Of a stretch of 64,000 nucleotides of DNA, positions 1 through 64,000 are shown one piece after another (the stretch's first letter is position 1; every line of letters starts with the position of its first letter). This DNA is from Alphaproteobacteria bacterium (lineage in GTDB: Bacteria > Pseudomonadota > Alphaproteobacteria > SP197), in NCBI GenBank assembly GCA_965116515.1, contig OZ220705.1, positions 3,888,331-3,952,330 of the forward strand. Reading direction: 5' to 3'. The translations under genes were made by a program, and so were the position numbers. The notes under the pieces are model-generated. The model was not told where the DNA came from. It saw only the letters and a list, made by a program, of their open reading frames with translations, and did no database searches.

Positions 1-444
1 TCCCCACTCGAAGGGAGCGAACCACTGCTGTCCCTCGTGCTGGGCGTCCTGGATGTTGTAGAGCGCCGGGACCACGTCCTTCCAGTTGGAAAGCAGCGAC
101 GTGTCGATGGGCTGGAGAATGCCCGCGTGCCGCCAGCGCGGCACATTGTTGCTGCAAGGATGCATGACATCCACCACGAACCCCGCCCTCACCTTGGTGA
201 AGGACTCCTCGGCGTCACCGAAGACCGGACAATCCGGCTCCACACCGTGTTTTTCGACATAGCTTGGCCAGATTTCCGGCACGTCATATCCGGACCACGT
301 GAAATAGATCGCCTGTTCCTCGGCCCGGGCCGCCGTCAACGGCATCACCGTCGACACCAGTCCGACCGCGGCCATCGCCTGGCTGAGCTCACGACGGCTC
401 AGTTCCCCGTTTTCAAGTCGCTTGATGGTATCCCTGATATCCAT
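1..444 (-). CDS. Periplasmic substrate-binding protein, PotD/PotF (polyamine) family, paralog A. Only the N-terminal ~148 codons are in the window; the gene continues past the window start.
   Basis: The reverse-strand translation reads MDIRDTIKRLENGELSRRELSQAMAAVGLVSTVMPLTAARAEEQAIYFTWSGYD... It is about 88% identical at protein level to the intact gene at 1674..2783. It has a Tat-like SRRELS signal. A GGAGGA RBS lies 8 nt before the ATG at 444, and the same arrangement occurs in paralog B. The ORF table misses it because it runs off the window edge. Confidence 0.7.
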   Translation of the reverse strand, partial: MDIRDTIKRLENGELSRRELSQAMAAVGLVSTVMPLTAARAEEQAIYFTWSGYDVPEIWPSYVEKHGVEPDCPVFGDAEESFTKVRAGFVVDVMHPCSNNVPRWRHAGILQPIDTSLLSNWKDVVPALYNIQDAQHEGQQWFAPFEWG

Positions 445-632
445 GGATGTGATCCTCCAGATTGTCACCAGCCCGGAGCCCGGTGGCCCTGGGTTTCATG
501 TTGTGTCCGCGTCACTCGGTTGCGGACCCGGTGAGCATCTTCCAATTTTTCTGACTGGTCAATCAAGTTTCAAGGTGACCCGGACAATGAAACCCATCGC
601 GACTGTTGGCATGAACAAGCGCAGAGACGGCC

Positions 633-850
633 ATGCGTTTCGCTGACGGTGTGCCCAGGACGGTTGATGTGATGGAAGAAGGTGTGTGGATCCCCCTCAA
701 GCGCGGTGTTCGCCTGGCGGCGCGCTACTGACTACCCGGGGATGCCGAACACAATCCGGTGCCCGCACTTCTCGAATGCCTCCCTATTGCGAGCGCGACA
801 CGGCGCGGCCGGGAGACGAGCCGAAACACGCGTGATTCGCCGGCCCGATG
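633..850 (+). pseudogene. Decayed 5' fragment of a CocE/NonD-family hydrolase gene. It is the duplicated copy of the start of the gene at 2983..5010.
   Basis: Nucleotide homology to 2972..3190. It encodes MRFADGVPRTVDVMEEGVWIPLKRGVRLAARY followed by an in-frame TGA (tac tga at 723..728) and a 1-nt deletion. After about 850 the homology ends and the TetR gene follows. Confidence 0.6.
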
Positions 851-898
851 GCCACCGGCTCGAACAGGATGTCGTGGCGTGAGTCCCGGGCCATCGCG

Positions 899-1585
899 TC
901 AGGCCGCACAGCCTTGCGCCACCGGCCGCGCGAAATGATGCGGAAAGACCGTGGCGAGATAGGCGAGGCAGTCCATTCTCGCGGTTTGCCGGCGGATATC
1001 GCGCGGATACATGAGAAGGTTGAGCCACAGGCCGTCGACCAGAGCCTCGAGGCTGCGGGCAATGCCTTCCGCGTCGGTGTTCTGGTATCCGCCGCTTGCC
1101 ACCAGTTCCCGGCACAGCCGGAAGATCTCGACGTATCTCTCGTCATCGAAGCGATGATGGATCTCGAGATAGGCGGGCCGGTACTTCGCCTGACCCCAGA
1201 AGGCGAACCACACCGCCAGTTTCTTTCTGGAGCAGATCCGGCGATCGAAGTCCGCTTCCAGGATGGCCTGCAGTTGTTTCGCCGGATCCGGACCCGCATT
1301 CAGCATGGCGTCACGCCACAGCGCATAGTGCTCCCGCGCCAGGTACCCCAGGGTCTCGACATAGAGGTCTTCCTTGGTGCGGAAGTGAAAGTTGACCACG
1401 CCATGCGAGAGCCTGGCGCCTCTCGTGACGGTTGCCAGGGTGGTGCCCGAAAAGCCCCGCCTGGCGATGGACTCGATGGTGGCGTCGATCAGCTGCTGGC
1501 GCCGTGCCTGGCGGGCGGCAAGGCGCCGGTCCGCCGTGCCGGTCGGTTGCGACCCGGTCGAAGCCGGGGATGCGACATCTGGCAT
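899..1585 (-). CDS. TetR/AcrR-family transcriptional regulator
   Basis: 228 aa. N-terminal HTH RQQLIDATIESIARRGFSGTTLATVTRGARLSHGVVNFHFRTKEDL. ATG start at 1585. Confidence 0.85.
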   Translation of the reverse strand: MPDVASPASTGSQPTGTADRRLAARQARRQQLIDATIESIARRGFSGTTLATVTRGARLSHGVVNFHFRTKEDLYVETLGYLAREHYALWRDAMLNAGPDPAKQLQAILEADFDRRICSRKKLAVWFAFWGQAKYRPAYLEIHHRFDDERYVEIFRLCRELVASGGYQNTDAEGIARSLEALVDGLWLNLLMYPRDIRRQTARMDCLAYLATVFPHHFARPVAQGCAA

Positions 1586-1673
1586 ATCGCTTCCACCACA
1601 TTGTGAAGGGAACGGGAACCGGGACCACGCGTGTCCCGGTTCCCTTCTGTCAGACGGAAGGTGCGGTGTCCGG

Positions 1674-2783
1674 TCAGAAACCGGCGATCATCTCACCCCA
1701 GTCACGGTTGATCATGGTCTCGATCTCTTCGACCTGCGCTCTCAGGAAGACACCCTTGTCCAGGATGTCGGCGGGGTTCCGGGAGAGTCCACGGGCCGTC
1801 AGATCGGCATCGCTGACGAGATCGAACGCCGCGGCGCTCGAGTGACCATAACCGTTTTCCACGATCGTGTGCACCCCGACCTCGGGAGCGAGCATCGCAT
1901 TGATGAGATCGTGGGCCTTGTCGTAGTGAGGCGCATTGCTGGTCAGCACCGTGCCACAGACCCAGGTGAGCGCGCCCTCCTTGACGTTGGCAAACTTCAC
2001 CGGAATGCCCTGCCTGGTGAGTTCCAGGGGCGAGCTGTTCCAGGTCATGGCCGCCACGAGTTCGCCGGAGGCGAGAGCCTGTTCCACCGTCGTCATGTCA
2101 CTCTGGCGGAACCGCAGCAGGTCACGCTGCTGCCTCAGGATATCGAGCACCTTCGCCAGGGCCTCATCGGTCAGGTTGTCGGTATCGACGCCGGCGTAGA
2201 TGGCGGCGCACCACCAGGCATCCTCGGCCGCATCGATGATCGAAAGCCTGCCGGCATAGCGCTCGTCCCACAGCAGCCCCCACGACTCCTCTTCGCCCTG
2301 CCAGTCGACGATGTCCGTGCGGTAGGTGATCGACGTCTGTCCCCACTCGACGGGAGCGAAATACTGCTCTCCCTCGTGCTGGGCATCCTGGATGTCGTAG
2401 AGCGCCGGAATCACGTCCTTCCAGTTGGAAAGCAGCGACGTGTCGATGGGCTGGAGAACGCCCGCGTGCCGCCAGCGGGGCACATTGTTGCTGCATGGAT
2501 GAATGACATCCACGACGAAGCCTGCTCTCACCTTGGTGAAGCCCTCCTCGGCGTCGCCATAGACCGGACAGTCCGGCTCCACGCCATGTTTCTCGACATA
2601 ACCTGGCCAGTAAATCGGATCGTCGTAACCGGCCCACGTGAAGTAGATCGCCTCTCCCTCGGCCCGGGCCGCCGTCAACGGCATCACCGTCGACACCAGT
2701 CCGACCGCGGCCATCGCCTGGCTGAGCTCACGACGGCTCAGCTCCCCGTTTTCAAGTCGCTTGATGGTATCCCTGATATCCAT
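1674..2783 (-). CDS. Periplasmic substrate-binding protein of an ABC transporter, PotD/PotF spermidine/putrescine-binding family (paralog B, intact). Tat-type signal.
   Basis: Listed ORF 1674..2807 is 377 aa. It has SRRELSQAMAAVGL twin-arginine-like n-region and the family-1 SBP fold. I prefer the ATG at 2783 as start because a GGAGGA RBS sits 8 nt upstream. The upstream GTG at 2807 is an alternative. Confidence 0.8.
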   Translation of the reverse strand: MDIRDTIKRLENGELSRRELSQAMAAVGLVSTVMPLTAARAEGEAIYFTWAGYDDPIYWPGYVEKHGVEPDCPVYGDAEEGFTKVRAGFVVDVIHPCSNNVPRWRHAGVLQPIDTSLLSNWKDVIPALYDIQDAQHEGEQYFAPVEWGQTSITYRTDIVDWQGEEESWGLLWDERYAGRLSIIDAAEDAWWCAAIYAGVDTDNLTDEALAKVLDILRQQRDLLRFRQSDMTTVEQALASGELVAAMTWNSSPLELTRQGIPVKFANVKEGALTWVCGTVLTSNAPHYDKAHDLINAMLAPEVGVHTIVENGYGHSSAAAFDLVSDADLTARGLSRNPADILDKGVFLRAQVEEIETMINRDWGEMIAGF

Positions 2784-2982
2784 GGATGTGATCCTCCAGT
2801 TTGTCACTCGCCCGGAGCCCGGTGGCCCCGGGTTTCATGTTGTGTCCGCGCCACCTGGTTGCGGACCTGGTGAGCATCACCCAGGTTTTCTGACTGGTCA
2901 ATCAAACTCGACACCGGCGCGACGACAAGGCGCTATGGCACGGATGCGTGTAGACTGTCATGGAGCAGCGGGAGTCACAGTC

Positions 2983-5010
2983 ATGCGCATCGTCGACGCT
3001 CTGCCCTCGAAGGTGGAGGTGAGGGAAGAGGGTGTGTGGATCCCTCTCAATCGCGGCGTTCGCCTGGCGGCGCGCATCTGGCTTCCCGACGATGCGGAAC
3101 ACAATCCGGTGCCGGCACTTCTCGAGTATCTCCCCTATCGCAAGCGCGACATGACGCGGCCAGGAGACGAGCCGAAACACGCTTGGTTCGCCGGCCACGG
3201 CTATGCCAGCCTGCGCGTCGACCTAGCCGGCGCCGGTGACAGTTTCGGCGTCATGCGCGACGAGTACACCAGGCAGGAACTCGAGGACGGCCGCGAGGTG
3301 ATCGCCTGGATCGCCAGGCAGTCCTGGTGCACCGGCAATGTGGGCATGTTCGGCATCTCCTGGGGTGGTTTCAACTCGCTTCAGGTGGCTGCCCTGCAGC
3401 CCCCGGAACTCAAGGCCGTGGTCACGTCGTGCTCCACCGACGACCGCTACAGCGACGACATGCACTACATGGGTGGCTGCCTGCTCAACGACAACCTCGA
3501 CTGGGGAACCACCTTCTTCGGCATCCTGCCCCTCCCCGGAGACCCGCTGGTCATGGGAGAGGACTGGCGAGCGAACTGGCAAGCGCGGCTGGAGGACGTC
3601 CCCTGCCCCGTCGAAACGTGGATGCGCCACCAGACGCGCGATTCCTACTGGCGTCACGGATCGGTGTGCGAGGACTATGACGCCATCCGCTGCCCGGTCT
3701 TCGCCGTCGGTGGCTGGCTCGACGGCTACTCCAATGCCGTCTTCCGCCTGCTCGCCGGACTCGAGGTACCGCGTCTCGGACTCATTGGCCCCCATGCCCA
3801 CCAGTGGGGCCATATGGAGACCGCGCCCGGCCCCCACTTCGGCTTTCTCCAGGAAATGCTGCGCTGGTGGGATCACTGGCTCAAGCACAAGGAGACGGGA
3901 ATCATGGAAGAGCCCATGCTGCGGGTCTTCCTGCAGGACGGGGTGCCGCCCCGTTCCTGGTATCGTGACTGTCCAGGTCACTGGATCGGCGAGGTCACGT
4001 GGCCCTCGCAGCGAATCCGCAACCGCCGCTACCACCTGAACCCGGACGGTCTCGGCAGGGAACCTGGCCGTCACGAACCGCGATCCGCCGTCACGCCCCA
4101 GACGCTGGGTCTTGCCGGCGGCGAATGGTGCCCTTACGGCACCGGCGGTGACGGGCCCGAGTTCCCTGGCGATCAGCGCCAGGACGACGGCGCTTCGATC
4201 ACCTTCGAGACGCCACCGCTTGACGCGGATATCGACATCCTCGGCCCGCCGGTGGCGGAACTTGAACTCGAGGTCGACAGGCCTGTCGCCTATCTCATCG
4301 CCCGCCTCAACGACGTCCGTCCCGATGGCGCGGTGTCACGGGCGTCCTTCGGTGTCCTCAACCTGACCCATCGCCACGGACACGATGAGCCCGAGGCCAT
4401 GCCCACGGGTAGCCCAACGACGGTGCAGTTGACGCTCAACGACTGCGCCTACCGCTTTCGCAAGGGGCACCGGATCCGCATGTCGCTCTCCACAACCTAC
4501 TGGCCGATGCTGTTTCCGGCTCCCGAATCGGTACTGCTGACGGTCCATACCGGGACCAGTGTGCTCGACCTTCCGGTGAGACCTGCCACGGGCGGGCCCC
4601 GGATCGGTGAATTCGAGGAACCAGAACAGGCACCGGCGATGGCAATGACGCAGATCGCCGCTCCGCAATCGCGCAACGTAACCACGATTGATCAGCAATC
4701 AGGGCGTCTCGAAGTGACGTCCGAGCGGGGCAGCGGCACCTACCGCATCGAAGACCATGGTCTCGAGTTCGCGAGGGACACCTTCGAACGCATGAGCATC
4801 ACTCCGGACGACCCGCTCTCCGCCGAGAGCGAGGTCGTCGTCACCACCCACATGAAACGCGGCGATTTCGAGGTGGACGTGCGTGCCCGCACCCATCTCA
4901 GGGCATCACGCGAACAGTTCCATCTCGCCGCCGATCTCGACGTCCGGGAGGGCCGTGACCGGATCCTGACGCGCCGCTGGTCCGTGCCCATCGACCGTCA
5001 TCTTGTGTGA
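2983..5010 (+). CDS. CocE/NonD-family hydrolase (X-Pro dipeptidyl-peptidase S15-like alpha/beta hydrolase)
   Basis: Motifs LEYLPYRKRD, GYASLRVDLAGAGDS and GMFGISWGGF (nucleophile elbow) are typical of CocE/NonD. The listed ORF starts at 2761. That N-terminal extension mirrors the promoter and 5' region of the divergent SBP gene, so I prefer the ATG at 2983 with a GGGAG RBS. Confidence 0.8.
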   Translation: MRIVDALPSKVEVREEGVWIPLNRGVRLAARIWLPDDAEHNPVPALLEYLPYRKRDMTRPGDEPKHAWFAGHGYASLRVDLAGAGDSFGVMRDEYTRQELEDGREVIAWIARQSWCTGNVGMFGISWGGFNSLQVAALQPPELKAVVTSCSTDDRYSDDMHYMGGCLLNDNLDWGTTFFGILPLPGDPLVMGEDWRANWQARLEDVPCPVETWMRHQTRDSYWRHGSVCEDYDAIRCPVFAVGGWLDGYSNAVFRLLAGLEVPRLGLIGPHAHQWGHMETAPGPHFGFLQEMLRWWDHWLKHKETGIMEEPMLRVFLQDGVPPRSWYRDCPGHWIGEVTWPSQRIRNRRYHLNPDGLGREPGRHEPRSAVTPQTLGLAGGEWCPYGTGGDGPEFPGDQRQDDGASITFETPPLDADIDILGPPVAELELEVDRPVAYLIARLNDVRPDGAVSRASFGVLNLTHRHGHDEPEAMPTGSPTTVQLTLNDCAYRFRKGHRIRMSLSTTYWPMLFPAPESVLLTVHTGTSVLDLPVRPATGGPRIGEFEEPEQAPAMAMTQIAAPQSRNVTTIDQQSGRLEVTSERGSGTYRIEDHGLEFARDTFERMSITPDDPLSAESEVVVTTHMKRGDFEVDVRARTHLRASREQFHLAADLDVREGRDRILTRRWSVPIDRHLV

Positions 5011-5034
5011 CGCGCCTGCCGTGCCGGGCGGAAC

Positions 5035-6000
5035 CTACCTTCTGGCGGCCTTCGCCTCGGCGATGGCGCCGAGGAACTCCAGCATGGTGTGAGCCCCTAG
5101 GTAGGACGTCACGCCGGTGCCGACGTCGAGCTGGGGGTTGACCTCGACGAAGTCGAAGCCGATGACGTCCATGTGTCGTGCCGTGGCGCGCAGGATGTCG
5201 CGCAGTTCGGCGTAGAGCATGCCGTTGGGTTCGGCAGAGACGCAGCCCGGCACGAGCGACATGTCGAGAACATCGACATCAATCGACACATACATCTTTT
5301 CGCCCCGCGGGAAGGTCTCGTGCACGAAGCCCTCGGGGCCAAGCCGGCGGATGTCATCCATGGTGACGATGCGGCTGCCTTCGGCGCGGGCGTCAATGAA
5401 CTCCTGGAGGGCGCTTCTGAGGCTGCGGATGCCGATCTGTGTCAGCGACAGCACATGGGACATGGGCTTGATGTGACGGAAGGCATGGCCGTTCGTGAAC
5501 CGCAGATCGTGAACGAAGGGCTGATAATCCAGGTGGGCGTCAAAGTGCATGACGTGCATGGGCTCACCGAACGCCCGCACCACCGGATAGGTAACCGAGT
5601 GATCGCCACCGATGATGACCGGCATGGCGCCGCGCTCGAGGATCCCCGCAACATCAGCGGTGATGTTGTCGAATGTCCTTTCGACATTGGTGGTCAGGAT
5701 GTCACTGTCCCCGACATCGACGATGCGCCGGTTTGCCGTTTCCTCGACCAGGTAGGACTTGCCGGTGAGGCTGTCGTAGTACCCCGCCGATCCGAACCTC
5801 AGGGAATGTTCCCGGATGGAACGGGGAGCAAAGCGCGACCCGCCCATGAAGGGAGATCCCTCGTCGATCGGCGTGCCGAGGATGGCGTAATCGGCATCGA
5901 GAGTGGCGATGTCGTCGCAGTAGTCCTGGCGAAGGAATGTCGCGATTCCGCCGTAGGGCGGATTGTAGCGGCCTGCCGGCCCCTGCATGTTGATCTGCAT
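5035..6000 (-). CDS. Ureohydrolase of the arginase/agmatinase family (agmatinase or guanidino-acid hydrolase)
   Basis: 321 aa. Mn-binding motifs GGDHSVTYP, DAHLD and SIDVDVLD. Confidence 0.85.
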   Translation of the reverse strand: MQINMQGPAGRYNPPYGGIATFLRQDYCDDIATLDADYAILGTPIDEGSPFMGGSRFAPRSIREHSLRFGSAGYYDSLTGKSYLVEETANRRIVDVGDSDILTTNVERTFDNITADVAGILERGAMPVIIGGDHSVTYPVVRAFGEPMHVMHFDAHLDYQPFVHDLRFTNGHAFRHIKPMSHVLSLTQIGIRSLRSALQEFIDARAEGSRIVTMDDIRRLGPEGFVHETFPRGEKMYVSIDVDVLDMSLVPGCVSAEPNGMLYAELRDILRATARHMDVIGFDFVEVNPQLDVGTGVTSYLGAHTMLEFLGAIAEAKAARR

Positions 6001-6015
6001 GATGCGTGACCCCAG

Positions 6016-6504
6016 CTAGAATCGTCCAAGAACCAGAAATCGCACGGCCGGTTCTCCCGTTGGCGGAAGCCTGTCCCAGGTAGCCTTCATCTTCAACAGC
6101 GCGCCTGCCGCGCACATCCGCTCGCAAGCGTCCGCCAGCCCGCCTCCAGGCGCCACGGCAAGGGACAATACTCCTCCCGCCCTCAGCAGTCTGACGAGAT
6201 CGTCAAGCACGTCAGGAGAAACATCGCCGCCCCTGAAAGCCCCTGCTGCGACGACAGCGTCGTAGGTGCGATCCGGCAGATCAGCGGGTGACCTGGCGCT
6301 GAAGAGCCGGCGGTAGGCACCTCTCGCGCGTGCTTGCGCGAGCAAGTTGGCGCAAGCATCCATGCCGTCGATGATCCGGTATCCAAGATCTGCGAGAACC
6401 GCGCCGGCCGCACCGTCGCCACAACCCCAATCGAGAATCTCCGCCTGCCGGTTGTCCATGTGGCCAGCAAGGTTGTGACAGCATCCGGCGACGCCATCAC
6501 GCAT
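6016..6504 (-). CDS. Small class I SAM-dependent methyltransferase
   Basis: 162 aa. Motif I ILDWGCGDGAAG. Start uncertain. Confidence 0.5.
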   Translation of the reverse strand: MRDGVAGCCHNLAGHMDNRQAEILDWGCGDGAAGAVLADLGYRIIDGMDACANLLAQARARGAYRRLFSARSPADLPDRTYDAVVAAGAFRGGDVSPDVLDDLVRLLRAGGVLSLAVAPGGGLADACERMCAAGALLKMKATWDRLPPTGEPAVRFLVLGRF

Positions 6505-6618
6505 CGGATCCCTCCATCAGTCGGGGTAACGGCAGTTGGTTCGGTGGGTTCCTGTTGTGCGACCCTCCATGCACCGGACACTCCATCGACCTTGCTCCCG
6601 CTGGTCCGAAGGACAGGG

Positions 6619-7206
6619 TCATGGTCTCGCCCGCGTTGTCAGCGAGGCGATCAGCCTTTGAGCCGCCGCAAGCGCCATGGCGCGGTAGCGAGGCGGTCCT
6701 CTTAGGGTCACCATCGACTGGTGATCGTTGTAGATGGCGGCAAGGCCGTGGGCAACGGTCGTGACGTCGTCTGAATCGGCATCGGGAAACGAGATACGCA
6801 GCACGTCCCCCAGGGCATCGACGAAGCCCTGGAGCCAGCTCTCGAGGCGGGCGGCAATCGCCGGATTGCGGCGGGCGGCAGAATAAACCGATTCGAGGAC
6901 CGGCAACTCGTCGTCCGGAACCTCCGGAAACAGGTAGTCCGGCAGGCTCCCGACGCCCGCCTTGGCGATGAACCAGGCGCGCATCTCGTCGTTTTGCAGC
7001 TGGAGGCGGGCTTCCAGACGATCGAGGAATGCCGCGACCAGATCGTCGCGGTTGCCGATGTAGTGACGGATGATCGAGCGCCTGACACCCGCTTCACCGG
7101 CCACCTCCTCCAGGGAGGCGGCGTCCAGCCCCGAACGTGCCACGCACCGCGAGAACGCATCAAGAATCTGTTCCGATCGCTCGGCACTGAGATCAGGACG
7201 CGCCAT
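6619..7206 (-). CDS. TetR-family transcriptional regulator
   Basis: HTH SEQILDAFSRCVARSGLDAASLEEVAGEAGVRRSIIRHYIGNRDDL. I chose the ATG at 7206. The listed ORF starts at a GTG at 7215. Confidence 0.8.
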   Translation of the reverse strand: MARPDLSAERSEQILDAFSRCVARSGLDAASLEEVAGEAGVRRSIIRHYIGNRDDLVAAFLDRLEARLQLQNDEMRAWFIAKAGVGSLPDYLFPEVPDDELPVLESVYSAARRNPAIAARLESWLQGFVDALGDVLRISFPDADSDDVTTVAHGLAAIYNDHQSMVTLRGPPRYRAMALAAAQRLIASLTTRARP

Positions 7207-7244
7207 GAATGTCACCCCGAATTGCGAGTGTCTTGTCCGAAAAA

Positions 7245-7292
7245 TAGATTGTCATTATTGACAATTTATATTGATCCATCAGAATTGTCATC
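7245..7292. promoter_or_regulatory. Candidate TetR operator and divergent promoter. Palindrome ATTGTCA-TTAT-TGACAAT (7248..7265) plus a third ATTGTCA half-site at 7284..7290. A TTGACA -35-like hexamer (7258..7263) is embedded in the palindrome.
   Basis: Read directly in the intergenic region between the TetR gene (start 7206, minus strand) and the plus-strand gene starting at 7320. Confidence 0.5.
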
Positions 7293-7319
7293 CACGAACA
7301 CCTGGAGAGGGCTGGATTC

Positions 7320-9260
7320 ATGCACTGCCGCCTTACCGCCATAATGGCTCACTTCCTCGCCCTTGCCATCCTGGTCTGCCCCTTCGACGTGGCAACGGGT
7401 GATACCGCCTACGGCAGCCACGACGCATGGAGCGGCCAGGTGGCCCAAGTCTACGGCACCCGCGTGGTTGATCTCGACGGCGCCGTTCATCGAATCGGGA
7501 CCGACGCCGGCGTCCGGCCGGTGGTCCTTCTGTTCATGAACGCCTTCTGTCCGGTATCCAACCGCTACGCTCCCGAACTCAATGATCTTGCCACATTGGC
7601 CGATGCGCTTGGCGCCTCCTTCTACGGTGTCATGTCGGGGCCTTATCTGACGGTGGGTGAAGCCAGGAACTTCGTGGATGACCACGGTTTCGACTTTCCC
7701 GTCATCTTCGATCCCTCCGGTGATCTCGCCCTGCGCCTCAACCCCGTCGTCACCCCGGAGGCCTTTGTCATCGATACCGGTGACGATGTCATCTACCGCG
7801 GCCGCATCGACGACCGTTTCGAAGCGATCGGCGTGCTGCGCAACCAGATCACCAGCCACGACCTCAAGGATGCCATCGCAATGGTGGGGGCGGATGACGA
7901 TCCGCTGCCCGTCTCCACGACGCCCGTCGGCTGCGTGTTCGAGGGCTGGGATGCGGACCGACTGCCGGAATCCGTGACCTACAACCGGGATATCGCTCCC
8001 CTGCTCACGGCCAACTGCACGGAGTGCCACAGGGACGGCAGTGTTGCCCCCTTCCCGCTCGATACCTTTGTCGATGCCAGACGCCGGGCCCGCATGCTGG
8101 CCTTCGTGACCCGCGAGCAGATCATGCCGCCCTGGCGTGCCGTCGAGGGATTCGGTGCCTTCCGCGACGAGCGACATCTTTCCGACCGCCAGATCGCTCT
8201 CCTCGCAGCATGGGCCGAAGCCGGTGCACCGCTGGGGGACGCAGCGGATGCGCTTCCGGAAACGGCGTGGCCGGACCCCGAGTGGCGCATCGGCGAACCG
8301 GATCTCATTCTCGAGATGGAGGAGCCCTTCGCCATCCCCGCGACTGGTCCCGATATCTATCGGTACTTCGTCATCCCGTTCGAGCTGTTTGAGGAGCATG
8401 GAATCAGGGCCATCGAATTCCAGCCCGGCGACGAGAGCGTCGTTCATCACGCCAACCTTTTCGTCGACTACTCAGGTGCTGCGCGCCGCGAGGACGCCAA
8501 GGACGACATACCGGGCTTTTCCGTCTTCGGGACGGGGAACTTCTTCGACTACAGCGGCGAGCAGGAAACCTGGGGCATCGGAGGCTGGACACCCGGCGTC
8601 GATCCCTATGTCCTGCCCGACAAGCATGCCATGTGGCTTCCGGCCGGCGCCGGCGACGTCGTGTTCGAGATCCACTACCACCTCAGTGGCAAGGCCACGG
8701 AGGACCGGAGCCGGATCGGCCTGAGATTCGCCGACGAGCCCGTTGCCCACTGGGTTGACGGGCTCGTGATCGGCACGCAACAGCTCGCGATCCCTCCGGA
8801 ATCGGACACCTACTGGCGCCATGTCCGGATGGAGGTTCCGGCGTCGATCAGGCTGATCGACATCTTGCCGCACATGCACTACCTGGGAGCCGAGGCCAGG
8901 GCGATCGCGACCCTCCCGGACGGTACGCAGATACCGCTGGTCCATGTCGAGGAATGGGATCTGCGGTGGCAGAACATCTACACCTTCCGCGAACCGATCC
9001 ACCTGCCCGCCGGCAGCACGATCGACGGCTGGATAAGATTCAACAACACCTCCCACAACCCCTACAACCCGACGCTGCCGCCCAAGACCGTGACGTGGGG
9101 CTGGGGTTCGGACGAGGAGATGATGGAGTTCTGGATCAGCTTCGTGCTCGACGACTGGCGTCAGCGTGACCGGGTGATCAATGCATCGTGGAATACCTGG
9201 TCCGAGGATCCCCGGTGGGACGGCCCGGTGCCGGATCTGGCCGACCTCAACCTGCCCTGA
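7320..9260 (+). CDS. Secreted tri-domain redox protein: thioredoxin-like (AhpC/TSA/TlpA-like) domain with CxxS motif, c-type haem-binding site, and a C-terminal copper type II ascorbate-dependent monooxygenase (PHM/DBH)-like domain.
   Basis: 646 aa. Signal peptide MAHFLALAILVCPFDVATG. Redoxin-like region FMNAFCPVSNRYAPEL (monothiol C-P-V-S). Haem motif NCTECHRDGSVAPFPLD (CxxCH). His-rich C-terminal blocks HHANLFVDY, HYHLSGK and HMHYLGAE, as in Cu-monooxygenase folds. GGAGAGG RBS before the ATG at 7320. Confidence 0.6.
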   Translation: MHCRLTAIMAHFLALAILVCPFDVATGDTAYGSHDAWSGQVAQVYGTRVVDLDGAVHRIGTDAGVRPVVLLFMNAFCPVSNRYAPELNDLATLADALGASFYGVMSGPYLTVGEARNFVDDHGFDFPVIFDPSGDLALRLNPVVTPEAFVIDTGDDVIYRGRIDDRFEAIGVLRNQITSHDLKDAIAMVGADDDPLPVSTTPVGCVFEGWDADRLPESVTYNRDIAPLLTANCTECHRDGSVAPFPLDTFVDARRRARMLAFVTREQIMPPWRAVEGFGAFRDERHLSDRQIALLAAWAEAGAPLGDAADALPETAWPDPEWRIGEPDLILEMEEPFAIPATGPDIYRYFVIPFELFEEHGIRAIEFQPGDESVVHHANLFVDYSGAARREDAKDDIPGFSVFGTGNFFDYSGEQETWGIGGWTPGVDPYVLPDKHAMWLPAGAGDVVFEIHYHLSGKATEDRSRIGLRFADEPVAHWVDGLVIGTQQLAIPPESDTYWRHVRMEVPASIRLIDILPHMHYLGAEARAIATLPDGTQIPLVHVEEWDLRWQNIYTFREPIHLPAGSTIDGWIRFNNTSHNPYNPTLPPKTVTWGWGSDEEMMEFWISFVLDDWRQRDRVINASWNTWSEDPRWDGPVPDLADLNLP

Positions 9261-9431
9261 TACCGCACCGGCTGTGCTGGCAACGGAGGGGCCACCACCG
9301 GGCCGCATTCGCGATCGACCATTGACATGGCCCTCAAGGCGACCCTGGCCGGGGCCAACGCGTGCCGTGACGATCTGGACTGGTCGGCAGCCACATCGCC
9401 TCGCCAGTGCGTTGAGCGCAAGAGCCGGGAG

Positions 9432-10721
9432 TCAGGTCCAGGTGGGCGGCGTTTCCTGCAGATCAAGACGGTCGCGCATCACGCCGGAGACGAGGTACCA
9501 GGTGAGACCGAACTGTCGCAAGCCATGACGGGGGACGAGGTCCAGCGATTCCACGGGCATGTCGGTTTCCTCGCCAAGAACGAGGCGCGTGAGCTGGGTG
9601 CCGAACATCGTGCTCATGGCGACGCCGCGTCCGTTGAAACCAAGACCGGCGTGGACGTTCCGGGCGAGCCGGAAGAGACGTGGCGTGTGATCGGGTGTCA
9701 CGGCCACCCGGCCGCCCCAGCGGTGGGTCCAGGCGACGCCTTCGAGTGCCGGGAAGATCGCCGTGGCCATCTTGCGCAGATGTCCGACCGAACCCGGCTC
9801 CGCACCGTTCGTGAAGTTTCCGCGGCCACCCATGACGAAGCGGTTGTCGCGATCGAGCCGGAAATAGTGCAGCGTCCGGCGGGTCTCCGCGACAGCATGT
9901 CGACCGGGCAGGATGGCTCTGCGGCGTTCTTCATCCAGGGGCTCGCTCGCGGCGATGAAACTGGTGACGGGCACCACCGAGCGCTCGAGTCCGGGCCACA
10001 GGCGGTCGCTGTAGCCATTCGTGCAGAGCAGCAGGTGTTCGGCCTCGACTTCGCCACCCGAGGCTGCCAGGCGCCAGCCGGCACCATGCGCATGAACGCT
10101 GTGGACGCGGGTCCGGCCATGGACGATGGCGCCCCTTGCGATGGCCGCCCGCGCCAGACCGCGGGCAAATGACAGGGGTTGCACGTGTCCGCCCCGGGGG
10201 TCGTGCATGCCGATATGGTAGTAGTCCGTGCCGATGAAATCCTTCAGGGCGGCACGTTCCAGGCGCTCGACCTTCACACCCTGTTCGCCCCATTCCCGGG
10301 ACCACGCCTCGAGGAAGGCCTTGGCGTGGCGGCCAAGCCCGGCGCTGACCAGTCCGGGGCGTTCATGATCACAGTCGATGCCGTGGCGGCCAATCAGGTC
10401 GAACACGAGGTCCGTCGCCTGATCGAGCATGGCCAACACGGCAGGCGTCCTGTTGCCGCCATACTTTGCCGCAACCTCCGAGGGCAGCATGCGCCAGCCC
10501 GGATTGACCTGGCCGCCGTTTCGGCCGGAGGCGCCCCAGCCAGGTTCTCCGGCTTCCAGCACGATCACCCGCTTGCCGGCTTCAGCCAGGTGAAGTGCCG
10601 CCGACAGTCCGGTAAAGCCGCCACCGACGATGGCGACATCCGCACCGGTCTCTCCGGCAAGGGGTGGCGTGTCAATGGCAGGCGCCGCGCTCGCGGCCCA
10701 CAGGCTCTCCGGCAGCTTCAT
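9432..10721 (-). CDS. FAD-dependent oxidoreductase, DAO family (gamma-glutamylputrescine oxidase PuuB / glycine-D-amino-acid oxidase-like)
   Basis: Dinucleotide-binding motif DVAIVGGGFTGLSAALHLAEAGKRVIVLE. I chose the ATG at 10721 (MKLPESLW...). The listed ORF extends to 10820. Confidence 0.75.
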   Translation of the reverse strand: MKLPESLWAASAAPAIDTPPLAGETGADVAIVGGGFTGLSAALHLAEAGKRVIVLEAGEPGWGASGRNGGQVNPGWRMLPSEVAAKYGGNRTPAVLAMLDQATDLVFDLIGRHGIDCDHERPGLVSAGLGRHAKAFLEAWSREWGEQGVKVERLERAALKDFIGTDYYHIGMHDPRGGHVQPLSFARGLARAAIARGAIVHGRTRVHSVHAHGAGWRLAASGGEVEAEHLLLCTNGYSDRLWPGLERSVVPVTSFIAASEPLDEERRRAILPGRHAVAETRRTLHYFRLDRDNRFVMGGRGNFTNGAEPGSVGHLRKMATAIFPALEGVAWTHRWGGRVAVTPDHTPRLFRLARNVHAGLGFNGRGVAMSTMFGTQLTRLVLGEETDMPVESLDLVPRHGLRQFGLTWYLVSGVMRDRLDLQETPPTWT

Positions 10722-10788
10722 CACGGATTCCCCCGATGCAGAGGGTAGTCTAGTCTGTCCGCTGGAACCGAGACCAGACCGACGAACC

Positions 10789-12300
10789 ATGACGGCACCT
10801 CCCAACATCCTCCTTGTCATGATGGATCAACTCGCGCCTCAGGTGCTGAAGCCCTACGGCGGCACGGTGTGCCGGACGCCCAATCTGGAGCGGTTGGCCG
10901 GCGAGGGCGTTGTGTTCGAGAACGCCTACTGCAATTACCCGATCTGTGCGCCGGCTCGCTTCAGCCTTATGTCAGGCCGCATGCCGAGCCGCATCGGAGC
11001 GTTCGACAACGCAACCGAATTTCCATCCGAGGTCCCGACCTTCGCACACTATCTTCGTGCAATGGGCTATCACACGTGCCTGTCCGGCAAGATGCACTTC
11101 GTCGGTGCGGACCAGCTTCACGGTTTCGAGGACCGGGTGACGACCGACGTCTATCCCGCCGACTTCTCGTGGACCAGCGACTGGTCGCTGGGTCCGACCT
11201 TCTGGGAACCGTGGTTCCACTCGGTGCGGATGGTGCGCGATGCGGGACCTTGGCGGCGCAGCGTCAACACGAGCTACGATGAGGAGGCAACCGTCGAGGC
11301 CTGCCGCTGGCTGCACGATCACGCCGACCGGGCCGATGGCCGGCCCTTCTTCCTGGCGGCGAGCTTCATCAGCCCGCACGACCCCTACCTGGCGCCTCCG
11401 TCTCACTGGGATCTCTACACGGACGACGGGATCGACGATCCCAGGGTCGGCGACATCCCGCTCGAGGAGCGTGACCCCCACAGTCGCAGATTGTACTACA
11501 CGATCGGTCGCCACATGGAGACGATCGGTCCTGCGGACGTCCGCCGGGCGCGACGCGCCTACTATGCCGTGATGAGCTGGCTCGATGACCGCATCGGGCG
11601 GATCCTGGAGACCCTCAAGGCCATCGACGCAGACGACCATACGATCGTCGTCCTGACAGCCGATCACGGAGACATGCTTGGCGAACGCGGCCTGTGGCTC
11701 AAGATGAGCTTCTTCGAGTGGTCGGTGCGCGTACCGCTGATCGTGCATGCGCCGACGCTCTATCGAGCGCGCCGGGTCAGGGAGAACGTGTCCCTGCTGG
11801 ATCTCTTTCCGACCTTCCTGGAATGGGCCGGCGACGGCGAACTGCCGGAACTGTTCGCGCCGATCGACGGCGCCAGCGTCGCCGGACTGGCCGCCGGACA
11901 CAGTGACGGCTGGCCTGATGTCGTCGGTAGCGAGTACTGCGGTGAGGGCGCGTCCTCACCGGTGCTCATGATTCGCCGCGGACGCTGGAAGTACATCCAT
12001 TGCGAGGATGATCCGCCCCTGCTCTTCGACATCGAGCAGGATCCTGACGAACTCGTCAACCTCGCCGGGACACCGGAGGTCGGCGGCGTCGAGACCGATC
12101 TTGCCGGCGAGGTCTGTCGCTGGTGGGATACCGCGGCCCTGAAGGATCGCGTGATCGAGAGTCAGAGGCGCAGGAAGTTCCTTCACGCCGCCCTGTCGGT
12201 TGGCCGTCGCACACCCTGGGACTGGCAACCGGTGCGTGATGCCTCGCGTGAGTATGTGCGTGGCGACAGTGACGTGGATGGCATCTATGACAGGACCTGA
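10789..12300 (+). CDS. betC: Choline-sulfatase
   Basis: Sulfatase signature CAPARFSLMSGR (C-x-P-x-R). N-terminus MTAPPNILLVMMDQL. About 500 aa with the typical BetC length and C-terminal region. I chose the ATG at 10789. The listed ORF 10630.. overlaps the divergent gene. Confidence 0.8.
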   Translation: MTAPPNILLVMMDQLAPQVLKPYGGTVCRTPNLERLAGEGVVFENAYCNYPICAPARFSLMSGRMPSRIGAFDNATEFPSEVPTFAHYLRAMGYHTCLSGKMHFVGADQLHGFEDRVTTDVYPADFSWTSDWSLGPTFWEPWFHSVRMVRDAGPWRRSVNTSYDEEATVEACRWLHDHADRADGRPFFLAASFISPHDPYLAPPSHWDLYTDDGIDDPRVGDIPLEERDPHSRRLYYTIGRHMETIGPADVRRARRAYYAVMSWLDDRIGRILETLKAIDADDHTIVVLTADHGDMLGERGLWLKMSFFEWSVRVPLIVHAPTLYRARRVRENVSLLDLFPTFLEWAGDGELPELFAPIDGASVAGLAAGHSDGWPDVVGSEYCGEGASSPVLMIRRGRWKYIHCEDDPPLLFDIEQDPDELVNLAGTPEVGGVETDLAGEVCRWWDTAALKDRVIESQRRRKFLHAALSVGRRTPWDWQPVRDASREYVRGDSDVDGIYDRT

Positions 12301-12537
12301 AACCGCCGGATGACAAACGGCATGGTCGCCACCTCGGCCGCACCCGTGACCACGCCGGTGGCCGTTCCATCAACATGACCGCACGACGCACGACTTATTG
12401 CCGGCATCGACCTGCTCCCTACGTGGATCAGGAATTGCCACCGGCGCCCGACCTTCAGGCCGGGTGACGTCTGGCCCGACAATCTGCGCATAGGGTAGGC
12501 TGAATCGACGTCTCCGAACGGAACCAGGGGGGAGCCC

Positions 12538-13500
12538 GTGAAGGCAGAGACCGCAACGAACGAATGGCACCGAAGTCCGCGGCGGGTGCATGTGCACTTC
12601 GATGGCATCAGGGTCGCGGACTCCGAGCGCACCATGCTGCTCCGTCAGCACGGCTTCCTGCCGGTCTACTACTTTCCCGAAGACGACGTGCGCACCGACC
12701 TTCTGGTGGCCACCGGCTACACGACCACGTCGCCCTACAAGGGCACGGCGAACTACTGGCATCTCGACACCGGATCACGTGTCGCGCGCTTCGCCGTGTG
12801 GCGATATCTGCGGCCGAAGGACGGATCGCCCGACACCAGCGGTCACTACGGTTTCGACTGGCACAGCATGGACGCCTGGTGGGAGGAAGACGAGCGCATC
12901 CTCGTGCACGCGCGCGATCCGTTCCTGAGGGTGGACGCGGTGCGCAGCGCCCGATCCGTCAGGGTCGAGATCGCCGGGTGTACCGTTGCGGAAACGCGCC
13001 GTCCCGTGCTGTTGTTCGAGACCGGACTGGTGACGCGCTACTATGTCCCCGAAGAGGACGTGCAATCCGGATTGTTCGAGCCGAGTGCCACCTACACGCT
13101 CTGTCCCTACAAGGGTCGTGCGCGTTATCATCATGTACGGATCGATGGCACTCGCTACAGCGATGTGGCCTGGCAGTATGTCCGCCCCCTGCCCGCGGTG
13201 GCGGCGATCGCCGGACACCTTGCGTTCTGGAACGAGCGCGCCGACACGACGATCTTCGTCGACGGAAAACACCTTCCGGACAGAGGCGTGCGCTCAGCCG
13301 GTGAGGGCAGCGAAATGCTGCAGCCGTGGCGTGAGTTCTGGGGGGAACCCCCGCCAGCCGCAATGAAGAGCCGAGGCATCGGCACACAGATCGAGGCCGC
13401 GCGTCCCAACGGCCGGGCCGAGGGCCCGCCCGACGATGTCATGGACCTCGATGTCGAACGCGCCGGAGGAGGCCCGGACGACTGGCCGGAACAGGGGTGA
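12538..13500 (+). CDS. Tandem DUF427-domain protein
   Basis: Two internal repeats. Each contains VRVxF/VRVEI...PVYYFP/RYYVPEEDV...CPYKGxAxY...VAW-YxxP, the DUF427 hallmarks. GTG start at 12538 with a GGGGGAG RBS. Confidence 0.6.
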   Translation: MKAETATNEWHRSPRRVHVHFDGIRVADSERTMLLRQHGFLPVYYFPEDDVRTDLLVATGYTTTSPYKGTANYWHLDTGSRVARFAVWRYLRPKDGSPDTSGHYGFDWHSMDAWWEEDERILVHARDPFLRVDAVRSARSVRVEIAGCTVAETRRPVLLFETGLVTRYYVPEEDVQSGLFEPSATYTLCPYKGRARYHHVRIDGTRYSDVAWQYVRPLPAVAAIAGHLAFWNERADTTIFVDGKHLPDRGVRSAGEGSEMLQPWREFWGEPPPAAMKSRGIGTQIEAARPNGRAEGPPDDVMDLDVERAGGGPDDWPEQG

Positions 13501-13597
13501 CCGGACAGGCGCCGCCGTGCCCTCCCCCTGACTGGCACGCTTCAGGTGCGTGCTCTACCCTGTCGCCCAAGTCCATAGCCGGCCAGGGAGCCATGCC

Positions 13598-15394
13598 ATG
13601 ATCCAGTCACGCCCGGAACTTGTCGGAACCTTCGGCATGGTGACCACCACCCACTGGCAGGCCAGTGCCGCCGGCATGGCCATGCTGGAACGGGGCGGCA
13701 ATGCCTTCGATGCGGCAGTGGCGGCCGGCTGTGTCCTCCATGTGGTCGAACCGGACCAGAATGGTCCAGGCGGCGATGTCCCCCTCATCCTGTGGAGCGA
13801 GAAGAGGAGCAGGGTCGACGTCATCTGTGGCCAGGGGGTGGCACCGTCGACGATCTCCGGTGAGGCCCTGCGGAACATGGGCCTCGATATCATGCCGGGA
13901 ACCGGACATCTGCCCGTCGTCGTGCCCGGCAGTTTCGGGGCCTGGATGCTGCTGTTGCGCGACTACGGGTGCCTCACGGTTCGCGAGGTTCTCGAACCGG
14001 CCATCGCCATCGCCCGCGACGGCTTCCTGCTCACTCCGACGGTCGCTTCCGTTCTCCGGCAAGCGCGTCCCTTCATGGAGGAATTCTGGCCGACATCGGC
14101 AGAAGCCTACTGTGACGGCACCCTCGAGGCCGGTGACCTCCACCGCCTGCCCATGCAGGCCCGGACCTGGGAGAGGATCATCGAGGAGGCGGAGGCCGCG
14201 GGCGGTGACCGCGAGGCCCAGGTCGAGGCGGCACGCAAGGCATGGTACGAGGGGTTTGTCGCAGAGGCGATCGACCGGTTCATGCGCGAACCGGTCATGG
14301 ATTCCAGCGGCGAGGCCCATGCGGGATTTCTCACCGGCGAAGACCTGGCGCGCTGGCGCGCCACCGTCGAGGATCCGGTGACTCTGGATTACGGCGACTA
14401 CACCGTCTGCAAGGCCGGACCCTGGTCCCAGGCCCCTGTCCTGCTCCAGCAGCTGGCCCTCCTCAAGGGCTTCGACGTGGCGGCCATGGATGCGTCGGGA
14501 CCTGACTTCGTCCACGTGATTCAGGAATGCGCCAAGCTTGCCCTTGCCGACCGCGAGGCCTTCTACGGCGATCCCCGCTTTGTCGATGTGCCGCTTGAGC
14601 GGCTGCTGTCCGAAGACTACTGCGCCGGCCGGCGCCAACTCGTGGAGGAAGCCGCCAGCCTGGAGATGCGGCCCGGAACGATCGACGGTTACGGTGGCGC
14701 CATCACGCTGAGAGCTCTGGGCTCAACCAACATCGCCCATGCATCGACCTCTCCCGAGAGCAGCGCTGGATCGAAACCGTGGCGGACATGGAGCGAATTT
14801 GTGGCCCGGCGCCATGGTGATACCTGCCACTTCGACATCATCGACCGCCATGGCAACATGATTTCGGGCACCCCTTCCGGCGGTTGGCTCACGGGATCGC
14901 CTGTCGTACCCGGTCTCGGCTTTCCGGTCTCGGTCAGGGGACAGATGTTCTGGCTCGACGACGCCCATCCCAATGCACTGCAGCCAGGCAAGCGGCCTCG
15001 CACCACTCTGACTCCTACCCTGGCGCTTCACAGGGGCGAACCGCGCCTCGTCTTCGGCACGCCCGGGGGCGATCATCAGGACCAGTGGTCTCTCCATGCC
15101 TTCCTGCGCCATGTGGATCACGGCATGACTCTCCAGGAGTCCCTTGACGCGCCATCCTTCTACACCGACCACATGCCGAGTTCGTTCTACCCGCGCGAGT
15201 GGATGCCGGGTCATCTGGCCATCGAGGATCATTTCCCCCGGTCCACCCTCGATGACCTCGACCGCAGGGGTCACGACCTCAGGATCTATCCGCGCTGGAG
15301 TCACTACAACTCGATGACAATGGCCTCGAAGGAAGGCCGCGTGCTGCGCGCCGCCGCCAGTCCGCGCCGGCAGTGCTACGCCGTGGGTCGCTGA
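13598..15394 (+). CDS. ggt: Gamma-glutamyltransferase family protein
   Basis: N-terminal GMVTTTHWQASAAGMAMLERGGNAFDAAVAAG. Autoprocessing/nucleophile region TCHFDIIDRHGNMISGTPSGG. GTPGG motif. Start chosen at MIQSRPELVG. Confidence 0.8.
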   Translation: MIQSRPELVGTFGMVTTTHWQASAAGMAMLERGGNAFDAAVAAGCVLHVVEPDQNGPGGDVPLILWSEKRSRVDVICGQGVAPSTISGEALRNMGLDIMPGTGHLPVVVPGSFGAWMLLLRDYGCLTVREVLEPAIAIARDGFLLTPTVASVLRQARPFMEEFWPTSAEAYCDGTLEAGDLHRLPMQARTWERIIEEAEAAGGDREAQVEAARKAWYEGFVAEAIDRFMREPVMDSSGEAHAGFLTGEDLARWRATVEDPVTLDYGDYTVCKAGPWSQAPVLLQQLALLKGFDVAAMDASGPDFVHVIQECAKLALADREAFYGDPRFVDVPLERLLSEDYCAGRRQLVEEAASLEMRPGTIDGYGGAITLRALGSTNIAHASTSPESSAGSKPWRTWSEFVARRHGDTCHFDIIDRHGNMISGTPSGGWLTGSPVVPGLGFPVSVRGQMFWLDDAHPNALQPGKRPRTTLTPTLALHRGEPRLVFGTPGGDHQDQWSLHAFLRHVDHGMTLQESLDAPSFYTDHMPSSFYPREWMPGHLAIEDHFPRSTLDDLDRRGHDLRIYPRWSHYNSMTMASKEGRVLRAAASPRRQCYAVGR

Positions 15395-15400
15395 TCCGTT

Positions 15401-16441
15401 TCAGCAGGGGTTGAGCGGCGGCTCGCCGTCGATGTAGCGCCGCACTTCCTCCGCCAACCGCGTTGCAGCGTCGCGCACGGTCTTCATGGAGGCCCCGGCG
15501 ATATGCGGTGTCAGGACCACGCCGGGGTGGGAGAGCAACGGCCAGTGCGCCGGCGCGGGCTCGACGGCGAAAGTCTCCAGCATCGCCCCCCTGAGGTGCC
15601 CGCTGTCGAGCGCACATGCGAGAGCATCGTAGTCGACGAGCGGTCCACGGGCCGTATTGACGAACCAGGCCCCCTGCTTCATCCGGGCGAAGGCGTCCGC
15701 GTTCATGAACCCTTCGGTCCGGGGGGTGACGCGAGCGTGCAGTGTCACGAGATCCGACTGTTCGAGGAGTGCATCGACATCCACCTGGCGCACCTTGTCA
15801 TCCATGTCCCCTGGCGGCACACCGATCAGGGGATCGGCGACAAGAATGTGGCAATCGAAGGCGCGCAGCAGGCGAACGACGCGAGCGCCGATGTTTCCGT
15901 AGCCGATGACACCGACAGTCATGTCACAGAGTTCCACGCCGGCCTCGTCGGCGCGGTAGAGGTCCCCCCGCCACACGCCCTGGCGCAAGGCCTCGTGTCC
16001 CCGGGCGATGTTGCGGGTCAAGGCGAGAATGGCGCCGATGGTGAATTCCGCCACCGCCGATGCGTTGCGTCCCGGCGTGTTGACGACCCGGATGCCGTGC
16101 GCCCGTGCCGCAGCCATATCGATGTTGACCGGCCCACCGCGCGAGACGGCAACACACCTCAGCCGGGGCAACCGCTCCATCATGGAGGCCGAAAGAGGAG
16201 CAAGATGGGTCACAAGGACTTCGGCGACGCCGATCCTCGCAACGATATCGTCTGGCACACCCATGTATTCCTTGAGACCATCCATTCCCGGAACCCGGTA
16301 GCCGTGTTCCATGGGCTCATCGGGCCACGCCAGTTCGTGAAGCCTTGTCACGATTCGCCTCCCGCAGGCCTTGCGCAGGGCGTCATCGAACATCCACGGG
16401 AGCATGAAGCGGTCACCAATGATCGAGATGTTCCGGGTCAT
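15401..16441 (-). CDS. D-isomer-specific 2-hydroxyacid dehydrogenase (NAD-binding)
   Basis: NAD-binding GVIGYGNIGARVVRLLRAFDCHILVADP. Catalytic region TPHIAGAS. The start overlaps the stop of the upstream kinase by 4 nt (ATGA). Confidence 0.8.
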   Translation of the reverse strand: MTRNISIIGDRFMLPWMFDDALRKACGRRIVTRLHELAWPDEPMEHGYRVPGMDGLKEYMGVPDDIVARIGVAEVLVTHLAPLSASMMERLPRLRCVAVSRGGPVNIDMAAARAHGIRVVNTPGRNASAVAEFTIGAILALTRNIARGHEALRQGVWRGDLYRADEAGVELCDMTVGVIGYGNIGARVVRLLRAFDCHILVADPLIGVPPGDMDDKVRQVDVDALLEQSDLVTLHARVTPRTEGFMNADAFARMKQGAWFVNTARGPLVDYDALACALDSGHLRGAMLETFAVEPAPAHWPLLSHPGVVLTPHIAGASMKTVRDAATRLAEEVRRYIDGEPPLNPC

Positions 16442-18021
16442 CGGTCAGCCCTGCGGTTCACGGTGGCGTGCGCACTCCACACCGGGGCCAGGGCCTCGCG
16501 GGTTCGGACATAGAGCGGATAGCGCTCCTCGTAGATTCCGACAAGTTCGGGGTCCGGCGCCTCGGCCGCTGTCAGCAGCGGTGTCACCCAGTCGGCCGTG
16601 CAGTCTTCCATGGTGGTGTAGATCCCCTGTTGCATGGCCGCGATCATCGCCGCTCCCGCCGCACCTGTCTCGTCACGCCGGGTACGGCGCAAGCGCCGGT
16701 CCAGCACGGCACCAAGAATGGCACGCAGGACGCTCGACCGTGCCGCGCCTCCCGCGAGGCGCACTTCCGGTGGAACCGGACCCATGTCGCTGTGACAATC
16801 GCGCGCCGCATAGGCGAGACCTTCCAGCACGGCGCGCGCCAGTTCTGCGAGGCCGGCCCCCGAATCGAGCCCTGTGAAACTGGCCCGCGCCTCTGGAGCA
16901 AGGAAGGGCCCGCGTTCTCCGGCCGGAGAGATGTAGGGATGATAGAGGATCCGCCCGGCTTCGCCGACATGTGCCAGAGCATCAATACGTGGCATCAGGT
17001 CTTCACGACTCCTGCTGACTCCGGAGTCCTCGAGAATGTCGCGCATGAGATCCAGCAGCCAGTCGATGTTGAGTGTGCCCGAGAGATTGGAGTGCATCTG
17101 GATGTAGGTCTCCGGAAGCGGGCAGCACATCGTGTAGCCGGAAAGCCGGGGACTGGACCGCACCGACTGTGCACCAGTCACGTAGCGCATGTGTACGCCG
17201 GTCGAGCCTATGATCGAGAAGGCGGCTCCACCTGCAGGATCGTGGATACCGCCACCAAGTGCCGTGCAGACGCCATCGATGTAGCCGAGAATCACCGGCA
17301 GGCCCTCCGGTAACCCGGTGGCGTCAGCCGCTTCACGCGTGAGCGGGTGGGAGTCCCTCATTCCGTCAACGATGTCGGGCAACAGCCTGGCATGGGATTC
17401 AAGACCGAATTGTGCCAGGGGTTCATCAGAATAATGGCGCGTGCGGAAGTTGCCGAAGGTCAGGACCGCTTCCGACGGATCAGTCACGCGCTGGCCGGTG
17501 AGCCGGTAATAGAGCCAGTCCTTGCAGTGGAAGGCGGTGGCGGCGCGCTGGAGTACATCCGGGGTATGACGGACCATCCAGGCGAGCTGACTCGATTGCT
17601 GACACGGCGCCACTCCGGTGCCCGTGGCATCATAGAGCGCCTGGTAGTCAGGCCTCTCCCGGACCCGGCGGGTCTCCTCCGCCGCTCTGCCGTCGAGCCA
17701 CAACCACGCCGGACCGACGGGATTTCCGGCCGAATCAATCAGCCATGTCCCGTCCCCCTGACCTGTCACGGCGAGGGCGCGGACCCTGCCGCGCAGACCG
17801 GGCGTACTGTCGGTGAGATCGCGCAGCGCACCGGCGGTCCCGGCCCAGGTCCGCTCCATGTCCTGTTCGGCAGCACCATCCGGACCGATCCGGTAGCTGT
17901 TGGGCCGCGACGCCACACCGATCTCGTCGCCTTCCAGCGTGAAAGCCACGGCCTTCAGCACCGAAGTGCCGGCATCCATGCCGATAATCACGTCCGCATT
18001 CACAGATGTACCGTCCGTCAC
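16438..18021 (-). CDS. FGGY-family carbohydrate kinase
   Basis: 527 aa. N-terminal IIGMDAGTSVLKAVAF and FGGY C-terminal fold. Confidence 0.75.
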   Translation of the reverse strand: MTDGTSVNADVIIGMDAGTSVLKAVAFTLEGDEIGVASRPNSYRIGPDGAAEQDMERTWAGTAGALRDLTDSTPGLRGRVRALAVTGQGDGTWLIDSAGNPVGPAWLWLDGRAAEETRRVRERPDYQALYDATGTGVAPCQQSSQLAWMVRHTPDVLQRAATAFHCKDWLYYRLTGQRVTDPSEAVLTFGNFRTRHYSDEPLAQFGLESHARLLPDIVDGMRDSHPLTREAADATGLPEGLPVILGYIDGVCTALGGGIHDPAGGAAFSIIGSTGVHMRYVTGAQSVRSSPRLSGYTMCCPLPETYIQMHSNLSGTLNIDWLLDLMRDILEDSGVSRSREDLMPRIDALAHVGEAGRILYHPYISPAGERGPFLAPEARASFTGLDSGAGLAELARAVLEGLAYAARDCHSDMGPVPPEVRLAGGAARSSVLRAILGAVLDRRLRRTRRDETGAAGAAMIAAMQQGIYTTMEDCTADWVTPLLTAAEAPDPELVGIYEERYPLYVRTREALAPVWSAHATVNRRADR

Positions 18022-18256
18022 ATGGCCAGAATCCTGATCAGGGTATCCGTGACCGGCCGGAATTGCATCAGCGCTTCATGGCGTGATCACCGAGGACGAT
18101 CGGGCGATATGGCGGACGACCGAGCCCGAAGCCGTCACCAATCGGAGCTGTCCCGACCTGCAGATCGACAGGTCGGTGTCGCCGGGCGACGAGGAATTCG
18201 GGATCGCGACGGATGGTCGTATCGGATACGCTCTGCCGGAAATTCGGGTGCATTGC

Positions 18257-19423
18257 ATGAAGATCGAACGCATCATCGCCCGTCCGCTCAAGCGGGGATC
18301 GCCTCTCGACCGGGGAACGTCGCCACGTGCGTCCATCCCGCCCGGGGGCGATGGCGGCAACACGCTGTCGCGTTACCGCGAGTTTTCCGGACGGGCCCGC
18401 GACCCCGGCGGCAGCGGCCCGCCGGCGCTGTGCCTGGCAATCGCCAGCGATGGCACCTGGGGCATGGGTATCACCGATTTCTCCGGGGCAGTCGTGCCCC
18501 TGATCAACGAGTACTTCGCTCCCATGATCGAAGGCGGCAATGCACTGGCGACCGAACGGTTGTGGGACCTCATGTTCCGTCATGCCAGCGTTCCCGGGGT
18601 GGGCGGGATTGTGAGCTACGCGATCAGCGCCATTGATCTCGCCTTGTGGGATCTCAAGGGAAAGCTCCTGCAGCGTCCGGTCTATGAACTGCTGGGCGGA
18701 CCTGCGCACGCGGAGACCTTCTGCTATGCCACCGGCCACGACGTTGCATGGATGCTCGAATCGGGCTTCGAGGCGGTCAAACTGCCATGCTTGTTAGGTG
18801 AGGCTCAGGGCATCGTGGCCCTGGAGAGGATCGAGGAGAAGGTGGCGCACGCCAGGGAGATGATCGGTCCCGAACGTGAACTGATGCTCGACTGCTGGGT
18901 GGCCGGAGATGTCGAGTTCATGGTAAGGCTTGGCGAACGGTTGCGGCCCTACGGCCTGAAGTGGCTCGAGGACTATCTCTACCCCGAGGACTTCGCCTCC
19001 TACGAGGAACTGCGCCGGCGTCTTCCCTGGCAGACACTGGCTACCGGCGAACGCTGGTTCACCCATCTTCCCTTCGGCGAGGCAGCGGCGCGCCGCACCG
19101 TCGACATTTTCCAGCCCGACGTCCGCTGGGTCGGAGGTGTGACGGCCTGTATCAAGATCGGTCACATCGCCGAAGGCGCAGGCCTCCAGGTCGCCCTGCA
19201 CGGCGGTGTCAACGACTCGTTCGGCCAGCACCTGTGCCACGCCATGCCCAGCAACATGTGGGGTGAACTCTACATTGACTCGGCTCCCGGCATCCCTCTG
19301 GAGGAAGGCTGGCGTCCAACACCGGGCATGGCCATCCCGAAAGACGGTCGCCTCGTTCCACCGGCCACGCCCGGTTTCGGCATCGAACTCACCCGCGACG
19401 AGCTTGAGGCCATGACCGACTGA
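18257..19423 (+). CDS. Enolase-superfamily dehydratase, L-rhamnonate dehydratase (RhmD)-like
   Basis: Shared blocks with RhmD as I recall it: SAIDLALWDLKGKLLQRPVYELLGG, FCYATG, LMLDCW, LKWLEDY, QPDVRWVGGVT, PGFGIELTRD. ATG at 18257. The listed ORF begins at 18083. Confidence 0.7.
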   Translation: MKIERIIARPLKRGSPLDRGTSPRASIPPGGDGGNTLSRYREFSGRARDPGGSGPPALCLAIASDGTWGMGITDFSGAVVPLINEYFAPMIEGGNALATERLWDLMFRHASVPGVGGIVSYAISAIDLALWDLKGKLLQRPVYELLGGPAHAETFCYATGHDVAWMLESGFEAVKLPCLLGEAQGIVALERIEEKVAHAREMIGPERELMLDCWVAGDVEFMVRLGERLRPYGLKWLEDYLYPEDFASYEELRRRLPWQTLATGERWFTHLPFGEAAARRTVDIFQPDVRWVGGVTACIKIGHIAEGAGLQVALHGGVNDSFGQHLCHAMPSNMWGELYIDSAPGIPLEEGWRPTPGMAIPKDGRLVPPATPGFGIELTRDELEAMTD

Positions 19424-19602
19424 TCACCCCCCTGCAATTGATTTTCTGCACGATCCGGGAAACCCCACTTGACCCGGACAGGGGAATCTCTAGCGTGACA
19501 TCGACGTGTTGGCGCAGTCGCCCGTCTGTCCTTCTTCAGGGCTTTGGGTCGTTTCAGCACCGTCGAACTGCTTTTGCTCAACCCTGTTTGGAGACTGAAC
19601 AC

Positions 19603-19833
19603 ATGGCCACCACCGCTGACCGCATCAGGCAGATCATCGCCGATAATCTCGACGTTGGCCGCGATCCCGACTTCGACGCGAAACTCGTTGACTCCGGCGT
19701 GTCCTCGGTAGACTGCATCGCGTTTTTCAAGATTGTGAACGACGAGTTCAGCCTGGGACTGGTCGCCGAGGAGTGCCGGCAATTCGAGACACTGAATCAA
19801 TTGGTTCAGCACATCGATCAGAAGGCGGCATAA
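19603..19833 (+). CDS. Stand-alone acyl/peptidyl carrier protein (77 aa) with an atypical phosphopantetheine-site motif
   Basis: Four-helix-bundle-sized ORF MATTADRIRQIIADNLDVGRDPDFDAKLVDSGVSSVDCIAFFKIVNDEFSLGL. Candidate attachment Ser within DSGVSSVD (19690..19713). GGAGAC RBS. Sits directly upstream of a PPTase and a PKS. Confidence 0.65.
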   Translation: MATTADRIRQIIADNLDVGRDPDFDAKLVDSGVSSVDCIAFFKIVNDEFSLGLVAEECRQFETLNQLVQHIDQKAA

Positions 19834-19853
19834 CAGCACATCTGCACTGACGA

Positions 19854-19889
19854 CTGACAGGATGTCGCACCTGGCCCGTCGCTGGGTCG
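19854..19889 (+). terminator. Candidate intrinsic terminator hairpin after the carrier-protein gene (GTCGCACC...GGTGCGAC with a nested CCGTCG/CGACGG stem). No U-tract.
   Basis: Inverted repeat read directly 21 nt after the stop codon. Confidence 0.3.
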
Positions 19890-20340
19890 ACGGTGCGACA
19901 GGATGCCCGGGCCAGGGTTCCCGACCGAACAACGGGCTCCTCGCCATGGATTCTTGAGGGCCGGCCGGCCTTGGCGCCTTCCGGACTTTCGCCTGCGGCC
20001 AACCGGCACACGTGCCGCAAAGGGGTCACGGAAAAGCCGAACCGGCGTCGGCCGGGCATCCGCATCCACTCTGTCAGCAGGTGGCGACATGGCCGCCACG
20101 CCCAAAGCTGCTGCCTGTCCAACTCGACGAGTAGCCAGCCGGCACCGGAACTTCGAGTCGAACGGTGCCCATGGCGTCCGGTTGTGCGCCGGAACGCTTC
20201 CAGCGTCCTGGTACAGTCCGTGCCGATCACCCGGGCGGGGCTATCGAGGACCCTGGTCGACGCCGAGAGACGGGCCCCATTTGCGGATCTGAATGCGGCC
20301 GGTAGAGTCCCCGGAGGCATGGCGACCAAGGACTCCGACC

Positions 20341-21045
20341 ATGACCCTGACGGAGAACACATGGTGGACTCACTGGCGCGAGGTGGATGGCACGATCGTT
20401 CTCCATGTCGATCTGGCGCCGGATGCCGGGCGCGAGGCGCGGGCGGTCTCGTTGCTCGACGACAGCGAGAAAGCGCGCGGCCTCCGCTTCCGGTCCGTTT
20501 GTGCCCGCCGCGAGTTCGTCCTTTGCCGCGCGGCGCTTCGCGTCAGCCTCGCCGAGCGCCTGGGCTGCTCTGGTGAACGGCTTTCGTTCGGCTTCCTGGA
20601 ACACGGCAAGCCCTACGCGAGGCTCGCCGACCGGTCCGTGGACATCGCGTTCAACGTCAGTCACAGCGGCGGGCACGGCCTGATCGCGATCACCGACAAG
20701 GCGAGTGTCGGTGTCGACGTGGAGGAACGTGCGCCTCAGCGCGATCTCGACGGCATCGGCAGCCTGGTGTACGGCCCCAGGGAGCAGCGGTTCCTGGGGA
20801 ACGCTTCGGATCGGGAGAAAGTGCAGATCTTCTATCGCCTGTGGAGCATGAAGGAAGCGTTGATCAAGGCACTCGGCACCGGGTTTTCCCTGAACCCGTC
20901 GGGATTCGAGGTTCCCGGACCGATGCTGCGGGGAGAACGGTCCGGCATCTTCCGCTTCCCGCACCTGCCGTCACAGGCGTGGCGGGTCCTGGACCTGGGG
21001 GAGTCCCGATTCGCCGCCGCGCTTGCCTACCGGCTGTCGTCATGA
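20341..21045 (+). CDS. 4'-phosphopantetheinyl transferase, Sfp/EntD type
   Basis: Motifs GKPY, FNVSHSGGHGLIAI, VGVDVEE and WSMKEALIKALGTG. ATG at 20341 with an AAGGA RBS. The listed ORF starts at 20293. Confidence 0.85.
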   Translation: MTLTENTWWTHWREVDGTIVLHVDLAPDAGREARAVSLLDDSEKARGLRFRSVCARREFVLCRAALRVSLAERLGCSGERLSFGFLEHGKPYARLADRSVDIAFNVSHSGGHGLIAITDKASVGVDVEERAPQRDLDGIGSLVYGPREQRFLGNASDREKVQIFYRLWSMKEALIKALGTGFSLNPSGFEVPGPMLRGERSGIFRFPHLPSQAWRVLDLGESRFAAALAYRLSS

Positions 21046-21198
21046 CCCGGATCGATACCGGCGACGAACCGCCGGACAGCGAGTCCCGGTGCTAACCGCC
21101 GTGGCCGGAGTCCGCCCTTGTCCCGATGCGGTCGTTCGCCCAGCCTGCCGCCGCACGGCTTGCGGCCTGCGCGATGGCACATTGCACCGACAGGAATC

Positions 21199-22950
21199 AT
21201 GAGCGCCGCCGAAACGCGAGGCATCCGCTTCCAGCCCGATGAGACGCCGGCTCCGGCGCTCTCGCTCGGCCTGGGACTGCAGATCGTCATTCTCTCACTG
21301 GCTGGCATCATCCTGATCCCGACGATCGTGATGCGGGCCGGCGGAGCAAGCGAGAGCTATCTCTCCTGGGCGGTGTTCGCAACGGTCGCGATCTGCGGCG
21401 CTACAACGATCCTGCACGCAATCCGGATCTGGCGAATCGGCACCGGCCACCTGGTCGTTATGGGTCCCACCGGGGTCTACATCGCCGTCTGCATTACCGC
21501 GGTTGCCGAGGGCGGGCCAGCGCTTATGGCGACCCTGGTTGTTGTCTCGTCCGTGCTTCCTCTCGTGCTGGCCGCGCGGATGCCGCTGTTCCAGCGGCTG
21601 CTGACACCGACGCTTTCGGCAACGGTCCTGATGTTGATCCCCGTGACGGTAATGCCTGCCGTGTTCGGTCTCCTGACCGCAGTACCGGACGGCACGTCCG
21701 TTCTGGCATCGGCGCTGAGCGCCCTTGCGGTACTCCTCGTCATCGTAGGCATCGCTCTGAAGGTGACGGGCGCGCCACGCTTGTGGGCGCCGATCGTCGG
21801 GGTGGTCGCAGGCTCCGTTGTCGCCGCCGCGTTCGGCCTCTACGACACGGGCCGCGTCATCGAGGCGCCGTGGATCGGTTTTCCAACGGGCGAGTGGGCG
21901 GGCTTCGATCTCGAATTCGGCCCGGCATTCTGGGCGCTTCTGCCGACCTTTCTGCTCGTTACCGTCATTGCCTCGGTCCGGACCATCAGCGGCGCCGTGG
22001 CCATTCAGCGGGTTTCGTGGCGCCGGCCGCGGGCGGTGGATTTCCGCGCGGTACAGGGCGCGATCACAGTCGACGGTCTGGGCAACCTGCTCACCGGTCT
22101 CGCCGGTACGGTGCCAAACGCGTCCACGACCGTCGGCGCATCCGTAACCGAGTTGACGGGTGTCGCCAGCCGCCACGTTGGTATCGCCACCGGCGCAATC
22201 CTTGTCGTAATAGCGTTTCTGCCGAAGGCGCTCGCCGTCGTGCTGGCGATACCGGGACCGGTGGTCGCCGCCTATCTCGGGGTGTTGCTGGCCATGATCT
22301 TCATTGTCGGAATGAGTGTCGCGATGCGCGACGGGATCGACTACCGCAAGGGCCTAATCATTGGCGTCTCCTTCTGGGTCGGTATCGGTTTCCAGTACGA
22401 CATGATCTATCCCGAACATGTTTCCGAGATCGCCGGTGGACTCCTGCGAAACGGGGTCATGACAGGAGGCGCCGCGGCCATCCTGATGACACTTTTCGTG
22501 GAATTGACGAAACCACGCCGCAGCCGTCTCGTGGTTGCGTTCGAGACCTCCTCGGTGCCGAAGATCAGGAGTTTCCTCGGCATCTTCGCCGACCGGAACG
22601 GGTGGGGCGCGGCGATGGCCGCGCGGCTCGACGCTGCCTGCGAGGAGACGCTTCTCACTCTTCTCCACCAGGACGACGGGTCAGACGTGGCGAATCCGGG
22701 CCGGCGTCTGCGTCTGGCGGTCCACAGGGAAGGCACCGGCGCGGTCGTCGAATTCGTCGTGGCCGCACAGGACGTCAACCTCCAGGATCGCCTCGCGCTG
22801 ATCGGCGACGAGCCGGGCGCAACGCCTGCGGAGCGGGAGGTGTCGCTGCGACTCTTGCGCGGGTTGGCATCCTCTGTGCATCACCAGCAGTATCACGGTG
22901 TCGACATCGTGACCGTTCGCGTTGCGGCGCCGATGTCCGGCGCCGATTGA
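21199..22950 (+). CDS. NCS2-family (nucleobase:cation symporter-2 / xanthine-uracil permease-like) transporter with a ~150-aa C-terminal cytoplasmic extension of unknown function
   Basis: TM1 motif PALSLGLGLQIVIL. NCS2 signature region TTVGASVTELTGVASRHVGIATGAILVVIAFLPK, which I compare with UraA ...TGVASRYVG.... The C-terminal soluble part (FETSSVPKIRSF...VEFVVAAQD...) is not recognisable with confidence. Confidence 0.7.
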   Translation: MSAAETRGIRFQPDETPAPALSLGLGLQIVILSLAGIILIPTIVMRAGGASESYLSWAVFATVAICGATTILHAIRIWRIGTGHLVVMGPTGVYIAVCITAVAEGGPALMATLVVVSSVLPLVLAARMPLFQRLLTPTLSATVLMLIPVTVMPAVFGLLTAVPDGTSVLASALSALAVLLVIVGIALKVTGAPRLWAPIVGVVAGSVVAAAFGLYDTGRVIEAPWIGFPTGEWAGFDLEFGPAFWALLPTFLLVTVIASVRTISGAVAIQRVSWRRPRAVDFRAVQGAITVDGLGNLLTGLAGTVPNASTTVGASVTELTGVASRHVGIATGAILVVIAFLPKALAVVLAIPGPVVAAYLGVLLAMIFIVGMSVAMRDGIDYRKGLIIGVSFWVGIGFQYDMIYPEHVSEIAGGLLRNGVMTGGAAAILMTLFVELTKPRRSRLVVAFETSSVPKIRSFLGIFADRNGWGAAMAARLDAACEETLLTLLHQDDGSDVANPGRRLRLAVHREGTGAVVEFVVAAQDVNLQDRLALIGDEPGATPAEREVSLRLLRGLASSVHHQQYHGVDIVTVRVAAPMSGAD

Positions 22951-23040
22951 GAGCGGCATTGCGTCACGACTTTATTGCTGCCTGTTCACGTTTCGCTCGC
23001 GGTATGATCATGGCGGCCAGCTGACCAGGAGAGCAGTCCA

Positions 23041-26000
23041 ATGACGGATCCGGACAGGCCGGAAGGCCGCAAACAGGGAGTGTCCGCCGGCAGCGAGGCC
23101 ATGGCGATTGTAGGCATGGCCTGCCGTTTCCCCGGCGCAGACGACCTCTTCGCCTTCTGGCGCATGCTGGAAGAGGGGAAAAGCGGCGTGATCGAAGGGG
23201 TTCCCGGGTCCGGCGTTGGTCGCATCGGTGAACTGTTCGCTGAAGGCGAGGGGCGGGCCCCGGCCTGCAGGTTCGGCGCCTACCTCGACGAACTCGACCG
23301 GTTCGACGCCGCCTTCTTTCGCATCTCGCCGGTGGAAGCGCAGTTTCTCGACCCCCAGCAGCGAATGATGCTGGAAACCTGCTGGCGCGCACTGGAGGAT
23401 GCCGGCATCGACCCCGACAACCTGAAGGGCAGCCGCACCGGCGTCTTTGCGGGGATCAGCAACAACGAGTATCGCGGGCTGATCCTGGAAAGAACCCGGC
23501 CTGACGAACCCGCCGCGAGCCTTTACTCCGTCACCGGCACCTCGTTCAACACCGCGATCGGCCGGGTCTCTTTCGCTCTCGGCCTGGAGGGCCCGGCGCT
23601 CGCGCTCGATACGGCCTGCTCGTCCTCCCTGGTCGCGATACATCAGGCGGTGACCGCCCTGCAGCGAGACGAGGCGGACGTGGCACTGGCGGGCGGTGTG
23701 CATGCGATCCTCTCCGGTCGTCTGCTGGAGATGCGCGCCAATGCCGGCATGCTTTCGCCGGACGGCCGGTGCGCCACCTTCGATGCCGCTGCCAACGGCT
23801 ACGTGCGCGGTGAGGGCTGCGGGATCGTGGTGATCAAGCGTCTCTCCGATGCCGAGGCCGACGGCGACCGCATATGGGCGGTGATCCGGGGCACCGCGCT
23901 GAACCAGGATGGCGCCAGCCCGGGTCTGACCGTGCCAAGCGGTCCGGCCCAGGAAAAAGTCATGGAGTCCGCGCTGAAACAGGCTGGCCTCTCGCCTTCG
24001 GATGTGGACTACGTGGAGGCGCACGGGACAGGCACCGAGGTTGGCGACCCCATTGAAGCGCAGGCAACCGGCACGGCTTATGGCCACGGACGCGATCCCG
24101 AACGCCCGCTGCTGATCGGCTCGGTCAAGACCAATATCGGCCACCTTGAAGCGGCAGCCGGAGTCGCTGGGGTGATCAAGACGGTGCTGGCCATGAGGCG
24201 GGGCGTCATCCCCAGGCACCTCCATTTCCGGGATCCCAGTCCGGAAATCGACTGGGACCGTCTGCCCCTTCAGGTGACGGCAGAGCCCACCGAATGGCCA
24301 CGGTCTGCCGGTGCGCCGCCGCGCGCGGGGGTGAGCGGTTTCGGCTGGTCGGGGACCAACGCCCATGTGGTGCTGGAAGGGTATGGTGACCGGCACGACA
24401 CCGTCGCCGAAGATCCAGGGCGCTGGACCGACGGGCCGCCGGGGTGCATCGCCATCATTCAACCGTCCTCAATCGAAGGAGCGGCGCCGGTCGCGAAGAC
24501 GCTGGCCTCGCGCGGGTCGCGAATCCTGCCTCTCTCGGGCAGATCGAACGAAGCCCTGAGGGAACTCGCGGGATCGTACCTGTCCTGGCTCGATGAAGGC
24601 ACCCGCGCCGACAGTGCGGAAGCGCTCGCCGACATGGCCTGGACGGCCGCCGTCGGACGCAGTCATTTCGAGTGCCGGTCGGCAGTGGTGTTCCATGACG
24701 CCGGATCCCTGCGCGCCGCCCTGCAAGACCTCCGGGAAGCAGGCGGCACGCGGGTGCCGGCGGCGGCGAGGAAGGTGGCGTTCGCCTATACCGGACAGGC
24801 CAGCCAATGGCCTGGCATGGGCGAAGCGCTCTACGCAAGCGAGCCGGCGGTGCGCGCCGTGCTCGACCGCTGCGACGCGATCCTCGCCAAGGAACGGGAT
24901 GCGTCACTGCTGGACGTGATGTTCGGCCGACCGGGAGCCGCGGGTGACCTCGACGAGCCCCGGTGGAAACAGCCGGCGATCTATGCCCTTGAATGCGCGC
25001 TCACCGCGCTGTGGGACACTCTCGGCGTACGGCCGAATGTCGTGGTCGGACACAGTCTTGGCGAGATCGCGGCGGCGCAGGCTGCGGGCGTGTTCAGTCT
25101 GGAAGAAGGACTGCGCTTCGCCGCAGCCCGGGGCGGGCTGATCGGGGCGCTTCCCGGCGACGGCGCGATGGCCGCGGTCTTTGCGCCCGCTCCGCGTGTC
25201 GCCGAGGCACTGGACGAACACAATGCGGCTTCGGACGGCATTGGCCTTTGTATCGCGGTGGACAACGGCGCCCAGCAGGTGATCAGCGGTCCGGCGGTGG
25301 AGATCGACGCGATCCTGGGACGCCTGGAAGGTCAGGACATCCGGGCCGTGAAACTGCGCAGGAGCCCGGCCTACCACAGCGCGATGATCGACCCGGCCCT
25401 GGACGACCTGGAAGGCGCATTGGCCGGAACCGCGTTCGCTCCGCCTTCGATCCCGTTCGTCAGCAATCTGACCGGCCGCGCGCTGGAGGCCGGTGTCGCG
25501 CCGGACGCGTCCTATTGGCGGCGTCAGGTGCGCGAGCCGGTGGCCTTCCGTGCGTGCATCGAGACCCTGGCGGAATTTGGCGTGGACGCGATCATCGAGA
25601 TCGGTCCCCATGCCGTGTTGGGCCCGATGGCAACGATGGCATGGCCGGAATCCGCAGCCGAACCTCCTGTCGTGCTCTCAAGCCTGCGGCGGCCGGGCAA
25701 GGATGAGGAGCCGCCGCCGGCGGGTTCGGGCGGCGGCTTCATGGAGGCGGTTGCCGGCGCCTACGATGCGGGCCTGGCGCTCGACTTTCCGGGACTGTTC
25801 ACGGGCGAAACGCGCTGCCGCATCGCCCTGCCCGGCTATGCCTTCCAGCGAGAACGCTACTGGGTCGAGGGAACCAGGCGGCGGTCTCAGACCGGCCACC
25901 CCTTGCTGGGAACACGCCACGAGTCCGCGAGCGGCGAGGTCGCCTTCGACACCGAGGTCTTTCCCTCGGACCCGACGTGGCTCAACGACCATCGGGTGTT

Positions 26001-29000
26001 CGGCCGTCTGATTGCGCCCGGCGCGCTCTACGGCGCGATGGCCGCCACCAGCATCCGCGGGGATGGCGGAGGGGAAGCTGCGGTCGAGGACTTTCAGATA
26101 CAGAACGCCCTGGTCTTTCCCGAAGACGACGCGGAGGAGAGATCGAACGACAGGGGCCGGCGGATGCAGGTCCTGCTGGACGACGACGACCACGGTTCCC
26201 GCCGGATCCGCATTCTCAGCAGGGGCGACAGCGAGGACACGTGGACACTGCATGCAGAGGGCCGCATCCCGACAGACTCCTCAGGTTCGACGCGCCCACC
26301 ATCGCGCCTCGATGTCGAGGGAATGAAGGCCGGCCTCTTGCCGGTCGACCTCGCCGCTTACTACCGCTCCAAGGCGGCTGTCGGAATCGATCTCGGTCCC
26401 TCCTTCCGCACGCTGCAGGCGCTGTGGGCCCACGCCGGTGAAGCGGTCGCGGACGTGGTGCTCCCCGTCGAGCGAGAAGGTGATGCGCTCGACGTGCATC
26501 CGCTCGTGCTCGACGGCTGCTTCCAGGCCGTCGGCGCTGCGCGCAACGCCGGCAGCGACGGCGAGGACGTCACCTACCTCCCCTTCGCCTGGGAGCGACT
26601 GTGGCTGGCGGGCAGTCTGCCGGGTCGGCTGGTTTGTCATGTGAAGATGAGGGAAATTCCGCCGGGTCCGCAAGCGGATGCCGATGACTATGAGCCCGAG
26701 GTTCGGGCCGCCGACTTGTGGCTCTATGATCCGGACGGCGTACTGGTCGGCGAACTGGCCGGCTTTACGGTCAAACGCGCGACACGGGCAGCGTTGCTGG
26801 CTTCCGTGGAAGGAATTGACGATCTCATCTACGAGATCGTCTGGCGGGACAGCTCACTTGCACCCGGCATGTTGCCTGCGGATTTCCTGACCGGGCCGCG
26901 GGACATTGCGGCCGACACCCAACTCTTCAGCAACTACCTGGCGAACGAGGATGTGGGTGCGCAAAGCCGGGCCGCGCTGCTTGCGGATCTGGAGCAGTTG
27001 GCGCGCGCCTACGCCCTCCAGACTCTGGACAGGATCGGCTGGCAACGCATCGCCGGCGAACGCGTGGAGTCCGAGGCGTTGCGGGAGCATCTGGAGGTCG
27101 GCGACCACCACCGGCGACTGTTCCGCCGCATGCTGGACATGCTGGCTCAGGACGGGGTTCTGGAGGACCAGGGCGACAGCTTCGTCGTCAACGTTTCCTC
27201 CGGGGCACCTCTCCCGGGGGGACTGGCGAGCGACCCGGATGCCGTGGCTGGCGACATGGCGGCGCGGTACGCGCATGGCACAACCGAAATCGGCCTGTTT
27301 CGACGAAGCGCCGATGCCCTGGCCGATGTCCTGCAGGGACGCATGGATCCGTTGACATTGCTGTTCAGCAGCGGCGAACCGACAGCGGCCGACCTCTATC
27401 TGAAGGCGCCGGTGGCCCGCGCCGCGAACCGGATGCTGGCGGACGCTACGGCGGCATTGCTGCGAGCCCTGCCGGAAGGGCGCACGCTGCGTATACTGGA
27501 GATCGGGGCCGGCACCGGCTCGGCCACCGCGGCCATACTCCCGGAGTTTCCGGAAGGGCGCTACGAGTACACCTATACGGACATCTCGGCCGGCTTCTTC
27601 GCGGAGGCGGAATCGCGCTTCGGCGGTGCCGAGGCATCGATCAACTACCGGGTGCTGGATATCGAGAAGGACCCGGTGGAACAGGACTTCGACCGGCACG
27701 GCTACGACCTCGTGATCGCTTCCAATGTGCTGCACGCGACACGATATCTGAACGAGACGCTGGCGCACTGCCTCAAGGTCCTCGCCCCGTCGGGCCAGCT
27801 TGTCGCGCTGGAGAACCTGCGTGGCCAGGGATGGCTCGACCTGACCTTCGGGCAACTCGACGGCTGGTGGCGATTTGCCGACACGTATCGCCCACACCAT
27901 GCCCTCGCCACTCCGGCGGTGTGGCGCCAGGCATTGGGTGACGCCGGCTTCGGGGACATCGCGATCCTTGGCTTCGACGAGTCCGACCCGAACGCCAATC
28001 CGGACCGGGGGGTGATCCTTGCCCGGGGTCCGGCGGACGTGAGCGAGACGCCGGGTATCTGGGTCCTGGCCGCCGACCGCGGTGGCGTGGCGGCGGATCT
28101 CGCGGCGGATCTCGCGGCACACAACCAGACGGTGGTGCTTGCCGGACCGCAAGCGCCCCCCGGCGAACCAACGGAGGCCGCGGGCGTCGTCAAGACTCTC
28201 GTGGAGGCGGAGCGACGCGAGTCGTGGACATCCCTGCTCGAAGACCTGCCGGGCGACCTTGCAGGTGTCGTTCATCTTGCCGGGCTGGACGGCCATGGCG
28301 CGCAGGCGACGACCGCGGAACTGGCCGAGGACACCCGCCATGCGGCGGCGAGCGCGCTGGCACTGACCCAGGCGCTGGTGGACAGCGATCTGGCCCTGTC
28401 GAAGGGTCTCTGGTTCCTGACACGGGGCGCGCAGATCCTGGAGCGCGAGCGTGGCGGACAACTGACCGGCGCCGCTCTGTGGGGCTTCGGCAAGGTGGCG
28501 GCACGGGAAGCGCCCCAGCTGCAACCGAGAATGCTGGATCTCGATCCCGACGATGCGGTCCTGCCATCCGGCCTGGCGGACGAGTTCCTCCATCCCGATG
28601 CGGAAACACACATCGCCCGTCGATTCGGCCGCCGCCTTGGCGCGCGGCTGGTCCGCGCAGAAGCGGTCGCGGACCGGCTGATCCTGCCCGAGGAGCCCGG
28701 TTGGGAACTGAAGCCCGATGCCGGCGGCTCGCTCGACTCGATCGGGATCATGCAGGTGCCGCCGCTCAGGCTCGAACCCGGAGAGGTCCGCGCAGCGGTC
28801 GACGCCTTCGGGCTCAATTTCCGCGACGTTTTCATCGCCATCGGCGTCGTCGACGACTTCATGGGCGGGGAATTCTGCGGCCGCGTCCTCGAAGTCGGAG
28901 AGGGTGTTACCGGCGTCTCCGTGGGAGACCGCGTCGTCGGACTGACGTTCCGCAACTACGGCTCCGAGACCGTGACTCTGGAAAAGATGATCGTGCCCGC

Positions 29001-32000
29001 ACCACCGGGCTTCTCGGTCAGCGAGCTTGCGACATTTCCGACGGCGTTTGTTTCAGCCGCGCTTTCGTTCGAACTCTCGGGGCTGAAGGCGGGCGATCGC
29101 GTGCTCATCCACGCCGGGGCAGGCGGGGTAGGCCTTGCGGCCATCCAGTTGGCGCAGGCGGCGGGCGCGGAGGTCTTCGCCACGGCGAGTGCGCGCAAGC
29201 GGGACCATCTCCGATCGCTGGGCGTGACTCATGTGTTCGACAGCCGCACGACGGCCTTCGGCCAGGATATCCTGGAGGTGACAGACGGCGCCGGCGTCGA
29301 CATGGTGCTGAACAGCCTGACCGGCGAGGGCTTCATCGAGACCAGCCTGTCATGCCTCGCCCGAGGCGGGCGCTTCGTCGAAATGGGCCGGGTCGGCATC
29401 CTGAGCCACGACGAGATGGCGGCTGCGCGTCCGGACGTGTCCTATGCCATCCTCATGATCGACGCTCTCAAGGAGGACGAACCCGCACGCGCCGGTGACA
29501 TCCTGCGCGGCGTGATGGCGCGGCTTGCCGCCGGAGAGTTGACCCCGCTGCTCCACGCGCGATGGCCCGTGGCCGAAGTGGGAGCTGCGATGAAGTGCAT
29601 GCAGGGCGCCCGGCACATCGGCAAGATCGTCTTCACCAACTCGCCGCTCGCCAGGGGAGCCCTGCGGGGTGACCGGAGCTATCTCGTCACCGGTGGACTT
29701 GGCGGCATCGGCTGCGCGGTGGCGGAATGGCTGGCGGACCGCGGCGCCGGTTCCATCGTGCTCAACGGCCGACGGTCTCCCGACCCAGACGTCGAGCGGG
29801 TGATCGAGGCACTCCGCAAGAGGGGAGCCGAGGTGCGGGTGGAAATAGCCGATATGACCGATCCGCCCGCGATGGACGCCATGATGGCGCGGATCGACGA
29901 GGACCTGCCGCCACTCGCGGGCGTGATCCACAGCGTCGGTGTCCTTTCGGACGCCGCGATCGGCAATCAGAGCTGGGAGAACTTCGAAACGGTGCTCTGG
30001 CCCAAGATTCTGGGAGCATGGCATCTGCACAGGGCGACCGAAAATCGCGATCTCGACATGTTCGTTCTCTTCTCGAGTGTCGCGGGCGTTCTTGGTAATC
30101 CGGGCCAGGCCAACCATGCGGCGGCGAATGCGTTCCTCGACCAGCTCGCCGCGCACCGTCGCTCCCTCGGGCTTGCCGGCCAGGTCATTGCCTGGGGCGC
30201 CTGGTCGGAGATCGGGGAGGCTGAGGAACAGCGGGAGCGGATGTCCCGGCGCTCCGCGTCGGGCGGGCTCGAGTGGATCGTTCCGCAACAGGGCATGAGG
30301 GCCTTCGACCGGCTGGTGCGCGAGGACGCCACGGCGTCCGTGGTGCTCGCGCGTGACTGGACGGCGTTTGGAGAATCGCTCGAGAGCCGTCCGCCCCTGC
30401 TGGAGGACCTGTTGTCAGACGGTGCCGACGACGGCGCCGATGATTCCCTGGCCGACGATCTGTTCACCCGCCTGCAGGATGCGCCCGCGGCAATGCGCGA
30501 AGACGTGATGGCGTCGTTTATCCAGGGAGAAATCAAGGCTGTACTCAGGCTTCCTAGACCGCCGGCGCCCACGGTCGGGTTTTTCGACCTGGGCATGGAT
30601 TCCCTGATGGCGGTGGAGTTCCGCAATCGGCTCAACCGCGCCTTCGCAGGCGCTTACACGGCGTCCAATACGGTGGTGTTCGACTACCCCGACATCGCCG
30701 CACTCTCCGCCTTTCTCGCGGATGAGCTTGCCGGAGTCGTGGGCGCCGACGTGCCCGCCGCGCGAACCGTGCCGGCAGCCGTGCGCGATCACGACAACAC
30801 TTCGGACGGCATCGCCATTGTGGGCATGGCCTGCCGATTCCCGGGAGCACCAGATCTGCCGGCTTTCTGGCGTCACCTTGATTCCGGCTCGAGTGCCGTC
30901 ACCGGGGAGCGTCCCGAGACAGGCCCCTGGAGTGGCTACATCGACCATCTGCCCCCGCAATACGCGGAATTCGGCAACGCAGGCTTCATCGACGGGATCG
31001 ATCAGTTCGATGCCCGCTTCTTCGGTATCTCGCCGATCGAGGCACGGCTGGTCGATCCACAGCAACGGATGCTGCTGGAAACGACCTGGCAGGCCCTGGA
31101 GGACGCGGGGATCGACCCCGACCGGCTCAAGGGCAGTCGCACCGGGGTCTATGCCGGCATAGCGAGCAGCGAATACCGCGACCTGATGAGGAACGAGGAT
31201 TACGGTATCGGCTATCTCAGCACCGCTGCGAGCATGGCGGTTGGCCGGCTTTCGTTCCGCTTCGGTCTTGGCGGGCCCGCGATGCCCGTGGAACTCAACT
31301 GCGCTTCATCGCTGGTTGCGGTGCACCATGCCGTCACGGACCTGCGCCTGGGCACGGTGCACATGGCCTTGGCCGGCGGTGCGAGCGCCGTCCTGTCTGC
31401 GCCGGTGACGCGCGAAATGGCTGATCTGGGCCTTCTGTCGCGCGGCGGTGCATGCCGGACCTTCGATGCGAAAGCGGACGGGTTTGTGCGGGGCGAGGGC
31501 TGTGGCGTGATCATCCTCAAGCGTCTTGCAGACGCGGAGGCCGACGGCGATCGGATCTGGGCGGTGATCCGCGGCTCTGCGGTCAACCAGAACGGCGCGG
31601 CCGCCGGTGCAACGGTGCCGAACGGCCCGGCTCAGGAACGGGTGATCGAGCAGGCGCTCTCGCAGGCCGGCTTCGCCCCCGGCGAAGTGGACTACCTGGA
31701 GGCACACGGCGCCGGTTCGGCGTTTGGCGATCCCATCGAGGTACAGGCAGCGGCGGCGGTGTATGGAAGGGAGAGAGCCAGCGACCGCCCGCTACTGATC
31801 GGTTCGGTAAAGACCAGTATCGGACATCTCGAGTCGGCGGCCGGCATCGCCGGACTGATGAAGACCGTGCTGGCCATGAACCGGGGCGCCATTCCCCGCC
31901 ACCTGAACTTCCGGACCCCGAATCCGCTCATCGAGTGGGACCGGTTGCCAGTGCGGGTGACGGAGGAAGCGACCGCCTGGCCATGCGATACCGCCCGACC

Positions 32001-33252
32001 ACCGAGGGCCGGGGTGAGCGCCTTCGGAATCTCGGGAGTCAACGCCCATGTCGTGTTGGAGGGATATGCTGCCGAGGGCCCTGTGCCCGTGGGGCCGGCG
32101 CTGCCGACCGCAGTCTCCCTGCCGAAACCGATTGCCGCTCAACCCCAGGAGGAGATTGCGCTCGCAGCGCGCACCATGCGTCTCTTGCCGCTTTCGGCCA
32201 AGTCGGATGACGCGCTGAGAGCGCTCGCCGAGCGGTACCTTGGATGGCTTGACGAGCGGTCCGACGAACTGGCGCCGGGAGAAGCTGCATCCGGTTCCCT
32301 GCTGTCCGACATGGCATGGACGGCCGGAGTGGGAAGGAGCCATCTTGCACATCGCGCCGGCCTCGTGTTCCGTGACGCCGCGGCGCTGCGGGCGGGTTTG
32401 AAGGCTCTGGTGGCATCCCGGGACCTCCCGGAACCCGGGACACCTGCAAAGGTTGCATTCGCCTACCCGGAGGAGTTGGGCAACTGGACTGCCCTGGCGG
32501 GGACACTCTACGAGATCGAACCGGTGGTCCGGGCGGTACTCGACCGCTGTGAGGCCGCCATGCACGACCGGTGGAACGAGTCGCTGCTCGAAAGACTGTT
32601 CCGCCGAAGCGAACCGGTTGATCCGGCATGGGCGCGGCCCATGGTCTGTTCCCTGGCATGTGCGCTCACGGCGCTCTGGTCGAGCATCGGCATCCGGCCA
32701 GGCGTGGCGATCGGCTGGGGAGCCGGCGAACTGGCGGCAGCCCAGGCCGCCGGCGTCTTCGATCTGGAGCAGGGGCTCACGCTTGCGACGGAACCGGACG
32801 ATGCACCCGAAGTCATCATGCCATCCCCGCCATCGATCAGCCTCGTCAGCAGCGCCACGGGGCGGCTGGTCGATCCAGGCGACATGCCGGACGGAGCTCG
32901 CTGGAGTCGTCAGACGCACGTCCGGGCGGCCCCGGAGCGTTGCGCTGGCACTTTGGCGGAACTGGACGTCGACGCGATGATCGAGATCGGCCCTGGAACC
33001 GAATTCGGATCGATGCTCGCCCGTGCCTCGACGGCGGCTGCCGACAGCGGCGTGGCGGTTTCGATCGAGACCCTGCGGCGATCAGGCGGAGACGAGGACG
33101 GCGGCTTCATCGCTGCGGTCGCCGCAGCCTACGAGGCGGGCCTTGCGGTGTCCTTCGAGGGTCTCTTTGCGGGCGAGGCCAGGCGCCGGATCGCGCTTCC
33201 CGGCTACCCGTTCCAGCGCCGAAGCCACTGGCTCGTGTCGCGCGAACGGTAG
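23041..33252 (+). CDS. Type I polyketide synthase, single 3403-aa ORF. Domain order: KS-AT-DH-cMT-(KR structural subdomain)-ER-KR-ACP-KS-AT0 (degenerate, truncated AT). No TE or R domain.
   Basis: KS1 DTACSSSLVA, EAHGTGT, NIGHLE. AT1 GHSLGE. DH HPLLGTRHESASGEVAFDTEVFPSDPTWLNDHRV. cMT LEIGAGTG. ER HAGAGGVG. KR TGGLGGIG. ACP LGMDSLMAVE. KS2 ELNCASSLVA, EAHGAGS, SIGHLE. Second AT-like region has GWGAGE in place of GHSLGE. Confidence 0.9.
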   Translation: MTDPDRPEGRKQGVSAGSEAMAIVGMACRFPGADDLFAFWRMLEEGKSGVIEGVPGSGVGRIGELFAEGEGRAPACRFGAYLDELDRFDAAFFRISPVEAQFLDPQQRMMLETCWRALEDAGIDPDNLKGSRTGVFAGISNNEYRGLILERTRPDEPAASLYSVTGTSFNTAIGRVSFALGLEGPALALDTACSSSLVAIHQAVTALQRDEADVALAGGVHAILSGRLLEMRANAGMLSPDGRCATFDAAANGYVRGEGCGIVVIKRLSDAEADGDRIWAVIRGTALNQDGASPGLTVPSGPAQEKVMESALKQAGLSPSDVDYVEAHGTGTEVGDPIEAQATGTAYGHGRDPERPLLIGSVKTNIGHLEAAAGVAGVIKTVLAMRRGVIPRHLHFRDPSPEIDWDRLPLQVTAEPTEWPRSAGAPPRAGVSGFGWSGTNAHVVLEGYGDRHDTVAEDPGRWTDGPPGCIAIIQPSSIEGAAPVAKTLASRGSRILPLSGRSNEALRELAGSYLSWLDEGTRADSAEALADMAWTAAVGRSHFECRSAVVFHDAGSLRAALQDLREAGGTRVPAAARKVAFAYTGQASQWPGMGEALYASEPAVRAVLDRCDAILAKERDASLLDVMFGRPGAAGDLDEPRWKQPAIYALECALTALWDTLGVRPNVVVGHSLGEIAAAQAAGVFSLEEGLRFAAARGGLIGALPGDGAMAAVFAPAPRVAEALDEHNAASDGIGLCIAVDNGAQQVISGPAVEIDAILGRLEGQDIRAVKLRRSPAYHSAMIDPALDDLEGALAGTAFAPPSIPFVSNLTGRALEAGVAPDASYWRRQVREPVAFRACIETLAEFGVDAIIEIGPHAVLGPMATMAWPESAAEPPVVLSSLRRPGKDEEPPPAGSGGGFMEAVAGAYDAGLALDFPGLFTGETRCRIALPGYAFQRERYWVEGTRRRSQTGHPLLGTRHESASGEVAFDTEVFPSDPTWLNDHRVFGRLIAPGALYGAMAATSIRGDGGGEAAVEDFQIQNALVFPEDDAEERSNDRGRRMQVLLDDDDHGSRRIRILSRGDSEDTWTLHAEGRIPTDSSGSTRPPSRLDVEGMKAGLLPVDLAAYYRSKAAVGIDLGPSFRTLQALWAHAGEAVADVVLPVEREGDALDVHPLVLDGCFQAVGAARNAGSDGEDVTYLPFAWERLWLAGSLPGRLVCHVKMREIPPGPQADADDYEPEVRAADLWLYDPDGVLVGELAGFTVKRATRAALLASVEGIDDLIYEIVWRDSSLAPGMLPADFLTGPRDIAADTQLFSNYLANEDVGAQSRAALLADLEQLARAYALQTLDRIGWQRIAGERVESEALREHLEVGDHHRRLFRRMLDMLAQDGVLEDQGDSFVVNVSSGAPLPGGLASDPDAVAGDMAARYAHGTTEIGLFRRSADALADVLQGRMDPLTLLFSSGEPTAADLYLKAPVARAANRMLADATAALLRALPEGRTLRILEIGAGTGSATAAILPEFPEGRYEYTYTDISAGFFAEAESRFGGAEASINYRVLDIEKDPVEQDFDRHGYDLVIASNVLHATRYLNETLAHCLKVLAPSGQLVALENLRGQGWLDLTFGQLDGWWRFADTYRPHHALATPAVWRQALGDAGFGDIAILGFDESDPNANPDRGVILARGPADVSETPGIWVLAADRGGVAADLAADLAAHNQTVVLAGPQAPPGEPTEAAGVVKTLVEAERRESWTSLLEDLPGDLAGVVHLAGLDGHGAQATTAELAEDTRHAAASALALTQALVDSDLALSKGLWFLTRGAQILERERGGQLTGAALWGFGKVAAREAPQLQPRMLDLDPDDAVLPSGLADEFLHPDAETHIARRFGRRLGARLVRAEAVADRLILPEEPGWELKPDAGGSLDSIGIMQVPPLRLEPGEVRAAVDAFGLNFRDVFIAIGVVDDFMGGEFCGRVLEVGEGVTGVSVGDRVVGLTFRNYGSETVTLEKMIVPAPPGFSVSELATFPTAFVSAALSFELSGLKAGDRVLIHAGAGGVGLAAIQLAQAAGAEVFATASARKRDHLRSLGVTHVFDSRTTAFGQDILEVTDGAGVDMVLNSLTGEGFIETSLSCLARGGRFVEMGRVGILSHDEMAAARPDVSYAILMIDALKEDEPARAGDILRGVMARLAAGELTPLLHARWPVAEVGAAMKCMQGARHIGKIVFTNSPLARGALRGDRSYLVTGGLGGIGCAVAEWLADRGAGSIVLNGRRSPDPDVERVIEALRKRGAEVRVEIADMTDPPAMDAMMARIDEDLPPLAGVIHSVGVLSDAAIGNQSWENFETVLWPKILGAWHLHRATENRDLDMFVLFSSVAGVLGNPGQANHAAANAFLDQLAAHRRSLGLAGQVIAWGAWSEIGEAEEQRERMSRRSASGGLEWIVPQQGMRAFDRLVREDATASVVLARDWTAFGESLESRPPLLEDLLSDGADDGADDSLADDLFTRLQDAPAAMREDVMASFIQGEIKAVLRLPRPPAPTVGFFDLGMDSLMAVEFRNRLNRAFAGAYTASNTVVFDYPDIAALSAFLADELAGVVGADVPAARTVPAAVRDHDNTSDGIAIVGMACRFPGAPDLPAFWRHLDSGSSAVTGERPETGPWSGYIDHLPPQYAEFGNAGFIDGIDQFDARFFGISPIEARLVDPQQRMLLETTWQALEDAGIDPDRLKGSRTGVYAGIASSEYRDLMRNEDYGIGYLSTAASMAVGRLSFRFGLGGPAMPVELNCASSLVAVHHAVTDLRLGTVHMALAGGASAVLSAPVTREMADLGLLSRGGACRTFDAKADGFVRGEGCGVIILKRLADAEADGDRIWAVIRGSAVNQNGAAAGATVPNGPAQERVIEQALSQAGFAPGEVDYLEAHGAGSAFGDPIEVQAAAAVYGRERASDRPLLIGSVKTSIGHLESAAGIAGLMKTVLAMNRGAIPRHLNFRTPNPLIEWDRLPVRVTEEATAWPCDTARPPRAGVSAFGISGVNAHVVLEGYAAEGPVPVGPALPTAVSLPKPIAAQPQEEIALAARTMRLLPLSAKSDDALRALAERYLGWLDERSDELAPGEAASGSLLSDMAWTAGVGRSHLAHRAGLVFRDAAALRAGLKALVASRDLPEPGTPAKVAFAYPEELGNWTALAGTLYEIEPVVRAVLDRCEAAMHDRWNESLLERLFRRSEPVDPAWARPMVCSLACALTALWSSIGIRPGVAIGWGAGELAAAQAAGVFDLEQGLTLATEPDDAPEVIMPSPPSISLVSSATGRLVDPGDMPDGARWSRQTHVRAAPERCAGTLAELDVDAMIEIGPGTEFGSMLARASTAAADSGVAVSIETLRRSGGDEDGGFIAAVAAAYEAGLAVSFEGLFAGEARRRIALPGYPFQRRSHWLVSRER
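23095..24384 (+). other. PKS domain KS1 (ketosynthase), active-site Cys codon at 23617..23619
   Basis: AIVGMACRFPGA ... DTACSSSLVA ... EAHGTGT ... NIGHLEAAAG ... NAHVVLEGY. Confidence 0.85.
24772..25870 (+). other. PKS domain AT1 (acyltransferase) plus post-AT linker. Active Ser codon at 25054..25056.
   Basis: FAYTGQASQWPGMG ... GHSLGEIAAAQAAG ... RRSPAYHSAMI (unusual specificity motif) ... RIALPGYAFQRERYWV. Confidence 0.8.
25897..26790 (+). other. PKS domain DH (dehydratase)
   Basis: HPLLG...P catalytic-His motif, then LDGCFQ and the hot-dog fold region. Confidence 0.7.
26880..27990 (+). other. PKS domain cMT (C-methyltransferase). Motif I LEIGAGTG at 27496..27519.
   Basis: LRILEIGAGTGSATAAILPEF ... 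YDLVIASNVLHAT. Confidence 0.75.
28050..28620 (+). other. PKS KR N-terminal structural (pseudo-KR) subdomain
   Basis: Rossmann-like region GIWVLAADRGGVAADLAADLAAH ... GVVHLAGLD preceding the ER, as in fully reducing modules. Confidence 0.5.
28680..29640 (+). other. PKS domain ER (enoylreductase, MDR family)
   Basis: LEPGEVRAAVDAFGLNFRDV ... DRVLIHAGAGGVGLAAIQLAQAAGAEVFATAS. Confidence 0.8.
29677..30250 (+). other. PKS domain KR (ketoreductase catalytic subdomain) with His in place of the catalytic Tyr (NHAAAN; His codon CAT at 30115..30117)
   Basis: SYLVTGGLGGIG ... FSSVAGVLGNPGQANHAAANAFLDQLA. Confidence 0.75.
30460..30700 (+). other. PKS domain ACP. Phosphopantetheine Ser codon at 30601..30603.
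   Basis: FFDLGMDSLMAVEFRNRLN. Confidence 0.8.
30808..32067 (+). other. PKS domain KS2 (second ketosynthase). Cys codon at 31300..31302.
   Basis: GIAIVGMACRFPGAP ... VELNCASSLVA ... EAHGAGSAFGDP ... SIGHLESAAG ... NAHVVLEGY. Confidence 0.8.
32449..33252 (+). other. PKS AT0: degenerate, shortened acyltransferase-like remnant (GWGAGE; Ala codon 32722..32724 where the catalytic Ser is expected). It is followed directly by the stop codon.
   Basis: KVAFAYPEELGNWT in place of FAYTGQASQWPGMG. IGWGAGELAAAQAAG. Only about 160 aa lie between this motif and the RRIALPGYPFQRRSHWL linker-like end, compared with about 260 aa in AT1. Confidence 0.7.
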
Positions 33253-34199
33253 GCGGGACCACGAGCGCGGGTTTCGTCTTCCGGATCCCCGTGCGCGGCC
33301 TTTCGGAAGCCAAGTCCTGTCAGGTACTCGCGCACCATCGCCGCGCATTGCGCGGGTTGTTCCAGTTGCAGAAAGTGTGACGCCTGTGGCACGAAGTCGT
33401 AGTCGACAGCCGACGCATGACTGAGGTCGAAGGTGGGGAGATACGCGTATGGCAGCGTCGGATCGGCGCCGATGACCTTGGTCGGGCAGATCAGAATCGA
33501 CAGATCCAGCAACGGCGAAAAGCTCCTCACGTACTCCGCGATCTGGGCTTCGTAGTCGCGAGGACAGCGCAGTTCGTACCCGTTTCCGTCGGCGCTCTCG
33601 CGAAGAGTCGACCGTGCCATGAGATCGCGCACGCCCGGTACAACCCGGGCAAATCCGGGAACGATGGCCAGGACTTCCGCATACTGCTCTTCGGACTTGA
33701 ACCGCTCCGTCCGGCGCCGGGTCATTGCGGCCGTCCTCTCCGCCGCCTCGATGAACTCCAGTTCGCTTGAGGCGGGTTTGCAGAGCGGCGGATCGAACAG
33801 GACCAGCGCGGAATAGGCGTCATTGAATGACAGCAGGGCGACAAGCGTCGACAGTGAATGAAACACTCCGACCGTCGTCTTTTCGCCGTACTCCCGGACG
33901 ATGGCATCGAGAATGATGTCATGATCGAAAATCAGTGTCGGAATGTTGTGGTCCCGCTGGGAACCGACCTCGTTCCAGCCGTGGTTCCTGAGGTCATAGA
34001 CCATCAGGTCGAAGTCATCGGCGAGCAACGACCAGAACGGATAGTAAAGGTCGGCCGCGAGACCGTTACCGTGGGTCAGAACAAGCCGTGGACCGGACGG
34101 GTTGCCGTATCGCCGCACGGTGGTCACGGTGCTCGTGTCGATCCGGACGTCGAACGTGGCAAGAGGCTCGGGTATCGTCCACATCGTTGCTTCCGTCAT
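33204..34199 (-). CDS. Alpha/beta-hydrolase-fold protein (candidate thioesterase/hydrolase). Convergent with the PKS gene and overlapping its 3' end by 49 bp.
   Basis: 332 aa from MTEATMWTIPEPL. Fold-typical HGNGLAADLYYPFW and a nucleophile-elbow-like VGVFHSLSTL that is non-canonical. Confidence 0.55.
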   Translation of the reverse strand: MTEATMWTIPEPLATFDVRIDTSTVTTVRRYGNPSGPRLVLTHGNGLAADLYYPFWSLLADDFDLMVYDLRNHGWNEVGSQRDHNIPTLIFDHDIILDAIVREYGEKTTVGVFHSLSTLVALLSFNDAYSALVLFDPPLCKPASSELEFIEAAERTAAMTRRRTERFKSEEQYAEVLAIVPGFARVVPGVRDLMARSTLRESADGNGYELRCPRDYEAQIAEYVRSFSPLLDLSILICPTKVIGADPTLPYAYLPTFDLSHASAVDYDFVPQASHFLQLEQPAQCAAMVREYLTGLGFRKAAHGDPEDETRARGPAYRSRDTSQWLRRWNG

Positions 34200-34707
34200 G
34201 ACGCTTGTGTCCGCTTTCCTCTCTATGCGGTGCCTGCAACGGGACACGGCATGACTTCAATGGTCGCCCACGTCACCGCAACGTTCACGGAATATTCGGA
34301 CGAATTGGTTTCCCCTGAATACAGGAACCTGGGGACGGTTGTCCGCTGTGTGGTGGTTCCCCGCGTGTCCGAAATCCGGGGAAACTTCCTTTCATCGGTC
34401 TTGAGATCAATGTTTCATAGTTTGCGTCCTGATACCACACACGAGACAGCCATCCCTTCCAGCCGTCCCGTGCTTGCCGGCCTCGGCGGAGACATCGCAC
34501 TCCACCGACGGGCCAAGCCAGGCAGCGAACGAACGACCATGATCGGTGGCGCATGGACCGGGCCAGGCTGCGGCCCCTCTGCATCTTCGGCAAACGCAGC
34601 GGGTTCGTTGTCGGGCAGACAACGTCACCGACACCGTGGTTGCCCTGGACCCGGGTATGGTAGAACGATCTCCTGGCACTCCGGGGGTCCGGGAGAGGGA
34701 TGACACC

Positions 34708-36042
34708 ATGGACGACCGACTCACGCAGTCACTTCAGGATCTCGACCGTCATCACCACCTGCATCCCTTTACCGATGCCCGCGTCTTCAATGACGCCGGC
34801 GTACGCGTCATCACCGGAGCCGAGGGCGTTTACCTGACCACCTCGCGCGGTCACCGCGTACTCGATGGCATGGCGGGCCTGTGGTGCGTGAACATTGGCT
34901 ACGGGCGCCCGGAACTTGCCCGTGCAGCCCATGACCAACTCCTCTCGCTGCCCTACTACAACACCTTCTTCCAGACATCGACCGTGCCCACCACCCGCCT
35001 CGCCGGACGCCTCGCGGAGATTGCTCCGGAGGGCTTCAACCATGTCTTCTTCGCCAATTCCGGATCGGAAGCAAACGACACGGCGGCGAAGATGGTGCGC
35101 TGGTACTGGCACACGAAGGGGAAGCCATCCCGCAAGACCATCATTTCCCGCCGCCATGCCTACCATGGTGTCACCATGGCGGCGGCGAGCATGTGCGGGC
35201 TCGAGGAGATGCACCCCCAGTTCGACCTACCCCTTCCCGGATTCATCCACGCGGACTGTCCATACTGGTACCGCTACGGCCGCGGGATGGACCCGGAAGA
35301 CTTCGGTATCGCCGCGGCCCGCTCGGTCGAACGGCTGATTACCGAGAACGGCCCGGAGAACATCGGCGCGTTCATCGGCGAACCGGTGATGGGTGCCGGT
35401 GGGGTCATCGTGCCTCCGGAAAGCTATTGGCCGGAAATCATGAGAATTTGCCGCCGATACGACATCCTCGTCATAGCCGATGAGGTGATCTGCGGGTTTG
35501 GCCGGACGGGCGAATGGTTCGGCAGCAACACCTTCGGCATCGAACCCGACATCATGACCATCGCCAAGGGACTCTCGTCAGGCTATCAGCCCATCAGCGG
35601 CGTACTCGTGCACGACCGGATTGCCGGCGTGATGGTCGAAGAAGGTGGGGAGTTTCAACATGGATTCACGTGGTCGGGCCATCCTGTTGCCGCCGCCGTG
35701 GCGCTGGAGAACATCGACATTCTCCGGCGCGAGGCCATCATCGAGACATGCCGGAACGTGACCGCGCCGCACCTGCAGCAGCGCCTGCGGGATCTTGTCG
35801 ATCGTCCTCTCGTCGGCGAGGTGCGTGGCGTGGGCATGATGGCAGCGGTGGAACTCCGCGGCAATAAGGGCACCGCCGCCATGGTTCGCGAAGAGGCATG
35901 GAAACGTGGCCTTCTCGTCCGCGCGACCGGAGAATCGCTCATCCTGTCACCGCCCCTCATCATCACGACGGACGAGGTCGACATGCTGGCAGATACACTC
36001 CTTGCGACACTCGACGCCGTCGAATCACAGCCCGCCGCATGA
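34708..36042 (+). CDS. Class III (omega) aminotransferase, PLP-dependent (putrescine/beta-alanine-pyruvate aminotransferase-like)
   Basis: GAEGVYLTTSRGHRVLDGMAGLWCVNIGYGRPEL, FANSGSEANDTAAKM, ADEVICGFGRTGEWFG, TIAKGLSSGYQP (PLP Lys). ATG at 34708 with a GGGAGAGGGA RBS. Confidence 0.85.
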   Translation: MDDRLTQSLQDLDRHHHLHPFTDARVFNDAGVRVITGAEGVYLTTSRGHRVLDGMAGLWCVNIGYGRPELARAAHDQLLSLPYYNTFFQTSTVPTTRLAGRLAEIAPEGFNHVFFANSGSEANDTAAKMVRWYWHTKGKPSRKTIISRRHAYHGVTMAAASMCGLEEMHPQFDLPLPGFIHADCPYWYRYGRGMDPEDFGIAAARSVERLITENGPENIGAFIGEPVMGAGGVIVPPESYWPEIMRICRRYDILVIADEVICGFGRTGEWFGSNTFGIEPDIMTIAKGLSSGYQPISGVLVHDRIAGVMVEEGGEFQHGFTWSGHPVAAAVALENIDILRREAIIETCRNVTAPHLQQRLRDLVDRPLVGEVRGVGMMAAVELRGNKGTAAMVREEAWKRGLLVRATGESLILSPPLIITTDEVDMLADTLLATLDAVESQPAA

Positions 36043-36053
36043 GGTTCTGAGCC

Positions 36054-36599
36054 TTGATTGGACGATTCGCGGCAAGGTTGGGACGCCGCCTTCCCGGGCA
36101 AATGGTGGCCGGAACGATCCTCACGATTGTGGGTGTCTGGTTCTTCTTCCAGCCGTTGCGTCATGACTACCCCATGGCGGAAGACCTCGTCGCAGTCGAG
36201 GCGGGCGTCGTGGAGGCTGTCGAAATCCGCAAGCGGCGCGGCGCCGTCATCCGCTTCCTCGTTCCCGACCCCCTCGAACTGCAGGCAGTTCTCGAAGGAG
36301 ACAGGAGGATCGTGCGCTATCGCAGTGACCTTCCGCACTACCGGGAACTCAAGCAGACCCTGAAGTCAGGAGCTCATGTCTTTCATCTGTGGATCGATGC
36401 GTCCGACCCCGACGATGCCACTCTTGTCTGGCAGCTCGACAGCGGGGGAACAACCCTGATCTCGGTTGATGACACCATCGAGGCGCTGGTGGACGTCCGT
36501 AGACGGCAGATGTGGCTGCCTGGCGCCATAGCGATCTTCGGTCTCGCCATCATCACACTGTCCATGCGGCGGCGCCTGCCAGGGGAGCCTGCGGCCTGA
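36054..36599 (+). CDS. Small membrane protein with an N-terminal and a C-terminal TM helix (DUF3592-like topology), unknown function
   Basis: 181 aa. TM segments VAGTILTIVGVWFFF and LPGAIAIFGLAIITL. Starts 12 nt after the aminotransferase stop. Confidence 0.45.
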   Translation: MIGRFAARLGRRLPGQMVAGTILTIVGVWFFFQPLRHDYPMAEDLVAVEAGVVEAVEIRKRRGAVIRFLVPDPLELQAVLEGDRRIVRYRSDLPHYRELKQTLKSGAHVFHLWIDASDPDDATLVWQLDSGGTTLISVDDTIEALVDVRRRQMWLPGAIAIFGLAIITLSMRRRLPGEPAA

Positions 36600-37106
36600 G
36601 ACGTTGCAGCGGACCCCGAACGCACCGCCACGGCTCGATCAATCTCCCGCCGCCTGTCCGACAAGGACCAGGCGCGTCATGCCCCACCTATGTGCTGTCT
36701 TGTCCACCCTTGTCAGCGAGACCCCTTCCGAGACCGGAATTGACGCGCACGACGGCGCTTTCGCTCCGGGAATCCAAGGATCATCATCGGAGCGGCACCT
36801 CGACCACGTTCGGAACAACTTCCTCAGGTTTGCTCGCCCCCCAGGCACTGCCGGGGTCCTTGTCGGTGACCGCCATGCGGAGCGTGATCCGTGGGCTCCA
36901 ATCCGACCTGCCTGTTCCGCACTGTCCCTGGCACAAGGCCAGTGGAAGTTCGCCTTCGGGACGTGTCGTTGAAGCTGCTGTCGCACATTGTCAGCATGAG
37001 GTTTCGCGGTGATCGCCTGACCTCTTTCGCCATTCCGATCGGGGACGTTTCCAGGAGCGAATCCCTCAACGGCAGTCACCGGAAAGGCGAGCCTGCCCGG
37101 TCATTC

Positions 37107-38660
37107 TCAGGCTTGCGTTCGCTTTACCATGGCGCGGAGGTCCGAGAGGGCCCACGCACCCAGGTAGCGGGCTGAAACGGCATAGGTGACGAAACCGAGG
37201 GCCACCAGAACCACGAGATAAGCAGCAATGTGATCGCCGCTGGCAGGCCACCAGTGGTAGCGTGTGTAGTGGAGTGCTGCCAGCGCGGCCGCCATCACCG
37301 CTGTGGCCGCGACCATGCGGGGCAGGCGCCGCTTGAGGCGCTGATCGGCAATGAGGTGGTTCCGGCGGACCAGGACCACATAGAGGATGATGGCGTTGAC
37401 CCACGCCGCCGTGGCGGTCGCGAGGGCAATGCCGACATGACCCAGAGACCAGACCAGGGCCAGCATGACGGCAATGTTGCTCACGAGACCGACCACGGCA
37501 ATCTTCAGCACGGTCCCGGGGTCCTTGCGCGCAAAGAAGGCAGGTGCCAGCACCTTGATCAGCACATAGGCAGGAAGCCCGGCGGCGAATGCCCTGAGAG
37601 CGGCGGCACTCGCCTCGCTGTCGACCGCCTTGAAGGCGCCGCGCTCGAAGAGCACGGCGATCACCGGATGCGCGATGACCATGAGAGCGGCCGCCGCGGG
37701 CAGGGTGAGAACCATCACAAGTTCGATGGCGCGGCTCTGACTTTCGTTGGCCCCGGTCTCGTCACGAGCCTCGATCTGCCTCGACAACAGAGGCAGCAGT
37801 GCACTGCCCACGGCAATGCCGACAACTCCCAGCGGCAACTGATTGACCCGGTCTGCATAGTAGAGCCACGAAATGGCCCCGGTGGAAAGAAACGAGGCGA
37901 CCCACAGATCGATGAGAAGATTGACCTGCACGACGCCGGCACCAAGGGCCGCGGGAACGAAGCGGCGGAGCAGTTCCCTCACACCTGCCGTCAGGCGCGG
38001 CAGGAGAAGGCGAGGCATCATGCCGGCACGCCTGACTGCATGGAGGACAAGTGCCAGCTGCAGGATTCCGCCGCACGTCACGCCCCAGGAGACGGCCCTG
38101 CCTGCGTGCACATCGTCGAGCACATGAATCAGGAGCGCTGCGCCGATGAGACTGAGATTGAGCAGGATGGGCGCGGCGGCATAGGCGGCAAATCGCCCGG
38201 TCGAGTTGAGCATGCCGCCGAAGAGCGCCACCAGTGAAATCAGGAGGATGTAGGGAAAGGTGATGCGAGTGAGATCGACGGCCAGGTCGAATTTCAGGGG
38301 TTCGTCGACGAACCCGGGTGCCAGCACCGTGACCACCCACGGCATCGCCACCTCGAAGACTGCGACAAGCACGGCAAGAACCACGGCGAGAACCGCCAGG
38401 ACCTCGTCGGCCAGCCGCCTTGCGGCCACTTCGCCCTCACCCTCGAGGCTGCGGGCGAAGAGAGGGATGAACACCGTGTTGAAGGCGCCCTCAGCCAGAA
38501 GGCGGCGGAAGAAATTGGGGAGCTTGAAGGCGACAAGGAAGGCGTCCGCCACCCAGCCCGTCCCCAGGGCTGCGGCAAACAGCACGTCCCGCACAAATCC
38601 GAGAACCCTGCTCGCGGCTGTCAGTCCGCTGACCGTCAGGAAAGCCCTGGAGAGATTCAT
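37107..38660 (-). CDS. murJ: Lipid II flippase MurJ (MviN)
   Basis: MNLSRAFLTVSGLTAASRVLGFVRDVLFAAALGTGWVADAFLVAFKLPNFFRRLLAEGAFNTVFIPLFA, a near-canonical MurJ N-terminus. 517 aa polytopic. Confidence 0.85.
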   Translation of the reverse strand: MNLSRAFLTVSGLTAASRVLGFVRDVLFAAALGTGWVADAFLVAFKLPNFFRRLLAEGAFNTVFIPLFARSLEGEGEVAARRLADEVLAVLAVVLAVLVAVFEVAMPWVVTVLAPGFVDEPLKFDLAVDLTRITFPYILLISLVALFGGMLNSTGRFAAYAAAPILLNLSLIGAALLIHVLDDVHAGRAVSWGVTCGGILQLALVLHAVRRAGMMPRLLLPRLTAGVRELLRRFVPAALGAGVVQVNLLIDLWVASFLSTGAISWLYYADRVNQLPLGVVGIAVGSALLPLLSRQIEARDETGANESQSRAIELVMVLTLPAAAALMVIAHPVIAVLFERGAFKAVDSEASAAALRAFAAGLPAYVLIKVLAPAFFARKDPGTVLKIAVVGLVSNIAVMLALVWSLGHVGIALATATAAWVNAIILYVVLVRRNHLIADQRLKRRLPRMVAATAVMAAALAALHYTRYHWWPASGDHIAAYLVVLVALGFVTYAVSARYLGAWALSDLRAMVKRTQA

Positions 38661-38814
38661 TCCCCTCTCACAGCGTCGCCGGAAAGCCCGTGATCACGCT
38701 TCATCCCACAAAACGGAACATTCATGAACAGTCACGCCGCCCGTCTGCGGACGACAATGATCGGATATGATGGCGAACCGGTGTCCTGCCCGTCGGCAGC
38801 CGGGTAACTGGCCG

Positions 38815-39642
38815 TCAGGGCGTGATGCCGCGAAGCCGTTCGCTTCGGCGGCGCAGGAGTTCCATCACGATCATCAATCCGATCGATGTCAAGATGAGCA
38901 TGGTGGCGACCGCCATGATGGTCGGCGAAAGAAGCTCACGGATGCCCGACCACATGCGCCTTGGGAGCGTGTGCTCCTCGGTGCTGGCCAGGAAGATCGC
39001 GATGACCAGTTCATCCCACGACGTGATGAAGGCGAAGAGCGCACCGGCCACGACGCCTGGCAGAATGAGGGGAAGCGTGATCTTGAAGAAGACGCGCAAG
39101 GGGTCGCCACCCAGGCTCGCACCGGCCCGGATGAGATTGTAGTCGAATCCGGCCAGGGTGGCCGAAACGGTGATGACGACGAAGGGCACACCGATGGTCG
39201 CGTGGGCGAAGACGAGGCCGGCAAGCGTCCCGGTCAGTCCGACCTTGGCATAGAAATAGAACATGCCGGCCGCCGTGATGACGATCGGCACGATGATGGG
39301 AGAGATGAGGACTGCAAGGATCGTGGACTTTCCCGCATACTCGGCACGATTGAGACCCAGCGCTGCCAGGGTTCCCAGCACCGTCGCCACCAGGGTCGCG
39401 AAGATACCGACGATGATGCTGTTCTGGAGGCCCAGCAACCACTGCGGGCTCGAGAAGAAATCGCCGTACCAGCGCAGCGAAAAGCCTGGCATGGGGTACG
39501 TGAAATAGGGCTCGGAATTGAAGCTGAGCGGCATGATCACGATGATCGGAATGATCAGGAAGGCGAAGATCAGGCAGCAGATCACGCGGAACGTGACATA
39601 CCAGATCCTGTCGAGCGTCGTGGCGTAGGACGGCATCGCCAT
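38815..39642 (-). CDS. ABC transporter permease, PotC/PotI-like (polyamine)
   Basis: 275 aa, six TM helices, EAA-loop region GASLGGDPLRVFFKITLPLILPG. Confidence 0.8.
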   Translation of the reverse strand: MAMPSYATTLDRIWYVTFRVICCLIFAFLIIPIIVIMPLSFNSEPYFTYPMPGFSLRWYGDFFSSPQWLLGLQNSIIVGIFATLVATVLGTLAALGLNRAEYAGKSTILAVLISPIIVPIVITAAGMFYFYAKVGLTGTLAGLVFAHATIGVPFVVITVSATLAGFDYNLIRAGASLGGDPLRVFFKITLPLILPGVVAGALFAFITSWDELVIAIFLASTEEHTLPRRMWSGIRELLSPTIMAVATMLILTSIGLMIVMELLRRRSERLRGITP

Positions 39643-39644
39643 GG

Positions 39645-40907
39645 TCAGTTCACCTTGAGCCGGTCAACACCGACAAAACGGTTGTAGATGAAGAACATGA
39701 CAAGAGTGAGCAGGAGCAACACGCAGGACAATGCCGCCCCGAGCCCCCAGTTGGCTGTTTGCCCCATGTTCTGGACGATCCAGTAGCTGACCATCTGATC
39801 GCCCGGTCCGCCAACCAGCGCCGGCGTGATGTAGTACCCCAGTGAGAGAATGAAGACGAGCAGTGTTCCCGCCGCCACGCCGGGCATGCACTGCGGAAAG
39901 TAGACCTTCAGGAAGGCCTTCCAGCCCGGCGCACCAAGGGACGCCGCGGCCCGCATGTGCCATGGGTTGATGGTCTTCATCACGCTGTACATGGGCAGCA
40001 CCATGAACGGCAGGAGGATGTGCACCATCGCCACGTAGACACCGAACCGGTTGCGGATCAGTTCCTGGGGTTCGTTCCACAGGCCCAGCCACAACGCCAG
40101 GTCATTGATCAGCCCCTCGTTCTGCAGCAACACGAGCCAGGAGGTTGTCCGCACCAGCAGTGATGTCCAGAACGGCAGAAGAACGAGAATCAACAGCAGG
40201 TTGCTGATGCGTGTCGGCAATGTCGCCAGAAGATAGGCAATCGGCAGACCGAGCAGGAAACACAGCAGGGTGACGGCAAAGCTGATCTCGATGGTCCGCA
40301 GAAGAACGTCCACGTAGATCGCCCTGTCCGGGGAGACGCCGACAATCTCGCGTTCCTGGTCGCGCTGCAGGTCGAGTGACCACAGGAGGTAGTAATCGGT
40401 GTAGTAGTCAGAGGCGTTCTTGATGGCATACCAGTAGGCAGGGTCACCCCAGTCCTTGTCGATCTTGATGAAGCCATCGTGGATCTGGTCCACGGGAAGC
40501 AGCGCCAACTGTTCGGACTGGCGCGCTGTCTTCTTCACCATCGACTTGAAGCCGCTGATGTCATAGTTGAGCCGCTTGGCCGCGCGGCCGAACTGTCCGC
40601 GTTCGGCAACGGACAGTTCCTCGGCAAAGGTGGCCATGGCTTCCGGCGGAGGAAATCCCTCGCCGTCCCACTCCCGGAACACCTCCGCTGTACGCGGGAA
40701 CCCCGACGTGAGATCCGGATCCTCGACGGAAAGTGCCAGCAGCGAAATGATCGGCAGGATGAACCCGACAACGAGAAACAGGAAGAGCGGTGCAACGAGG
40801 GCGATTGCCCAGACCTTGCGCATGCGCTCGGCGCGCCTGAGCTTGATCTTCAGCGGCACGCCATCGGCTGTGCGCATCACGTCATGGCTGCCTGTCGTTG
40901 CCACCAT
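39645..40907 (-). CDS. ABC transporter permease, PotB/PotH-like with an enlarged periplasmic loop
   Basis: Permease core ...AASLGAPGWKAFLKVYFPQCMPGVAAGTLLVF. I chose the ATG at 40907, preceded by a GGAGA RBS. The listed ORF begins at a GTG at 40925. Confidence 0.75.
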   Translation of the reverse strand: MVATTGSHDVMRTADGVPLKIKLRRAERMRKVWAIALVAPLFLFLVVGFILPIISLLALSVEDPDLTSGFPRTAEVFREWDGEGFPPPEAMATFAEELSVAERGQFGRAAKRLNYDISGFKSMVKKTARQSEQLALLPVDQIHDGFIKIDKDWGDPAYWYAIKNASDYYTDYYLLWSLDLQRDQEREIVGVSPDRAIYVDVLLRTIEISFAVTLLCFLLGLPIAYLLATLPTRISNLLLILVLLPFWTSLLVRTTSWLVLLQNEGLINDLALWLGLWNEPQELIRNRFGVYVAMVHILLPFMVLPMYSVMKTINPWHMRAAASLGAPGWKAFLKVYFPQCMPGVAAGTLLVFILSLGYYITPALVGGPGDQMVSYWIVQNMGQTANWGLGAALSCVLLLLTLVMFFIYNRFVGVDRLKVN

Positions 40908-40989
40908 GTCCTGGTGTCTCCGCACCGATGATAGAAAAGACAGGGAAAACCGGGGCTGTGACGCCCCGGCTTTCCCTGGAACTGGCTCG

Positions 40990-42063
40990 TTACTGTGAAC
41001 GCCAGACCTGGAAGCGCTCTGTCAGCTCCTCTTCCCGGTCCGCCCACCACACGGTGTCTACCCACAGGGCATTCGCGAGATTGGCCGCAGCTGTCGGCAA
41101 GTGCTGCAGAATGTCCGGATTGATGAGCGCGCCCGCCTCGGCGGTCGTCGGGCCGTACGAGATGTACTGGGACTGACGCGCCATGACTTCAGGACGGCTG
41201 GCATACTCGATGAACTTCATGCCGAGATCGAACTCCGGATGCCCGGCCGGAATGACCCAGTGATCATAGTCAATGATCTGTCCATCCCAGACGATGACGA
41301 AGTTCTTTCCTTCCTTGACGATCGCATTGTAAATGCGGCCGTTCCAGGCGGTGGTCATGGCGACTTCGCCGTCGGCAAGAAGCTGCGGCGCCATGGAGCC
41401 GGCATCCCACCAGATGACCTCGTCCTTGATCGTCTCGAGCTTGGCAAAGGCACGATCAAGGCCCTCTTCCTCATTCTCCAAGAGGTAGGTGTAGACATCA
41501 TCCGCGGCGACACCGTCAGCGATAAGCGCCATTTCGAGCGATGCGGCCGGGCTGTTGGCATAGAGGCCACGCTTGCCCGGGAACGCCTCGAGATCGAAGA
41601 AGTCGGCGATCGTGGTCGGAACGTTGTCGCCGGAGTAGGCATCGCCATCATAGGAATAGATGGTCGCCCATGAGATGGTGCCCACCGAGCAGTCGAGAGC
41701 AGCACCCGGGAAGAAGCGGTCCATGCCGCCGAGCATCTCCCAGTCGAGTTCGGCGAGAAGGCCTTCATCACAACCGGCCATGGCAGTTCCCGACTCCCCG
41801 TCGATGACGTGCCACTTGTATTCGCCAGTCTCGACCTGGACACGGATCTCCGACAGGGTGCCGCCCCACTCGTCCTCGAGGACGGTCATGTCGATTTCCT
41901 TGGCCGCAGGCTTGTAGTAGGCCTCGCGCTGGCTGGCGGAATAGGCGCCGCCCCAGGAAGCCACGGTAACCGTGTCCTGGGCCAGGACGGCTGACGGAGC
42001 CTGCAGGCCCGCCAACGCGGCGCCGGCAAGGACCGCAGCTGAAACTCTCAATATTCCCTTCAT
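40990..42063 (-). CDS. Periplasmic substrate-binding protein, PotD/PotF-like (Sec signal peptide)
   Basis: MKGILRVSAAVLAGAALAGLQAPSAVLAQDTVTVASWGGAY. Family-1 SBP. Confidence 0.8.
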   Translation of the reverse strand: MKGILRVSAAVLAGAALAGLQAPSAVLAQDTVTVASWGGAYSASQREAYYKPAAKEIDMTVLEDEWGGTLSEIRVQVETGEYKWHVIDGESGTAMAGCDEGLLAELDWEMLGGMDRFFPGAALDCSVGTISWATIYSYDGDAYSGDNVPTTIADFFDLEAFPGKRGLYANSPAASLEMALIADGVAADDVYTYLLENEEEGLDRAFAKLETIKDEVIWWDAGSMAPQLLADGEVAMTTAWNGRIYNAIVKEGKNFVIVWDGQIIDYDHWVIPAGHPEFDLGMKFIEYASRPEVMARQSQYISYGPTTAEAGALINPDILQHLPTAAANLANALWVDTVWWADREEELTERFQVWRSQ

Positions 42064-42166
42064 GATTGTCGTCTCCCTTCAAAGGACGTTGTTCATGTCG
42101 TGCAAGGTCGCTAGGACCGTGCTTCATGTGCCGCGTCACGCGGCCTTGAGGACACCTCCCGTCATG

Positions 42167-43288
42167 TCAGGCGGCATCCAGCGCCCGGCAGTCGCCCGAC
42201 CGCCAGCCGATTCTGATTTCCTGTCCCGGTTCAAGGCCGCCATGGCCCGAACCGCGCGGCACCTTGACGACGAAATCGTCGTCGCCGAAAACCTCCAGGC
42301 GCACTCTCGCGTGGTCGCCCATGTAGATCTGCTCCTGCACCACCGCCGTGAAGATGTCATCGCAACCATCACTCTCCACGGCACCAACCACCACCACCTC
42401 GGGACGCAGTGACAGGGTGGTTTGCTGCCCCACCCCGGAAACATTGACAGGCAGGGCCCTGATCGCATGCCCACTGGCAAGTTCGACAAGGCAGACATCC
42501 TCGGCGAACTCCTTGATCGTCCCCCTGAGCCGGTTGTTCTCTCCGATGAACTGGGCAACGAAGGCGTTCTTCGGCCGTTCATAGAGTTCCTCGGGCGCGT
42601 CGAGCTGCTGGATGATTCCGTCATCGAAGACCGCAATGCGGTCCGACATGGTCAGCGCCTCGCTCTGGTCATGGGTGACGTAGACGAATGTCAGGCCCAC
42701 GTTCTGGTGAATGTGCTTCATCTCGATCTGCATCTGCTCGCGCAGCTTCTTGTCGAGAGCGCCAAGCGGCTCGTCCATGAGGACGATCTGGGGCTCGAAG
42801 ACGAGGGCGCGCGCCAGAGCGACGCGCTGCTGCTGACCACCGGAAAGCTGGGCCGGGCGGCGCCTCTCGAAACCGGTGAGTTCCACCATGGCGAGAGCTT
42901 CGGCGATCTTCGTCTCCCGGGCAGGCTTTTCGACCTTGTGGCACTGCAGCGGAAACTCGAGGTTCTCGTAAACCGTCATGTGGGGAAACAGGGCGTAGTT
43001 CTGGAAGACCATGCCGATATCCCGCTTGTGCGGGGGCACCAGGCGCAACGAGCGTCCGTTGAGCACGATGTCGCCATGGGTCGTCGATTCAAACCCGGCC
43101 AGCATCATGAGCGTCGTTGTCTTGCCCGATCCGGATGGTCCGAGGAGCGTGAGGAACTCGCCCTTCTCGATCGCCAGGTTGAGGTCCTTCACCACGAGAA
43201 CCTCACCATCATAGGTCTTCTGGACGTTCTCGAACCGGACCTGGGGCTCGTTGCTCCCCTGGTCCCGGCTGTGCATGCTGTCCGTCAT
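42167..43288 (-). CDS. ABC transporter ATP-binding protein, PotA-like
   Basis: Walker A GPSGSGKTT. Signature LSGGQQQRVALARAL. C-terminal TOBE-like domain. Confidence 0.85.
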   Translation of the reverse strand: MTDSMHSRDQGSNEPQVRFENVQKTYDGEVLVVKDLNLAIEKGEFLTLLGPSGSGKTTTLMMLAGFESTTHGDIVLNGRSLRLVPPHKRDIGMVFQNYALFPHMTVYENLEFPLQCHKVEKPARETKIAEALAMVELTGFERRRPAQLSGGQQQRVALARALVFEPQIVLMDEPLGALDKKLREQMQIEMKHIHQNVGLTFVYVTHDQSEALTMSDRIAVFDDGIIQQLDAPEELYERPKNAFVAQFIGENNRLRGTIKEFAEDVCLVELASGHAIRALPVNVSGVGQQTTLSLRPEVVVVGAVESDGCDDIFTAVVQEQIYMGDHARVRLEVFGDDDFVVKVPRGSGHGGLEPGQEIRIGWRSGDCRALDAA

Positions 43289-43541
43289 TCACCCGGTCCC
43301 GAACGTTTCGCCGATATCTGGTACTCCATCCTGATCACTTCTTCCCTCCGACGCGCCACGCAACACGGTCCATCTTGCCCTCAAGTACGCTGCCAAGCCC
43401 AAATACCGGAGTCCGCCTCCGCATGGAAGTGAATTCCGAGGTACTAGACTAGAACAGTCACGTTCATTATCAAAACTTCTCTCGTGATCGGCGGAGGACA
43501 CAGGTGGCCCAGATGCGTGACTTTCCACGGGCCGGGGAATC

Positions 43542-44846
43542 ATGACCCGCCTCTTCCCTCCACCCGGATCCACGGCCCGGGGGCTTGTCGCCCTCCTCGG
43601 GCTCGTCCTCGGACCAGCCCTTTGCCCTTCCGCAGATGACAGCCCGGCGCTTGAGGTGTCGAGCACCCAGGTGATCCATGCCGCAGTCGCCAGCGGACTG
43701 ATCGGCACGGCGGATTTCGAAGCGATCGACGATCCCCACGCGGGCCCGCTCCTTGTTGGCCGGCCCGGAGCGGTGGATGACCCGGCGCGGACCTTCAGCA
43801 TCATCATGTTCGGGAGCGAATCGACAGGGCTGACACAGATCCAGTTCATCATGTCGGCCCCCTGGGAAGGCCTCAGTGATCGCCTTGAACTCGCTGCCAG
43901 CATCGCCAGCCTTGTCGTGACCCTTCCATCGTTCCAGCCGCCCATGCCACCCATGGAAGCTGGCCCGGCAAGCCTGACACCGATGGCCTCCTGGCTCTAC
44001 AGCCTTTTCTACGAGTCCTGGCTCGGCTGGCCCGGCTCCGGGAAGAGACTGGTGCGGGTGCGCGATGATGTCGCCGTCATCATGGAAGGCACTCCGCCGG
44101 AAACATGGATCATGACACTGGCCGTCGACCGCAGCTTTCCGGACACGACCTGGCCTGGTGCGTGGTCCGGATCCGACACCCCCGGCGTGACGGAGGCTCG
44201 ACAGCTCATTCGCCAGGGCGAATATCAGGTCGCCCGCGGCCTCCTGGAACCTCTGGCCGAAGGCGGTGATCCTCAGGCTGCCCTTCTCATGGGGGACATG
44301 GCGCGGTTCGGCAGGATCGGTATCCCCCACATCGAGGATGCAACCGACTGGTATCTCGTCGCGGCACGCCATCGCCAACCGCGGGCCATCTGGGCCCTGG
44401 CAGCAATGCTCACCGAGGGATGGGGGACCTTCTTTCTCAACAACCTGAAGGGTCAGCTCCTGGCGCGGGCCGAAGCCGCCGGCTCGGCGGACGCCCTCCT
44501 GCTCCTCGGCCGCACCACCCCGGGCGTGAACTACGTTCGTCCACCTGGAGTTTCGGCCAGCGACCAGATCCTGGAGGCCGCACGATGGGGACTGCTGGCC
44601 GCGCAACACGACATCGCCGACCGCTACGCCAGGGGTGACGGCGTCACCTCCGACGCGGTAGAGGCCTGCGCCTGGGCCATCGCGGCCCTGGAGAACACCG
44701 GCCCCGGGGCGGACTACATCTATTCCCGGCAGCTTCTTGCTGATCTCTCTTCCAGGCTCGATGAGACCGGCCTCGCACGGGCCAGGGAAAGAGCCATGGA
44801 CCTCGTGACCGGGCCACCCGCATGGTCGCCCCTTGCTATCGAGTAA
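43542..44846 (+). CDS. Secreted Sel1/TPR-like repeat protein, unknown function
   Basis: Signal peptide MTRLFPPPGSTARGLVALLGLVLGPALCPSA. C-terminal Sel1-like repeats (AQHDIADRYARGDGVTSDAVEACAWAIAA). Confidence 0.5.
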   Translation: MTRLFPPPGSTARGLVALLGLVLGPALCPSADDSPALEVSSTQVIHAAVASGLIGTADFEAIDDPHAGPLLVGRPGAVDDPARTFSIIMFGSESTGLTQIQFIMSAPWEGLSDRLELAASIASLVVTLPSFQPPMPPMEAGPASLTPMASWLYSLFYESWLGWPGSGKRLVRVRDDVAVIMEGTPPETWIMTLAVDRSFPDTTWPGAWSGSDTPGVTEARQLIRQGEYQVARGLLEPLAEGGDPQAALLMGDMARFGRIGIPHIEDATDWYLVAARHRQPRAIWALAAMLTEGWGTFFLNNLKGQLLARAEAAGSADALLLLGRTTPGVNYVRPPGVSASDQILEAARWGLLAAQHDIADRYARGDGVTSDAVEACAWAIAALENTGPGADYIYSRQLLADLSSRLDETGLARARERAMDLVTGPPAWSPLAIE

Positions 44847-45007
44847 GCTCCCTTCTTCAATCCTGTCGGGAATGACGTGAGCCACGCCTGTCCCGAAACG
44901 CTGCTCTGCGAATCGCTCCGCTCCCGGATGTTCCCGTCATGGTGCGCCAGCGGACTTCACGTCCCGGCGCGAGTTGGGGTAGATTGCAGTATTGGCGGGA
45001 GGTGACA

Positions 45008-46231
45008 ATGCAGCCACACGACATCCCTGCGGTGGATGACCTGATCGCCCGGCAACGATCCGGTTTCACCCTGGAACAGCCGTTCTACCGGGACCCAGGG
45101 ATCTTCAGACGGGACATGGAGAAGGTCGTTTCCAGGTCCTGGCTCTATGTCGCCCACGAGAGCGAAATTCCCTCGAAGGGCGACTACCTTGTCTACCGGG
45201 TCGGCGAGGAGTCGATCATCCTGGTACGCGGCCGTGATCACATGGTCCGCGCCTTCTTCAATGTCTGCCGTCATCGCGGCAGCCAAATCTGCCTCGAGGA
45301 ACGCGGCAATGCCGGCAAGCTCGTGTGCCCCTACCATGCCTGGACCTACGATCTCGACGGCCGCCTCATCGCCGCACGTTCCATGCCAGAGGGATTCAAC
45401 AAGACGGACTACCCGCTTCATGGATGCTCGGTCCGCGTGGCCCACGGTCTCATCTTCATCTGTCTGGCCAGTGCCGATGATCCGAATGTCGCGGATTTCA
45501 GCGGAGTTGCCGACCTGCTCGACACCTACGCCGGACTGCATCACCTGAGGGACACGAAGATCGTGCACCGCGAGGTCTATCCGACCTACGCCAACTGGAA
45601 ACTCGTCGTCGACAACTTCCGCGAGTGCTATCACTGCTCACCGGCACACCCCGAGTACACGATGGTCAATGCCTACGTGAAGGCGCACGACCGCGACCCG
45701 GAGACCTACCGTCCGGTGATCGATGCCTGGGCCGAGAAGACGAAAGAGCTCGGCCACCCCGTGGGCTGGACAAATGGCGACATCGGTGACCCGCGCCAGC
45801 CCCACAGCGTATGGCGCCAGCCCATCAGGGAGGGCTATCTCACGCTTTCGGAGGACGGACAACCCGTCGCTCCCCTGCTTGGCGCCCTGGAACACTGGGA
45901 TGGTGGAGAGACCGCCTTCACACTCGGCCCGCTGTCCTATGCCTACCTGTGTGCCGATCATCTCGCGATGTTCCGTTTCACGCCGGTCACGCCGGAATTC
46001 AGCGAGGTGCTCGTGACCTGGCACGTTCGCGCCGATGCCGACCTGGACCGGGACGTTGACCTCAAGCGCCTGATCTGGATGTGGGACGTCACCACCGTCG
46101 AGGACACGAAGATCATCATCGACAACCAGAAGGGCGTGAACTCCACGCGCTACGCACCCGGGCCCTATGCGACCCTGGAGGATTACACGGCAGCCTTTAC
46201 CGACTGGTACCTTGACCGCATTGCCTCCTGA
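45008..46231 (+). CDS. Rieske [2Fe-2S] aromatic-ring-hydroxylating-type oxygenase alpha subunit, GbcA/Stc2/CntA-like (quaternary-amine N-demethylating monooxygenase family)
   Basis: Rieske CRHRGSQIC...CPYHAW. Mononuclear-iron region NWKLVVDNFRECYHCSPAHP. GGGAGG RBS before the ATG at 45008. Confidence 0.75.
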   Translation: MQPHDIPAVDDLIARQRSGFTLEQPFYRDPGIFRRDMEKVVSRSWLYVAHESEIPSKGDYLVYRVGEESIILVRGRDHMVRAFFNVCRHRGSQICLEERGNAGKLVCPYHAWTYDLDGRLIAARSMPEGFNKTDYPLHGCSVRVAHGLIFICLASADDPNVADFSGVADLLDTYAGLHHLRDTKIVHREVYPTYANWKLVVDNFRECYHCSPAHPEYTMVNAYVKAHDRDPETYRPVIDAWAEKTKELGHPVGWTNGDIGDPRQPHSVWRQPIREGYLTLSEDGQPVAPLLGALEHWDGGETAFTLGPLSYAYLCADHLAMFRFTPVTPEFSEVLVTWHVRADADLDRDVDLKRLIWMWDVTTVEDTKIIIDNQKGVNSTRYAPGPYATLEDYTAAFTDWYLDRIAS

Positions 46232-46255
46232 TTCCCCGACATCCCGGGGGAGGCC

Positions 46256-46645
46256 CTAACCGGTCCTTGCGGCCCGATATCTTGAATGCAGGAGCGCCGG
46301 GTCCTCTTCAGGGGGGAGTTCCGTCCGCACCCGGGCCGGGAGTGCGGAACGCACGATGCGATAGGACACGGAAAGGCGCTGCCACAGTTGGTCTTCCGCA
46401 CAGTCAAGAGGCAGGTTTATCCATGAGCGGTGGAAGTACCGCGCTTTTCTCCCGACACCAGCATCGATCAGCATCGTCGCCGTCTCGATACTGTCGGTCT
46501 TGACGGAAACGCCGTCATCGGATGCCCCCATGCAGGCAAACATCTTGCCGCCAACTTTCCAGGCGTCATGGCCGTCTCCCCAGGGGTCCGTATCCACGGC
46601 ACCCGGAAAGACAGCGCACATCGCATTGATCGTCGTCCGGCCCAT
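46256..46645 (-). CDS. MmcQ/YjbR-family protein
   Basis: DTDPWGDGHDAWKVGGKMFACMG resembles the YjbR family core (PFG..FKV.GK.FA). Confidence 0.5.
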   Translation of the reverse strand: MGRTTINAMCAVFPGAVDTDPWGDGHDAWKVGGKMFACMGASDDGVSVKTDSIETATMLIDAGVGRKARYFHRSWINLPLDCAEDQLWQRLSVSYRIVRSALPARVRTELPPEEDPALLHSRYRAARTG

Positions 46646-46775
46646 GTCCTCATCAACTCCGTCGTGTCAGCCGCAGGATCAATACACTCTCGTGGAAGCG
46701 GGTGCGACTCGCATTGGCTGATGCGACAGGGCAGACTCACCATCACATGTGAATTGACGACTGGAGTTTGATGTC

Positions 46776-47696
46776 ATGGAAACTGCTAGGAAGTTGTTGT
46801 TCGCCGCCGGCGCGGCCCTCCTGTTCACGGTACCGGCCGGGGCGGACGTCCCCGAATCGGAGAGGCCTATCATCGTTCCATTGCACAACTGGACCGGCGC
46901 CCAGATCTCCTCGACCGTTTCGGGAGAGATTCTCAGGCGCATGGGCTACAATGTCGAGTACGTGGCGATCTCCGCGCTGGCCGCGCCTCAGGGAATCGCC
47001 GACGGCGAGATCACCTATTCGCCCGAGTTGTGGAGCAACAACCTGGGTGATGTCTATCCGGTCATGATCGAGAACGGCGACATCGTCGACATCGGTGACC
47101 TGGGACTCGATGCCCGGGAAGGCTGGCTCTATCCACTCTATGTCGAGGAGGAGTGCCCGGGTCTGCCCGCTTGGGAAGCCTTCCTCGATTGCCACGAGCT
47201 CTTTGCCACCACCGAGACCATTCCCAACGGCCGCTTCCTTGACTACCCGTCAGAATGGCGCAGTCGCGGCGGCGATCTCATTCGCGAACAGGAGCTGCCG
47301 TTCGATGTTGTTCCCGCGGGCAGTGAAGGAACGATGATCGCGGAACTCAATTCGGCAGTGGAACGCGAGGCACCGCTCGTCATGATGTTCTGGGCCCCCC
47401 ACTGGGTCCTGTCCGTTCACGAGACCGGATGGATCGACATTCCGGAGGACCTGGTGAACCAGTACAGCATGCACAAGCCGCGCATCTTCAAGGTCGTCTG
47501 GCCCGGGACTCACGACGAATGGCCAGTGGCGGCCCGGTTCCTCGAGAGCTTCACGCTCGCGAACGGGCCTCAGGAAGTCATGATGGATCTGATCGACAAC
47601 CAGCAACAGGATCTCATCGAAGTGACGAACCGGTGGCTCGACGACAACGTGGACGTCTGGCAGCCAATGGTCGACGCCGCCATGGCAGGTTCCTGA
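46776..47696 (+). CDS. Periplasmic glycine betaine/choline-binding protein, ChoX/OpuAC family (orphan; no cognate permease or ATPase adjacent)
   Basis: Signal peptide METARKLLFAAGAALLFTVPAGA. Collinear resemblance to ChoX-type proteins as I recall them (VPLHNWTGAQISSTV..., LVMMFWAPHWVL...). Confidence 0.65.
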   Translation: METARKLLFAAGAALLFTVPAGADVPESERPIIVPLHNWTGAQISSTVSGEILRRMGYNVEYVAISALAAPQGIADGEITYSPELWSNNLGDVYPVMIENGDIVDIGDLGLDAREGWLYPLYVEEECPGLPAWEAFLDCHELFATTETIPNGRFLDYPSEWRSRGGDLIREQELPFDVVPAGSEGTMIAELNSAVEREAPLVMMFWAPHWVLSVHETGWIDIPEDLVNQYSMHKPRIFKVVWPGTHDEWPVAARFLESFTLANGPQEVMMDLIDNQQQDLIEVTNRWLDDNVDVWQPMVDAAMAGS

Positions 47697-47708
47697 TCAC
47701 CAACTGAC

Positions 47709-47744
47709 CAGACAGTGCCGGGGTTCCAGCCCCGGCACTGTCTG
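47709..47744. terminator. Bidirectional terminator hairpin: perfect 16-bp inverted repeat CAGACAGTGCCGGGG-TTCC-CCCCGGCACTGTCTG between convergent genes
   Basis: Read directly. 13 nt after the stop of the + gene at 47696 and 37 nt after the stop of ffh. Confidence 0.7.
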
Positions 47745-47780
47745 ATGATCCGGACGAGGTGGTTGTGGTCCTGGTCCCGT

Positions 47781-49181
47781 TCAGGGGAACTTCAGTCCGC
47801 CCGGCATGTCGATGCCGGACAACGGGTTCCCGGATTCAGGTATCTCGAAGCCGGGCGGAAGTTGGCCTCTCTTCGCCATCCTTCGAACCTTCTTCATGCT
47901 GCCGTTCATCTGGGCATGCATTTTCATGACTCTGTTGACATCCTGGATACGGGTGCCTGAACCGGCGGCGATGCGCTTCTTGCGGCTCGCGTGAATGATG
48001 CGCGGATCACGGCGCTCGGCCGGGGTCATGGACGAGAGGATCGCCTCGATGCGGCCGAGCGCAGACTCGTCGAGTTTCGAGGCCTCCATCTCCCGGCGCG
48101 CCCGGGCAACGCCGGGCAGCATTCCGAGAAGCCCCTGCATGCCGCCCATCCGACGCAGGTGCGATATCTGCAGGCGCAGATCGTCGAAGTCGAGTCCCTG
48201 CCCGGACTCCATCTTCCTTGCCAGCTTCTGCGCATCCTCCTCTTCCACGACCCGGGCAGCCTTTTCCACCAGGCTGACGACGTCGCCCATGCCGAGAATC
48301 TGGCCGGCGAGGCGGTCGGGGTGGAAGGACTCGAGCTGGTCGAGCTGTTCACCGGTTCCCAACAGCTTGATGGGACACCCGGTGACCTGCCGCATCGAGA
48401 GAGCAGCTCCGCCGCGGGCATCGCCGTCAATCCGGGTCAGGACGATTCCGGTAACACCGGCGCTCTCGTGAAATGACCGGGCGCTGTTGACCGCATCCTG
48501 CCCGGTCATGGCATCCGCCACGAACAACACTTCGCGAGGCGAGGCCAACGCCCTGACGCTTGCCAGTTCCTCCATCAGTTCATCGTCGATATGGAGTCGC
48601 CCCGCGGTATCGAGGAGAACCACATCGGTGGCGCTGCGTCGCGCTGCCGTGAGCGCGCGCCGGGCAATGGCAAGGGGGCCTTCTCCGGCTACGATCGGCA
48701 GGGTTGCAACCCCCGCCTGTTCACCGAGAACCGCCAACTGCTCCTGGGCCGCCGGACGGCGGACATCGAGGGAGGCCATCAGGACTTTCCTCCTCCCCTC
48801 CCCTTCCTGGAGCCAGCGCCCGATCTTGGCCGTGGTCGTGGTCTTGCCTGAGCCCTGGAGACCGACCAGCAACATGGCAACGGGGGGATTGCCGGCGAGA
48901 TCAAGTCCGGTGGATTCGGAACCGAGCGTTTCCACCAGGTGGTCATGCACGAGCTTGATGACCTGCTGGGCCGGATTGACGCCCCGCAGCCTCTCCGCAC
49001 CACGTGACCGCTCGCGGACCGTTTCGACAAATTCCCTGGCAACCGAGAGTGCGACGTCGGCCTCTAGCAGGGCGGCACGCACCTCACGCAGAGCAGCGTC
49101 TATGTCGCTCTCGCGCAGGGAGCCCTTGTGCCGCAGCCGGGTAAAGATTTCCTCAAAATTGGTGGTAAGCCTGTCGAACAT
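47781..49181 (-). CDS. ffh: Signal recognition particle protein Ffh
   Basis: MFDRLTTNFEEIF... GLQGSGKTTT ... DTAGRL ... TRIDGDARGGAALS ... M-domain GMGDVVSLVEKA. Collinear with canonical Ffh. Confidence 0.95.
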   Translation of the reverse strand: MFDRLTTNFEEIFTRLRHKGSLRESDIDAALREVRAALLEADVALSVAREFVETVRERSRGAERLRGVNPAQQVIKLVHDHLVETLGSESTGLDLAGNPPVAMLLVGLQGSGKTTTTAKIGRWLQEGEGRRKVLMASLDVRRPAAQEQLAVLGEQAGVATLPIVAGEGPLAIARRALTAARRSATDVVLLDTAGRLHIDDELMEELASVRALASPREVLFVADAMTGQDAVNSARSFHESAGVTGIVLTRIDGDARGGAALSMRQVTGCPIKLLGTGEQLDQLESFHPDRLAGQILGMGDVVSLVEKAARVVEEEDAQKLARKMESGQGLDFDDLRLQISHLRRMGGMQGLLGMLPGVARARREMEASKLDESALGRIEAILSSMTPAERRDPRIIHASRKKRIAAGSGTRIQDVNRVMKMHAQMNGSMKKVRRMAKRGQLPPGFEIPESGNPLSGIDMPGGLKFP

Positions 49182-49199
49182 GGAGACTCCCCTGGGGAT

Positions 49200-49682
49200 T
49201 CAGGTCTCTTCCCGGGCCATCCGATAATGGAAATCGCAGTGGTCGGCACCCTGCATGATGGTCTGCGTACGGCTGAGGCGGATACGTGAATCATAACCTG
49301 TCGCGAATGTCGCGTCCCGATTGCAGGAAAGCTCGAAACCGATGTCTGCCAGCCCCATCGCCCGGTACATTTCCGCATAGCGGCACCGCGTGACGCGATA
49401 AACGTGTTCGTCATCCGTGCTGCGCGAGACCTCGGTCTCAAGGGCGCCATCGGCATCCCAGAGATGCTGGAAGGACAAGAATCCGCGGATTCCCCCGGGA
49501 CCTCCGTTCTTCTCGGCGAACTCGCGTCCCTCGGCGATGGCCGCCTCGACAATCGCCGATGAAAGGATGCGGCGCGCGCGCGCCTCGCCGACCTCGGCCT
49601 TCATGGCCTGCCAGAGCGGCCTGACAACTTCGGCCTGAATTCGCCGCCTTTCGAGAACCGGCAGGCGATTGAGCGTTGTCAT
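49200..49682 (-). CDS. Hypothetical protein, possibly of the L-2-amino-thiazoline-4-carboxylic acid hydrolase-like family
   Basis: C-terminal TGYDSRIRLSRTQTIMQGADHCDFHY. I chose the ATG at 49682 with a GAGGTG RBS. The family assignment is from memory. Confidence 0.35.
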   Translation of the reverse strand: MTTLNRLPVLERRRIQAEVVRPLWQAMKAEVGEARARRILSSAIVEAAIAEGREFAEKNGGPGGIRGFLSFQHLWDADGALETEVSRSTDDEHVYRVTRCRYAEMYRAMGLADIGFELSCNRDATFATGYDSRIRLSRTQTIMQGADHCDFHYRMAREET

Positions 49683-49748
49683 TGGAGTCACCTCGTCTGC
49701 CGGGAGGGCATGGACGCCCGTGGCGTCCGCCCCTATATAGCAACAGCC

Positions 49749-50576
49749 ATGGATCCTGTCAGTTTCGTCAAGATGCACGGCCTGGGCAATGACTTCGTCA
49801 TCATTGACGCCCGGGAACGTGCCGCACCGCTTCCCTCATGCGCGATCCGCACCATTGCCGACCGCCGTGTCGGTGTGGGATGCGACCAGCTCATCCGTCT
49901 CGAGCCTTCGATCACGGGCGATGCCTTCATGCGCATCTGGAATCCGGACGGCAGCGAGGCCGAAGCCTGTGGCAACGGAACCCGCTGCGTCGCCCGGCTG
50001 CTCATGGAAGAGACCGGGAGGGATGACGCCGGCATCGAAACGGAGTCCGGCCTGTTGAAGGCACGCCGGCGTGGAGTCGGGATGTTCGACGTCGACATGG
50101 GCGAGCCCCGGCTCGGCTGGCAGGACATCCCGCTGGCGAGGCCGTCGGACACGCTTCAGGTGGATCTCGGCGATGCCGCACCTTCGCCCGCCACCTGTGT
50201 CAGTATCGGCAATCCACATGCCGTCCTCTTCGTCGAGGACTGCGATGCGGTTGATCTTGCGGCGACCGGACCGCTGCTCGAGGAAAACCCTCTCTTCCCG
50301 CGACGGGCCAACATCAGCTTTGCCTCGGTCGAGACGGAGTCGAGAGTGCGGGCGCGGGTCTGGGAGCGGGGGGCTGGCGCAACACGTGCCTGCGGTTCCG
50401 CGGCCTGCGCCATCGCCGTCGCCGGACACCGGCTCGGCCTCACCCTGCGCCATGTGACGGTGGCCCTGCCGGGCGGTGCCCTCGACCTCGACTGGCGCGA
50501 GAACGGACATGTTCACATGACCGGACCCGCCAGCCTGGTGTGCAGGGGAACGCTCATGCCGGAGATCACGGCATGA
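49749..50576 (+). CDS. dapF: Diaminopimelate epimerase
   Basis: FVKMHGLGNDFVIID ... CGNGTRC ... GNPHAVLFV ... ACGSAACA. Confidence 0.9.
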   Translation: MDPVSFVKMHGLGNDFVIIDARERAAPLPSCAIRTIADRRVGVGCDQLIRLEPSITGDAFMRIWNPDGSEAEACGNGTRCVARLLMEETGRDDAGIETESGLLKARRRGVGMFDVDMGEPRLGWQDIPLARPSDTLQVDLGDAAPSPATCVSIGNPHAVLFVEDCDAVDLAATGPLLEENPLFPRRANISFASVETESRVRARVWERGAGATRACGSAACAIAVAGHRLGLTLRHVTVALPGGALDLDWRENGHVHMTGPASLVCRGTLMPEITA

Positions 50577-51769
50577 GCCATGTGGTGAACTTCGGCTGCC
50601 GACTCAACACCCGGGAGGCGGCAATCATGTCTCGTCACCTGGAATCGGGCGGTGTGGAGAACACGATTGTCGTCAACACCTGCGCCGTGACGGCCGAGGC
50701 CGAGCGTCAGGCGCGCCAGATGGTGCGCCGGCTGCGCCGAGAGCATCCGTCGGCCACCATCGTCGCCACCGGCTGCGCCAGCGAGATCGACCACCAGGCG
50801 TGGACCGCCATGCCGGAGATCGATCGTGTCGTGGCCAACGGCCTCAAGACCCGCCGCGAGACGTGGACCACGGCGCCCGCCCCATCGCGGACCGTACCCC
50901 CGGCAGCGAAGGCCCGGACACCCGTCGAGGTGCAGAACGGGTGTGATCATCATTGCACGTTCTGCATCATCCCCCGCGGTCGCGGCGCCTCGAGAAGCCG
51001 TCCGGCTGAGGATGTCATCAACGATGTTCGAGACATCGTCTCATCCGGGTGCAACGAGGTGGTGCTGACCGGCGTCGACATCACGGCATGGGGCCAGGAT
51101 TTTCCGGACCGGCCCCGCCTCGGTAACCTTGTCCGCGCCATCCTCGCCGGCGTACCCGAACTGCCGCGACTGAGGTTGACCAGCCTCGATGTCGCAGAGG
51201 TCGACGGGACACTCCTCGATGCGATCGCGTGCGAGGAGCGCCTCATGCCCCACCTTCACCTGTCACTTCAGGCGGGTGATCCGATGATTCTCAAGCGAAT
51301 GAGACGCCGGCACACACCGCTTGACGCTGTCCGCTTTTGCCGGAGCGTGCGCCAGCTGCGTCCCGACATCGTGTTCGGCGCCGATCTGATTGCCGGGTTT
51401 CCCACCGAATCGGAAGGCATGTTTGCCAATACCCTGGCCCACGTGGACGATTGTGGCCTGACATGGCTCCATGTCTTTCCCTATTCCGAGCGGCCCGGAA
51501 CACCCGCAGCAAGGATGCCGTCCCTTCCGCGCCAGGTGAGAAAGGAGCGTGCGGCGAGGCTGCGGCAGGCCGGCGTGGCCGCTGCCGTCGCCTGTCTTGA
51601 CTCTCTTGTTGGCTCCACGTCTGCCGTTCTCGTCGAATCCCCGGGCACAGGCCGCACGGAACACTATGCCCCGGTGGCGACGCCCGTGGAACTCGCAACG
51701 GGCAGCATCCATGCACTCGTCCTCACCGGCCGCGACGGTAACAGGCTTCTCACGGGACCCGGCCCGTGA
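50573..51769 (+). CDS. mtaB: Radical-SAM methylthiotransferase, MiaB-like (tRNA t6A methylthiotransferase MtaB-like)
   Basis: N-terminal MTTase Cys residues. Radical SAM CDHHCTFCIIP. 4-nt ATGA overlap with dapF. Confidence 0.8.
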   Translation: MSHVVNFGCRLNTREAAIMSRHLESGGVENTIVVNTCAVTAEAERQARQMVRRLRREHPSATIVATGCASEIDHQAWTAMPEIDRVVANGLKTRRETWTTAPAPSRTVPPAAKARTPVEVQNGCDHHCTFCIIPRGRGASRSRPAEDVINDVRDIVSSGCNEVVLTGVDITAWGQDFPDRPRLGNLVRAILAGVPELPRLRLTSLDVAEVDGTLLDAIACEERLMPHLHLSLQAGDPMILKRMRRRHTPLDAVRFCRSVRQLRPDIVFGADLIAGFPTESEGMFANTLAHVDDCGLTWLHVFPYSERPGTPAARMPSLPRQVRKERAARLRQAGVAAAVACLDSLVGSTSAVLVESPGTGRTEHYAPVATPVELATGSIHALVLTGRDGNRLLTGPGP

Positions 51770-52689
51770 GCAGAGACGGTTGGTTCGCCCGGCTGCGTTC
51801 CGGTCTCACGCGCTCTTCGGACAGGCTGAAGGAATCGATCGGCGCGATCGTCAACGCCAGAAAGCTCGACAGTGCAGCTCTCGGGGACCTCGAGGACGTG
51901 CTGATCGAGGGCGATATCGGAGTGACCACGGCGGCCACCCTGGTGGCGGAACTCTCGCGCCAGCGGTTCAACCGGCAGGTGACGGATGAGGAAGTGCGCG
52001 GCGATCTTGCCGAACACATCGCCCGCATTCTCGAGCCGCTCGCCGTGCCCCTGTGTCCTGATCCCGCCAATCGTCCCCATGTCGTCCTGGTGATGGGAGT
52101 CAACGGGACAGGCAAGACCACGACGATCGGCAAACTCGCGCGGCAGCACCGCGAAAACGGTCTCGCCGTGGTGCTGGCCGCCGGCGATACCTTTCGGGCG
52201 GCAGCCATCGAACAGCTCGGGATCTGGGGCCGCAGGACCGGCGCCATCGTGGTGAGCGGCAAGGAGGGAGGCGATCCCGCAGCCCTTGCCTACACCGCCT
52301 ACCAGACGGCGCAATCGCACAATGCGGACCTCCTTCTCGTCGACACCGCCGGCCGTCTCCACAACAAGCGCCATTTGATGGACGAACTGGTCAAGATCCG
52401 ACGGGTACTGGGCAAGCTGGATGCCAGTGCGCCACACGACCGGGTTCTCGTCGTCGATGCGACCACCGGCCAGAACGCCCACGCCCAAGTCGAGACCTTC
52501 CGCGATGCGTGCGACATCACCGGACTGATCGTCACCAAGCTCGATGGATCGGCCCGGGGCGGGGTCGTCGTCGGTCTGGGCGAACGATTCCAGCTTCCCC
52601 TGCACGCCGTCGGCGTTGGCGAGGGGACCGATGATCTCAAGCCTTTCGAGGCGCGCGAATACGCCCGCTCTCTCATGGGGCTTTCCTGA
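51766..52689 (+). CDS. ftsY: Signal recognition particle receptor FtsY
   Basis: VVLVMGVNGTGKTTTIGKLA ... DTAGRLH ... TKLDGSARGG. 4-nt overlap with mtaB. Confidence 0.9.
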   Translation: MSRDGWFARLRSGLTRSSDRLKESIGAIVNARKLDSAALGDLEDVLIEGDIGVTTAATLVAELSRQRFNRQVTDEEVRGDLAEHIARILEPLAVPLCPDPANRPHVVLVMGVNGTGKTTTIGKLARQHRENGLAVVLAAGDTFRAAAIEQLGIWGRRTGAIVVSGKEGGDPAALAYTAYQTAQSHNADLLLVDTAGRLHNKRHLMDELVKIRRVLGKLDASAPHDRVLVVDATTGQNAHAQVETFRDACDITGLIVTKLDGSARGGVVVGLGERFQLPLHAVGVGEGTDDLKPFEAREYARSLMGLS

Positions 52690-52734
52690 CCACCCCGGGA
52701 CTGCTATTCGTCAGCCTCCATTCAACCGGATACG

Positions 52735-53337
52735 GTGCGCATGACAACACCGGTGCTGTCTGAAGACGAGCGGGACCCCCGTGACAAGACTGCCGCAGCG
52801 GCGAAGATCCTCTTCGACTCCCGCCTGATCCTGCTCTTCGGCGAGATCAACGAAAAGGTGGCGCGCGAGACGGCCGGGCAGCTCCTTGCGCTGAGCGAGA
52901 TCTCGCATGAACCCGTCCGCATGGTGATCAGCTCACCGGGAGGCCATGTCGAGTCGGGCGATGCCATTCACGACATGATCCGCTTCGTCGGCGCTCCCGT
53001 GACGGTCATCGGAACCGGCTGGGTGGCCAGTGCGGGTGTGCATGTCTACCTCGCCGCGGCACGGGAAAGGCGCTACTGCACGCCCAACACCCGTTTCCTG
53101 CTTCACCAGCCCATGGGCGGCATCGGTGGCAGTGCCGTCGACATGGAGATCGAGGCCCGGGAGATCCTGAAGATGCGCGACCGCCTCAATCAGGTCATTG
53201 CCAGCGAGACAGGACAGTCTCTCGAGCAGGTGGCGCGGGACACGGACCGCAACCACTGGCTCACTCCTGAAGAAGCCCGCGACTACGGCATTGTCAGCCA
53301 TATCGTATCAGGAATCGACGACACCAACGCCAGTTGA
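52735..53337 (+). CDS. ClpP-family serine peptidase (orphan, no clpX adjacent)
   Basis: SSPGGHVESGDAIHD, TGWVASAGVHVY (Ser), LLHQP (His) and DTDRNHWL (Asp) are consistent with an intact ClpP triad. Confidence 0.7.
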   Translation: MRMTTPVLSEDERDPRDKTAAAAKILFDSRLILLFGEINEKVARETAGQLLALSEISHEPVRMVISSPGGHVESGDAIHDMIRFVGAPVTVIGTGWVASAGVHVYLAAARERRYCTPNTRFLLHQPMGGIGGSAVDMEIEAREILKMRDRLNQVIASETGQSLEQVARDTDRNHWLTPEEARDYGIVSHIVSGIDDTNAS

Positions 53338-53424
53338 CGCGTTCCCCGGCAGTTGAATCGCGCCGGTCACCGAAACGGCACATCGGTTCTGACCGGCACG
53401 TCCCGCATCGAGCGAATCACCCTG

Positions 53425-53916
53425 CTACGCCCGCGTCGATGCGCGCGGTCGAGCGGTGGCTTGCCTCAGTTCGGGGTCCGGAAAGCCGGGCTTGCTTGCT
53501 TCCCAGTCGGCCATTCTGCCATCGACGATGCGGAACAGCGGATGGAGCCGCCGCGTGGCCGTTTCATTCCATTGCCGCCACGCGGGCGAGCGGCGCGCCA
53601 GCTTCGCCATGAGGTGACGCCACTCGAAGTCGACCTGGCCCCGGGATACGTCAATCACGACTGTCTCTGCGCAGGCCTCGATCTTGGCGCCGTCGAACCG
53701 GTATCCCCGTGACACCGCTTCGACATGGACGGCCCACAGATAACTCCCGATCACCGCCACCGGTGCGGTCTCTTTGCGGAACCGGATCAACTGGGGATGA
53801 TGGCGGTATCCGCTGGTCCTTCCGGCAAGAACGGCCTGGGCAAGAAGACCCTCACGCCACAGGGCCACCAGACCGCTCGCATCAAGATGGCAAGGATGCA
53901 GACTCCACAAGCGCAT
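53425..53916 (-). CDS. Pyrimidine-dimer DNA glycosylase / endonuclease V-like (Pyr_excise family) protein
   Basis: MRLWSLHPCHLDASGLVALWREGLLAQAVL, an N-terminus characteristic of this family as I recall it. Confidence 0.55.
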   Translation of the reverse strand: MRLWSLHPCHLDASGLVALWREGLLAQAVLAGRTSGYRHHPQLIRFRKETAPVAVIGSYLWAVHVEAVSRGYRFDGAKIEACAETVVIDVSRGQVDFEWRHLMAKLARRSPAWRQWNETATRRLHPLFRIVDGRMADWEASKPGFPDPELRQATARPRASTRA

Positions 53917-53918
53917 GC

Positions 53919-56072
53919 CTATGCGGGGACCGTGTGCGCCCGATGCCCGGCAGCCGCCCGCGGCGGAATGGGCCTGTCGGAATGCTTGACTGCCGGCCGG
54001 GGAATCAGCACGGCATCAACGGCCCTCACGAAGTCATCGCCGACGATGAGCGGATTGACGTCCATCTCCGAAATCACGTCCTTCAGCGCGTGGCAGACGG
54101 CCGAAAAGCGGCTGAGCACGACACAGAGCAGGGCAACGTCGCATGGCGGACGGGAGCGTACACCGTCAAGCAGGCGCCGGATCCTGAGTCCGTCAATGAG
54201 ATGTCGGGCCTCGTCGGCGCCGAATGGCGCCAGTGAAGAGGCCTTGTCGTCAAGCAGTTCCACCAGGGTGCCTCCGGCGCCCACCATTACCACAGGGCCC
54301 CATTGGGGATCATTCACCATGCCGAAGGCCACTTCGGTTTGCCCGTGGATCATTTCGGCGACACATAACTCCGGTCCAAGAGACATCAGGGACGTGGCTG
54401 CAGCGCGCACCGCGGCCTCGTCCTTCAAGTCGAGACGAACGCCGCCCCCGTCGGACTTGTGATGGAGTTCCGGGACCGCCGTCTTGAGCACCACCGGATA
54501 TCCGATGTCGCGGGCCGCCGCGGCGGCTTCGTCGGGGGATCGGCAAAACCGGCTCGCGGCGACCGGGATGCCGAAAGCGCCCAGCATGGAGAGGACTTCG
54601 GTTTCGCCAGGGGAATCACCCCCGGCAAGACGTTCCCTCCAGAGCCGGACGAGATCCGGGTCCACGACCTGCGCCACGCCATCGTCAGGTGCCCGTCGAT
54701 CGCGATAGGCGAGAGCGCACTTCACGGCCGTGAGAAGCGGCTTCACACCGTTGATCACCGGCACGCCGCTGTCGAGCATGTCGCTGGCGAAGGCCCCGTT
54801 ATGCGCGAAACCAAGGGAGTTGGTGAGTATGTAGGGCTTTTCCGATTCACCGGCAATCCGCCGCGCCGCCTCGCCGATTTCAGACAGGCCCTCGTGCCGG
54901 TCCGTGCGGAAGTACTCATGGGCAAGGATCGCAACTCCGGGATCCCGTTCGAGAATGCCGGCACACTGGATCATCACGGGTCCGAGACGTTCGTTGTAAC
55001 GACCGGCCGCGTCGAGGGGATTGACCGCCTCAAGTCCGATGTCGAGACAGGACTCGAGAGCGCTGATTGTGGCCCTGGACAGTGGCGCAAACTCAAGCCC
55101 CATGTCACTGGCGAGATCCATCATCTGTTCGCGCAATCCTCCCGAATCGAGAATCGCGGCAAATCCCCCCTCGCCCACGGTCTTTCCGAGACCGAGGATC
55201 TGGGCCGCAGCCATGAGTTCGTCGAGATCGTCCGCGCGCAACACGCCGTAGCGGCGGCACACTGCATCGAATGCCGTGTCGTCTCCGGCAAGGGCCCCTG
55301 AGTGTGTCCGGGCAAGCCGGGCGCTTTCCGGAGTTCTTCCGACCTTCGTGACCACAACCGGAATCCCCCGGTCACGCGCCCTGGCAACGGCCCGCACAAA
55401 GGCGTCCGGATCACGGATCGCCTCGGCAAAGAGCGCCAGAACACGGGTTGTCGGCTGCTCCAGGGCGTAGTCCATGTAGTCCGCGACTGATGCGTTGATC
55501 TCCTGTCCCTGTGACACCAGAAGATTGAAGCGCAACCGGCGTGACTCATTGGCCAGCATGCCGAACACCGATCCCGAGTGGCAGAAGGCCGCGATATGGC
55601 CGGGCACGGTATCGAGGGGCTCCTGGAAACTCGCGAAGGTCCGGGCGTCAAAGTTATAGAATCCCATGCCGTTGCCACCGCACACCGGGACACCCGCCTC
55701 GCGGGCCATCGCCTTCAGGCGTTCGAGAAGTCGAGGTTTCCGGTCGTCATCCAGGAGACAGGCATCGAAGATGACCATTGCCCGGATTCCGGCGCAGATC
55801 GCCTCATCGAAAACCCCTTCCATGCGATGCGCGGCCACCGACAGGATGGCTAGATCGACCGGGCCCGGGAGCTCCGCCATGGAAGCCCTGGCCTCGATTC
55901 CTTCGACGGCGGAATGCCTCGGATTCACCACGACAAGACTGCCAGGGTAACCACCCGCCAGAAGGCTCTTCACCATGAGGTTTCCGACGGAGCCGGGCCG
56001 CGGCGACCCACCGACAAGGGCAATGGATCGGGGCGCCAGCAGAGGCGCAAGCCAGTGAGTGCGTGCCGTCAT
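53919..56072 (-). CDS. Acyl-CoA synthetase (NDP-forming), acetate--CoA ligase [ADP-forming]-like (fused CoA-binding, ligase-CoA and ATP-grasp domains)
   Basis: MTARTHWLAPLLAPRSIALVGGSPRPGSVG (CoA-binding). ATP-grasp region C-terminal. I chose the ATG at 56072 with a GAGGGG RBS. The listed ORF extends to 56435 across the divergent caiD-like promoter and start. Confidence 0.7.
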   Translation of the reverse strand: MTARTHWLAPLLAPRSIALVGGSPRPGSVGNLMVKSLLAGGYPGSLVVVNPRHSAVEGIEARASMAELPGPVDLAILSVAAHRMEGVFDEAICAGIRAMVIFDACLLDDDRKPRLLERLKAMAREAGVPVCGGNGMGFYNFDARTFASFQEPLDTVPGHIAAFCHSGSVFGMLANESRRLRFNLLVSQGQEINASVADYMDYALEQPTTRVLALFAEAIRDPDAFVRAVARARDRGIPVVVTKVGRTPESARLARTHSGALAGDDTAFDAVCRRYGVLRADDLDELMAAAQILGLGKTVGEGGFAAILDSGGLREQMMDLASDMGLEFAPLSRATISALESCLDIGLEAVNPLDAAGRYNERLGPVMIQCAGILERDPGVAILAHEYFRTDRHEGLSEIGEAARRIAGESEKPYILTNSLGFAHNGAFASDMLDSGVPVINGVKPLLTAVKCALAYRDRRAPDDGVAQVVDPDLVRLWRERLAGGDSPGETEVLSMLGAFGIPVAASRFCRSPDEAAAAARDIGYPVVLKTAVPELHHKSDGGGVRLDLKDEAAVRAAATSLMSLGPELCVAEMIHGQTEVAFGMVNDPQWGPVVMVGAGGTLVELLDDKASSLAPFGADEARHLIDGLRIRRLLDGVRSRPPCDVALLCVVLSRFSAVCHALKDVISEMDVNPLIVGDDFVRAVDAVLIPRPAVKHSDRPIPPRAAAGHRAHTVPA

Positions 56073-56211
56073 CGTGAACCCCTCGCCAGACCGCCGGCAA
56101 ATCATGGTCCGGTCATGGGGTGTGTCAAGAAGGACCCGACCGCCTTGCAGGAGGGCGCGCTCAGGCGTTAACTGTGAGAGATTGGTTGAGTCGGAACAGC
56201 GGGAGCAATCC

Positions 56212-57021
56212 ATGACCTTGCCTGCCGAAGACAATGACAGCCAGGGTGTGACTGTCCACCGGGAGGACGGGGTGCTGCTCGTCACCCTTGATCGCCCTCC
56301 GGCCAACGCCATCGACACTGCGACCAGCCGCAGGATGGGAGAGGTGTTCCTCGGATTTCGTGACGATCCTGACCTGAGGGTGGCCATCCTGACCGGTGGC
56401 GGCGAGAAGTTCTTCTCGGCCGGCTGGGACCTCAAGGCCGCTTCGGCCGAACTCGAGGTGCTCGAGGAGGATTACGGACCTGGCGGGTTTGGCGGCATGC
56501 AGGACCTGCTCGATCTCAACAAACCCATCATCAGCGCGGTCAACGGCATCTGTTGCGGTGGCGGACTCGAAGTCGCCCTTGACGCCGACATCCTGATTGC
56601 AGCCGAACACGCCACCTTCGCGCTCCCCGAAATCACCGTCGGCACCTATGCACCAGCGGCCTGCATCGCCTTGCCCAAGCGCATTCCCTATCACATCGCC
56701 ATGGAACTCCTGCTCACCGGAAGGTGGTTCGATGCCGCCGAGGCACACCGCTGGGGTCTGGTCAATCGCGTGGTGCCATCAGCGGACCTCATGGACGAAG
56801 CATGGAAAATGGCACGGCTCCTTGCCGACGGACCACCCCTCGTCCAGGCGACCACCAAGGAAATCGTGCGCGATGCAGAGGACAAGAAATTCCAGGACGC
56901 TCTCAACAAGGTCAACGCGCGGCAGTACCGCACAGTCGAGATCATGATTCCCAGCGAGGACCGCAAGGAGGGCCCCCGCGCCTTCCAGGAGAAGCGCAAG
57001 CCGGTCTGGAAGGGGCACTGA
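56212..57021 (+). CDS. Enoyl-CoA hydratase/isomerase (crotonase) family, carnitinyl-CoA dehydratase CaiD-like
   Basis: VTLDRPPANAIDTATSRRMGEVFLGFRDDPDLRVAILTGGGEKFFSAGWDLKAA and ...EKRKPVWKGH closely track E. coli CaiD as I remember it. GGGAG RBS. Confidence 0.65.
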   Translation: MTLPAEDNDSQGVTVHREDGVLLVTLDRPPANAIDTATSRRMGEVFLGFRDDPDLRVAILTGGGEKFFSAGWDLKAASAELEVLEEDYGPGGFGGMQDLLDLNKPIISAVNGICCGGGLEVALDADILIAAEHATFALPEITVGTYAPAACIALPKRIPYHIAMELLLTGRWFDAAEAHRWGLVNRVVPSADLMDEAWKMARLLADGPPLVQATTKEIVRDAEDKKFQDALNKVNARQYRTVEIMIPSEDRKEGPRAFQEKRKPVWKGH

Positions 57022-57045
57022 CCGGGCTCCGGTCCAAAAGGAGGT

Positions 57046-59136
57046 GTGACGAGCGTGGTGCGCGACCCGCGATACGACATTCTCTTCGAGCCGGTACGCA
57101 TCGGTCCCGTCATTGCGCGCAACCGGTTCTACCAGGTCCCCCATTGCAACGGCGCCGGTATCCAGTTTCCCCACGGACAGGCCGCCATGCGCGGCATGAA
57201 GGCCGAGGGCGGTTGGGCGGTGGTGAACACCGAGTGGTGTTCAATCCACCCTTCGATGGATATTCCGGCGGCTCAGGGCACGAGGCTGTGGAGCCGGGAG
57301 GACGTGCGCGTTCACGCCATGATGGTGGAGGCCGTCCATCGCCACGGCGCACTGGCCGGGTGCGAACTCGCCCACGCAGGCCTCACATCGCACAATTCCT
57401 ACAGCCGGCTGACGGCCATGGGGCCGTCCGCCCGGCCGATGCCACCCCAGGATTTTCCCGGTCATGGCCGGGCCATGACACGCGACGACATTCGCAATAT
57501 CCGGCGCTGGCACCGCGAGGGTGTCAGACGTGCCCTGGAGGCAGGATTCGACCTTGTCTACGTCTACGCCAGCCATGGCATCACGGTCTTCACGGATTTC
57601 CTGTCACCGCGGATCAACCGGCGAACGGACGAGTACGGAGGATGTTTCGAGAATCGTCTGCGCCTGTTGCGCGAGACCCTAGAGGACGTCATGGAAGAGG
57701 CTCAGGGAAGGTGTGCCGTGGCCCTGCGCTTCGGCGTCGACGAAAAGGATGGACCGGTTCACCTGGGAGACGAGGAGTGCCGGGCTGTCGTCGAGAGCCT
57801 GGCCGAAGTTCCTGATCTCTGGGATGTGAATATTGGCGGGCCGAACGACATGCTGACCTCCCGTTTCCGCAAGGAGGGCTGGCAGGAATCGTCCATGGCC
57901 TTTGTCAAGGCACTCACCTCCAGACCTGTCGTTGGTGTCGGCCGCTTCACCAGCCCGGACACAATGGCGGCCATGGTCAGACGTGGCGTTGTCGATTTCA
58001 TCGGCGCGGCACGACCGTCGATCGCCGATCCATTCCTGCCCCGCAAGATCGAGGAAGGCCGCATCGACGACATTCGCGAGTGTATCGGCTGCAACGTGTG
58101 CCTGGCCTCCGACATGATGTCCGTGCCCATACGCTGCACCCAGAATCCCACCATGTCGGAGGAGTGGCGCCGTGGATGGCACCCCGAGCGGCTGCCCAGG
58201 CGGGGCAGCAGCGCACGCGTCCTGGTGGTTGGCGCCGGTCCGGCCGGCCTGGAGGCGGCACGGACTGCCGGAGAGCGGGGCTACGAGGTGACCCTGGCCG
58301 AAGCCGGTCCGGAACCCGGCGGTCATCTCAACCGGATGGCACGCCTGCCGGGCCTTGAGGAGTGGATCCGGGTGCGGGACTGGCGCATCGGCCAGATCGA
58401 CCGGCTGAACAATGTCGAGGTGTACCGGAACAGCAGGCTGAACGCATCCGACGTGACCGGCTGGGGCTTCGGCCACGTCATCGTGGCCACCGGATCGCTC
58501 TGGCGACGTGACGGAGTGGGACGCACCAACATCGATCCCGTCCAGGGTCACGAATGCGGTCATGTCCTGTCCCCCGATGATGTTCCCGGTGACGCCCGGC
58601 TCCAGTCGCCTGTGGTGATCTTCGACGACGACCCCTATGTCATTGGCGGTGCCCTGGCAGAGAGACTGGCCTGTGATGGACATCGGGTGCTTCTCGTGGG
58701 CACCGGTGCCATGGTTTCGCCCTGGACCCGCTTCGCCACCGACCAGGCGGACATTCATCGTCGCCTGGTCTCGTGTGGTGTCGACGTGCTCCTCAACCAC
58801 AATCTCGTGGCCATCCGGGACGGCTCGGTGAGCGTTGCCGGCATGTTCGGCGAGCCTCCCTCCATCCGGGAGGCGGCGAGCGTCGTTCTGGTCACGATGC
58901 GCCACCCGCAGACCGAGCTGGCCGACGACCTCGGCAGGGCCATGGAGAACGGCGCGGCCGGCACCATCCAAAATGTCGTTGCCGTGGGGGATTGCCACGC
59001 ACCGGGGCTGATTTCGGAGGCCGTCTTCAGTGGACATCTGGCGGCGCGCTCGCTTGACGAAACCGACCCCGGGGACCTTCCTTTCCGGGTCGAACAGGTG
59101 CCTGCGCACTTCCAGTTCACCGGGAACGGGAGGTGA
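57046..59136 (+). CDS. Trimethylamine/dimethylamine dehydrogenase-family flavoprotein (FMN TIM-barrel + 4Fe-4S + ADP-binding domain; DgcA/StcD-like amine N-demethylase candidate)
   Basis: Collinear with TMADH: DPRYDILFEPVRIGPVIARNRFYQVPHCNGAG (Cys at the 6-S-cysteinyl-FMN position). CIGCNVC...C cluster. VLVVGAGPAGLEAA. True start may be the GTG at 57055, which has better spacing from the AAAGGAGG RBS. Confidence 0.8.
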   Translation: MTSVVRDPRYDILFEPVRIGPVIARNRFYQVPHCNGAGIQFPHGQAAMRGMKAEGGWAVVNTEWCSIHPSMDIPAAQGTRLWSREDVRVHAMMVEAVHRHGALAGCELAHAGLTSHNSYSRLTAMGPSARPMPPQDFPGHGRAMTRDDIRNIRRWHREGVRRALEAGFDLVYVYASHGITVFTDFLSPRINRRTDEYGGCFENRLRLLRETLEDVMEEAQGRCAVALRFGVDEKDGPVHLGDEECRAVVESLAEVPDLWDVNIGGPNDMLTSRFRKEGWQESSMAFVKALTSRPVVGVGRFTSPDTMAAMVRRGVVDFIGAARPSIADPFLPRKIEEGRIDDIRECIGCNVCLASDMMSVPIRCTQNPTMSEEWRRGWHPERLPRRGSSARVLVVGAGPAGLEAARTAGERGYEVTLAEAGPEPGGHLNRMARLPGLEEWIRVRDWRIGQIDRLNNVEVYRNSRLNASDVTGWGFGHVIVATGSLWRRDGVGRTNIDPVQGHECGHVLSPDDVPGDARLQSPVVIFDDDPYVIGGALAERLACDGHRVLLVGTGAMVSPWTRFATDQADIHRRLVSCGVDVLLNHNLVAIRDGSVSVAGMFGEPPSIREAASVVLVTMRHPQTELADDLGRAMENGAAGTIQNVVAVGDCHAPGLISEAVFSGHLAARSLDETDPGDLPFRVEQVPAHFQFTGNGR

Positions 59137-59139
59137 CGT

Positions 59140-59949
59140 GTGCGTGAGGTGACTGATCAGGACCGAGCCGTGTTCGAGGAAGACGGCGTCGTGCTGCTGC
59201 ACGGGGCCTTCGATGAGGCATGGATCACCTTTCTCCAAGAGGCCGTTGACGAGGCCATGGCCAACCCGGGGCCCCATGCCATGGAGTATGCCAGGGAAGG
59301 TCGCTTCTTCGGCGATGTTGAACTCGCCCATCGCCTGCCGGCGTTCATGCGCTTCGTCTGCGAGTCGCCTGCCGCCGGCTACGCCGGTCTCATCATGGGC
59401 TCCTCGAAGGTCAACTACTTTGACGATCATCTCCTGGTCAAGGAGCCAGGAACCGCCAAGCCCTCTCCGTGGCATCAGGACCAGCCCTACTGGGCCGTCG
59501 CAGGGCGCCAGGTCTGTTCCCTGTGGCTGCCGCTCGATCCCGTCAGCCGCGACGTTGCCGTCGAGTTCGTCAGGGGCTCCCACACTTGGCAGGCTTTCAA
59601 TCCCTATCACTTCGAGGACGGACGCCTCTATGAAGGGGCCGGGCTCCCTCCCCTGCCGGACATTGAATCGCAACGCGAACGCTACGAAATCCTTCGCTTT
59701 CCCATGGAGCCCGGCGACGCGCTCATGTTTCACGGCATGATCGTTCACGGCGCCCCCGGCAACACCGGGCATCATCGCCGCCGGGCGCTCTCGACCCGGT
59801 GGACCGGAGACGATGCGCGTTTTCACCGGCGTCCAGGAGAGATTTCCGTGCCTACTGTTCTGCCGGACCTTGCCGACGGCGCATGCCTTGATTGCGGCCG
59901 ATTCCCCGTCGTCTGGAGACGCCATCTGCCACGCCCGGACGCATCCTGA
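59140..59949 (+). CDS. Phytanoyl-CoA dioxygenase (PhyH)-family Fe(II)/2-oxoglutarate-dependent oxygenase
   Basis: WHQDQPYW (HxD), FHGMIVHGAPGN (distal His) and RALSTRW. GTG start 7 nt after a GGGAGG RBS. Confidence 0.7.
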   Translation: MREVTDQDRAVFEEDGVVLLHGAFDEAWITFLQEAVDEAMANPGPHAMEYAREGRFFGDVELAHRLPAFMRFVCESPAAGYAGLIMGSSKVNYFDDHLLVKEPGTAKPSPWHQDQPYWAVAGRQVCSLWLPLDPVSRDVAVEFVRGSHTWQAFNPYHFEDGRLYEGAGLPPLPDIESQRERYEILRFPMEPGDALMFHGMIVHGAPGNTGHHRRRALSTRWTGDDARFHRRPGEISVPTVLPDLADGACLDCGRFPVVWRRHLPRPDAS

Positions 59950-60218
59950 ACGAGAGCTCGCCCGTGAATGACCGAGATTGTGTCACCGACACCCCTTGTG
60001 CACCATGGCCCCAAAGAGGGATGGAGAAGGGCTGCACGTCGTGAATGTCAGCGACGACGGTGTTCAGGGGACACCCTGCAAGGAGAAGAGCCGACCGGTT
60101 ATCGTGGAGCGCGCGACCGCCGCGAACCTTTCGGCCTTCGCGTCATCGCGAATCCGGCAAGGCCTGGTCCCCGGATCGGGAAACCCGCTCCCGCGCCTTT
60201 CGTGAAGGCAAGCGGCGC

Positions 60219-61190
60219 ATGAGCATGGCAAGCGAAAATACAGAAACCCTTCGCCACCTCTATCCGCCGATTGAGCCCTTTGGATCCGGCCGCCTGGCGG
60301 TCGGGGACGGCCACGAGCTTCATTTCGAGGAGTGCGGCAACCCGCGGGGAAAACCTGCTGTTTTCCTTCATGGCGGGCCGGGCGGGGGAATCAGGCCGCA
60401 CTACCGGCAGTACTTCGATCCCGAGGCCTGGCGGGTCGTCCTCTTTGACCAGCGGGGCTGTGGCCGCTCCACGCCATGGGCCTCGCTCGAGTCCAACACC
60501 ACCTGGCACCTGGTTGACGACATGGAGGCCTTGCGCAGGCACCTCGGAATCTCCTCCTGGCTTGTCTTCGGCGGGTCCTGGGGAAGTGCGCTGGCGCTTG
60601 CCTACGCCCAGACCCATCCAGAGCGTGTCAGTGAACTCGTTCTCTACGGCATCTTCACCTTGCGCCGTTCGGAACTCCTTTGGCTCTACCAGGACGGGGC
60701 AAGCCACATCTTCCCCGAGGCATGGGAGGACTTCGTTACCCCCGTTCCCGAAACCGGAAGGGGCGACATGATGGGATCCTACCTGGAGCTCCTGATGTCC
60801 GGCGATTCCGATGTGGAACGCGTGGCGGCGCGGGCATGGAGTGTCTGGGAGGGGTCGATCCTTTCGCTCTATCCTGACCGGCGACGCGAGAAGAGGTTCG
60901 CCAGCGACGACTTCGCCAGGGCATTTGCCCGGATCGAATGCCACTACTTCGTCAATCGCGGGTTCTTCCCCCGTGACGGCCATCTGATCAGCAACATCGA
61001 CCGGTGCCGTCACATTCCCGCGGTCATCGTCCAGGGACGATACGACATCTGTACGCCCGCAAGAACGGCGTGGGACCTTCACCGCGCCTGGCCCGAAGCC
61101 GACTTTCGCCTGGTGCCTGATACCGGACACACGGCCCTCGAACCGGGCAACGTTCACGAACTCGTGGGCGCCACGGACGGCTTCCGGTGA
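60219..61190 (+). CDS. pip: Proline iminopeptidase (prolyl aminopeptidase)
   Basis: LYPPIEPFGSGRLAVGDGHELHFEECGNPRGKPAVFLHGGPGGG ... FGGSWGS. Confidence 0.85.
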   Translation: MSMASENTETLRHLYPPIEPFGSGRLAVGDGHELHFEECGNPRGKPAVFLHGGPGGGIRPHYRQYFDPEAWRVVLFDQRGCGRSTPWASLESNTTWHLVDDMEALRRHLGISSWLVFGGSWGSALALAYAQTHPERVSELVLYGIFTLRRSELLWLYQDGASHIFPEAWEDFVTPVPETGRGDMMGSYLELLMSGDSDVERVAARAWSVWEGSILSLYPDRRREKRFASDDFARAFARIECHYFVNRGFFPRDGHLISNIDRCRHIPAVIVQGRYDICTPARTAWDLHRAWPEADFRLVPDTGHTALEPGNVHELVGATDGFR

Positions 61191-61978
61191 TGGATCTGGG
61201 ACTTGGCGGCAAGACGGTCCTGATCACCGGCGGATCGCGCGGCATCGGCTATGCCACGGCACGTGTCTTTGCATCGGAAGGAACGGACCTCCACCTGGCC
61301 TCGAGGACAAGAGAGGATCTGGAACGCGCCAGGAATGCCATCCGGAGCGAGTTTCCGGTGGCCGTCGACATTCACGTCGCGGATCTCTCGAGCGGGGAGC
61401 AGATACTCGCGGTGGCGCGCGCCTGTGCCGACGCCGACATTCTGGTGAACAATGCCGGCGCCATTCCCCTCGGCACGTTACTCGATGTTGACGACGAAAC
61501 CTGGCGTGCCGCCTGGGATCTCAAGCTCTTCGGCTACATCACCATGATGCGCGCCATGTACGCTGAAATGAAGGCGCGCGGCCGCGGGGTCATCGTCAAC
61601 AACATCGGCACGGCGGGCGACCAGAAGCCGTCCGGCTACGCCGCAGGGGTGACGGCCAATGGTGCGCTTGTCACACTGACCCGCGCGCTCGGTGGAACAA
61701 GCCTCGACGATGGAATCCGGGTGCTCGGAATCAGTCCAGGCGACATGGAAAACGACCGCGGCATCATGGCTCTAAAGCATCATGCCCTGAAGAAATTCGG
61801 TGATAGCGACAGGTGGCGTGAACTGATATCCGGCATGCCTGGCGGGTCACTTCCGGTCTCCGCGGACATGGCCGATGCCATCGTCTTTCTCGCCAGCCCC
61901 CGGGCGCGTTTCATCAGTGGGGTCGTACTGACCATCGACGGCGGCATGTGCGCACGCCAGGCGGTCACAGGCGGCTGA
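61187..61978 (+). CDS. Short-chain dehydrogenase/reductase (SDR) family protein with atypical YxxxV in place of YxxxK
   Basis: GKTVLITGGSRGIGYA ... NNAG ... SGYAAGVTANGAL. ATGA overlap with pip. Confidence 0.7.
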   Translation: MMDLGLGGKTVLITGGSRGIGYATARVFASEGTDLHLASRTREDLERARNAIRSEFPVAVDIHVADLSSGEQILAVARACADADILVNNAGAIPLGTLLDVDDETWRAAWDLKLFGYITMMRAMYAEMKARGRGVIVNNIGTAGDQKPSGYAAGVTANGALVTLTRALGGTSLDDGIRVLGISPGDMENDRGIMALKHHALKKFGDSDRWRELISGMPGGSLPVSADMADAIVFLASPRARFISGVVLTIDGGMCARQAVTGG

Positions 61979-61984
61979 AAAGAG

Positions 61985-63560
61985 CATCGGCACCGGACTG
62001 CCAGACCTTCTGCCAGGTGATGAATTCGGGAACTACATCGTTGACTGAACGGTCGGAATCCGGGGTTGTGCATGTGCAGGGGTACCGCCAACCACCTCCG
62101 CACCAGACGCCCGTTGGAGGGGCCACTGCATTGAGCGAACTTGGCCGCACATCGACAGGTTGTCTACCGCCTGCTTCCGCGCAAACGGGTGATCTGGCGA
62201 TGGCTGTAGAGGACGCTGGAGGACCAGCGCCGGCTCTACAACGCCGCCCTCGAAGAGCGGATCGACTGCCACCGGAAGACAGGCAAGGGTTTCTCCTACT
62301 TCGACCAGTGCAAGAGCCTGACGGTCTGCCGGCAGGCGCTCGGCGACATGAGTGCGGTGTCGGTCATGATCCAGCGCGGCACGCTCAGGCGACTGGATGA
62401 AGCGTTCAAGGGATTCTTGCGCAGGGGCGGCGGCTTGCCCCGGTTCCAGGGTCGCCATCACTGGAACAGCATCTCCATTGTCTCCGGCGTGAAGGTGGAG
62501 GCTGACCGCATCCGCATTCCGTCGTTCGGCTGGCTCACCATCCGCCGCCGGGCAGGTAACCCCCACGTGGACGGCACTGCGAAGTCGGCCGTGTTGAAGC
62601 GCGTCGAGGGCCGCTGGTATGTGGTTGTCTGCTACGCCATTTCTCTGCCGGAGCCGGTGGACGACGGTCGTGTCGTCGGAGTGGACATGAACGCCGGACA
62701 GGTTGCCGCCAGCGACGGCGTGATCCACCACGCCCCGGACATGGCGAAGCTGGAGGCGCGCAAGCGCCGCTACCAGCGCAAGGTTTCGCGCTGCAAGCGT
62801 GGATCGAAGCGCCGGGCGCTGGCGAAGACGGCGCGGCGGATCGCCTGCAAGCGCCATGACTGGCGGCACAAGACCAGCCGGACGATCGCGGACGCTGCGC
62901 ACACCGTCGTCGTCGAGGACCTGAAGCCCAGGGCGATGACGCGGAGCGCGAAGGGGACGGCCGGGGAACCCGGACGAAACGTGACGCAGAAGGCGGGTCT
63001 GAACCGCGTCATCCTCGATACGGGTTGGTCGGGCCTGCGCCGGATGCTTTCCTGGAAGGCGGGACGGCTGATCGCTGCCGATCCTCGCCACACCAGCCAG
63101 ACCTGCGCGGCCTGCGGTGTCGTGGACGCCCGCTCCCGGCGCACGCAGGCGGCCTTCATGTGTGTCTCTTGCGGACATGCGGACAACGCGGACATCAATG
63201 CGAGCCGCGAGATACGGCGCCGGGGACTGGCGCAGCTGCACGGGGAGGGCGTTGCCGTCAGGCACCCGGTGAACCGTGAAAACATACCGAGGCTGGCGGC
63301 ATGACCCGTTCAGCCATCGATGTAAGTTCCATGAATTCGGAATGCCAGACCCGGTGGCGTACGAAGTTGCCTTCTTGTGGACGACAGGCACTCGCTCATC
63401 AAGCAGTCCTTCAAGGAGAGCCGTGCCTTGTGGACCAGAACGGCGATTAACCCGAAGTGCCAGCCGCGCTCAGGCACAACATTTTGAATGTATTGACGTT
63501 CGAGACAACTGTGTATGTCTCTACTGGGGGTCGGTTACCTTCGGTCTGACCGACAGTCAA
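61985..63560 (+). mobile_element. IS1341-like (IS605 family, tnpB-only) insertion-sequence remnant, including probable subterminal hairpin regions
   Basis: tnpB homology spans 62141..63304. The flanks carry inverted repeats (e.g. CCTCCG...CGTTGGAGG at about 62080..62120 and GTCGGT...ACCGAC near 63520..63550). Confidence 0.45.
62141..63304 (+). pseudogene. tnpB: IS605-family tnpB (OrfB, RNA-guided nuclease family) with an in-frame premature TAG at 62207..62209. Probable pseudogene. No tnpA present.
   Basis: Frame reads (TTG)AAHRQVVYRLLPRKRVIWRWL*RTLEDQRRLYNAALEERIDCHRKTGKGFSYFDQCKSL...RLDEAFKGFLRRGGGLPRFQG... It ends with a Zn-finger CAACGVVDARSRRTQAAFMCVSCGHADNADINASREI. The only long intact ORF is 62348..63304. 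Confidence 0.7.
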
Positions 63561-64000
63561 GTTGTGCCGTCAGGATACGCAGATCGAGGGTCTGTCGCTT
63601 TCGAGACTGCCCGCAACGTCCCGACGCGCCGCGTGCCTCTTGAAGTGTGCAGTGCGCTCGCTCGTGGCGGCGTCACCTGTCTGAACGAATACGGGCGCGG
63701 CAGTGCGGCCCAGGTGGCCATGTTCGCCTTTGTCAATGCGTGAACAAGGGACGGGCGGATCACCGGCCTGAGTATCCTGCCCGTCCACGAAGAGACCTGT
63801 CAGTGCGCTCCTGAGAGGCTGGGCAGGTGGCGCCACGCTCTCGACGCGCTCAACGAGAGCGCGTCTGCAGCCATCTGATCCCCGCTTTGTGTTGTGTTTC
63901 ATATCGTTTCATATTCTCTGAAACGATTCAGCTATGTGTCAATTATATCACAGATAGATCAGTATCTTAAACGTTGCACGCCAATCCGTTTCATTGTGTC

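Follow-up and report, generated by a model that had tools for sequence, protein, structure and literature searches.

Does the permease encoded directly upstream of a polyketide synthase (PKS) at this locus end in a genuine domain of its own, and if so, what could such a domain do on a transporter? An earlier note on this DNA had described a nucleobase-type permease with a soluble C-terminal extension of about 150 residues. We analyzed the permease gene, its homologues and their neighborhoods, starting from the 64-kb window, i.e., the whole stretch of DNA. Alignments and predicted structures show that the tail of this NCS2/SLC23-fold permease folds well, is strongly conserved and belongs to the anti-sigma type. 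We infer that it works as a protein–protein interaction module and not as an enzyme.

Few biosynthetic loci of sponge microbiomes are as abundant as the sup (sponge symbiont ubiquitous PKS) and swf clusters, and the sup PKS cluster of clone pAPKS18 was reportedly described by Fieseler et al. in 2007. SupE from this Aplysina aerophoba symbiont clone is 98% identical to the permease of the window over all 583 residues. Both belong to the same gene family and have the same neighbors, i.e., an acyl carrier protein (ACP), a 4'-phosphopantetheinyl transferase (PPTase) and a SupA-type PKS, a single-module methylating synthase with the order KS-AT-DH-MT-ER-KR-ACP (Table 1). In the window, ACP, PPTase, permease and PKS genes are co-oriented, with gaps of 90–153 nt flanking the permease, and the PKS begins 90 nt past the permease stop with its own AGGAG. 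No terminator-like site was found around the permease. The permease gene probably shares a transcript with the genes for ACP, PPTase and SupA PKS, in agreement with its earlier description as lying inside a PKS operon. SupE and its PKS context have already been published for the sup cluster (PMC3908369), and the SupE-like ORF17 of the swf cluster was labelled only "permease" (Della Sala et al. 2013, PMC3908369). The original supE paper aside, the literature yielded no account of the C-terminal domain of SupE. Relatives of the SupE family carry the label "hypothetical protein" at NCBI.

Table 1. Features of the supE-type permease and its neighbors, in positions of the window.
Feature	Position	Strand	Remark
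Free-standing acyl carrier protein gene	19603..19833	+	76 aa; upstream of the permease
Sfp-type 4'-phosphopantetheinyl transferase gene	20293..21045	+	public call starts at 20341
supE-type permease gene	21199..22950	+	583 aa plus stop; 98% identical to SupE (A4U8R2)
Membrane core, about residues 20–437	21256..22509	+	predicted 14 helices, 7+7 inverted repeat (UraA/SLC23 fold)
Arg261 in TM8	21979..21981	+	aligns with the substrate-binding Glu E356 of UapA
TM10 region P306–G321 (PNASTTVGASVTELTG)	22114..22161	+	degenerate counterpart of the NAT signature motif
Cytoplasmic C-terminal domain, residues 439–583	22513..22947	+	predicted RsbW/SpoIIAB/UsfX-like GHKL fold
N-box remnant C481-E-E-T-L-L-T-L488	22639..22662	+	Glu pair retained
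G1-box (DxGxG) replacement A523-Q-D-V-N-L-Q-D-R531	22765..22791	+	without Gly
G2-box (GGLG) replacement E547-V-S-L-R-L-L-R554	22837..22860	+	without Gly
SupA-type PKS gene	23041..33252	+	3,403 aa; KS-AT-DH-MT-ER-KR-ACP-KS-(partial AT)
Alpha/beta-hydrolase gene	33204..34247	-	convergent with the PKS, overlaps its 3' end

Both peptides quoted in the earlier note lie within the open reading frame 21118..22950 (+ strand). The likely permease start is the ATG at 21199, which is preceded by AGGA 8 nt upstream and gives the same length as the public gene call. The AlphaFold model has 14 transmembrane helices. Hydropathy and this model agree on residues 419–437 as the last one, followed by KPRRSR and the soluble tail. 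The extension had been placed at 22480–22950; this range covers the tail, but its start falls about 11 codons inside TM14.

A first reading that had to be weighed takes the ORF for an artefactual fusion of two genes, or the tail for an export-coupling or docking domain of the PKS/ACP machinery. The layout of an approximately 580-residue permease with tail is kept in 3,705 homologues (lowest identity 61% among the best 120 of the 3,705 that were listed) and also in diverse representatives with identities down to about 32%. A search with the tail only gave 511 clusters at 50% identity, and wherever a protein found in this way was complete, the tail formed the C-terminus of a permease of 556–599 residues. 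Matches of 100–270 residues were considered as stand-alone tails and rejected, having either an internal Met start in TM14 or a frameshifted end. Among 26 diverse members, mean pairwise identity was 39.6% in the tail and 38.8% in the membrane core. Given how widely this layout recurs, with a tail conserved like the core, the fusion is genuine and no artefact. The family spans Alpha- and Gammaproteobacteria, Acidobacteriota, Nitrospirota, Latescibacterota, Binatia, Dadabacteria, Spirochaetia and others.

The role in PKS docking draws on the direct adjacency of the permease to a SupA-type PKS in at least 17 loci and on the clustering of PKS-linked permeases in their own clades. The pairing of permease and SupA-type PKS occurs in 22 loci from several phyla. 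However, a Sup-type PKS adjoins only about a quarter of the species-level permease loci, and where no PKS lies within 10 kb, i.e., at roughly 75% of loci, the permease has this tail and its motifs as well. The fusion, formerly regarded as an oddity of a PKS operon, hence defines a large family, mostly at non-PKS loci, which makes an export-coupling domain specific to PKS unlikely. The family-wide distribution largely refutes both PKS docking and artefactual fusion, and we give this reading hardly any credence. About 60% of the loci have only unrelated housekeeping neighbors, e.g., genes for cytochromes c, DsbA, Era/YchF GTPases, malate synthase, ATP synthase or thiamine functions. Outside the PKS and partner-switch contexts, no single shared neighborhood points to a substrate. 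A cluster of AMP-binding ligases occurs in 17 loci at variable distances from the permease.

The membrane core has the xanthine/uracil-permease-family fold that had been recognized before. Pfam PF00860 (Xan_ur_permease) spans residues 25–398 with 121.1 bits (cut-off 27). The NCBIfam pbuX/ncs2 models span residues 22–433, at scores below their cut-offs (TIGR00801 ncs2, 129 bits against 291.8; TIGR03173 pbuX, 162 bits against 414; NF037981, 39.7 against 40). In the full-length AlphaFold model (pLDDT 83.2, pTM 0.78), short β-strands were predicted in TM3 (residues 88–90) and TM10 (residues 307–309). Foldseek ranked UapA first with this model (2e-15), then SVCT1 and UraA, with SLC26 structures as a second tier. 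The PF00860 match, the predicted 14-helix 7+7 fold and the TM3/TM10 strands are common to UapA, UraA, XanQ/PbuX and SVCT1 and place the permease in the NCS2/NAT family.

In contrast to these transporters, the SupE-type core has an Arg in TM8 in place of the Glu; among 144 homologues, the residue is R in 111, E in 16 and K in 9. In TM10, Q408-N409-N410-G411 of UapA align with V312-G313-A314-S315, i.e., V-G-A-S stands where characterized NCS2 members have the signature Q/E-N-x-G, and only the final T-G of the NAT motif [Q/E/P]-N-x-G-x-x-x-x-T-[R/K/G] is kept. E318 in the same region is conserved in 120 of the 144 homologues, and residues 261 and 318 are paired as R-E in 102, E-E in 11 and E-A in 5, so that their covariation is uninformative. 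As judged from the alignment, the nucleobase-binding residues of UapA, UraA and XanQ are hence not conserved; with TM8 Glu replaced by Arg and TM10 Gln-Asn by Val-Gly, the label "nucleobase-type" is apt for the fold alone. The permease may work as an exporter or as an importer; the transported solute would most likely be small and polar or anionic, tied to the Sup lipid pathway, and not a nucleobase. Characterized NCS2 members moreover have no counterpart of the 145-residue cytoplasmic domain.

Neither a linker nor a low-complexity stretch, this domain gave a confident model on its own (pLDDT 83.9, pTM 0.77), with secondary structure elements in the order β-α-α-β-β-α-α-β-β, which corresponds to a GHKL (Bergerat) α/β fold of the RsbW/SpoIIAB subtype. 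In structure it comes nearest to true anti-sigma factors, among which UsfX scored best at 25% identity. At the sequence level, the relationship is faint. The Pfam search with window tail residues 439–583 gave no match, HATPase_c_2 (PF13581) included, and NCBIfam gave only matches far under threshold (E 0.03 and 0.1). PF13581 weakly matched 8 of 26 tail relatives (best 1.4e-6). A PDB profile search with the tail alignment returned chance matches only, e.g., GAL4 and histone H3, and hhalign of this alignment against a single SpoIIAB sequence detected no homology; hhalign-type homology was weakly visible with RsbW. The Pfam and HHpred-type search proposed earlier thus failed in its Pfam part, but the tail profile matched a profile of canonical kinases at 92% (E = 5.5e-7). 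From the structure matches and this profile–profile homology, the domain, left unassigned before, is predicted to have an RsbW/SpoIIAB-type anti-sigma-factor fold (HATPase_c_2, GHKL) with degenerate ATP motifs. The regulatory role suggested for it is plausible.

Could the tail still be enzymatically active, as a Ser/Thr kinase or ATPase in the manner of RsbW or SpoIIAB? In favor of this, it adopts the GHKL fold and has kept the N-box Glu pair, with E482 and E483 each present in 141 of 144 homologues. However, the position of the Mg-ATP-binding Asn is T487 (T in 117, S in 14 and A in 6 of the 144). The ATP boxes E-x-x-x-N, D-x-G-x-G and G-x-x-G-x-G are absent across these homologues; the window copy has T487, AQDVN and EVSLR, respectively. 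The replacements are themselves conserved, with N527, D530 and R531 nearly invariant in G1 and S549, R551 and R554 in G2. Because the N-box Asn and all G1 and G2 glycines are lost, no canonical Mg-ATP binding by the tail is expected, and on these alignments it is a catalytically dead RsbW/SpoIIAB copy. Replacement of the N-box Asn, the G1 Asp/Gly and the G2 glycines in essentially all 144 homologues, together with the separate canonical kinase with intact boxes that partner-switch loci encode beside the permease, makes an active enzyme very improbable. RsbW, SpoIIAB, UsfX and SiaB, in contrast, are free-standing, whereas the SupE-type tail is fused to a transporter and has lost its N, G1 and G2 boxes.

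The residues E482, E483, N527, D530, R531, S549, R551 and H562 are nearly invariant and cluster where the N, G1 and G2 boxes used to be, as would suit a small-molecule sensor that holds another ligand in the old nucleotide pocket, e.g., an acyl-CoA, a second messenger of nucleotide type or the solute being transported, and gates transport allosterically. However, this motif set has no ligand-binding precedent, and the lid is a disordered, variable region. The loop equivalent to the ATP lid shows the lowest conservation and the lowest model confidence, with pLDDT below 50 at domain residues 99–104 of the tail model and at residues 524–551 of the full-length model. We consider a sensor of this kind improbable. 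The conserved polar residues E482, E483, N527, D530, R551 and H562 might form a non-canonical ligand site.

In some lineages, the neighborhood of the permease hints at a protein partner. A gene for a STAS protein (anti-sigma antagonist) adjoins the permease in at least four separate branches, e.g., in the loci L094 and L076, and some of these loci also carry the full module of histidine kinase, REC-PP2C and RsbW. In L076-type loci, the permease stands beside a set of histidine kinase, REC-PP2C, STAS and RsbW-like kinase; in the L024-type arrangement, the spacing is 6.7 kb. HptB-HsbR-HsbA and SiaABCD are partner-switching systems with non-sigma outputs, and L076-type loci carry the same kind of set, a likeness in which the link to the permease is genomic only. 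To our knowledge, no partner-switching system of this kind has a transporter-fused pseudokinase as a node. The explanation that we favor, at about even odds, is a secondary transporter whose dead RsbW-like tail docks a STAS-type partner.

Several findings weigh against STAS docking as the best explanation. Genes for STAS proteins, PP2C or sigma factors turned up neither in the 64-kb window nor at any of the 22 loci linked to a Sup PKS; the STAS search of the window combined a narrow HMM built from permease-linked STAS proteins with gene calls and Pfam over most of the 64 kb, with small ORFs at 52–64 kb scanned in part. The loci with housekeeping neighbors only offer no partner either. The reciprocal test gave a weak result: none of 80 metagenome loci with that STAS subfamily, which has the motif [VL][ST][YF][IM]SSAG[LI]R, had a SupE-type tail within 6 kb, a flank that would miss the 6.7-kb spacing of the L024 type; 50 of the 80 had a canonical kinase and only 4 a member of another NCS2 subfamily. 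The ATP lid contacts STAS in SpoIIAB and RsbW complexes, and its equivalent here is the poorly conserved, low-confidence loop. Also, the window copy does not match Pfam HATPase_c_2, and its conserved polar residues might serve a ligand instead.

Given its true anti-sigma-factor relatives, the tail might alternatively be a membrane-tethered anti-sigma factor, i.e., part of a "transceptor" that sequesters a sigma factor, releases it according to transport or occupancy state and so controls transcription of the PKS operon. UsfX, its best structural match, reportedly does not phosphorylate its antagonists and would be a non-phosphorylating precedent. A sigma-factor gene is, however, never a conserved neighbor: the sole candidate found is a weak Sigma70_r4/MarR match 4 kb away in locus L005, the window has none, and the recurring contexts consist of STAS, PP2C and a separate kinase without a sigma factor. 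This leaves the transceptor only a slim chance.

A purely structural tail, which would dimerize or stabilize the elevator-type transporter or plug its own cytoplasmic face in an autoinhibitory manner, would need no external protein partner. RsbW/SpoIIAB proteins are obligate dimers, and NCS2 and SLC26 transporters work as dimers. Such a role would also fit conservation equal to that of the core, the absence of a STAS neighbor from most loci, including all Sup-linked ones, and the pTM of the full-length model, which suggests a defined domain placement. It leaves unexplained, however, why STAS or partner-switch genes have repeatedly and independently come to lie next to the permease and why the charged residues E482, E483, R551 and H562 are conserved in the former active-site region. 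We regard a structural role alone as unlikely, though deserving of some weight.

Under the favored explanation of STAS docking, the partner of the tail would most likely be a single-domain STAS protein acting as an anti-sigma-factor antagonist, the phosphorylation state of which would be set by a separate kinase and a PP2C phosphatase. Docking on the tail might switch or tune transport, or else the transporter might sequester the STAS protein. As RsbW/SpoIIAB proteins are dimers, the tail may at the same time hold two elevator-type protomers together.

The arrangement resembles that of the sister family of SulP/SLC26-STAS transporters, in which a 7+7 elevator-type core likewise carries, at the same position, a cytoplasmic α/β domain from a partner-switching system. 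In contrast to these, the SupE-type core is NCS2 (PF00860) and not SulP, and what is appended to it is the other partner of the switch, an RsbW-like instead of a SpoIIAA/STAS-like domain. The permease is hence, by sequence, no member of the SulP/SLC26-STAS group, and the likeness, drawn by analogy, is one of design only. A wider proposal, which we put forward tentatively and with more doubt than confidence, is that the NCS2 SupE family, probably with a second NCS2 subfamily, would provide membrane nodes at which the dead tail binds a phosphorylated or unphosphorylated STAS protein. A cascade from histidine kinase to REC-PP2C would then gate solute flux, coupled to the Sup/Swf lipid synthases in sponge symbionts, and SulP and NCS2 would each have captured one partner of the SpoIIAA/SpoIIAB switch.

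SupE has so far been carried along as a bare "permease", and the identity of its tail gives a handle on the regulation of sup and swf, while a core without nucleobase-binding residues warns against annotation as a xanthine/uracil permease. Were the STAS link false, the tail would still be a widespread, unannotated and conserved module. The long-discussed SLC26-STAS design would have its counterpart in the SupE type, one of the rare instances in which a secondary transporter is fused to a component of a partner switch. A true STAS link would represent a new kind of output for partner-switching systems.

Fourteen transmembrane helices were assigned to the permease by hydropathy and by an AlphaFold model of the full-length protein (pLDDT 83.2, pTM 0.78); the last helix stops at residue 437, with KPRRSR directly behind it. 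The soluble extension that the earlier note had seen behind the last helix is real and comprises residues 439-583 (the tail), whereas the interval 22480-22950 assigned to it begins too early, i.e., with about 11 codons that still lie within TM14. Both peptides quoted there were found within a single ORF, and its product equals the public gene call on a 4.14-Mb contig. The tail had no Pfam match of its own.

The membrane core was analyzed for the proposed xanthine/uracil-permease relationship, which held for the fold. PF00860 (Xan_ur_permease) matched residues 25-398 with 121 bits, the model showed the short β-strands in TM3 and TM10 that are a hallmark of the UraA fold, and UapA, SVCT1 and UraA were the closest structural matches, followed by a second tier of SLC26 proteins. 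The relationship did not extend to the nucleobase-binding residues. In a phmmer alignment the TM8 glutamate E356 of UapA fell on R261, a position occupied by R in 111 of 144 homologues, by E in 16 and by K in 9. In TM10, UapA reads Q408-N409-N410-G411 versus V312-G313-A314-S315 in the permease, where the closing T-G alone is retained and E318 is conserved. Because these TM8 and TM10 residues are not kept, the NCBIfam models pbuX and ncs2, although aligning over residues 22-433, scored far under their curated cut-offs. Judged by its sequence, the core is NCS2 by fold and not recognisable as a nucleobase carrier; its substrate may, as a guess, be an anion or some other small polar compound.

A confident AlphaFold model of the tail from a 26-sequence alignment (pLDDT 83.9, pTM 0.77) had the topology β-α-α-β-β-α-α-β-β. 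Its top 19 matches in a Foldseek search of the PDB were all anti-sigma factors, namely UsfX of M. tuberculosis and RsbW and SpoIIAB of B. subtilis (best match 8ih8_C, E=2e-7). A membrane-tethered anti-sigma factor is the second most probable of five alternatives that we weighed against a docking function. PF13581 (HATPase_c_2) weakly matched 8 of the 26 family members, and a profile built from canonical HATPase_c_2 kinases encoded beside SupE homologues aligned with the tail over 137 columns (92% probability, E=5.5e-7). The N-box Asn binds Mg-ATP, the D-x-G of the G1 box adenine and the G-G-L-G-I of the G2 box phosphates. Three independent alignments, with RsbW, with a single canonical neighbour and with the profile of canonical kinases, concurred that these motifs are lost; most of the RsbW sequence (residues 13-140) was confirmed against PDB chain 6m36_A. 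Among 144 homologues the N-box position (T487) is T in 117, S in 14 and A in 6, G1 reads A-Q-D-V-N and G2 E-V-S-L-R, both without Gly, whereas all three boxes are intact in the neighbouring canonical kinases. The tail is therefore not expected to bind ATP in the canonical manner, and this degeneracy largely excludes an active kinase, the fourth-ranked alternative. Polar residues are kept at former active-site positions (E482, E483, N527, D530, R531, S549, R551, H562); re-use of the site as a ligand pocket ranks third. From sequence and models we conclude that this NCS2-fold transporter carries a conserved RsbW/SpoIIAB-type pseudokinase domain.

The permease is 98% identical to 'SupE' of the Aplysina aerophoba symbiont clone pAPKS18; the window therefore holds the published sup (sponge symbiont ubiquitous PKS) cluster, and the permease belongs to the known SupE family. 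Its relatives carry the NCBI label 'hypothetical protein'. The architecture of about 580 residues is retained in 3,705 homologues (the best 120 of 3,705 listed), and the tail by itself, as query of an exhaustive search, returned 511 clusters at 50% identity. This largely excludes a fusion artefact of two genes, an outcome the earlier note had allowed for and which, together with PKS docking, ranks last. In complete proteins the tail is the C-terminus of a permease of 556-599 residues; shorter matches, candidates for stand-alone copies, were truncated or frameshifted gene calls. Mean pairwise identity among 26 diverse members was 39.6% for the tail versus 38.8% for the core, with E482, E483, R551 and H562 invariant. 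A purely structural or autoinhibitory tail is the most probable of the five alternatives. SupE-family permeases of 56-93% identity (L009-L088) occur in MAGs of at least 10 phyla or classes that characterise sponge microbiomes, and two loci hold two such genes in tandem.

As proposed, the permease lies within a PKS operon, with ACP, PPTase and PKS genes flanking it on the same strand. Gaps of 153 nt and 90 nt surround it, a search of window positions 19300-23200 revealed no terminator-like hairpin, and permease and PKS each have a separate ribosome-binding site. The second AT of the PKS matched Acyl_transf_1 only at profile positions 11-111 of 319 and reads G-W-G-A-G for the active-site GHSxG; it therefore looks inactive or truncated. 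Compared with the L001 record, which has an identical permease, the offset of gene coordinates shifts by 4 nt on the upstream side of about 20.3 kb (6881-8631 versus about 18083-19833), and a small indel in the ACP-PPTase intergenic region is therefore suggested. At Latescibacterota and related Sup loci (L003, L018, L019, L060), sulfatase, PhyH-family dioxygenase and MR_MLE enolase-superfamily genes lie downstream of the permease.

Coordinates of features in the window and at homologous loci (L-numbers).
Feature	Record	Positions	Strand	Remarks
MR_MLE gene	window	18083-19423		just upstream of ACP gene
ACP gene	window	19603-19833	+	upstream of permease
Sfp-type PPTase gene	window	20293-21045	+	
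Permease ORF	window	21118-22950	+	likely start ATG at 21199, AGGA upstream; 583 aa
PKS gene	window	23041-33252	+	3,403 aa; KS-AT-DH-MT-ER-KR-ACP-KS-partial AT
PKS C-terminal part	window	32400-33252		second KS after ACP, then partial AT
α/β-hydrolase ORF	window	33204-34247	-	convergent; overlaps last 49 nt of PKS ORF (33204-33252)
AT-skewed 2-kb bin	window	38001-40000		skew +0.228 (elsewhere in window |skew| <= 0.11); no tandem repeat found; appears to span MurJ gene end and ABC-transporter permease genes (synteny with L089)
Signalling set	L076	9908-17754		order permease, kinase, STAS, REC-PP2C
Tandem SupE-family permeases	L071	9914-13463		
Tandem SupE-family permeases	L073	7897-11734		
Second NCS2 subfamily	L143	1634-3424	-	
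Second NCS2 subfamily	L157	6281-8110	+	kinase, STAS, permease genes contiguous
Second NCS2 subfamily	L158	2-991	+	
Second NCS2 subfamily	L174	1-1743	-	

We compared 80 species-level genome loci and individual look-ups. A Sup-type PKS lay within 10 kb of the permease in 22 of about 86 loci, mostly as its direct neighbour on one side or the other. The PKS-linked permeases form separate clades that cut across phyla, with MAG labels of Alpha- and Gammaproteobacteria, Bryobacterales, Latescibacterota, Binatia, Nitrospira sp., Spirochaetia and Thermodesulfobacteriota; all 80 loci together (56-93% identity) add Dadabacteria. Such a spread at these identities indicates lateral transfer of the sup cluster among sponge symbionts. 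The remaining loci mostly have unrelated neighbour genes. This rules out a coupling function of the tail specific to the PKS, speaks against the suggested export-coupling domain and largely excludes PKS docking.

Other neighbours belong to partner-switch systems. On the swf fosmid, the SupE homologue ORF17 is flanked on both sides by 'anti-anti-sigma' genes (PMC3908369). A STAS gene lies 144 bp from the permease in a SwfA/SwfB cluster (L008), and 48 bp from it at L094, which has no PKS. Of five distant homologues looked up, two have a STAS gene as immediate neighbour; by rough estimate, chance alone would place STAS at a given flanking position in well under 1% of loci. STAS, REC-PP2C phosphatase and canonical RsbW-like kinase genes accompany the permease at nine species-level loci on two separate branches (L076, L082, L083, L024, L029, L034, L062, L065, L067; Nitrospirales and unclassified MAGs). 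Pfam checks added a HAMP histidine kinase at L076 and L062 and a periplasmic binding protein at L076. The permease-linked STAS proteins form one subfamily (30-36% identity) with a phosphorylatable SSAG motif. Against this link, no STAS gene occurred within 10 kb at the 22 Sup-linked loci, window included, and gene calls, Pfam and a STAS HMM revealed no STAS, PP2C, RsbW or sigma-factor gene in the window, with small ORFs at 52-64 kb scanned in part.

The reciprocal test was likewise weak: among 80 metagenome loci with this STAS subfamily, a canonical kinase was present at 50, and no SupE-type tail lay within 6 kb at any of them, so that these STAS proteins do not serve the permease exclusively. 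At four of the 80 we found another, distinct NCS2 subfamily that has a C-terminal extension of about 130 residues and a TM10 motif, SSSNVG, closer to the canonical one than that of the SupE family. In environmental metagenomes it lies beside genes for STAS proteins and canonical HATPase_c_2 kinases. Its extension had no Pfam match and was collinear, in weak alignments, with the tail of SupE (61%, E=8e-5) and with canonical kinases (68%, E=5e-5), which is suggestive, not proof.

SupE-family genes thus recurrently, not universally, adjoin PKS genes and, in other lineages, STAS/partner-switch genes. Both the gene and its setting beside a PKS have reportedly been known since 2007; in the searchable literature we found neither the C-terminal domain of SupE described nor any fusion of NCS2 with RsbW. 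We consider it an evenly balanced proposition that the tail is a docking module: a STAS-type partner would dock on it and thereby regulate transport, and the tail might double as a dimerisation element. A tail serving as STAS dock would be the mirror image of the SulP/SLC26-STAS design.

Follow-up and report, generated by a model that had tools for sequence, protein, structure and literature searches.

The window analysed here, a 64,000-nucleotide stretch of DNA, carries a large type I polyketide synthase (PKS) gene preceded on the same strand by genes for a free-standing carrier protein (ACP), a phosphopantetheinyl transferase (PPTase) and a permease, and followed by a gene for an alpha/beta hydrolase on the opposite strand (Table 1). 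BLASTP comparison of the PKS with SupA (ABE03915.1) showed 98% identity (3329/3403 residues) over equal lengths and with no gaps, and both proteins fall into a common 90% protein cluster. ABE03915.1 comes from the cosmid clone pAPKS18 of an Aplysina aerophoba symbiont. It differs from the window protein by 74 amino-acid substitutions, and the window therefore represents a different strain. The ACP is exactly SupB (ABE03911.1 / UniRef100_A4U8Q9), and SupE of clone pAPKS18 (UniRef A4U8R2) matches the permease at 98% identity; SupE (ABE03914) was described as a permease (PMC3908369). The contig that encodes P0122, the cluster representative bearing the SupE name, is 97.8% identical to the window DNA across 14.4 kb (locus L080), and the gene order ACP-PPTase-permease-PKS is the same in both. 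The source name of SupA, SupB and SupE is “Aplysina aerophoba bacterial symbiont”. The window carries the sup (“sponge symbiont ubiquitous PKS”) cluster, with SupA as its PKS, and belongs to an alphaproteobacterium that lives in symbiosis with the sponge A. aerophoba. Besides the identity to SupA and the presence of the partners SupB and SupE, the locus shares with the Sup system a single FAS-like module with a cMT domain, of the type proposed to produce methyl-branched fatty acids, and an occurrence in sponge-associated bacteria from many phyla.

The gene is already known. SupA was first deposited in 2007 and SupB is its known partner; finding them here is no discovery, since the pAPKS18 deposit had already made public both the gene and its length. 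The literature attributes the Sup system to Fieseler et al. 2007, Appl Environ Microbiol 73:2144 (via PMC3908369). Published accounts describe Sup PKSs as small “monomodular” enzymes with a link to mid-chain-branched fatty acids, and report that they dominate the PKS genes of sponge metagenomes (>99% of KS amplicons in one study); the sup KS clade is reported as sponge-specific and has no MIBiG member. No open paper giving the SupA domain order was found, and the reviews consulted say “monomodular” and are silent on a terminal didomain. The original paper, Fieseler et al. 2007, reportedly drew the extra KS-AT.

Table 1. Coordinates of the sup genes and of the SupA domains in the window.
Feature	Position	Strand	Description and basis
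supB, free-standing ACP	19603..19833	+	76 aa; Pfam PP-binding; identity to SupB
Sfp/HetI-type phosphopantetheinyl transferase	20293..21045 (longest ORF)	+	Pfam ACPS, AASDHPPT_N
supE, NCS2 / xanthine-uracil-type permease	21118..22950	+	Pfam Xan_ur_permease
supA, type I PKS	23041..33252	+	3403 aa, single ORF; KS1-AT1-DH-cMT-ER-KR-ACP1-KS2-AT0
SupA module 1, residues 20-2565	23098..30735	+	Pfam; catalytic and cofactor motifs
KS2, residues 2590-3015	30808..32085	+	Pfam ketoacyl-synt N and C
KS2-to-AT0 linker domain, residues 3016-3134	32086..32442	+	Pfam KAsynt_C_assoc, CurL-like_PKS_C, RhiE-like_linker
AT0, residues 3135-3345	32443..33075	+	Remnant of AT large subdomain; alignment with AT1 and E. 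coli FabD
Post-AT linker, residues 3346-3400	33076..33240	+	Ends ...RRIALPGYPFQRRSHWL, then 3 residues and TAG
sup-associated alpha/beta hydrolase	33204..34247	-	Pfam Abhydrolase_6

Conservation of the genes around supA

Conservation counts rest on 79 retained loci; the 567 stretches that encode a relative are not a count of the family, and the patterns and tblastn threshold behind them may also catch ordinary AT/post-AT regions. Four neighbours only are conserved across the 79 loci, namely the ACP, the alpha/beta hydrolase, the PPTase and the permease. In 60 loci, a SupB homologue is encoded no more than 10 kb from the PKS. It is often co-directional and starts no further than a few hundred nucleotides past the PKS stop (e.g. 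L003-L005, L011, L012, L014). The stand-alone carrier pointed out in the initial annotation is a real conserved partner. SupB is divergent: its predicted phosphopantetheine site, Ser35 (codon 19705..19707), lies in GVSSVD instead of the usual DSL motif, and it scores 25 bits against NCBIfam ACP models with cut-offs of 66-106.

The hydrolase gene, found in 59/79 loci with full-length matches that are 52-77% identical, is convergent with supA and overlaps its 3' end by 49 nt; its likely start is Met17 at 34199. Its invariant motifs comprise HG, G..HS (Ser131), LFDPP (Asp152) and His291, and the enzyme is a probable releasing or editing thioesterase. The permease (likely start ATG 21199, giving 583 aa) is present in 40 loci. 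The PPTase occurs in 35; its likely start at ATG 20341 gives 234 aa, the length called in L080 and L081, and its NCBIfam match is HetI-like, under the curated cut-off.

Clustering of all downstream ORFs in the 79 loci revealed no further conserved gene, the other clusters being antisense artefacts. No second AT, discrete AT or loading enzyme, and no gene supplying an amine or another acceptor, is conserved among the neighbours in these loci. An adjacent class III aminotransferase, which could have converted a beta-keto to a beta-amino group as in iturin-type systems, was rejected as a candidate: it is present in 1/79 loci and matches a generic aminotransferase subfamily. MurJ, a 181-aa ORF and the upstream sugar-metabolism genes of the window recur in none of the 79 related loci. 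The AT skew at 38-40 kb is ordinary and arises from minus-strand membrane-protein genes.

The terminal KS2-AT0 didomain of SupA

Pfam analysis of the 3403-aa protein detected two KS domains, two Acyl_transf_1 stretches, a DH, a methyltransferase, an ER, a KR and one PP-binding domain. Module 1 carries catalytic residues in KS1 (Cys193, His328, His368) and AT1 (Ser672 of GHSLGE, Arg697, His779), together with the motifs HRVFGRLIAP of the DH, ILEIGAGTG of the cMT, GGLGGIG of the KR and GMDSL of ACP1, with Ser2521 at 30601..30603. The catalytic and cofactor motifs of module 1 that were checked are conserved in 57 full-length family members. KS2 follows ACP1 after approximately 25 residues. The initial annotation had described a PKS that ends in a second KS and a degenerate, shortened AT, lacking an ACP, TE or R domain, and this was borne out: the Pfam domains stop at AT0, the TAG codon at 33250..33252 lies 3-5 residues past the post-AT linker, and no ACP, TE or R domain was detected in the next 1 kb, which is taken up by the convergent hydrolase gene.

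KS2 shares 61.6% identity with KS1 and looks like a catalytically competent condensing domain. It has Cys2754 (TGC, 31300..31302) inside ELNCASS (2751-2757), His2889 of EAHGAGS (31705..31707), His2929 of SIGHLE (31825..31827) and the Lys of KTSIGHLE; the coordinates that had been assigned earlier proved exact. The three Pfam families that mark the KS2-to-AT0 linker domain each match two stretches of SupA, and in a structure model this region forms an alpha/beta linker.

AT0 was aligned with AT1 and with E. coli FabD. Approximately 210 residues of the AT fold are kept, with 52% identity to AT1. The GWGAGE motif (residues 3225-3230, 32713..32730) takes the place of GHSLGE. The catalytic Ser was first thought to be replaced by Ala; in the pairwise AT1-AT0 alignment, Ser672 of AT1 faces Gly3227 (GGA, 32719..32721), and Ala3228 (GCC, 32722..32724) occupies the Leu position. 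The absence of a nucleophile stands, as no Ser is found at this position in any of 57 full-length relatives or 114 terminal fragments. Where the AT1-type FAYTGQ / GQxSQ loop belongs, AT0 has FAYPEE (at 3140; FAYPEELGNW), which agrees with the reported loss of the loading motif. Measured from FAY to (C/R)RIALPGY, AT1 spans 345 aa and AT0 242 aa; the shortening, put earlier at about 100 aa, amounts to 103 aa. The missing stretch matches AT1 residues ~696-797 and takes with it the Arg, the ferredoxin-like small subdomain and the catalytic His; at the expected site of this subdomain, the structure model predicts only a 16-residue loop. By sequence, AT0 is catalytically dead, with neither the Ser, the GQxSQ loop and the Arg nor the small subdomain with its His. 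Behind AT0, the post-AT linker is retained, RRIALPGYPFQRRSHWL corresponding to residues 3382-3398. The best fold matches of the model are complete cis-AT KS-AT didomains (CurL 4mz0, DEBS M5 2hg4 and Lsd14; TM 0.69-0.76).

Conservation across the SupA family and relation to known synthases

Among the best 120 homologues, 114 end in KS2-AT0, nearly all of them 0-13 aa past the post-AT linker, and neither these homologues nor the 79 loci showed KS2-AT0 fused to an ACP. In 56 loci, a single open frame of ~3380-3620 aa ends at the AT0 tail, with the didomain complete in every case. The terminal KS2-AT0 is a fixed trait of the SupA family. The relatives are metagenome-assembled genomes (MAGs) of Alphaproteobacteria, Latescibacterota, Chloroflexota, Acidobacteriota, Gemmatimonadota, Nitrospirales and Gammaproteobacteria, and include “Ca. 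Porisulfidus ... lac_sponge”.

In the family tree, KS1 and KS2 form separate, reciprocally monophyletic clades, and both copies have therefore been kept since before the radiation of the family. The KS2 triad Cys-His-His is retained in 56/57 full-length relatives (Cys 57/57, first His 56/57, second His 57/57) and in 109/114 terminal fragments, and the Lys of KTNIGH is likewise retained across relatives. The first His is replaced by Asn or Gln in four of 114 family members and the second by Asn in one; such replacements would be compatible with a role in which decarboxylation is sometimes dispensable. Mean pairwise identity in 56 full-length genes, from MAGs of many phyla, is 0.65 for KS2 vs 0.68 for KS1, and dN/dS calculated against a sister strain is 0.06 for KS2 and 0.08 for KS1. 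KS2 is under strong purifying selection, and the competence that the initial annotation had read from its motifs appears well founded. Within the family, mean pairwise identity is 0.59 for the N-terminal part of AT0 and 0.34 for its C-terminal part, and reaches 0.59 again in the post-AT0 linker, close to the value for the post-AT1 linker.

A likeness in the literature is CalA3 of the calcimycin pathway (PDB 8i4y, 7wvz), an ACP-less KS-AT0-DH0-KR0 chain-release module (PMC10006239). Both are condensing-type didomains that lack their own carrier, with Cys-His-His in the KS and an AT that is dead at Ser (replaced by Gly), His and Arg. CalA3, however, is a separate protein that keeps both AT subdomains and releases its chain by amidation, whereas the SupA didomain follows ACP1 in the same polypeptide, no longer has a small subdomain and travels with an orphan ACP and a hydrolase.

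Trans-AT KSs (e.g. PksJ 4na1 and the RhiE-type KS-LD) resemble KS2 in having no working AT of their own, so that the acceptor ACP must be loaded in trans. They retain the linker domain only and depend on a discrete AT gene. SupA, in contrast, has kept most of the AT large subdomain and the post-AT linker; a trans-AT-type KS-linker was rejected on the ~210 residues of AT0, the cis-AT didomain fold matches and the lack of a discrete conserved AT. Complete cis-AT didomains make up most of its top matches in both sequence and fold, and the fold search was led by CurL, DEBS and Lsd14, although the single best sequence match in the PDB is 7zma, a “putative polyketide synthase” that we take to be a trans-AT bimodule.

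Mycobacterial Pks13 and MAS-like enzymes are also lipid-building type I PKSs, and structures of Pks13 and of MAS appear in the list of fold matches. KS2-AT0 gave partial matches to the Pks13 and Pks2 NCBIfam models, with scores far under the curated cut-offs (504 bits for Pks13 against 2100). Pks13 differs from SupA by an active AT, two ACPs and a TE, and SupA is not a member. SwfA, the second widespread mono-modular PKS/FAS of sponge symbionts (KS-AT-DH-ER-KR-ACP, with a presumably lipid-like product; PMC3908369), is like SupA a small FAS-like type I PKS, but lacks both a cMT and a terminal KS-AT0 and has different partners, the reductase/sulfotransferase SwfB and the radical SAM protein SwfC (PMC3908369).

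Possible roles of KS2-AT0

What departs most from convention in the Sup system is KS2-AT0 together with the orphan ACP SupB. Since both are conserved, with strong purifying selection acting on KS2, a model of Sup chemistry must assign them a role. The best explanation, to which we give about an even chance, would be a split module with KS2 still condensing, AT0 left as a structural remnant, and AT1 loading SupB, which would stand in for the absent carrier. The terminal KS2-AT0 would be an ancient internal duplicate of KS1-AT1 whose KS half stayed active and whose AT half lost the whole active site and the small subdomain. AT0 could persist as a scaffold for the folding of a cis-AT-type KS, made up of the linker domain, the large-subdomain remnant and the post-AT linker. 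Module 1 would build a saturated alpha-methylated acyl chain on ACP1, in one or several passes, and the chain would then pass from ACP1 to Cys2754 of KS2. KS2 would condense it with a malonyl unit on SupB, malonylated either by AT1, the sole working AT in the cluster, or by the cellular FabD. From the free carrier protein, the chain could be released by the conserved hydrolase or taken over by other enzymes.

Consistent with a split module, KS2 has the Cys-His-His and Lys residues of a condensation-competent KS, a discrete ACP is encoded alongside, and AT1 is the only intact AT according to the family motifs and the conserved neighbours. Several observations count against it. SupB is divergent and, in the window, lies 3.2 kb upstream of supA, not adjoining KS2; ACP1 alone could serve KS2; KS2-AT0-ACP fusions are absent from the homologues and loci surveyed; the literature consulted describes Sup enzymes as “monomodular”; a few family members have Asn or Gln in place of the first His; and retention of the triad is not equivalent to elongation, since CalA3 keeps its triad yet only off-loads.

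More tentatively, and with some doubt, KS2-AT0 and SupB could act as a hand-over device, in which a chain methylated by module 1 at a programmed position would undergo one unmethylated condensation and so reach a free carrier, from which the dissociated fatty-acid machinery of the cell or the hydrolase would continue. If so, mid-chain methyl-branched fatty acids typical of sponges would result, and a mechanism of transfer from type I to type II enzymes would be defined. A hand-over of this kind would explain the presence of a second KS and a dead AT in the most abundant PKS of sponge microbiomes.

A rival reading, which we regard as unlikely, is a two-KS iterative synthase. KS2 would use ACP1 as both donor and acceptor, and AT1 would reload ACP1 with malonate once the chain is on KS2. 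KS1 and KS2 would split the cycles between them, for instance by chain length or into methylated and unmethylated extensions, while sharing one AT and one reductive loop. The second AT would then be redundant, which would explain the decay of AT0. SupB would be given a different task, as a starter carrier or the final acceptor. ACP1 directly precedes KS2 with a short linker, a single AT is active, both KSs are old paralogues under strong constraint, and the domain complement of module 1, a full FAS / HR-PKS-like set, is typical of iterative enzymes. Against this reading, the orphan ACP would be left without a role despite its strong co-conservation, and we know of no precedent for two full KS-AT-type condensing units sharing one ACP in a cis-AT PKS.

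It is quite improbable that KS2 is a non-elongating, CalA3-like off-loading or transfer domain, which would move the ACP1 chain through Cys2754 to water, another nucleophile, SupB or the hydrolase and form no C-C bond. CalA3 provides the precedent of a Cys-His-His KS that releases a chain by amidation or hydrolysis (PMC10006239) and its structures are among the fold matches; SupA itself has no TE domain, and a few family members carry Asn or Gln at the decarboxylation His. The near-universal first His and the Lys of KTNIGH are nevertheless more than simple transfer needs, and for release there is already a dedicated hydrolase, which is highly conserved and has its Ser-Asp-His intact. The lack of a conserved gene for an amine or other acceptor is weak evidence in the same direction.

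That KS2-AT0 is an inert relic of a former second module, contributing mere bulk, is very hard to believe: AT0 has decayed and its C-terminal part varies widely across the family, but KS2 equals KS1 in conservation, its triad is intact and its dN/dS is 0.06, and the didomain is complete in all 56 full-length genes from many phyla. A gene cut short by an assembly or sequencing error, with an ACP/TE segment missing, can be dismissed as next to impossible: of the ten other proteins in the 90% cluster, seven are 3403 aa long (the cosmid-clone protein ABE03915.1 and six from other assemblies), one is 3402 aa and two are fragments, and the same end point is common to 114 homologues and 56 full-length loci, with the conserved convergent gene filling the downstream DNA.

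SupA architecture and the sup cluster

The window PKS gene is a single long ORF of 3403 amino acids, with the domain order KS1-AT1-DH-cMT-ER-KR-ACP1-KS2-AT0. Pfam matches, all far above threshold, comprised two ketoacyl-synthase N/C pairs, two Acyl_transf_1 stretches, one PS-DH, one methyltransferase, one ADH_zinc_N-type ER, one KR and only one PP-binding domain. The motif coordinates of the initial annotation proved exact when re-checked on the window sequence. The absence of an ACP or TE after AT0 that it described was also borne out: a convergent alpha/beta-hydrolase gene occupies the DNA directly downstream and leaves no space for a hidden ACP or TE, because the two genes share 49 nt at their 3' ends. 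Among relatives, conservation is absent from the C-terminal ~40 residues of the hydrolase ORF, overlap included.

Coordinates of supA features and neighboring elements in the window
Feature	Nucleotides	Residues	Strand
Sulfatase (choline-sulfatase-like) and gamma-glutamyltranspeptidase	10630..12300 and 13550..15394		
supB	19603..19830		
supB-PPTase gap	19834..20340		
supA ORF	23041..33252		plus
AT1 specificity motif	25360..25380	774-780	
KS2 start	30808	2590	plus
KS2 Cys (ELNCASS)		Cys2754	
KS2 first His (EAHGAGS)		His2889	
KS2 second His (SIGHLE)		His2929	
AT0 GWGAGE		3225-3230	
AT0 position of the AT1 nucleophile	32719..32721	Gly3227	
AT0 FAYPEE, where FAYTGQ is expected			
Post-AT linker RRIALPGYPFQRRSHWL		3382-3398	
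supA TAG stop	33250..33252		
3' overlap of supA and hydrolase ORFs	33204..33252		
Alpha/beta-hydrolase gene	33204..34247		minus
Class III aminotransferase	34546..36042		
AT skew of 0.23	38001..40000		

A BLASTP comparison of the window PKS with SupA (ABE03915.1), from the Aplysina aerophoba symbiont clone pAPKS18, gave 3329/3403 identities with no gaps. By exact look-up, the 76-aa ACP matches SupB (ABE03911.1) letter for letter, and the permease upstream of the PKS shares 98% identity with SupE of the same clone (ABE03914, given as a permease in PMC3908369). Judged by these sequences, the window carries the archetypal sup cluster, credited to Fieseler et al. 2007 by PMC3908369, and its PKS gene is SupA itself. 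The cluster consists of supB, a PPTase gene, supE, supA and the convergent hydrolase gene. Compared as DNA, the window shares 97.8% identity across 14.4 kb with L080, a sister-strain contig encoding the cluster representative that bears the SupE name, and 99.7% identity with a 4.1-Mb assembly. Since the window PKS is SupA, the finding was already known; the terminal KS-AT0 is a rediscovery, and its function is of residual interest to specialists. In the literature, Sup enzymes are small, monomodular and sponge-specific, and are candidate makers of mid-chain-branched fatty acids; MIBiG sequences are reportedly absent from the sup KS clade.

Conservation of KS2 and degeneration of AT0

Two alignments of AT0, one with AT1 and one that also took in E. 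coli FabD, as the initial annotation had proposed, placed no Ser at the nucleophile position. Ser672 of the AT1 GHSLGE motif aligns with Gly3227, and Ala3228, previously taken for the Ser replacement, lies opposite the Leu of that motif. The shortening of AT0 held, at 103 aa less than AT1 between the same two motifs. Both alignments indicated the loss of the GQxSQ loop, the Arg binding the malonyl carboxylate, the whole ferredoxin-like small subdomain and the catalytic His equivalent to AT1 His779. A domain so reduced cannot function as an acyltransferase.

We modelled KS2-AT0 with AlphaFold2 from 35 sequences, with moderate confidence (mean pLDDT 73.5, pTM 0.71). The model contains a KS2 with thiolase fold, an alpha/beta linker domain and an AT0 core with a strand-elbow-helix at GWGAGE, one more helix and a 16-residue loop occupying the place of the small subdomain; the C-terminal linker turns back toward the KS. 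The top PDB matches were complete cis-AT KS-AT didomains (CurL 4mz0, DEBS M5 2hg4 and Lsd14; TM 0.69-0.76), and trans-AT KS-LD structures were not among the best matches. AT0 was shown to be catalytically dead but structurally retained.

A homology search with KS2-AT0 returned more than 100 full-coverage matches at 50-70% identity. The MAGs of origin bear the names Rhodospirillales, Gemmatimonadota, Latescibacteria, Nitrospira, Caldilineaceae, Acidobacteriota and Nitrospinae, a set that pointed to sponge symbionts. For the SupA family, all matches of the word-indexed search were fragments, none longer than 1420 aa; exact look-up found full-length 3403-aa members in the same collection, long proteins being seemingly under-reported. 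Among the best 120 homologues, six were KS1-AT1-DH fragments and 114 were terminal KS2-AT0, nearly all ending 0-13 residues past the post-AT linker. The nucleophile position of these 114 held no Ser (100 Gly, 6 Asp, 4 Arg, 3 Asn, 1 gap), and the segment standing for the small subdomain measured 35-71 aa, versus 131-132 aa in real ATs. Scanning species-representative genomes yielded 79 loci, all in MAGs of many phyla (one record titled 'lac_sponge'), of which 56 had a single open frame of ~3380-3620 aa ending at the AT0 tail. The terminal KS2-AT0 is therefore a family trait. The authors of the original sup papers are said to have drawn the extra KS-AT.

In an alignment of these 56 full-length sequences and the window (n=57), every module-1 motif checked was conserved. 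KS2 retained its Cys (57/57), first His (56/57), second His (57/57) and the Lys of KTNIGH; an AT0 Ser was found in 0/57. Mean pairwise identity was 0.68 for KS1, 0.61 for AT1, 0.65 for KS2, 0.59 for the N-terminal part of AT0, 0.34 for its remainder and 0.59 for the post-AT0 linker. At this level KS2 was shown to be conserved like an active enzyme. KS1 and KS2 share 58-62% identity and form two separate clades, so the didomain is an old internal duplication, retained since then. Overall, the terminal architecture described initially was confirmed with a one-residue correction; its interpretation was supported in part, as regards an active-like KS2, a dead AT0 and a conserved stand-alone carrier protein, and failed as regards Ala replacing Ser.

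In five of the 114 homologues (P0058, P0079, P0095, P0120 and P0056), Asn/Gln replaces one of the two KS2 catalytic His; these could reflect variants that do not decarboxylate, errors in sequencing, or pseudogenes. The AT1 specificity motif reads SPAYHS in the window and 22/57 relatives, and xAFHS, a malonyl-type motif, in the remaining ones.

Conserved partners and possible roles of KS2

We searched the window neighbours by tblastn against the 79 loci. Matches were found for the ACP in 60, the hydrolase in 59 (full-length matches 52-77% identical), the permease in 40 and the PPTase in 35; MurJ, the 181-aa ORF and the upstream sugar genes matched in none. The orphan ACP and the hydrolase thus travel with supA, and many loci carry ACP, PPTase, hydrolase and permease, in that order, immediately behind the PKS stop. 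Unsupervised clustering of all downstream ORFs of the 79 loci revealed no further conserved gene, and no second AT, loading enzyme or reductase among the conserved ones; AT1 is the only intact AT. The hydrolase has only distant PDB relatives. Its invariants (HG, a G..HS elbow, LFDPP and a late His) make a Ser-Asp-His triad plausible.

KS2 and SupB could form a split, non-reducing second module, a reading for and against which we consider the chances evenly balanced, and which agrees with the first suggestion of the initial annotation, a carrier protein acting in trans. ACP1 would hand the module-1 product to Cys2754, and KS2 would condense it with malonyl-SupB, loaded by AT1 or FabD; the chain would be released by the hydrolase or taken up by other enzymes. 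Alternatively, ACP1 may be reused, with KS2 serving an iterative synthase as an additional KS of different specificity. Such reuse would account for the redundant AT but leaves SupB unexplained, and we regard it as unlikely. Somewhat more doubtful is off-loading by KS2 without condensation, as in CalA3, a KS-AT0-DH0-KR0 module that likewise has no ACP, retains Cys-His-His in its KS and carries the same Ser to Gly change in AT0 as SupA (PMC10006239); the sup cluster, however, already has a conserved hydrolase, and Sup keeps the decarboxylation residues. That KS2-AT0 is a functionless relic is very improbable, being contradicted by the selection data: compared with L080, KS2 shows 21 synonymous and 4 non-synonymous changes (dN/dS 0.06; 0.08 for KS1). 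An assembly artefact at the supA end is contradicted by the same gene end in many assemblies, and its probability is negligible.

The supB-PPTase gap of ~0.5 kb has no convincing ORF, recurs in L080 and in a related locus, L081, and may contain a promoter or some small element that lacks annotation. In L039 (Terriglobia MAG SB0661_bin_30), three SupB-like ACP genes (about 241-516, 14040-14267 and 14795-15067) surround one supA. The class III aminotransferase gene right behind the cluster resembles a tailoring gene; it matches a generic aminotransferase subfamily with a score exceeding the curated cut-off, was found in only 1/79 loci, and is probably unrelated. The sulfatase and gamma-glutamyltranspeptidase genes upstream showed no conservation with sup loci. 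The strongly positive AT skew is ordinary, coinciding with two minus-strand genes for inner-membrane permeases of ABC transporters.

Follow-up and report, generated by a model that had tools for sequence, protein, structure and literature searches.

A histidine at the catalytic tyrosine position of a ketoreductase in a sup-like, C-methylating polyketide synthase

The window analysed here is a stretch of 64,000 nucleotides from an Alphaproteobacteria bacterium (GCA_965116515.1, OZ220705.1:3888331-3952330). It encodes a large polyketide synthase (PKS) that is accompanied by a stand-alone ACP, a phosphopantetheinyl transferase (PPTase), a permease and an alpha/beta hydrolase (Table 1). An exact look-up of the PKS protein gave no existing record. 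The first KS (Cys-His-His) and the first AT (GHSLGE) of the PKS are intact. The DH and ER domains, whose retention in the module had been remarked on in an earlier note on this DNA, do keep their motifs (HxxxGxxxxP and DGCFQ in the DH, HAGAGGVG in the ER). The terminal AT-like domain is different in that its nucleophilic Ser is lost (GWGAGE).

Table 1. Features of the PKS locus and of the ketoreductase (KR) active site, in window coordinates.
Feature	Position	Strand	Basis
Stand-alone ACP, 76 aa, DSGVSS	19603..19833	+	tblastn with the ACP beside homolog P0248
Sfp-type phosphopantetheinyl transferase	20293..21045	+	Pfam ACPS
Permease	21118..22950	+	Pfam Xan_ur_permease
PKS gene, 3403 aa, KS-AT-DH-cMT-ER-KR-ACP-KS-AT(degenerate)	23041..33252	+	ORF, Pfam, active-site motifs
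DH, HxxxGxxxxP (His984) and DGCFQ	25897..26796	+	Pfam and motif
C-methyltransferase, SAM motif LEIGAGTG	27445..27954	+	Pfam and motif
ER, HAGAGGVG	28777..29631	+	Pfam and motif
KR catalytic subdomain, residues 2213-2390, PF08659	29677..30210	+	Pfam, E=3.5e-62
NADPH-binding motif TGGLGGIG, intact, residues 2217-2224	29689..29712	+	motif check
Arg2244-Arg2245	29770..29775	+	sequence position; first Arg kept in His-type KRs
LSD motif, residues 2302-2304, B-type 'LDD' position	29944..29952	+	
Catalytic Lys2322	30004..30006	+	alignment with Lys in MAS and AmphB
Catalytic Ser2346	30076..30078	+	phmmer alignment to solved KRs
His2359, codon CAT, catalytic-Tyr position	30115..30117	+	read from sequence; phmmer alignment to PDB chains
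Asn2363 of (Y/H)xxxN motif	30127..30129	+	phmmer alignment to solved KRs
Lid residue Glu2393	30217..30219	+	column comparison of His-type and Tyr-type KRs
ACP, GMDSL	30520..30717	+	Pfam and motif
Second KS, Cys-His-His intact	30808..32130	+	Pfam and motif
Terminal AT-like domain; motif GWGAGE at 32713-32730	32428..33240	+	motif check
Alpha/beta hydrolase, 50% identical to hydrolase beside P0248	33204..34247	-	

In gene content and domain order the locus resembles the sup clusters found in sponge symbionts, and it is on these two counts that we call it sup-like. For the domain order of SupA, the definition of a sup module and the identities of the Sup genes other than SupE we draw on general background. 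The window PKS has one fully reducing, C-methylating module (KS-AT-DH-MT-ER-KR-ACP), as does the Sup cluster SupA-E (sponge symbiont ubiquitous PKS), and the two are also alike in their neighbours, with an accessory ACP, PPTase, permease and hydrolase all present in the window. SupE is listed as a permease (table in PMC3908369). A homologous PKS that is 73% identical (P0248) is adjoined by the same ACP and hydrolase. Among the matches listed in the genome search described below, the closest loci come from metagenome-assembled genomes (MAGs) of uncultured bacteria of many phyla and have the KS-AT-DH-MT-ER-KR-ACP-KS-AT order of the window, and the nearest of all are Alphaproteobacteria MAGs with about 79-80% DNA identity.

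The KR of this module is a clear member of its family, with a match to the PF08659 profile of 210 bits against a curated cutoff of 22.6. The TGxxGxxG motif and the catalytic Lys, Ser and Asn expected of PF08659 are all there, as are the LSD motif and an Arg pair, Arg2244-Arg2245, which from KR structures generally we take to be the site for the 2'-phosphate of NADPH. What is missing is the catalytic Tyr of the YxxxN motif, in whose column stands His2359. The + strand at 30100-30130 reads GGCCAGGCCAACCATGCGGCGGCGAATGCG, and this translates as GNPGQANHAAANAFLDQLA in the frame of the ORF at 23041-33252. The earlier note had reported an in-frame CAT codon for His in place of the catalytic Tyr, and both the translation and a comparison of the KR with all PDB chains by phmmer bear this out. 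His2359 falls on the catalytic Tyr of mycocerosic acid synthase (MAS; GSPGQGAYAAANS, GQGAYAAAN) and of AmphB KR2 (GSGGQPGYAAANA, GQPGYAAAN), and likewise on that of the spinosyn module 2 KR and EryKR1. The Lys (WPKILG), Ser (LFSS), Asn and TGGLGGIG of the window KR also align to the solved KRs, including the upstream Ser2346 and Lys2322 that the note had named as part of such an alignment. From the catalytic Ser onward the alignment is gapless. No other Tyr can fill the catalytic position, which disposes of the alternative that a different Tyr does so. In the five best PDB alignments across the motif region, the catalytic column is never His.

MAS provides the best solved relative (PDB 9d2y, 5bp4; E=9e-48), and it is counted, with modular B-type KRs, among the systems closest to the window KR. 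It is a fully reducing module of the KS-AT-DH-ER-KR-ACP type that makes methyl-branched fatty acids, and its KR has the Lys, Ser, Asn and cofactor site of the window KR but the canonical Tyr. The methyl branches of MAS come from methylmalonyl-CoA and not from a C-methyltransferase domain.

His at this position is widespread. Among the best 120 relatives from a collection of 5.8 billion proteins, 83 have His and 16 have Tyr, the other 21 being fragments that do not span the motif. A degenerate DNA pattern for GQxNHAAANAFLD, run against a set of species-representative genomes, matched at least 120 genome stretches in many phyla. The matches listed are mostly MAGs of uncultured bacteria (Chloroflexota, Acidobacteriota, Gemmatimonadota, Latescibacterota, Binatia, Nitrospirales, Rhodothermales, Alpha- and Gammaproteobacteria) and also include cyanobacteria and the Actinomycetes Micromonospora, Streptomyces and Amycolatopsis. 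Both His codons are used among them (CAC 67, CAT 55), which points to selection on the amino acid. A single T-to-C change would convert a Tyr codon to His, and the earlier note had allowed for a sequencing error of this kind (TAT or TAC). A sequencing or assembly error is nonetheless excluded in practice by the conservation of His, which predominates in close relatives: 83 of the 99 best relatives whose motif is covered have it, and so does every one of the 58 sup-like clade representatives, including the loci nearest to the window (about 79-80% nucleotide identity).

The remainder of the active site is conserved along with the His. The matches listed yielded 122 His-type KRs, whose identity to the window KR ranges from 39 to 90%, and in these we scored positions lying outside the search pattern. 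The catalytic Lys is present in 121/121, the Ser in 120/122, the Asp of LxD in 118/119 and the first Arg in 114/114, and the Gly motif is invariant wherever the alignment covers it. An independent sample consisted of 150 representative large PKSs from an exhaustive HMMER search, containing 496 KRs, with Tyr at the catalytic column in 462, His in 22 and another residue in 12. The six functional residues besides the catalytic-Tyr column are all intact in 21/22 of the His-type KRs, the remaining one being degenerate, compared with 278/331 of the Tyr-type and 2/10 of those with any other residue. This indicates that His behaves as Tyr does, unlike an inactivating substitution. On these sequence comparisons, the His belongs to a naturally occurring, conserved version of the KR active site, and is neither a sequencing error nor a sign of decay.

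These counts bear directly on whether the KR is dead, in which case it would be of the reduction-incompetent C-type, the DH and ER would be vestigial and beta-keto or alpha-methyl-beta-keto intermediates would be released. In textbook accounts the SDR/KR fold uses Tyr as its general acid, Tyr-to-Phe mutants are inactive (PMC7327777), and the prediction rules cited in PMC12997852 call KRs such as this one inactive. C-type KRs lack the catalytic Tyr, as does the window KR, but they also lose the NADPH motif and/or the Asn, Ser or Lys. The window KR keeps all of these, as do 21/22 of the His-type KRs in the representative sample, and the cofactor site and other catalytic residues are likewise intact across the 122 diverse His-type KRs, which use CAC and CAT both. 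The statement in the earlier note that a KR without Tyr is normally inactive thus holds for other substitutions, in which the rest of the site decays too, and fails for His.

What a decayed site looks like in this family can be seen in the terminal AT. Truly terminal ATs have lost the Ser in 24/24 related sup-like loci, and the neighbouring residue is hypervariable, while in-module ATs keep GHS in 48/49. By its sequence, the terminal AT thus has the appearance of a vestigial site in the sup-like PKS family, and the KR site is unlike it. With the DH, ER and C-methyltransferase motifs intact besides, and a hydroxylated product known from a synthase with His (HMWP1, below), we regard a dead KR as very improbable.

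Several known systems have His at the same column. We located irp1, which encodes the yersiniabactin synthase HMWP1, in E. coli Nissle 1917, where the catalytic-Tyr column is occupied by His in the KR of a KS-AT-MT-KR module (GAPGQSAHALACGYLD; LYSSAAATLGAPGQSAHALACGYLD). It resembles the window KR, in which the rest of the site is kept around the His, in retaining the NADPH motif, Lys and Ser and in lying directly downstream of an in-module C-methyltransferase. It differs in being only 35% identical and in having Cys for the motif Asn (HALAC), and its module lacks DH and ER and is part of an NRPS-PKS hybrid. The KRs of MicC (micacocidin) and AgrA (agrochelin) also have His at this column, and their products carry the reduced hydroxyl. 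The Tyr-to-His substitution in HMWP1, MicC and AgrA was described in 2026 (PMC12997852), where these KRs are "predicted to be inactive" in conflict with the reduced product known for yersiniabactin and agrochelin II, and an "alternative mechanism" is proposed for the reduction. A 2020 review states that the Tyr of KRs is "sometimes replaced by histidine" (PMC7327777, citing Keatinge-Clay 2012), and a 2024 survey of KR motifs makes no mention of the His variant. In a locus of Chrysosporum bergii (L002), MT-KR(His)-ACP precedes KS-AT-DH-KR, and the motif is GNAGQANHAAANAFLD in a KR that is 44% identical to that of the window. This is probably CyrB of the cylindrospermopsin NRPS-PKS, since the locus matches a fragment from Cylindrospermopsis raciborskii at 100% identity and Kamptonema formosum at 86%.

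The earlier note had offered two options, that the KR is non-canonical or that part of the reducing loop is vestigial, and HMWP1 also helps to decide between them. The first is favoured, with a site that is intact and conserved and a reduced product from HMWP1, and the same evidence speaks against a vestigial loop. The proposed change of product to beta-keto or methylated beta-keto intermediates likewise loses its footing, given the intact DH, cMT, ER and ACP motifs and the reduced product that HMWP1 gives with His.

A different possibility is that the fold and NADPH site have been retained for something other than reduction, be it a structural or an epimerase-like function, and that another enzyme carries out the reduction in trans. 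The "alternative mechanism" of ketoreduction proposed for the HMWP1 family (PMC12997852) could be understood in this way, and epimerise-only, C2-type KRs do exist (PMC7327777). C2-type KRs, however, lose the NADPH motif that the window KR keeps, and no SDR or other candidate reductase was found near the PKS in the window or beside the homolog P0248. Yersiniabactin was, moreover, reportedly reconstituted in vitro by Miller et al. in 2002 from HMWP1, HMWP2, YbtE and YbtU alone, which also argues against reduction in trans. We therefore hold a non-reductive role to be very unlikely.

The explanation that we prefer, at a probability of roughly 80%, is that the window KR is an active, B1-like KR with His2359 as its general acid, in a sup-like synthase of methyl-branched fatty acids. 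NADPH would deliver the hydride and His2359 would protonate the carbonyl oxygen in place of the catalytic Tyr, with Ser2346, Lys2322, Asn2363 and the cofactor site in their usual state. The KR would thereby supply the D-beta-hydroxyacyl-ACP on which its module's DH and ER depend. This fully reducing, C-methylating module is probably iterative, as in sup, and its product would be methyl-branched fatty acyl chains. Other carbonyl reductases, such as the lactate and D-2-hydroxyacid dehydrogenases, are well established to use His as their general acid, and we infer that it may act as such in the SDR/KR fold. The searchable literature and the best PDB matches yielded no enzyme assay and no structure for any His-type KR, and the case for activity, the most likely state of the window KR, therefore rests on conservation and product structures. 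The proton donor, the activity of the KR and the product are what we infer. On the other side count the low identity of HMWP1 (35%), its Cys for the motif Asn, the "alternative mechanism" put forward for its reduction and the single degenerate His-type KR of the representative sample.

The stereochemical class can be predicted from the motifs. B1-type KRs, which do not epimerise, are recognised by an LDD motif with a conserved second Asp and, counted from the catalytic position, by Gln at -3 and the lack of Trp at -8 and of Pro at +2. The window KR has LSD at residues 2302-2304, Leu at -8 where Trp is absent, Gln at -3 and Ala instead of Pro at +2 (GQANHAAAN). It would thus be B1-like, with a D-configured beta-hydroxy product.

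His and Tyr have interchanged repeatedly at this position. On a rough NJ tree built from 430 KRs, at least 20 His/Tyr changes have to be placed, and the nearest neighbours of the actinomycete His-KRs are Tyr-type; a single origin of His is therefore rejected. The largest pure-His clade in this tree comprises 58 representatives, the group that shares the architecture of the window PKS. The relatives of the cyanobacterial KR are almost evenly divided (His 45, Tyr 44). In one orthologous pair (L001 with His, L013 with Tyr) the DNA is 95% identical, 10/233 KR residues differ and the motif is otherwise the same, GNRGQAN(H/Y)AAAN.

A comparison of columns between His-type and Tyr-type KRs found the strongest covariation at the lid position, occupied by Glu2393 in the window. 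Whatever their distance, about 60% of Tyr-type KRs have Met in this column; of the His-type KRs only 1/132 does, a count that includes the actinomycete cases. A His-Glu dyad formed with the lid Glu2393 was considered and set aside, as the Glu is not conserved beyond the sup-like clade; elsewhere the column has Ile or Ala in cyanobacterial KRs and Arg in HMWP1. The same comparison revealed no column enriched for Tyr in His-type KRs that could hold a compensating Tyr.

The window KR has a C-methyltransferase upstream in the same module (MT residues 1469-1638), an arrangement that is common but not universal among His-type KRs. Counting complete modules in the 150 representative PKSs, His occurs with MT in 13 and without it in 5, and Tyr with MT in 1 and without it in 424. 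Within single proteins of this sample, the MT modules have His and the remaining modules Tyr. In the genome loci listed, MT is present in 53/58 complete His-KR modules and in 0/8 Tyr-KR modules; 41 of the 58 are DH-MT-ER, the same as in the window, and nearly all have DH and/or ER. The modules of the actinomycete His-KRs are too short to contain an MT. Because both samples are biased, with the first estimate of 13:1 leaning toward relatives of the query, a metagenome sample was drawn on the MT domain alone. It gave 41 modules with a resolved KR residue after the MT, which was His in 16, Tyr in 24 and Ala in 1. These numbers rule out that His is obligatory in cMT modules, and they indicate that it is neither necessary nor sufficient for an MT module. 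His is found in about 40% of cMT modules and about 1% of others, an enrichment of about thirty-fold in counts that ignore the shared ancestry of module types.

This enrichment raises the possibility that His is the mark of KRs specialised to work in modules that contain an in-line C-methyltransferase. Such a subclass would refine the active, His-dependent KR favoured above and does not exclude it. As a tentative suggestion, reduction might be delayed or restricted until methylation has taken place, or the site might have room for alpha-methyl or gem-dimethyl substrates. The proportions in the representative PKSs (13 to 1), the genome loci and the MT-selected sample (16 His to 24 Tyr, against about 1% His where MT is absent) speak for such specialisation, as do the division of residues within single proteins and the near absence of the lid Met, which extends to the actinomycete cases. 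Against it stand the Tyr in 24/41 MT modules, the actinomycete His-KR modules with no space for an MT, the near-identical pair L001 and L013 that differs in His versus Tyr, and the confounding of every count by the shared ancestry of module types. We see specialisation as possible, though less likely than not. More doubtful still is a mechanistically distinct class of His-type KRs, with an imidazole general acid, no lid Met, B-type and co-evolved with in-line C-methyltransferases. If such a class were real, reduction would follow methylation in C-methylating modules, and rules that require Tyr would mis-call His-type KRs as inactive across many gene clusters, including those of abundant sponge-symbiont lipid synthases, and give the wrong products.

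The prediction of a polyketide product hinges on whether a KR is called active or inactive, and the usual rule demands the catalytic Tyr. The His variant is already known in passing from reviews and is still predicted "inactive" in the literature of 2026. Applied to the window PKS, the Tyr rule would mispredict a saturated, methyl-branched fatty acyl product as a beta-keto one, and the same miscall would recur in hundreds of related clusters from uncultured bacteria of the sponge-associated type, cyanobacteria and proteobacteria. The His may be a neutral alternative to Tyr, or it may tune the KR for methylated intermediates. The wide conservation of His, its interchange with Tyr and its enrichment in cMT modules together suggest a concrete hypothesis, that His may take over from Tyr as general acid within the SDR fold.

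At the lid position of the window ketoreductase (KR), Glu2393 (window 30217-30219; alignment column 226), the KRs carrying the catalytic Tyr differ from those carrying His in its place. Met occupies this column in about 60% of Tyr-type KRs, whereas among 132 His-type KRs, which include actinomycete sequences that appear to represent independent cases, just 1 has it. His and Tyr also differ at the catalytic position between 2 otherwise closely similar KR regions (L001:2427-3125 and L013:53-751, both from polyketide synthase [PKS] genes), whose DNA is 95% identical. Since the MAGs carrying this pair are labelled Bryobacterales and Alphaproteobacteria, such a level of identity points either to a horizontal transfer that happened recently or to misbinning.

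Nearly all of the 120 best relatives in the large protein collection (P0001-P0120) are fragments of 150-420 aa, found on long ENA contigs. This suggests either that metagenome assemblies often present these giant PKS genes in pieces, owing to frameshifts or gene-calling, or that the word pre-filter is biased towards short proteins.

In AT1, the in-module acyltransferase, the substrate-specificity motif (residues 775-779, window 25363-25377) reads PAYHS, which matches neither the usual malonyl signature (HAFH) nor the methylmalonyl signature (YASH).

Genes flanking the PKS are listed below together with its terminal didomain. The stand-alone ACP and the hydrolase are found again beside the 73%-identical PKS homolog (L203), and in the window the PKS and hydrolase ORFs, which lie on opposite strands, share 49 bases at the 3' end of the former. 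Genes for a choline-sulfatase-like sulfatase, a glycine-betaine-type binding protein, and a Rieske oxygenase are among those in the wider surroundings; genes of these kinds are common in marine host-associated bacteria.

Features around the PKS and its C-terminal didomain (window coordinates)
Feature	Position	Strand	Remark
Choline-sulfatase-like sulfatase	10630-12300
Stand-alone ACP	19603-19833		PKS neighbour
Sfp-type PPTase	20293-21045		PKS neighbour
Permease	21118-22950		PKS neighbour
KS2-AT2 didomain	30808-33252	+	C-terminal end of PKS; extra KS, then AT-like domain
Alpha/beta hydrolase	33204-34247	-	PKS neighbour
Rieske oxygenase	44939-46231
Glycine-betaine-type binding protein	46776-47696

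In the terminal didomain, KS2 retains an intact Cys-His-His, while the AT2 motif reads GWGAGE (32713-32730) and the nucleophilic Ser is lost. This Ser is also absent, and the motif hypervariable, in all 24 of the 24 related loci whose AT is truly terminal. Neither an ACP nor a TE follows AT2 in the window PKS. The stand-alone ACP may be the partner of this KS-AT° didomain.
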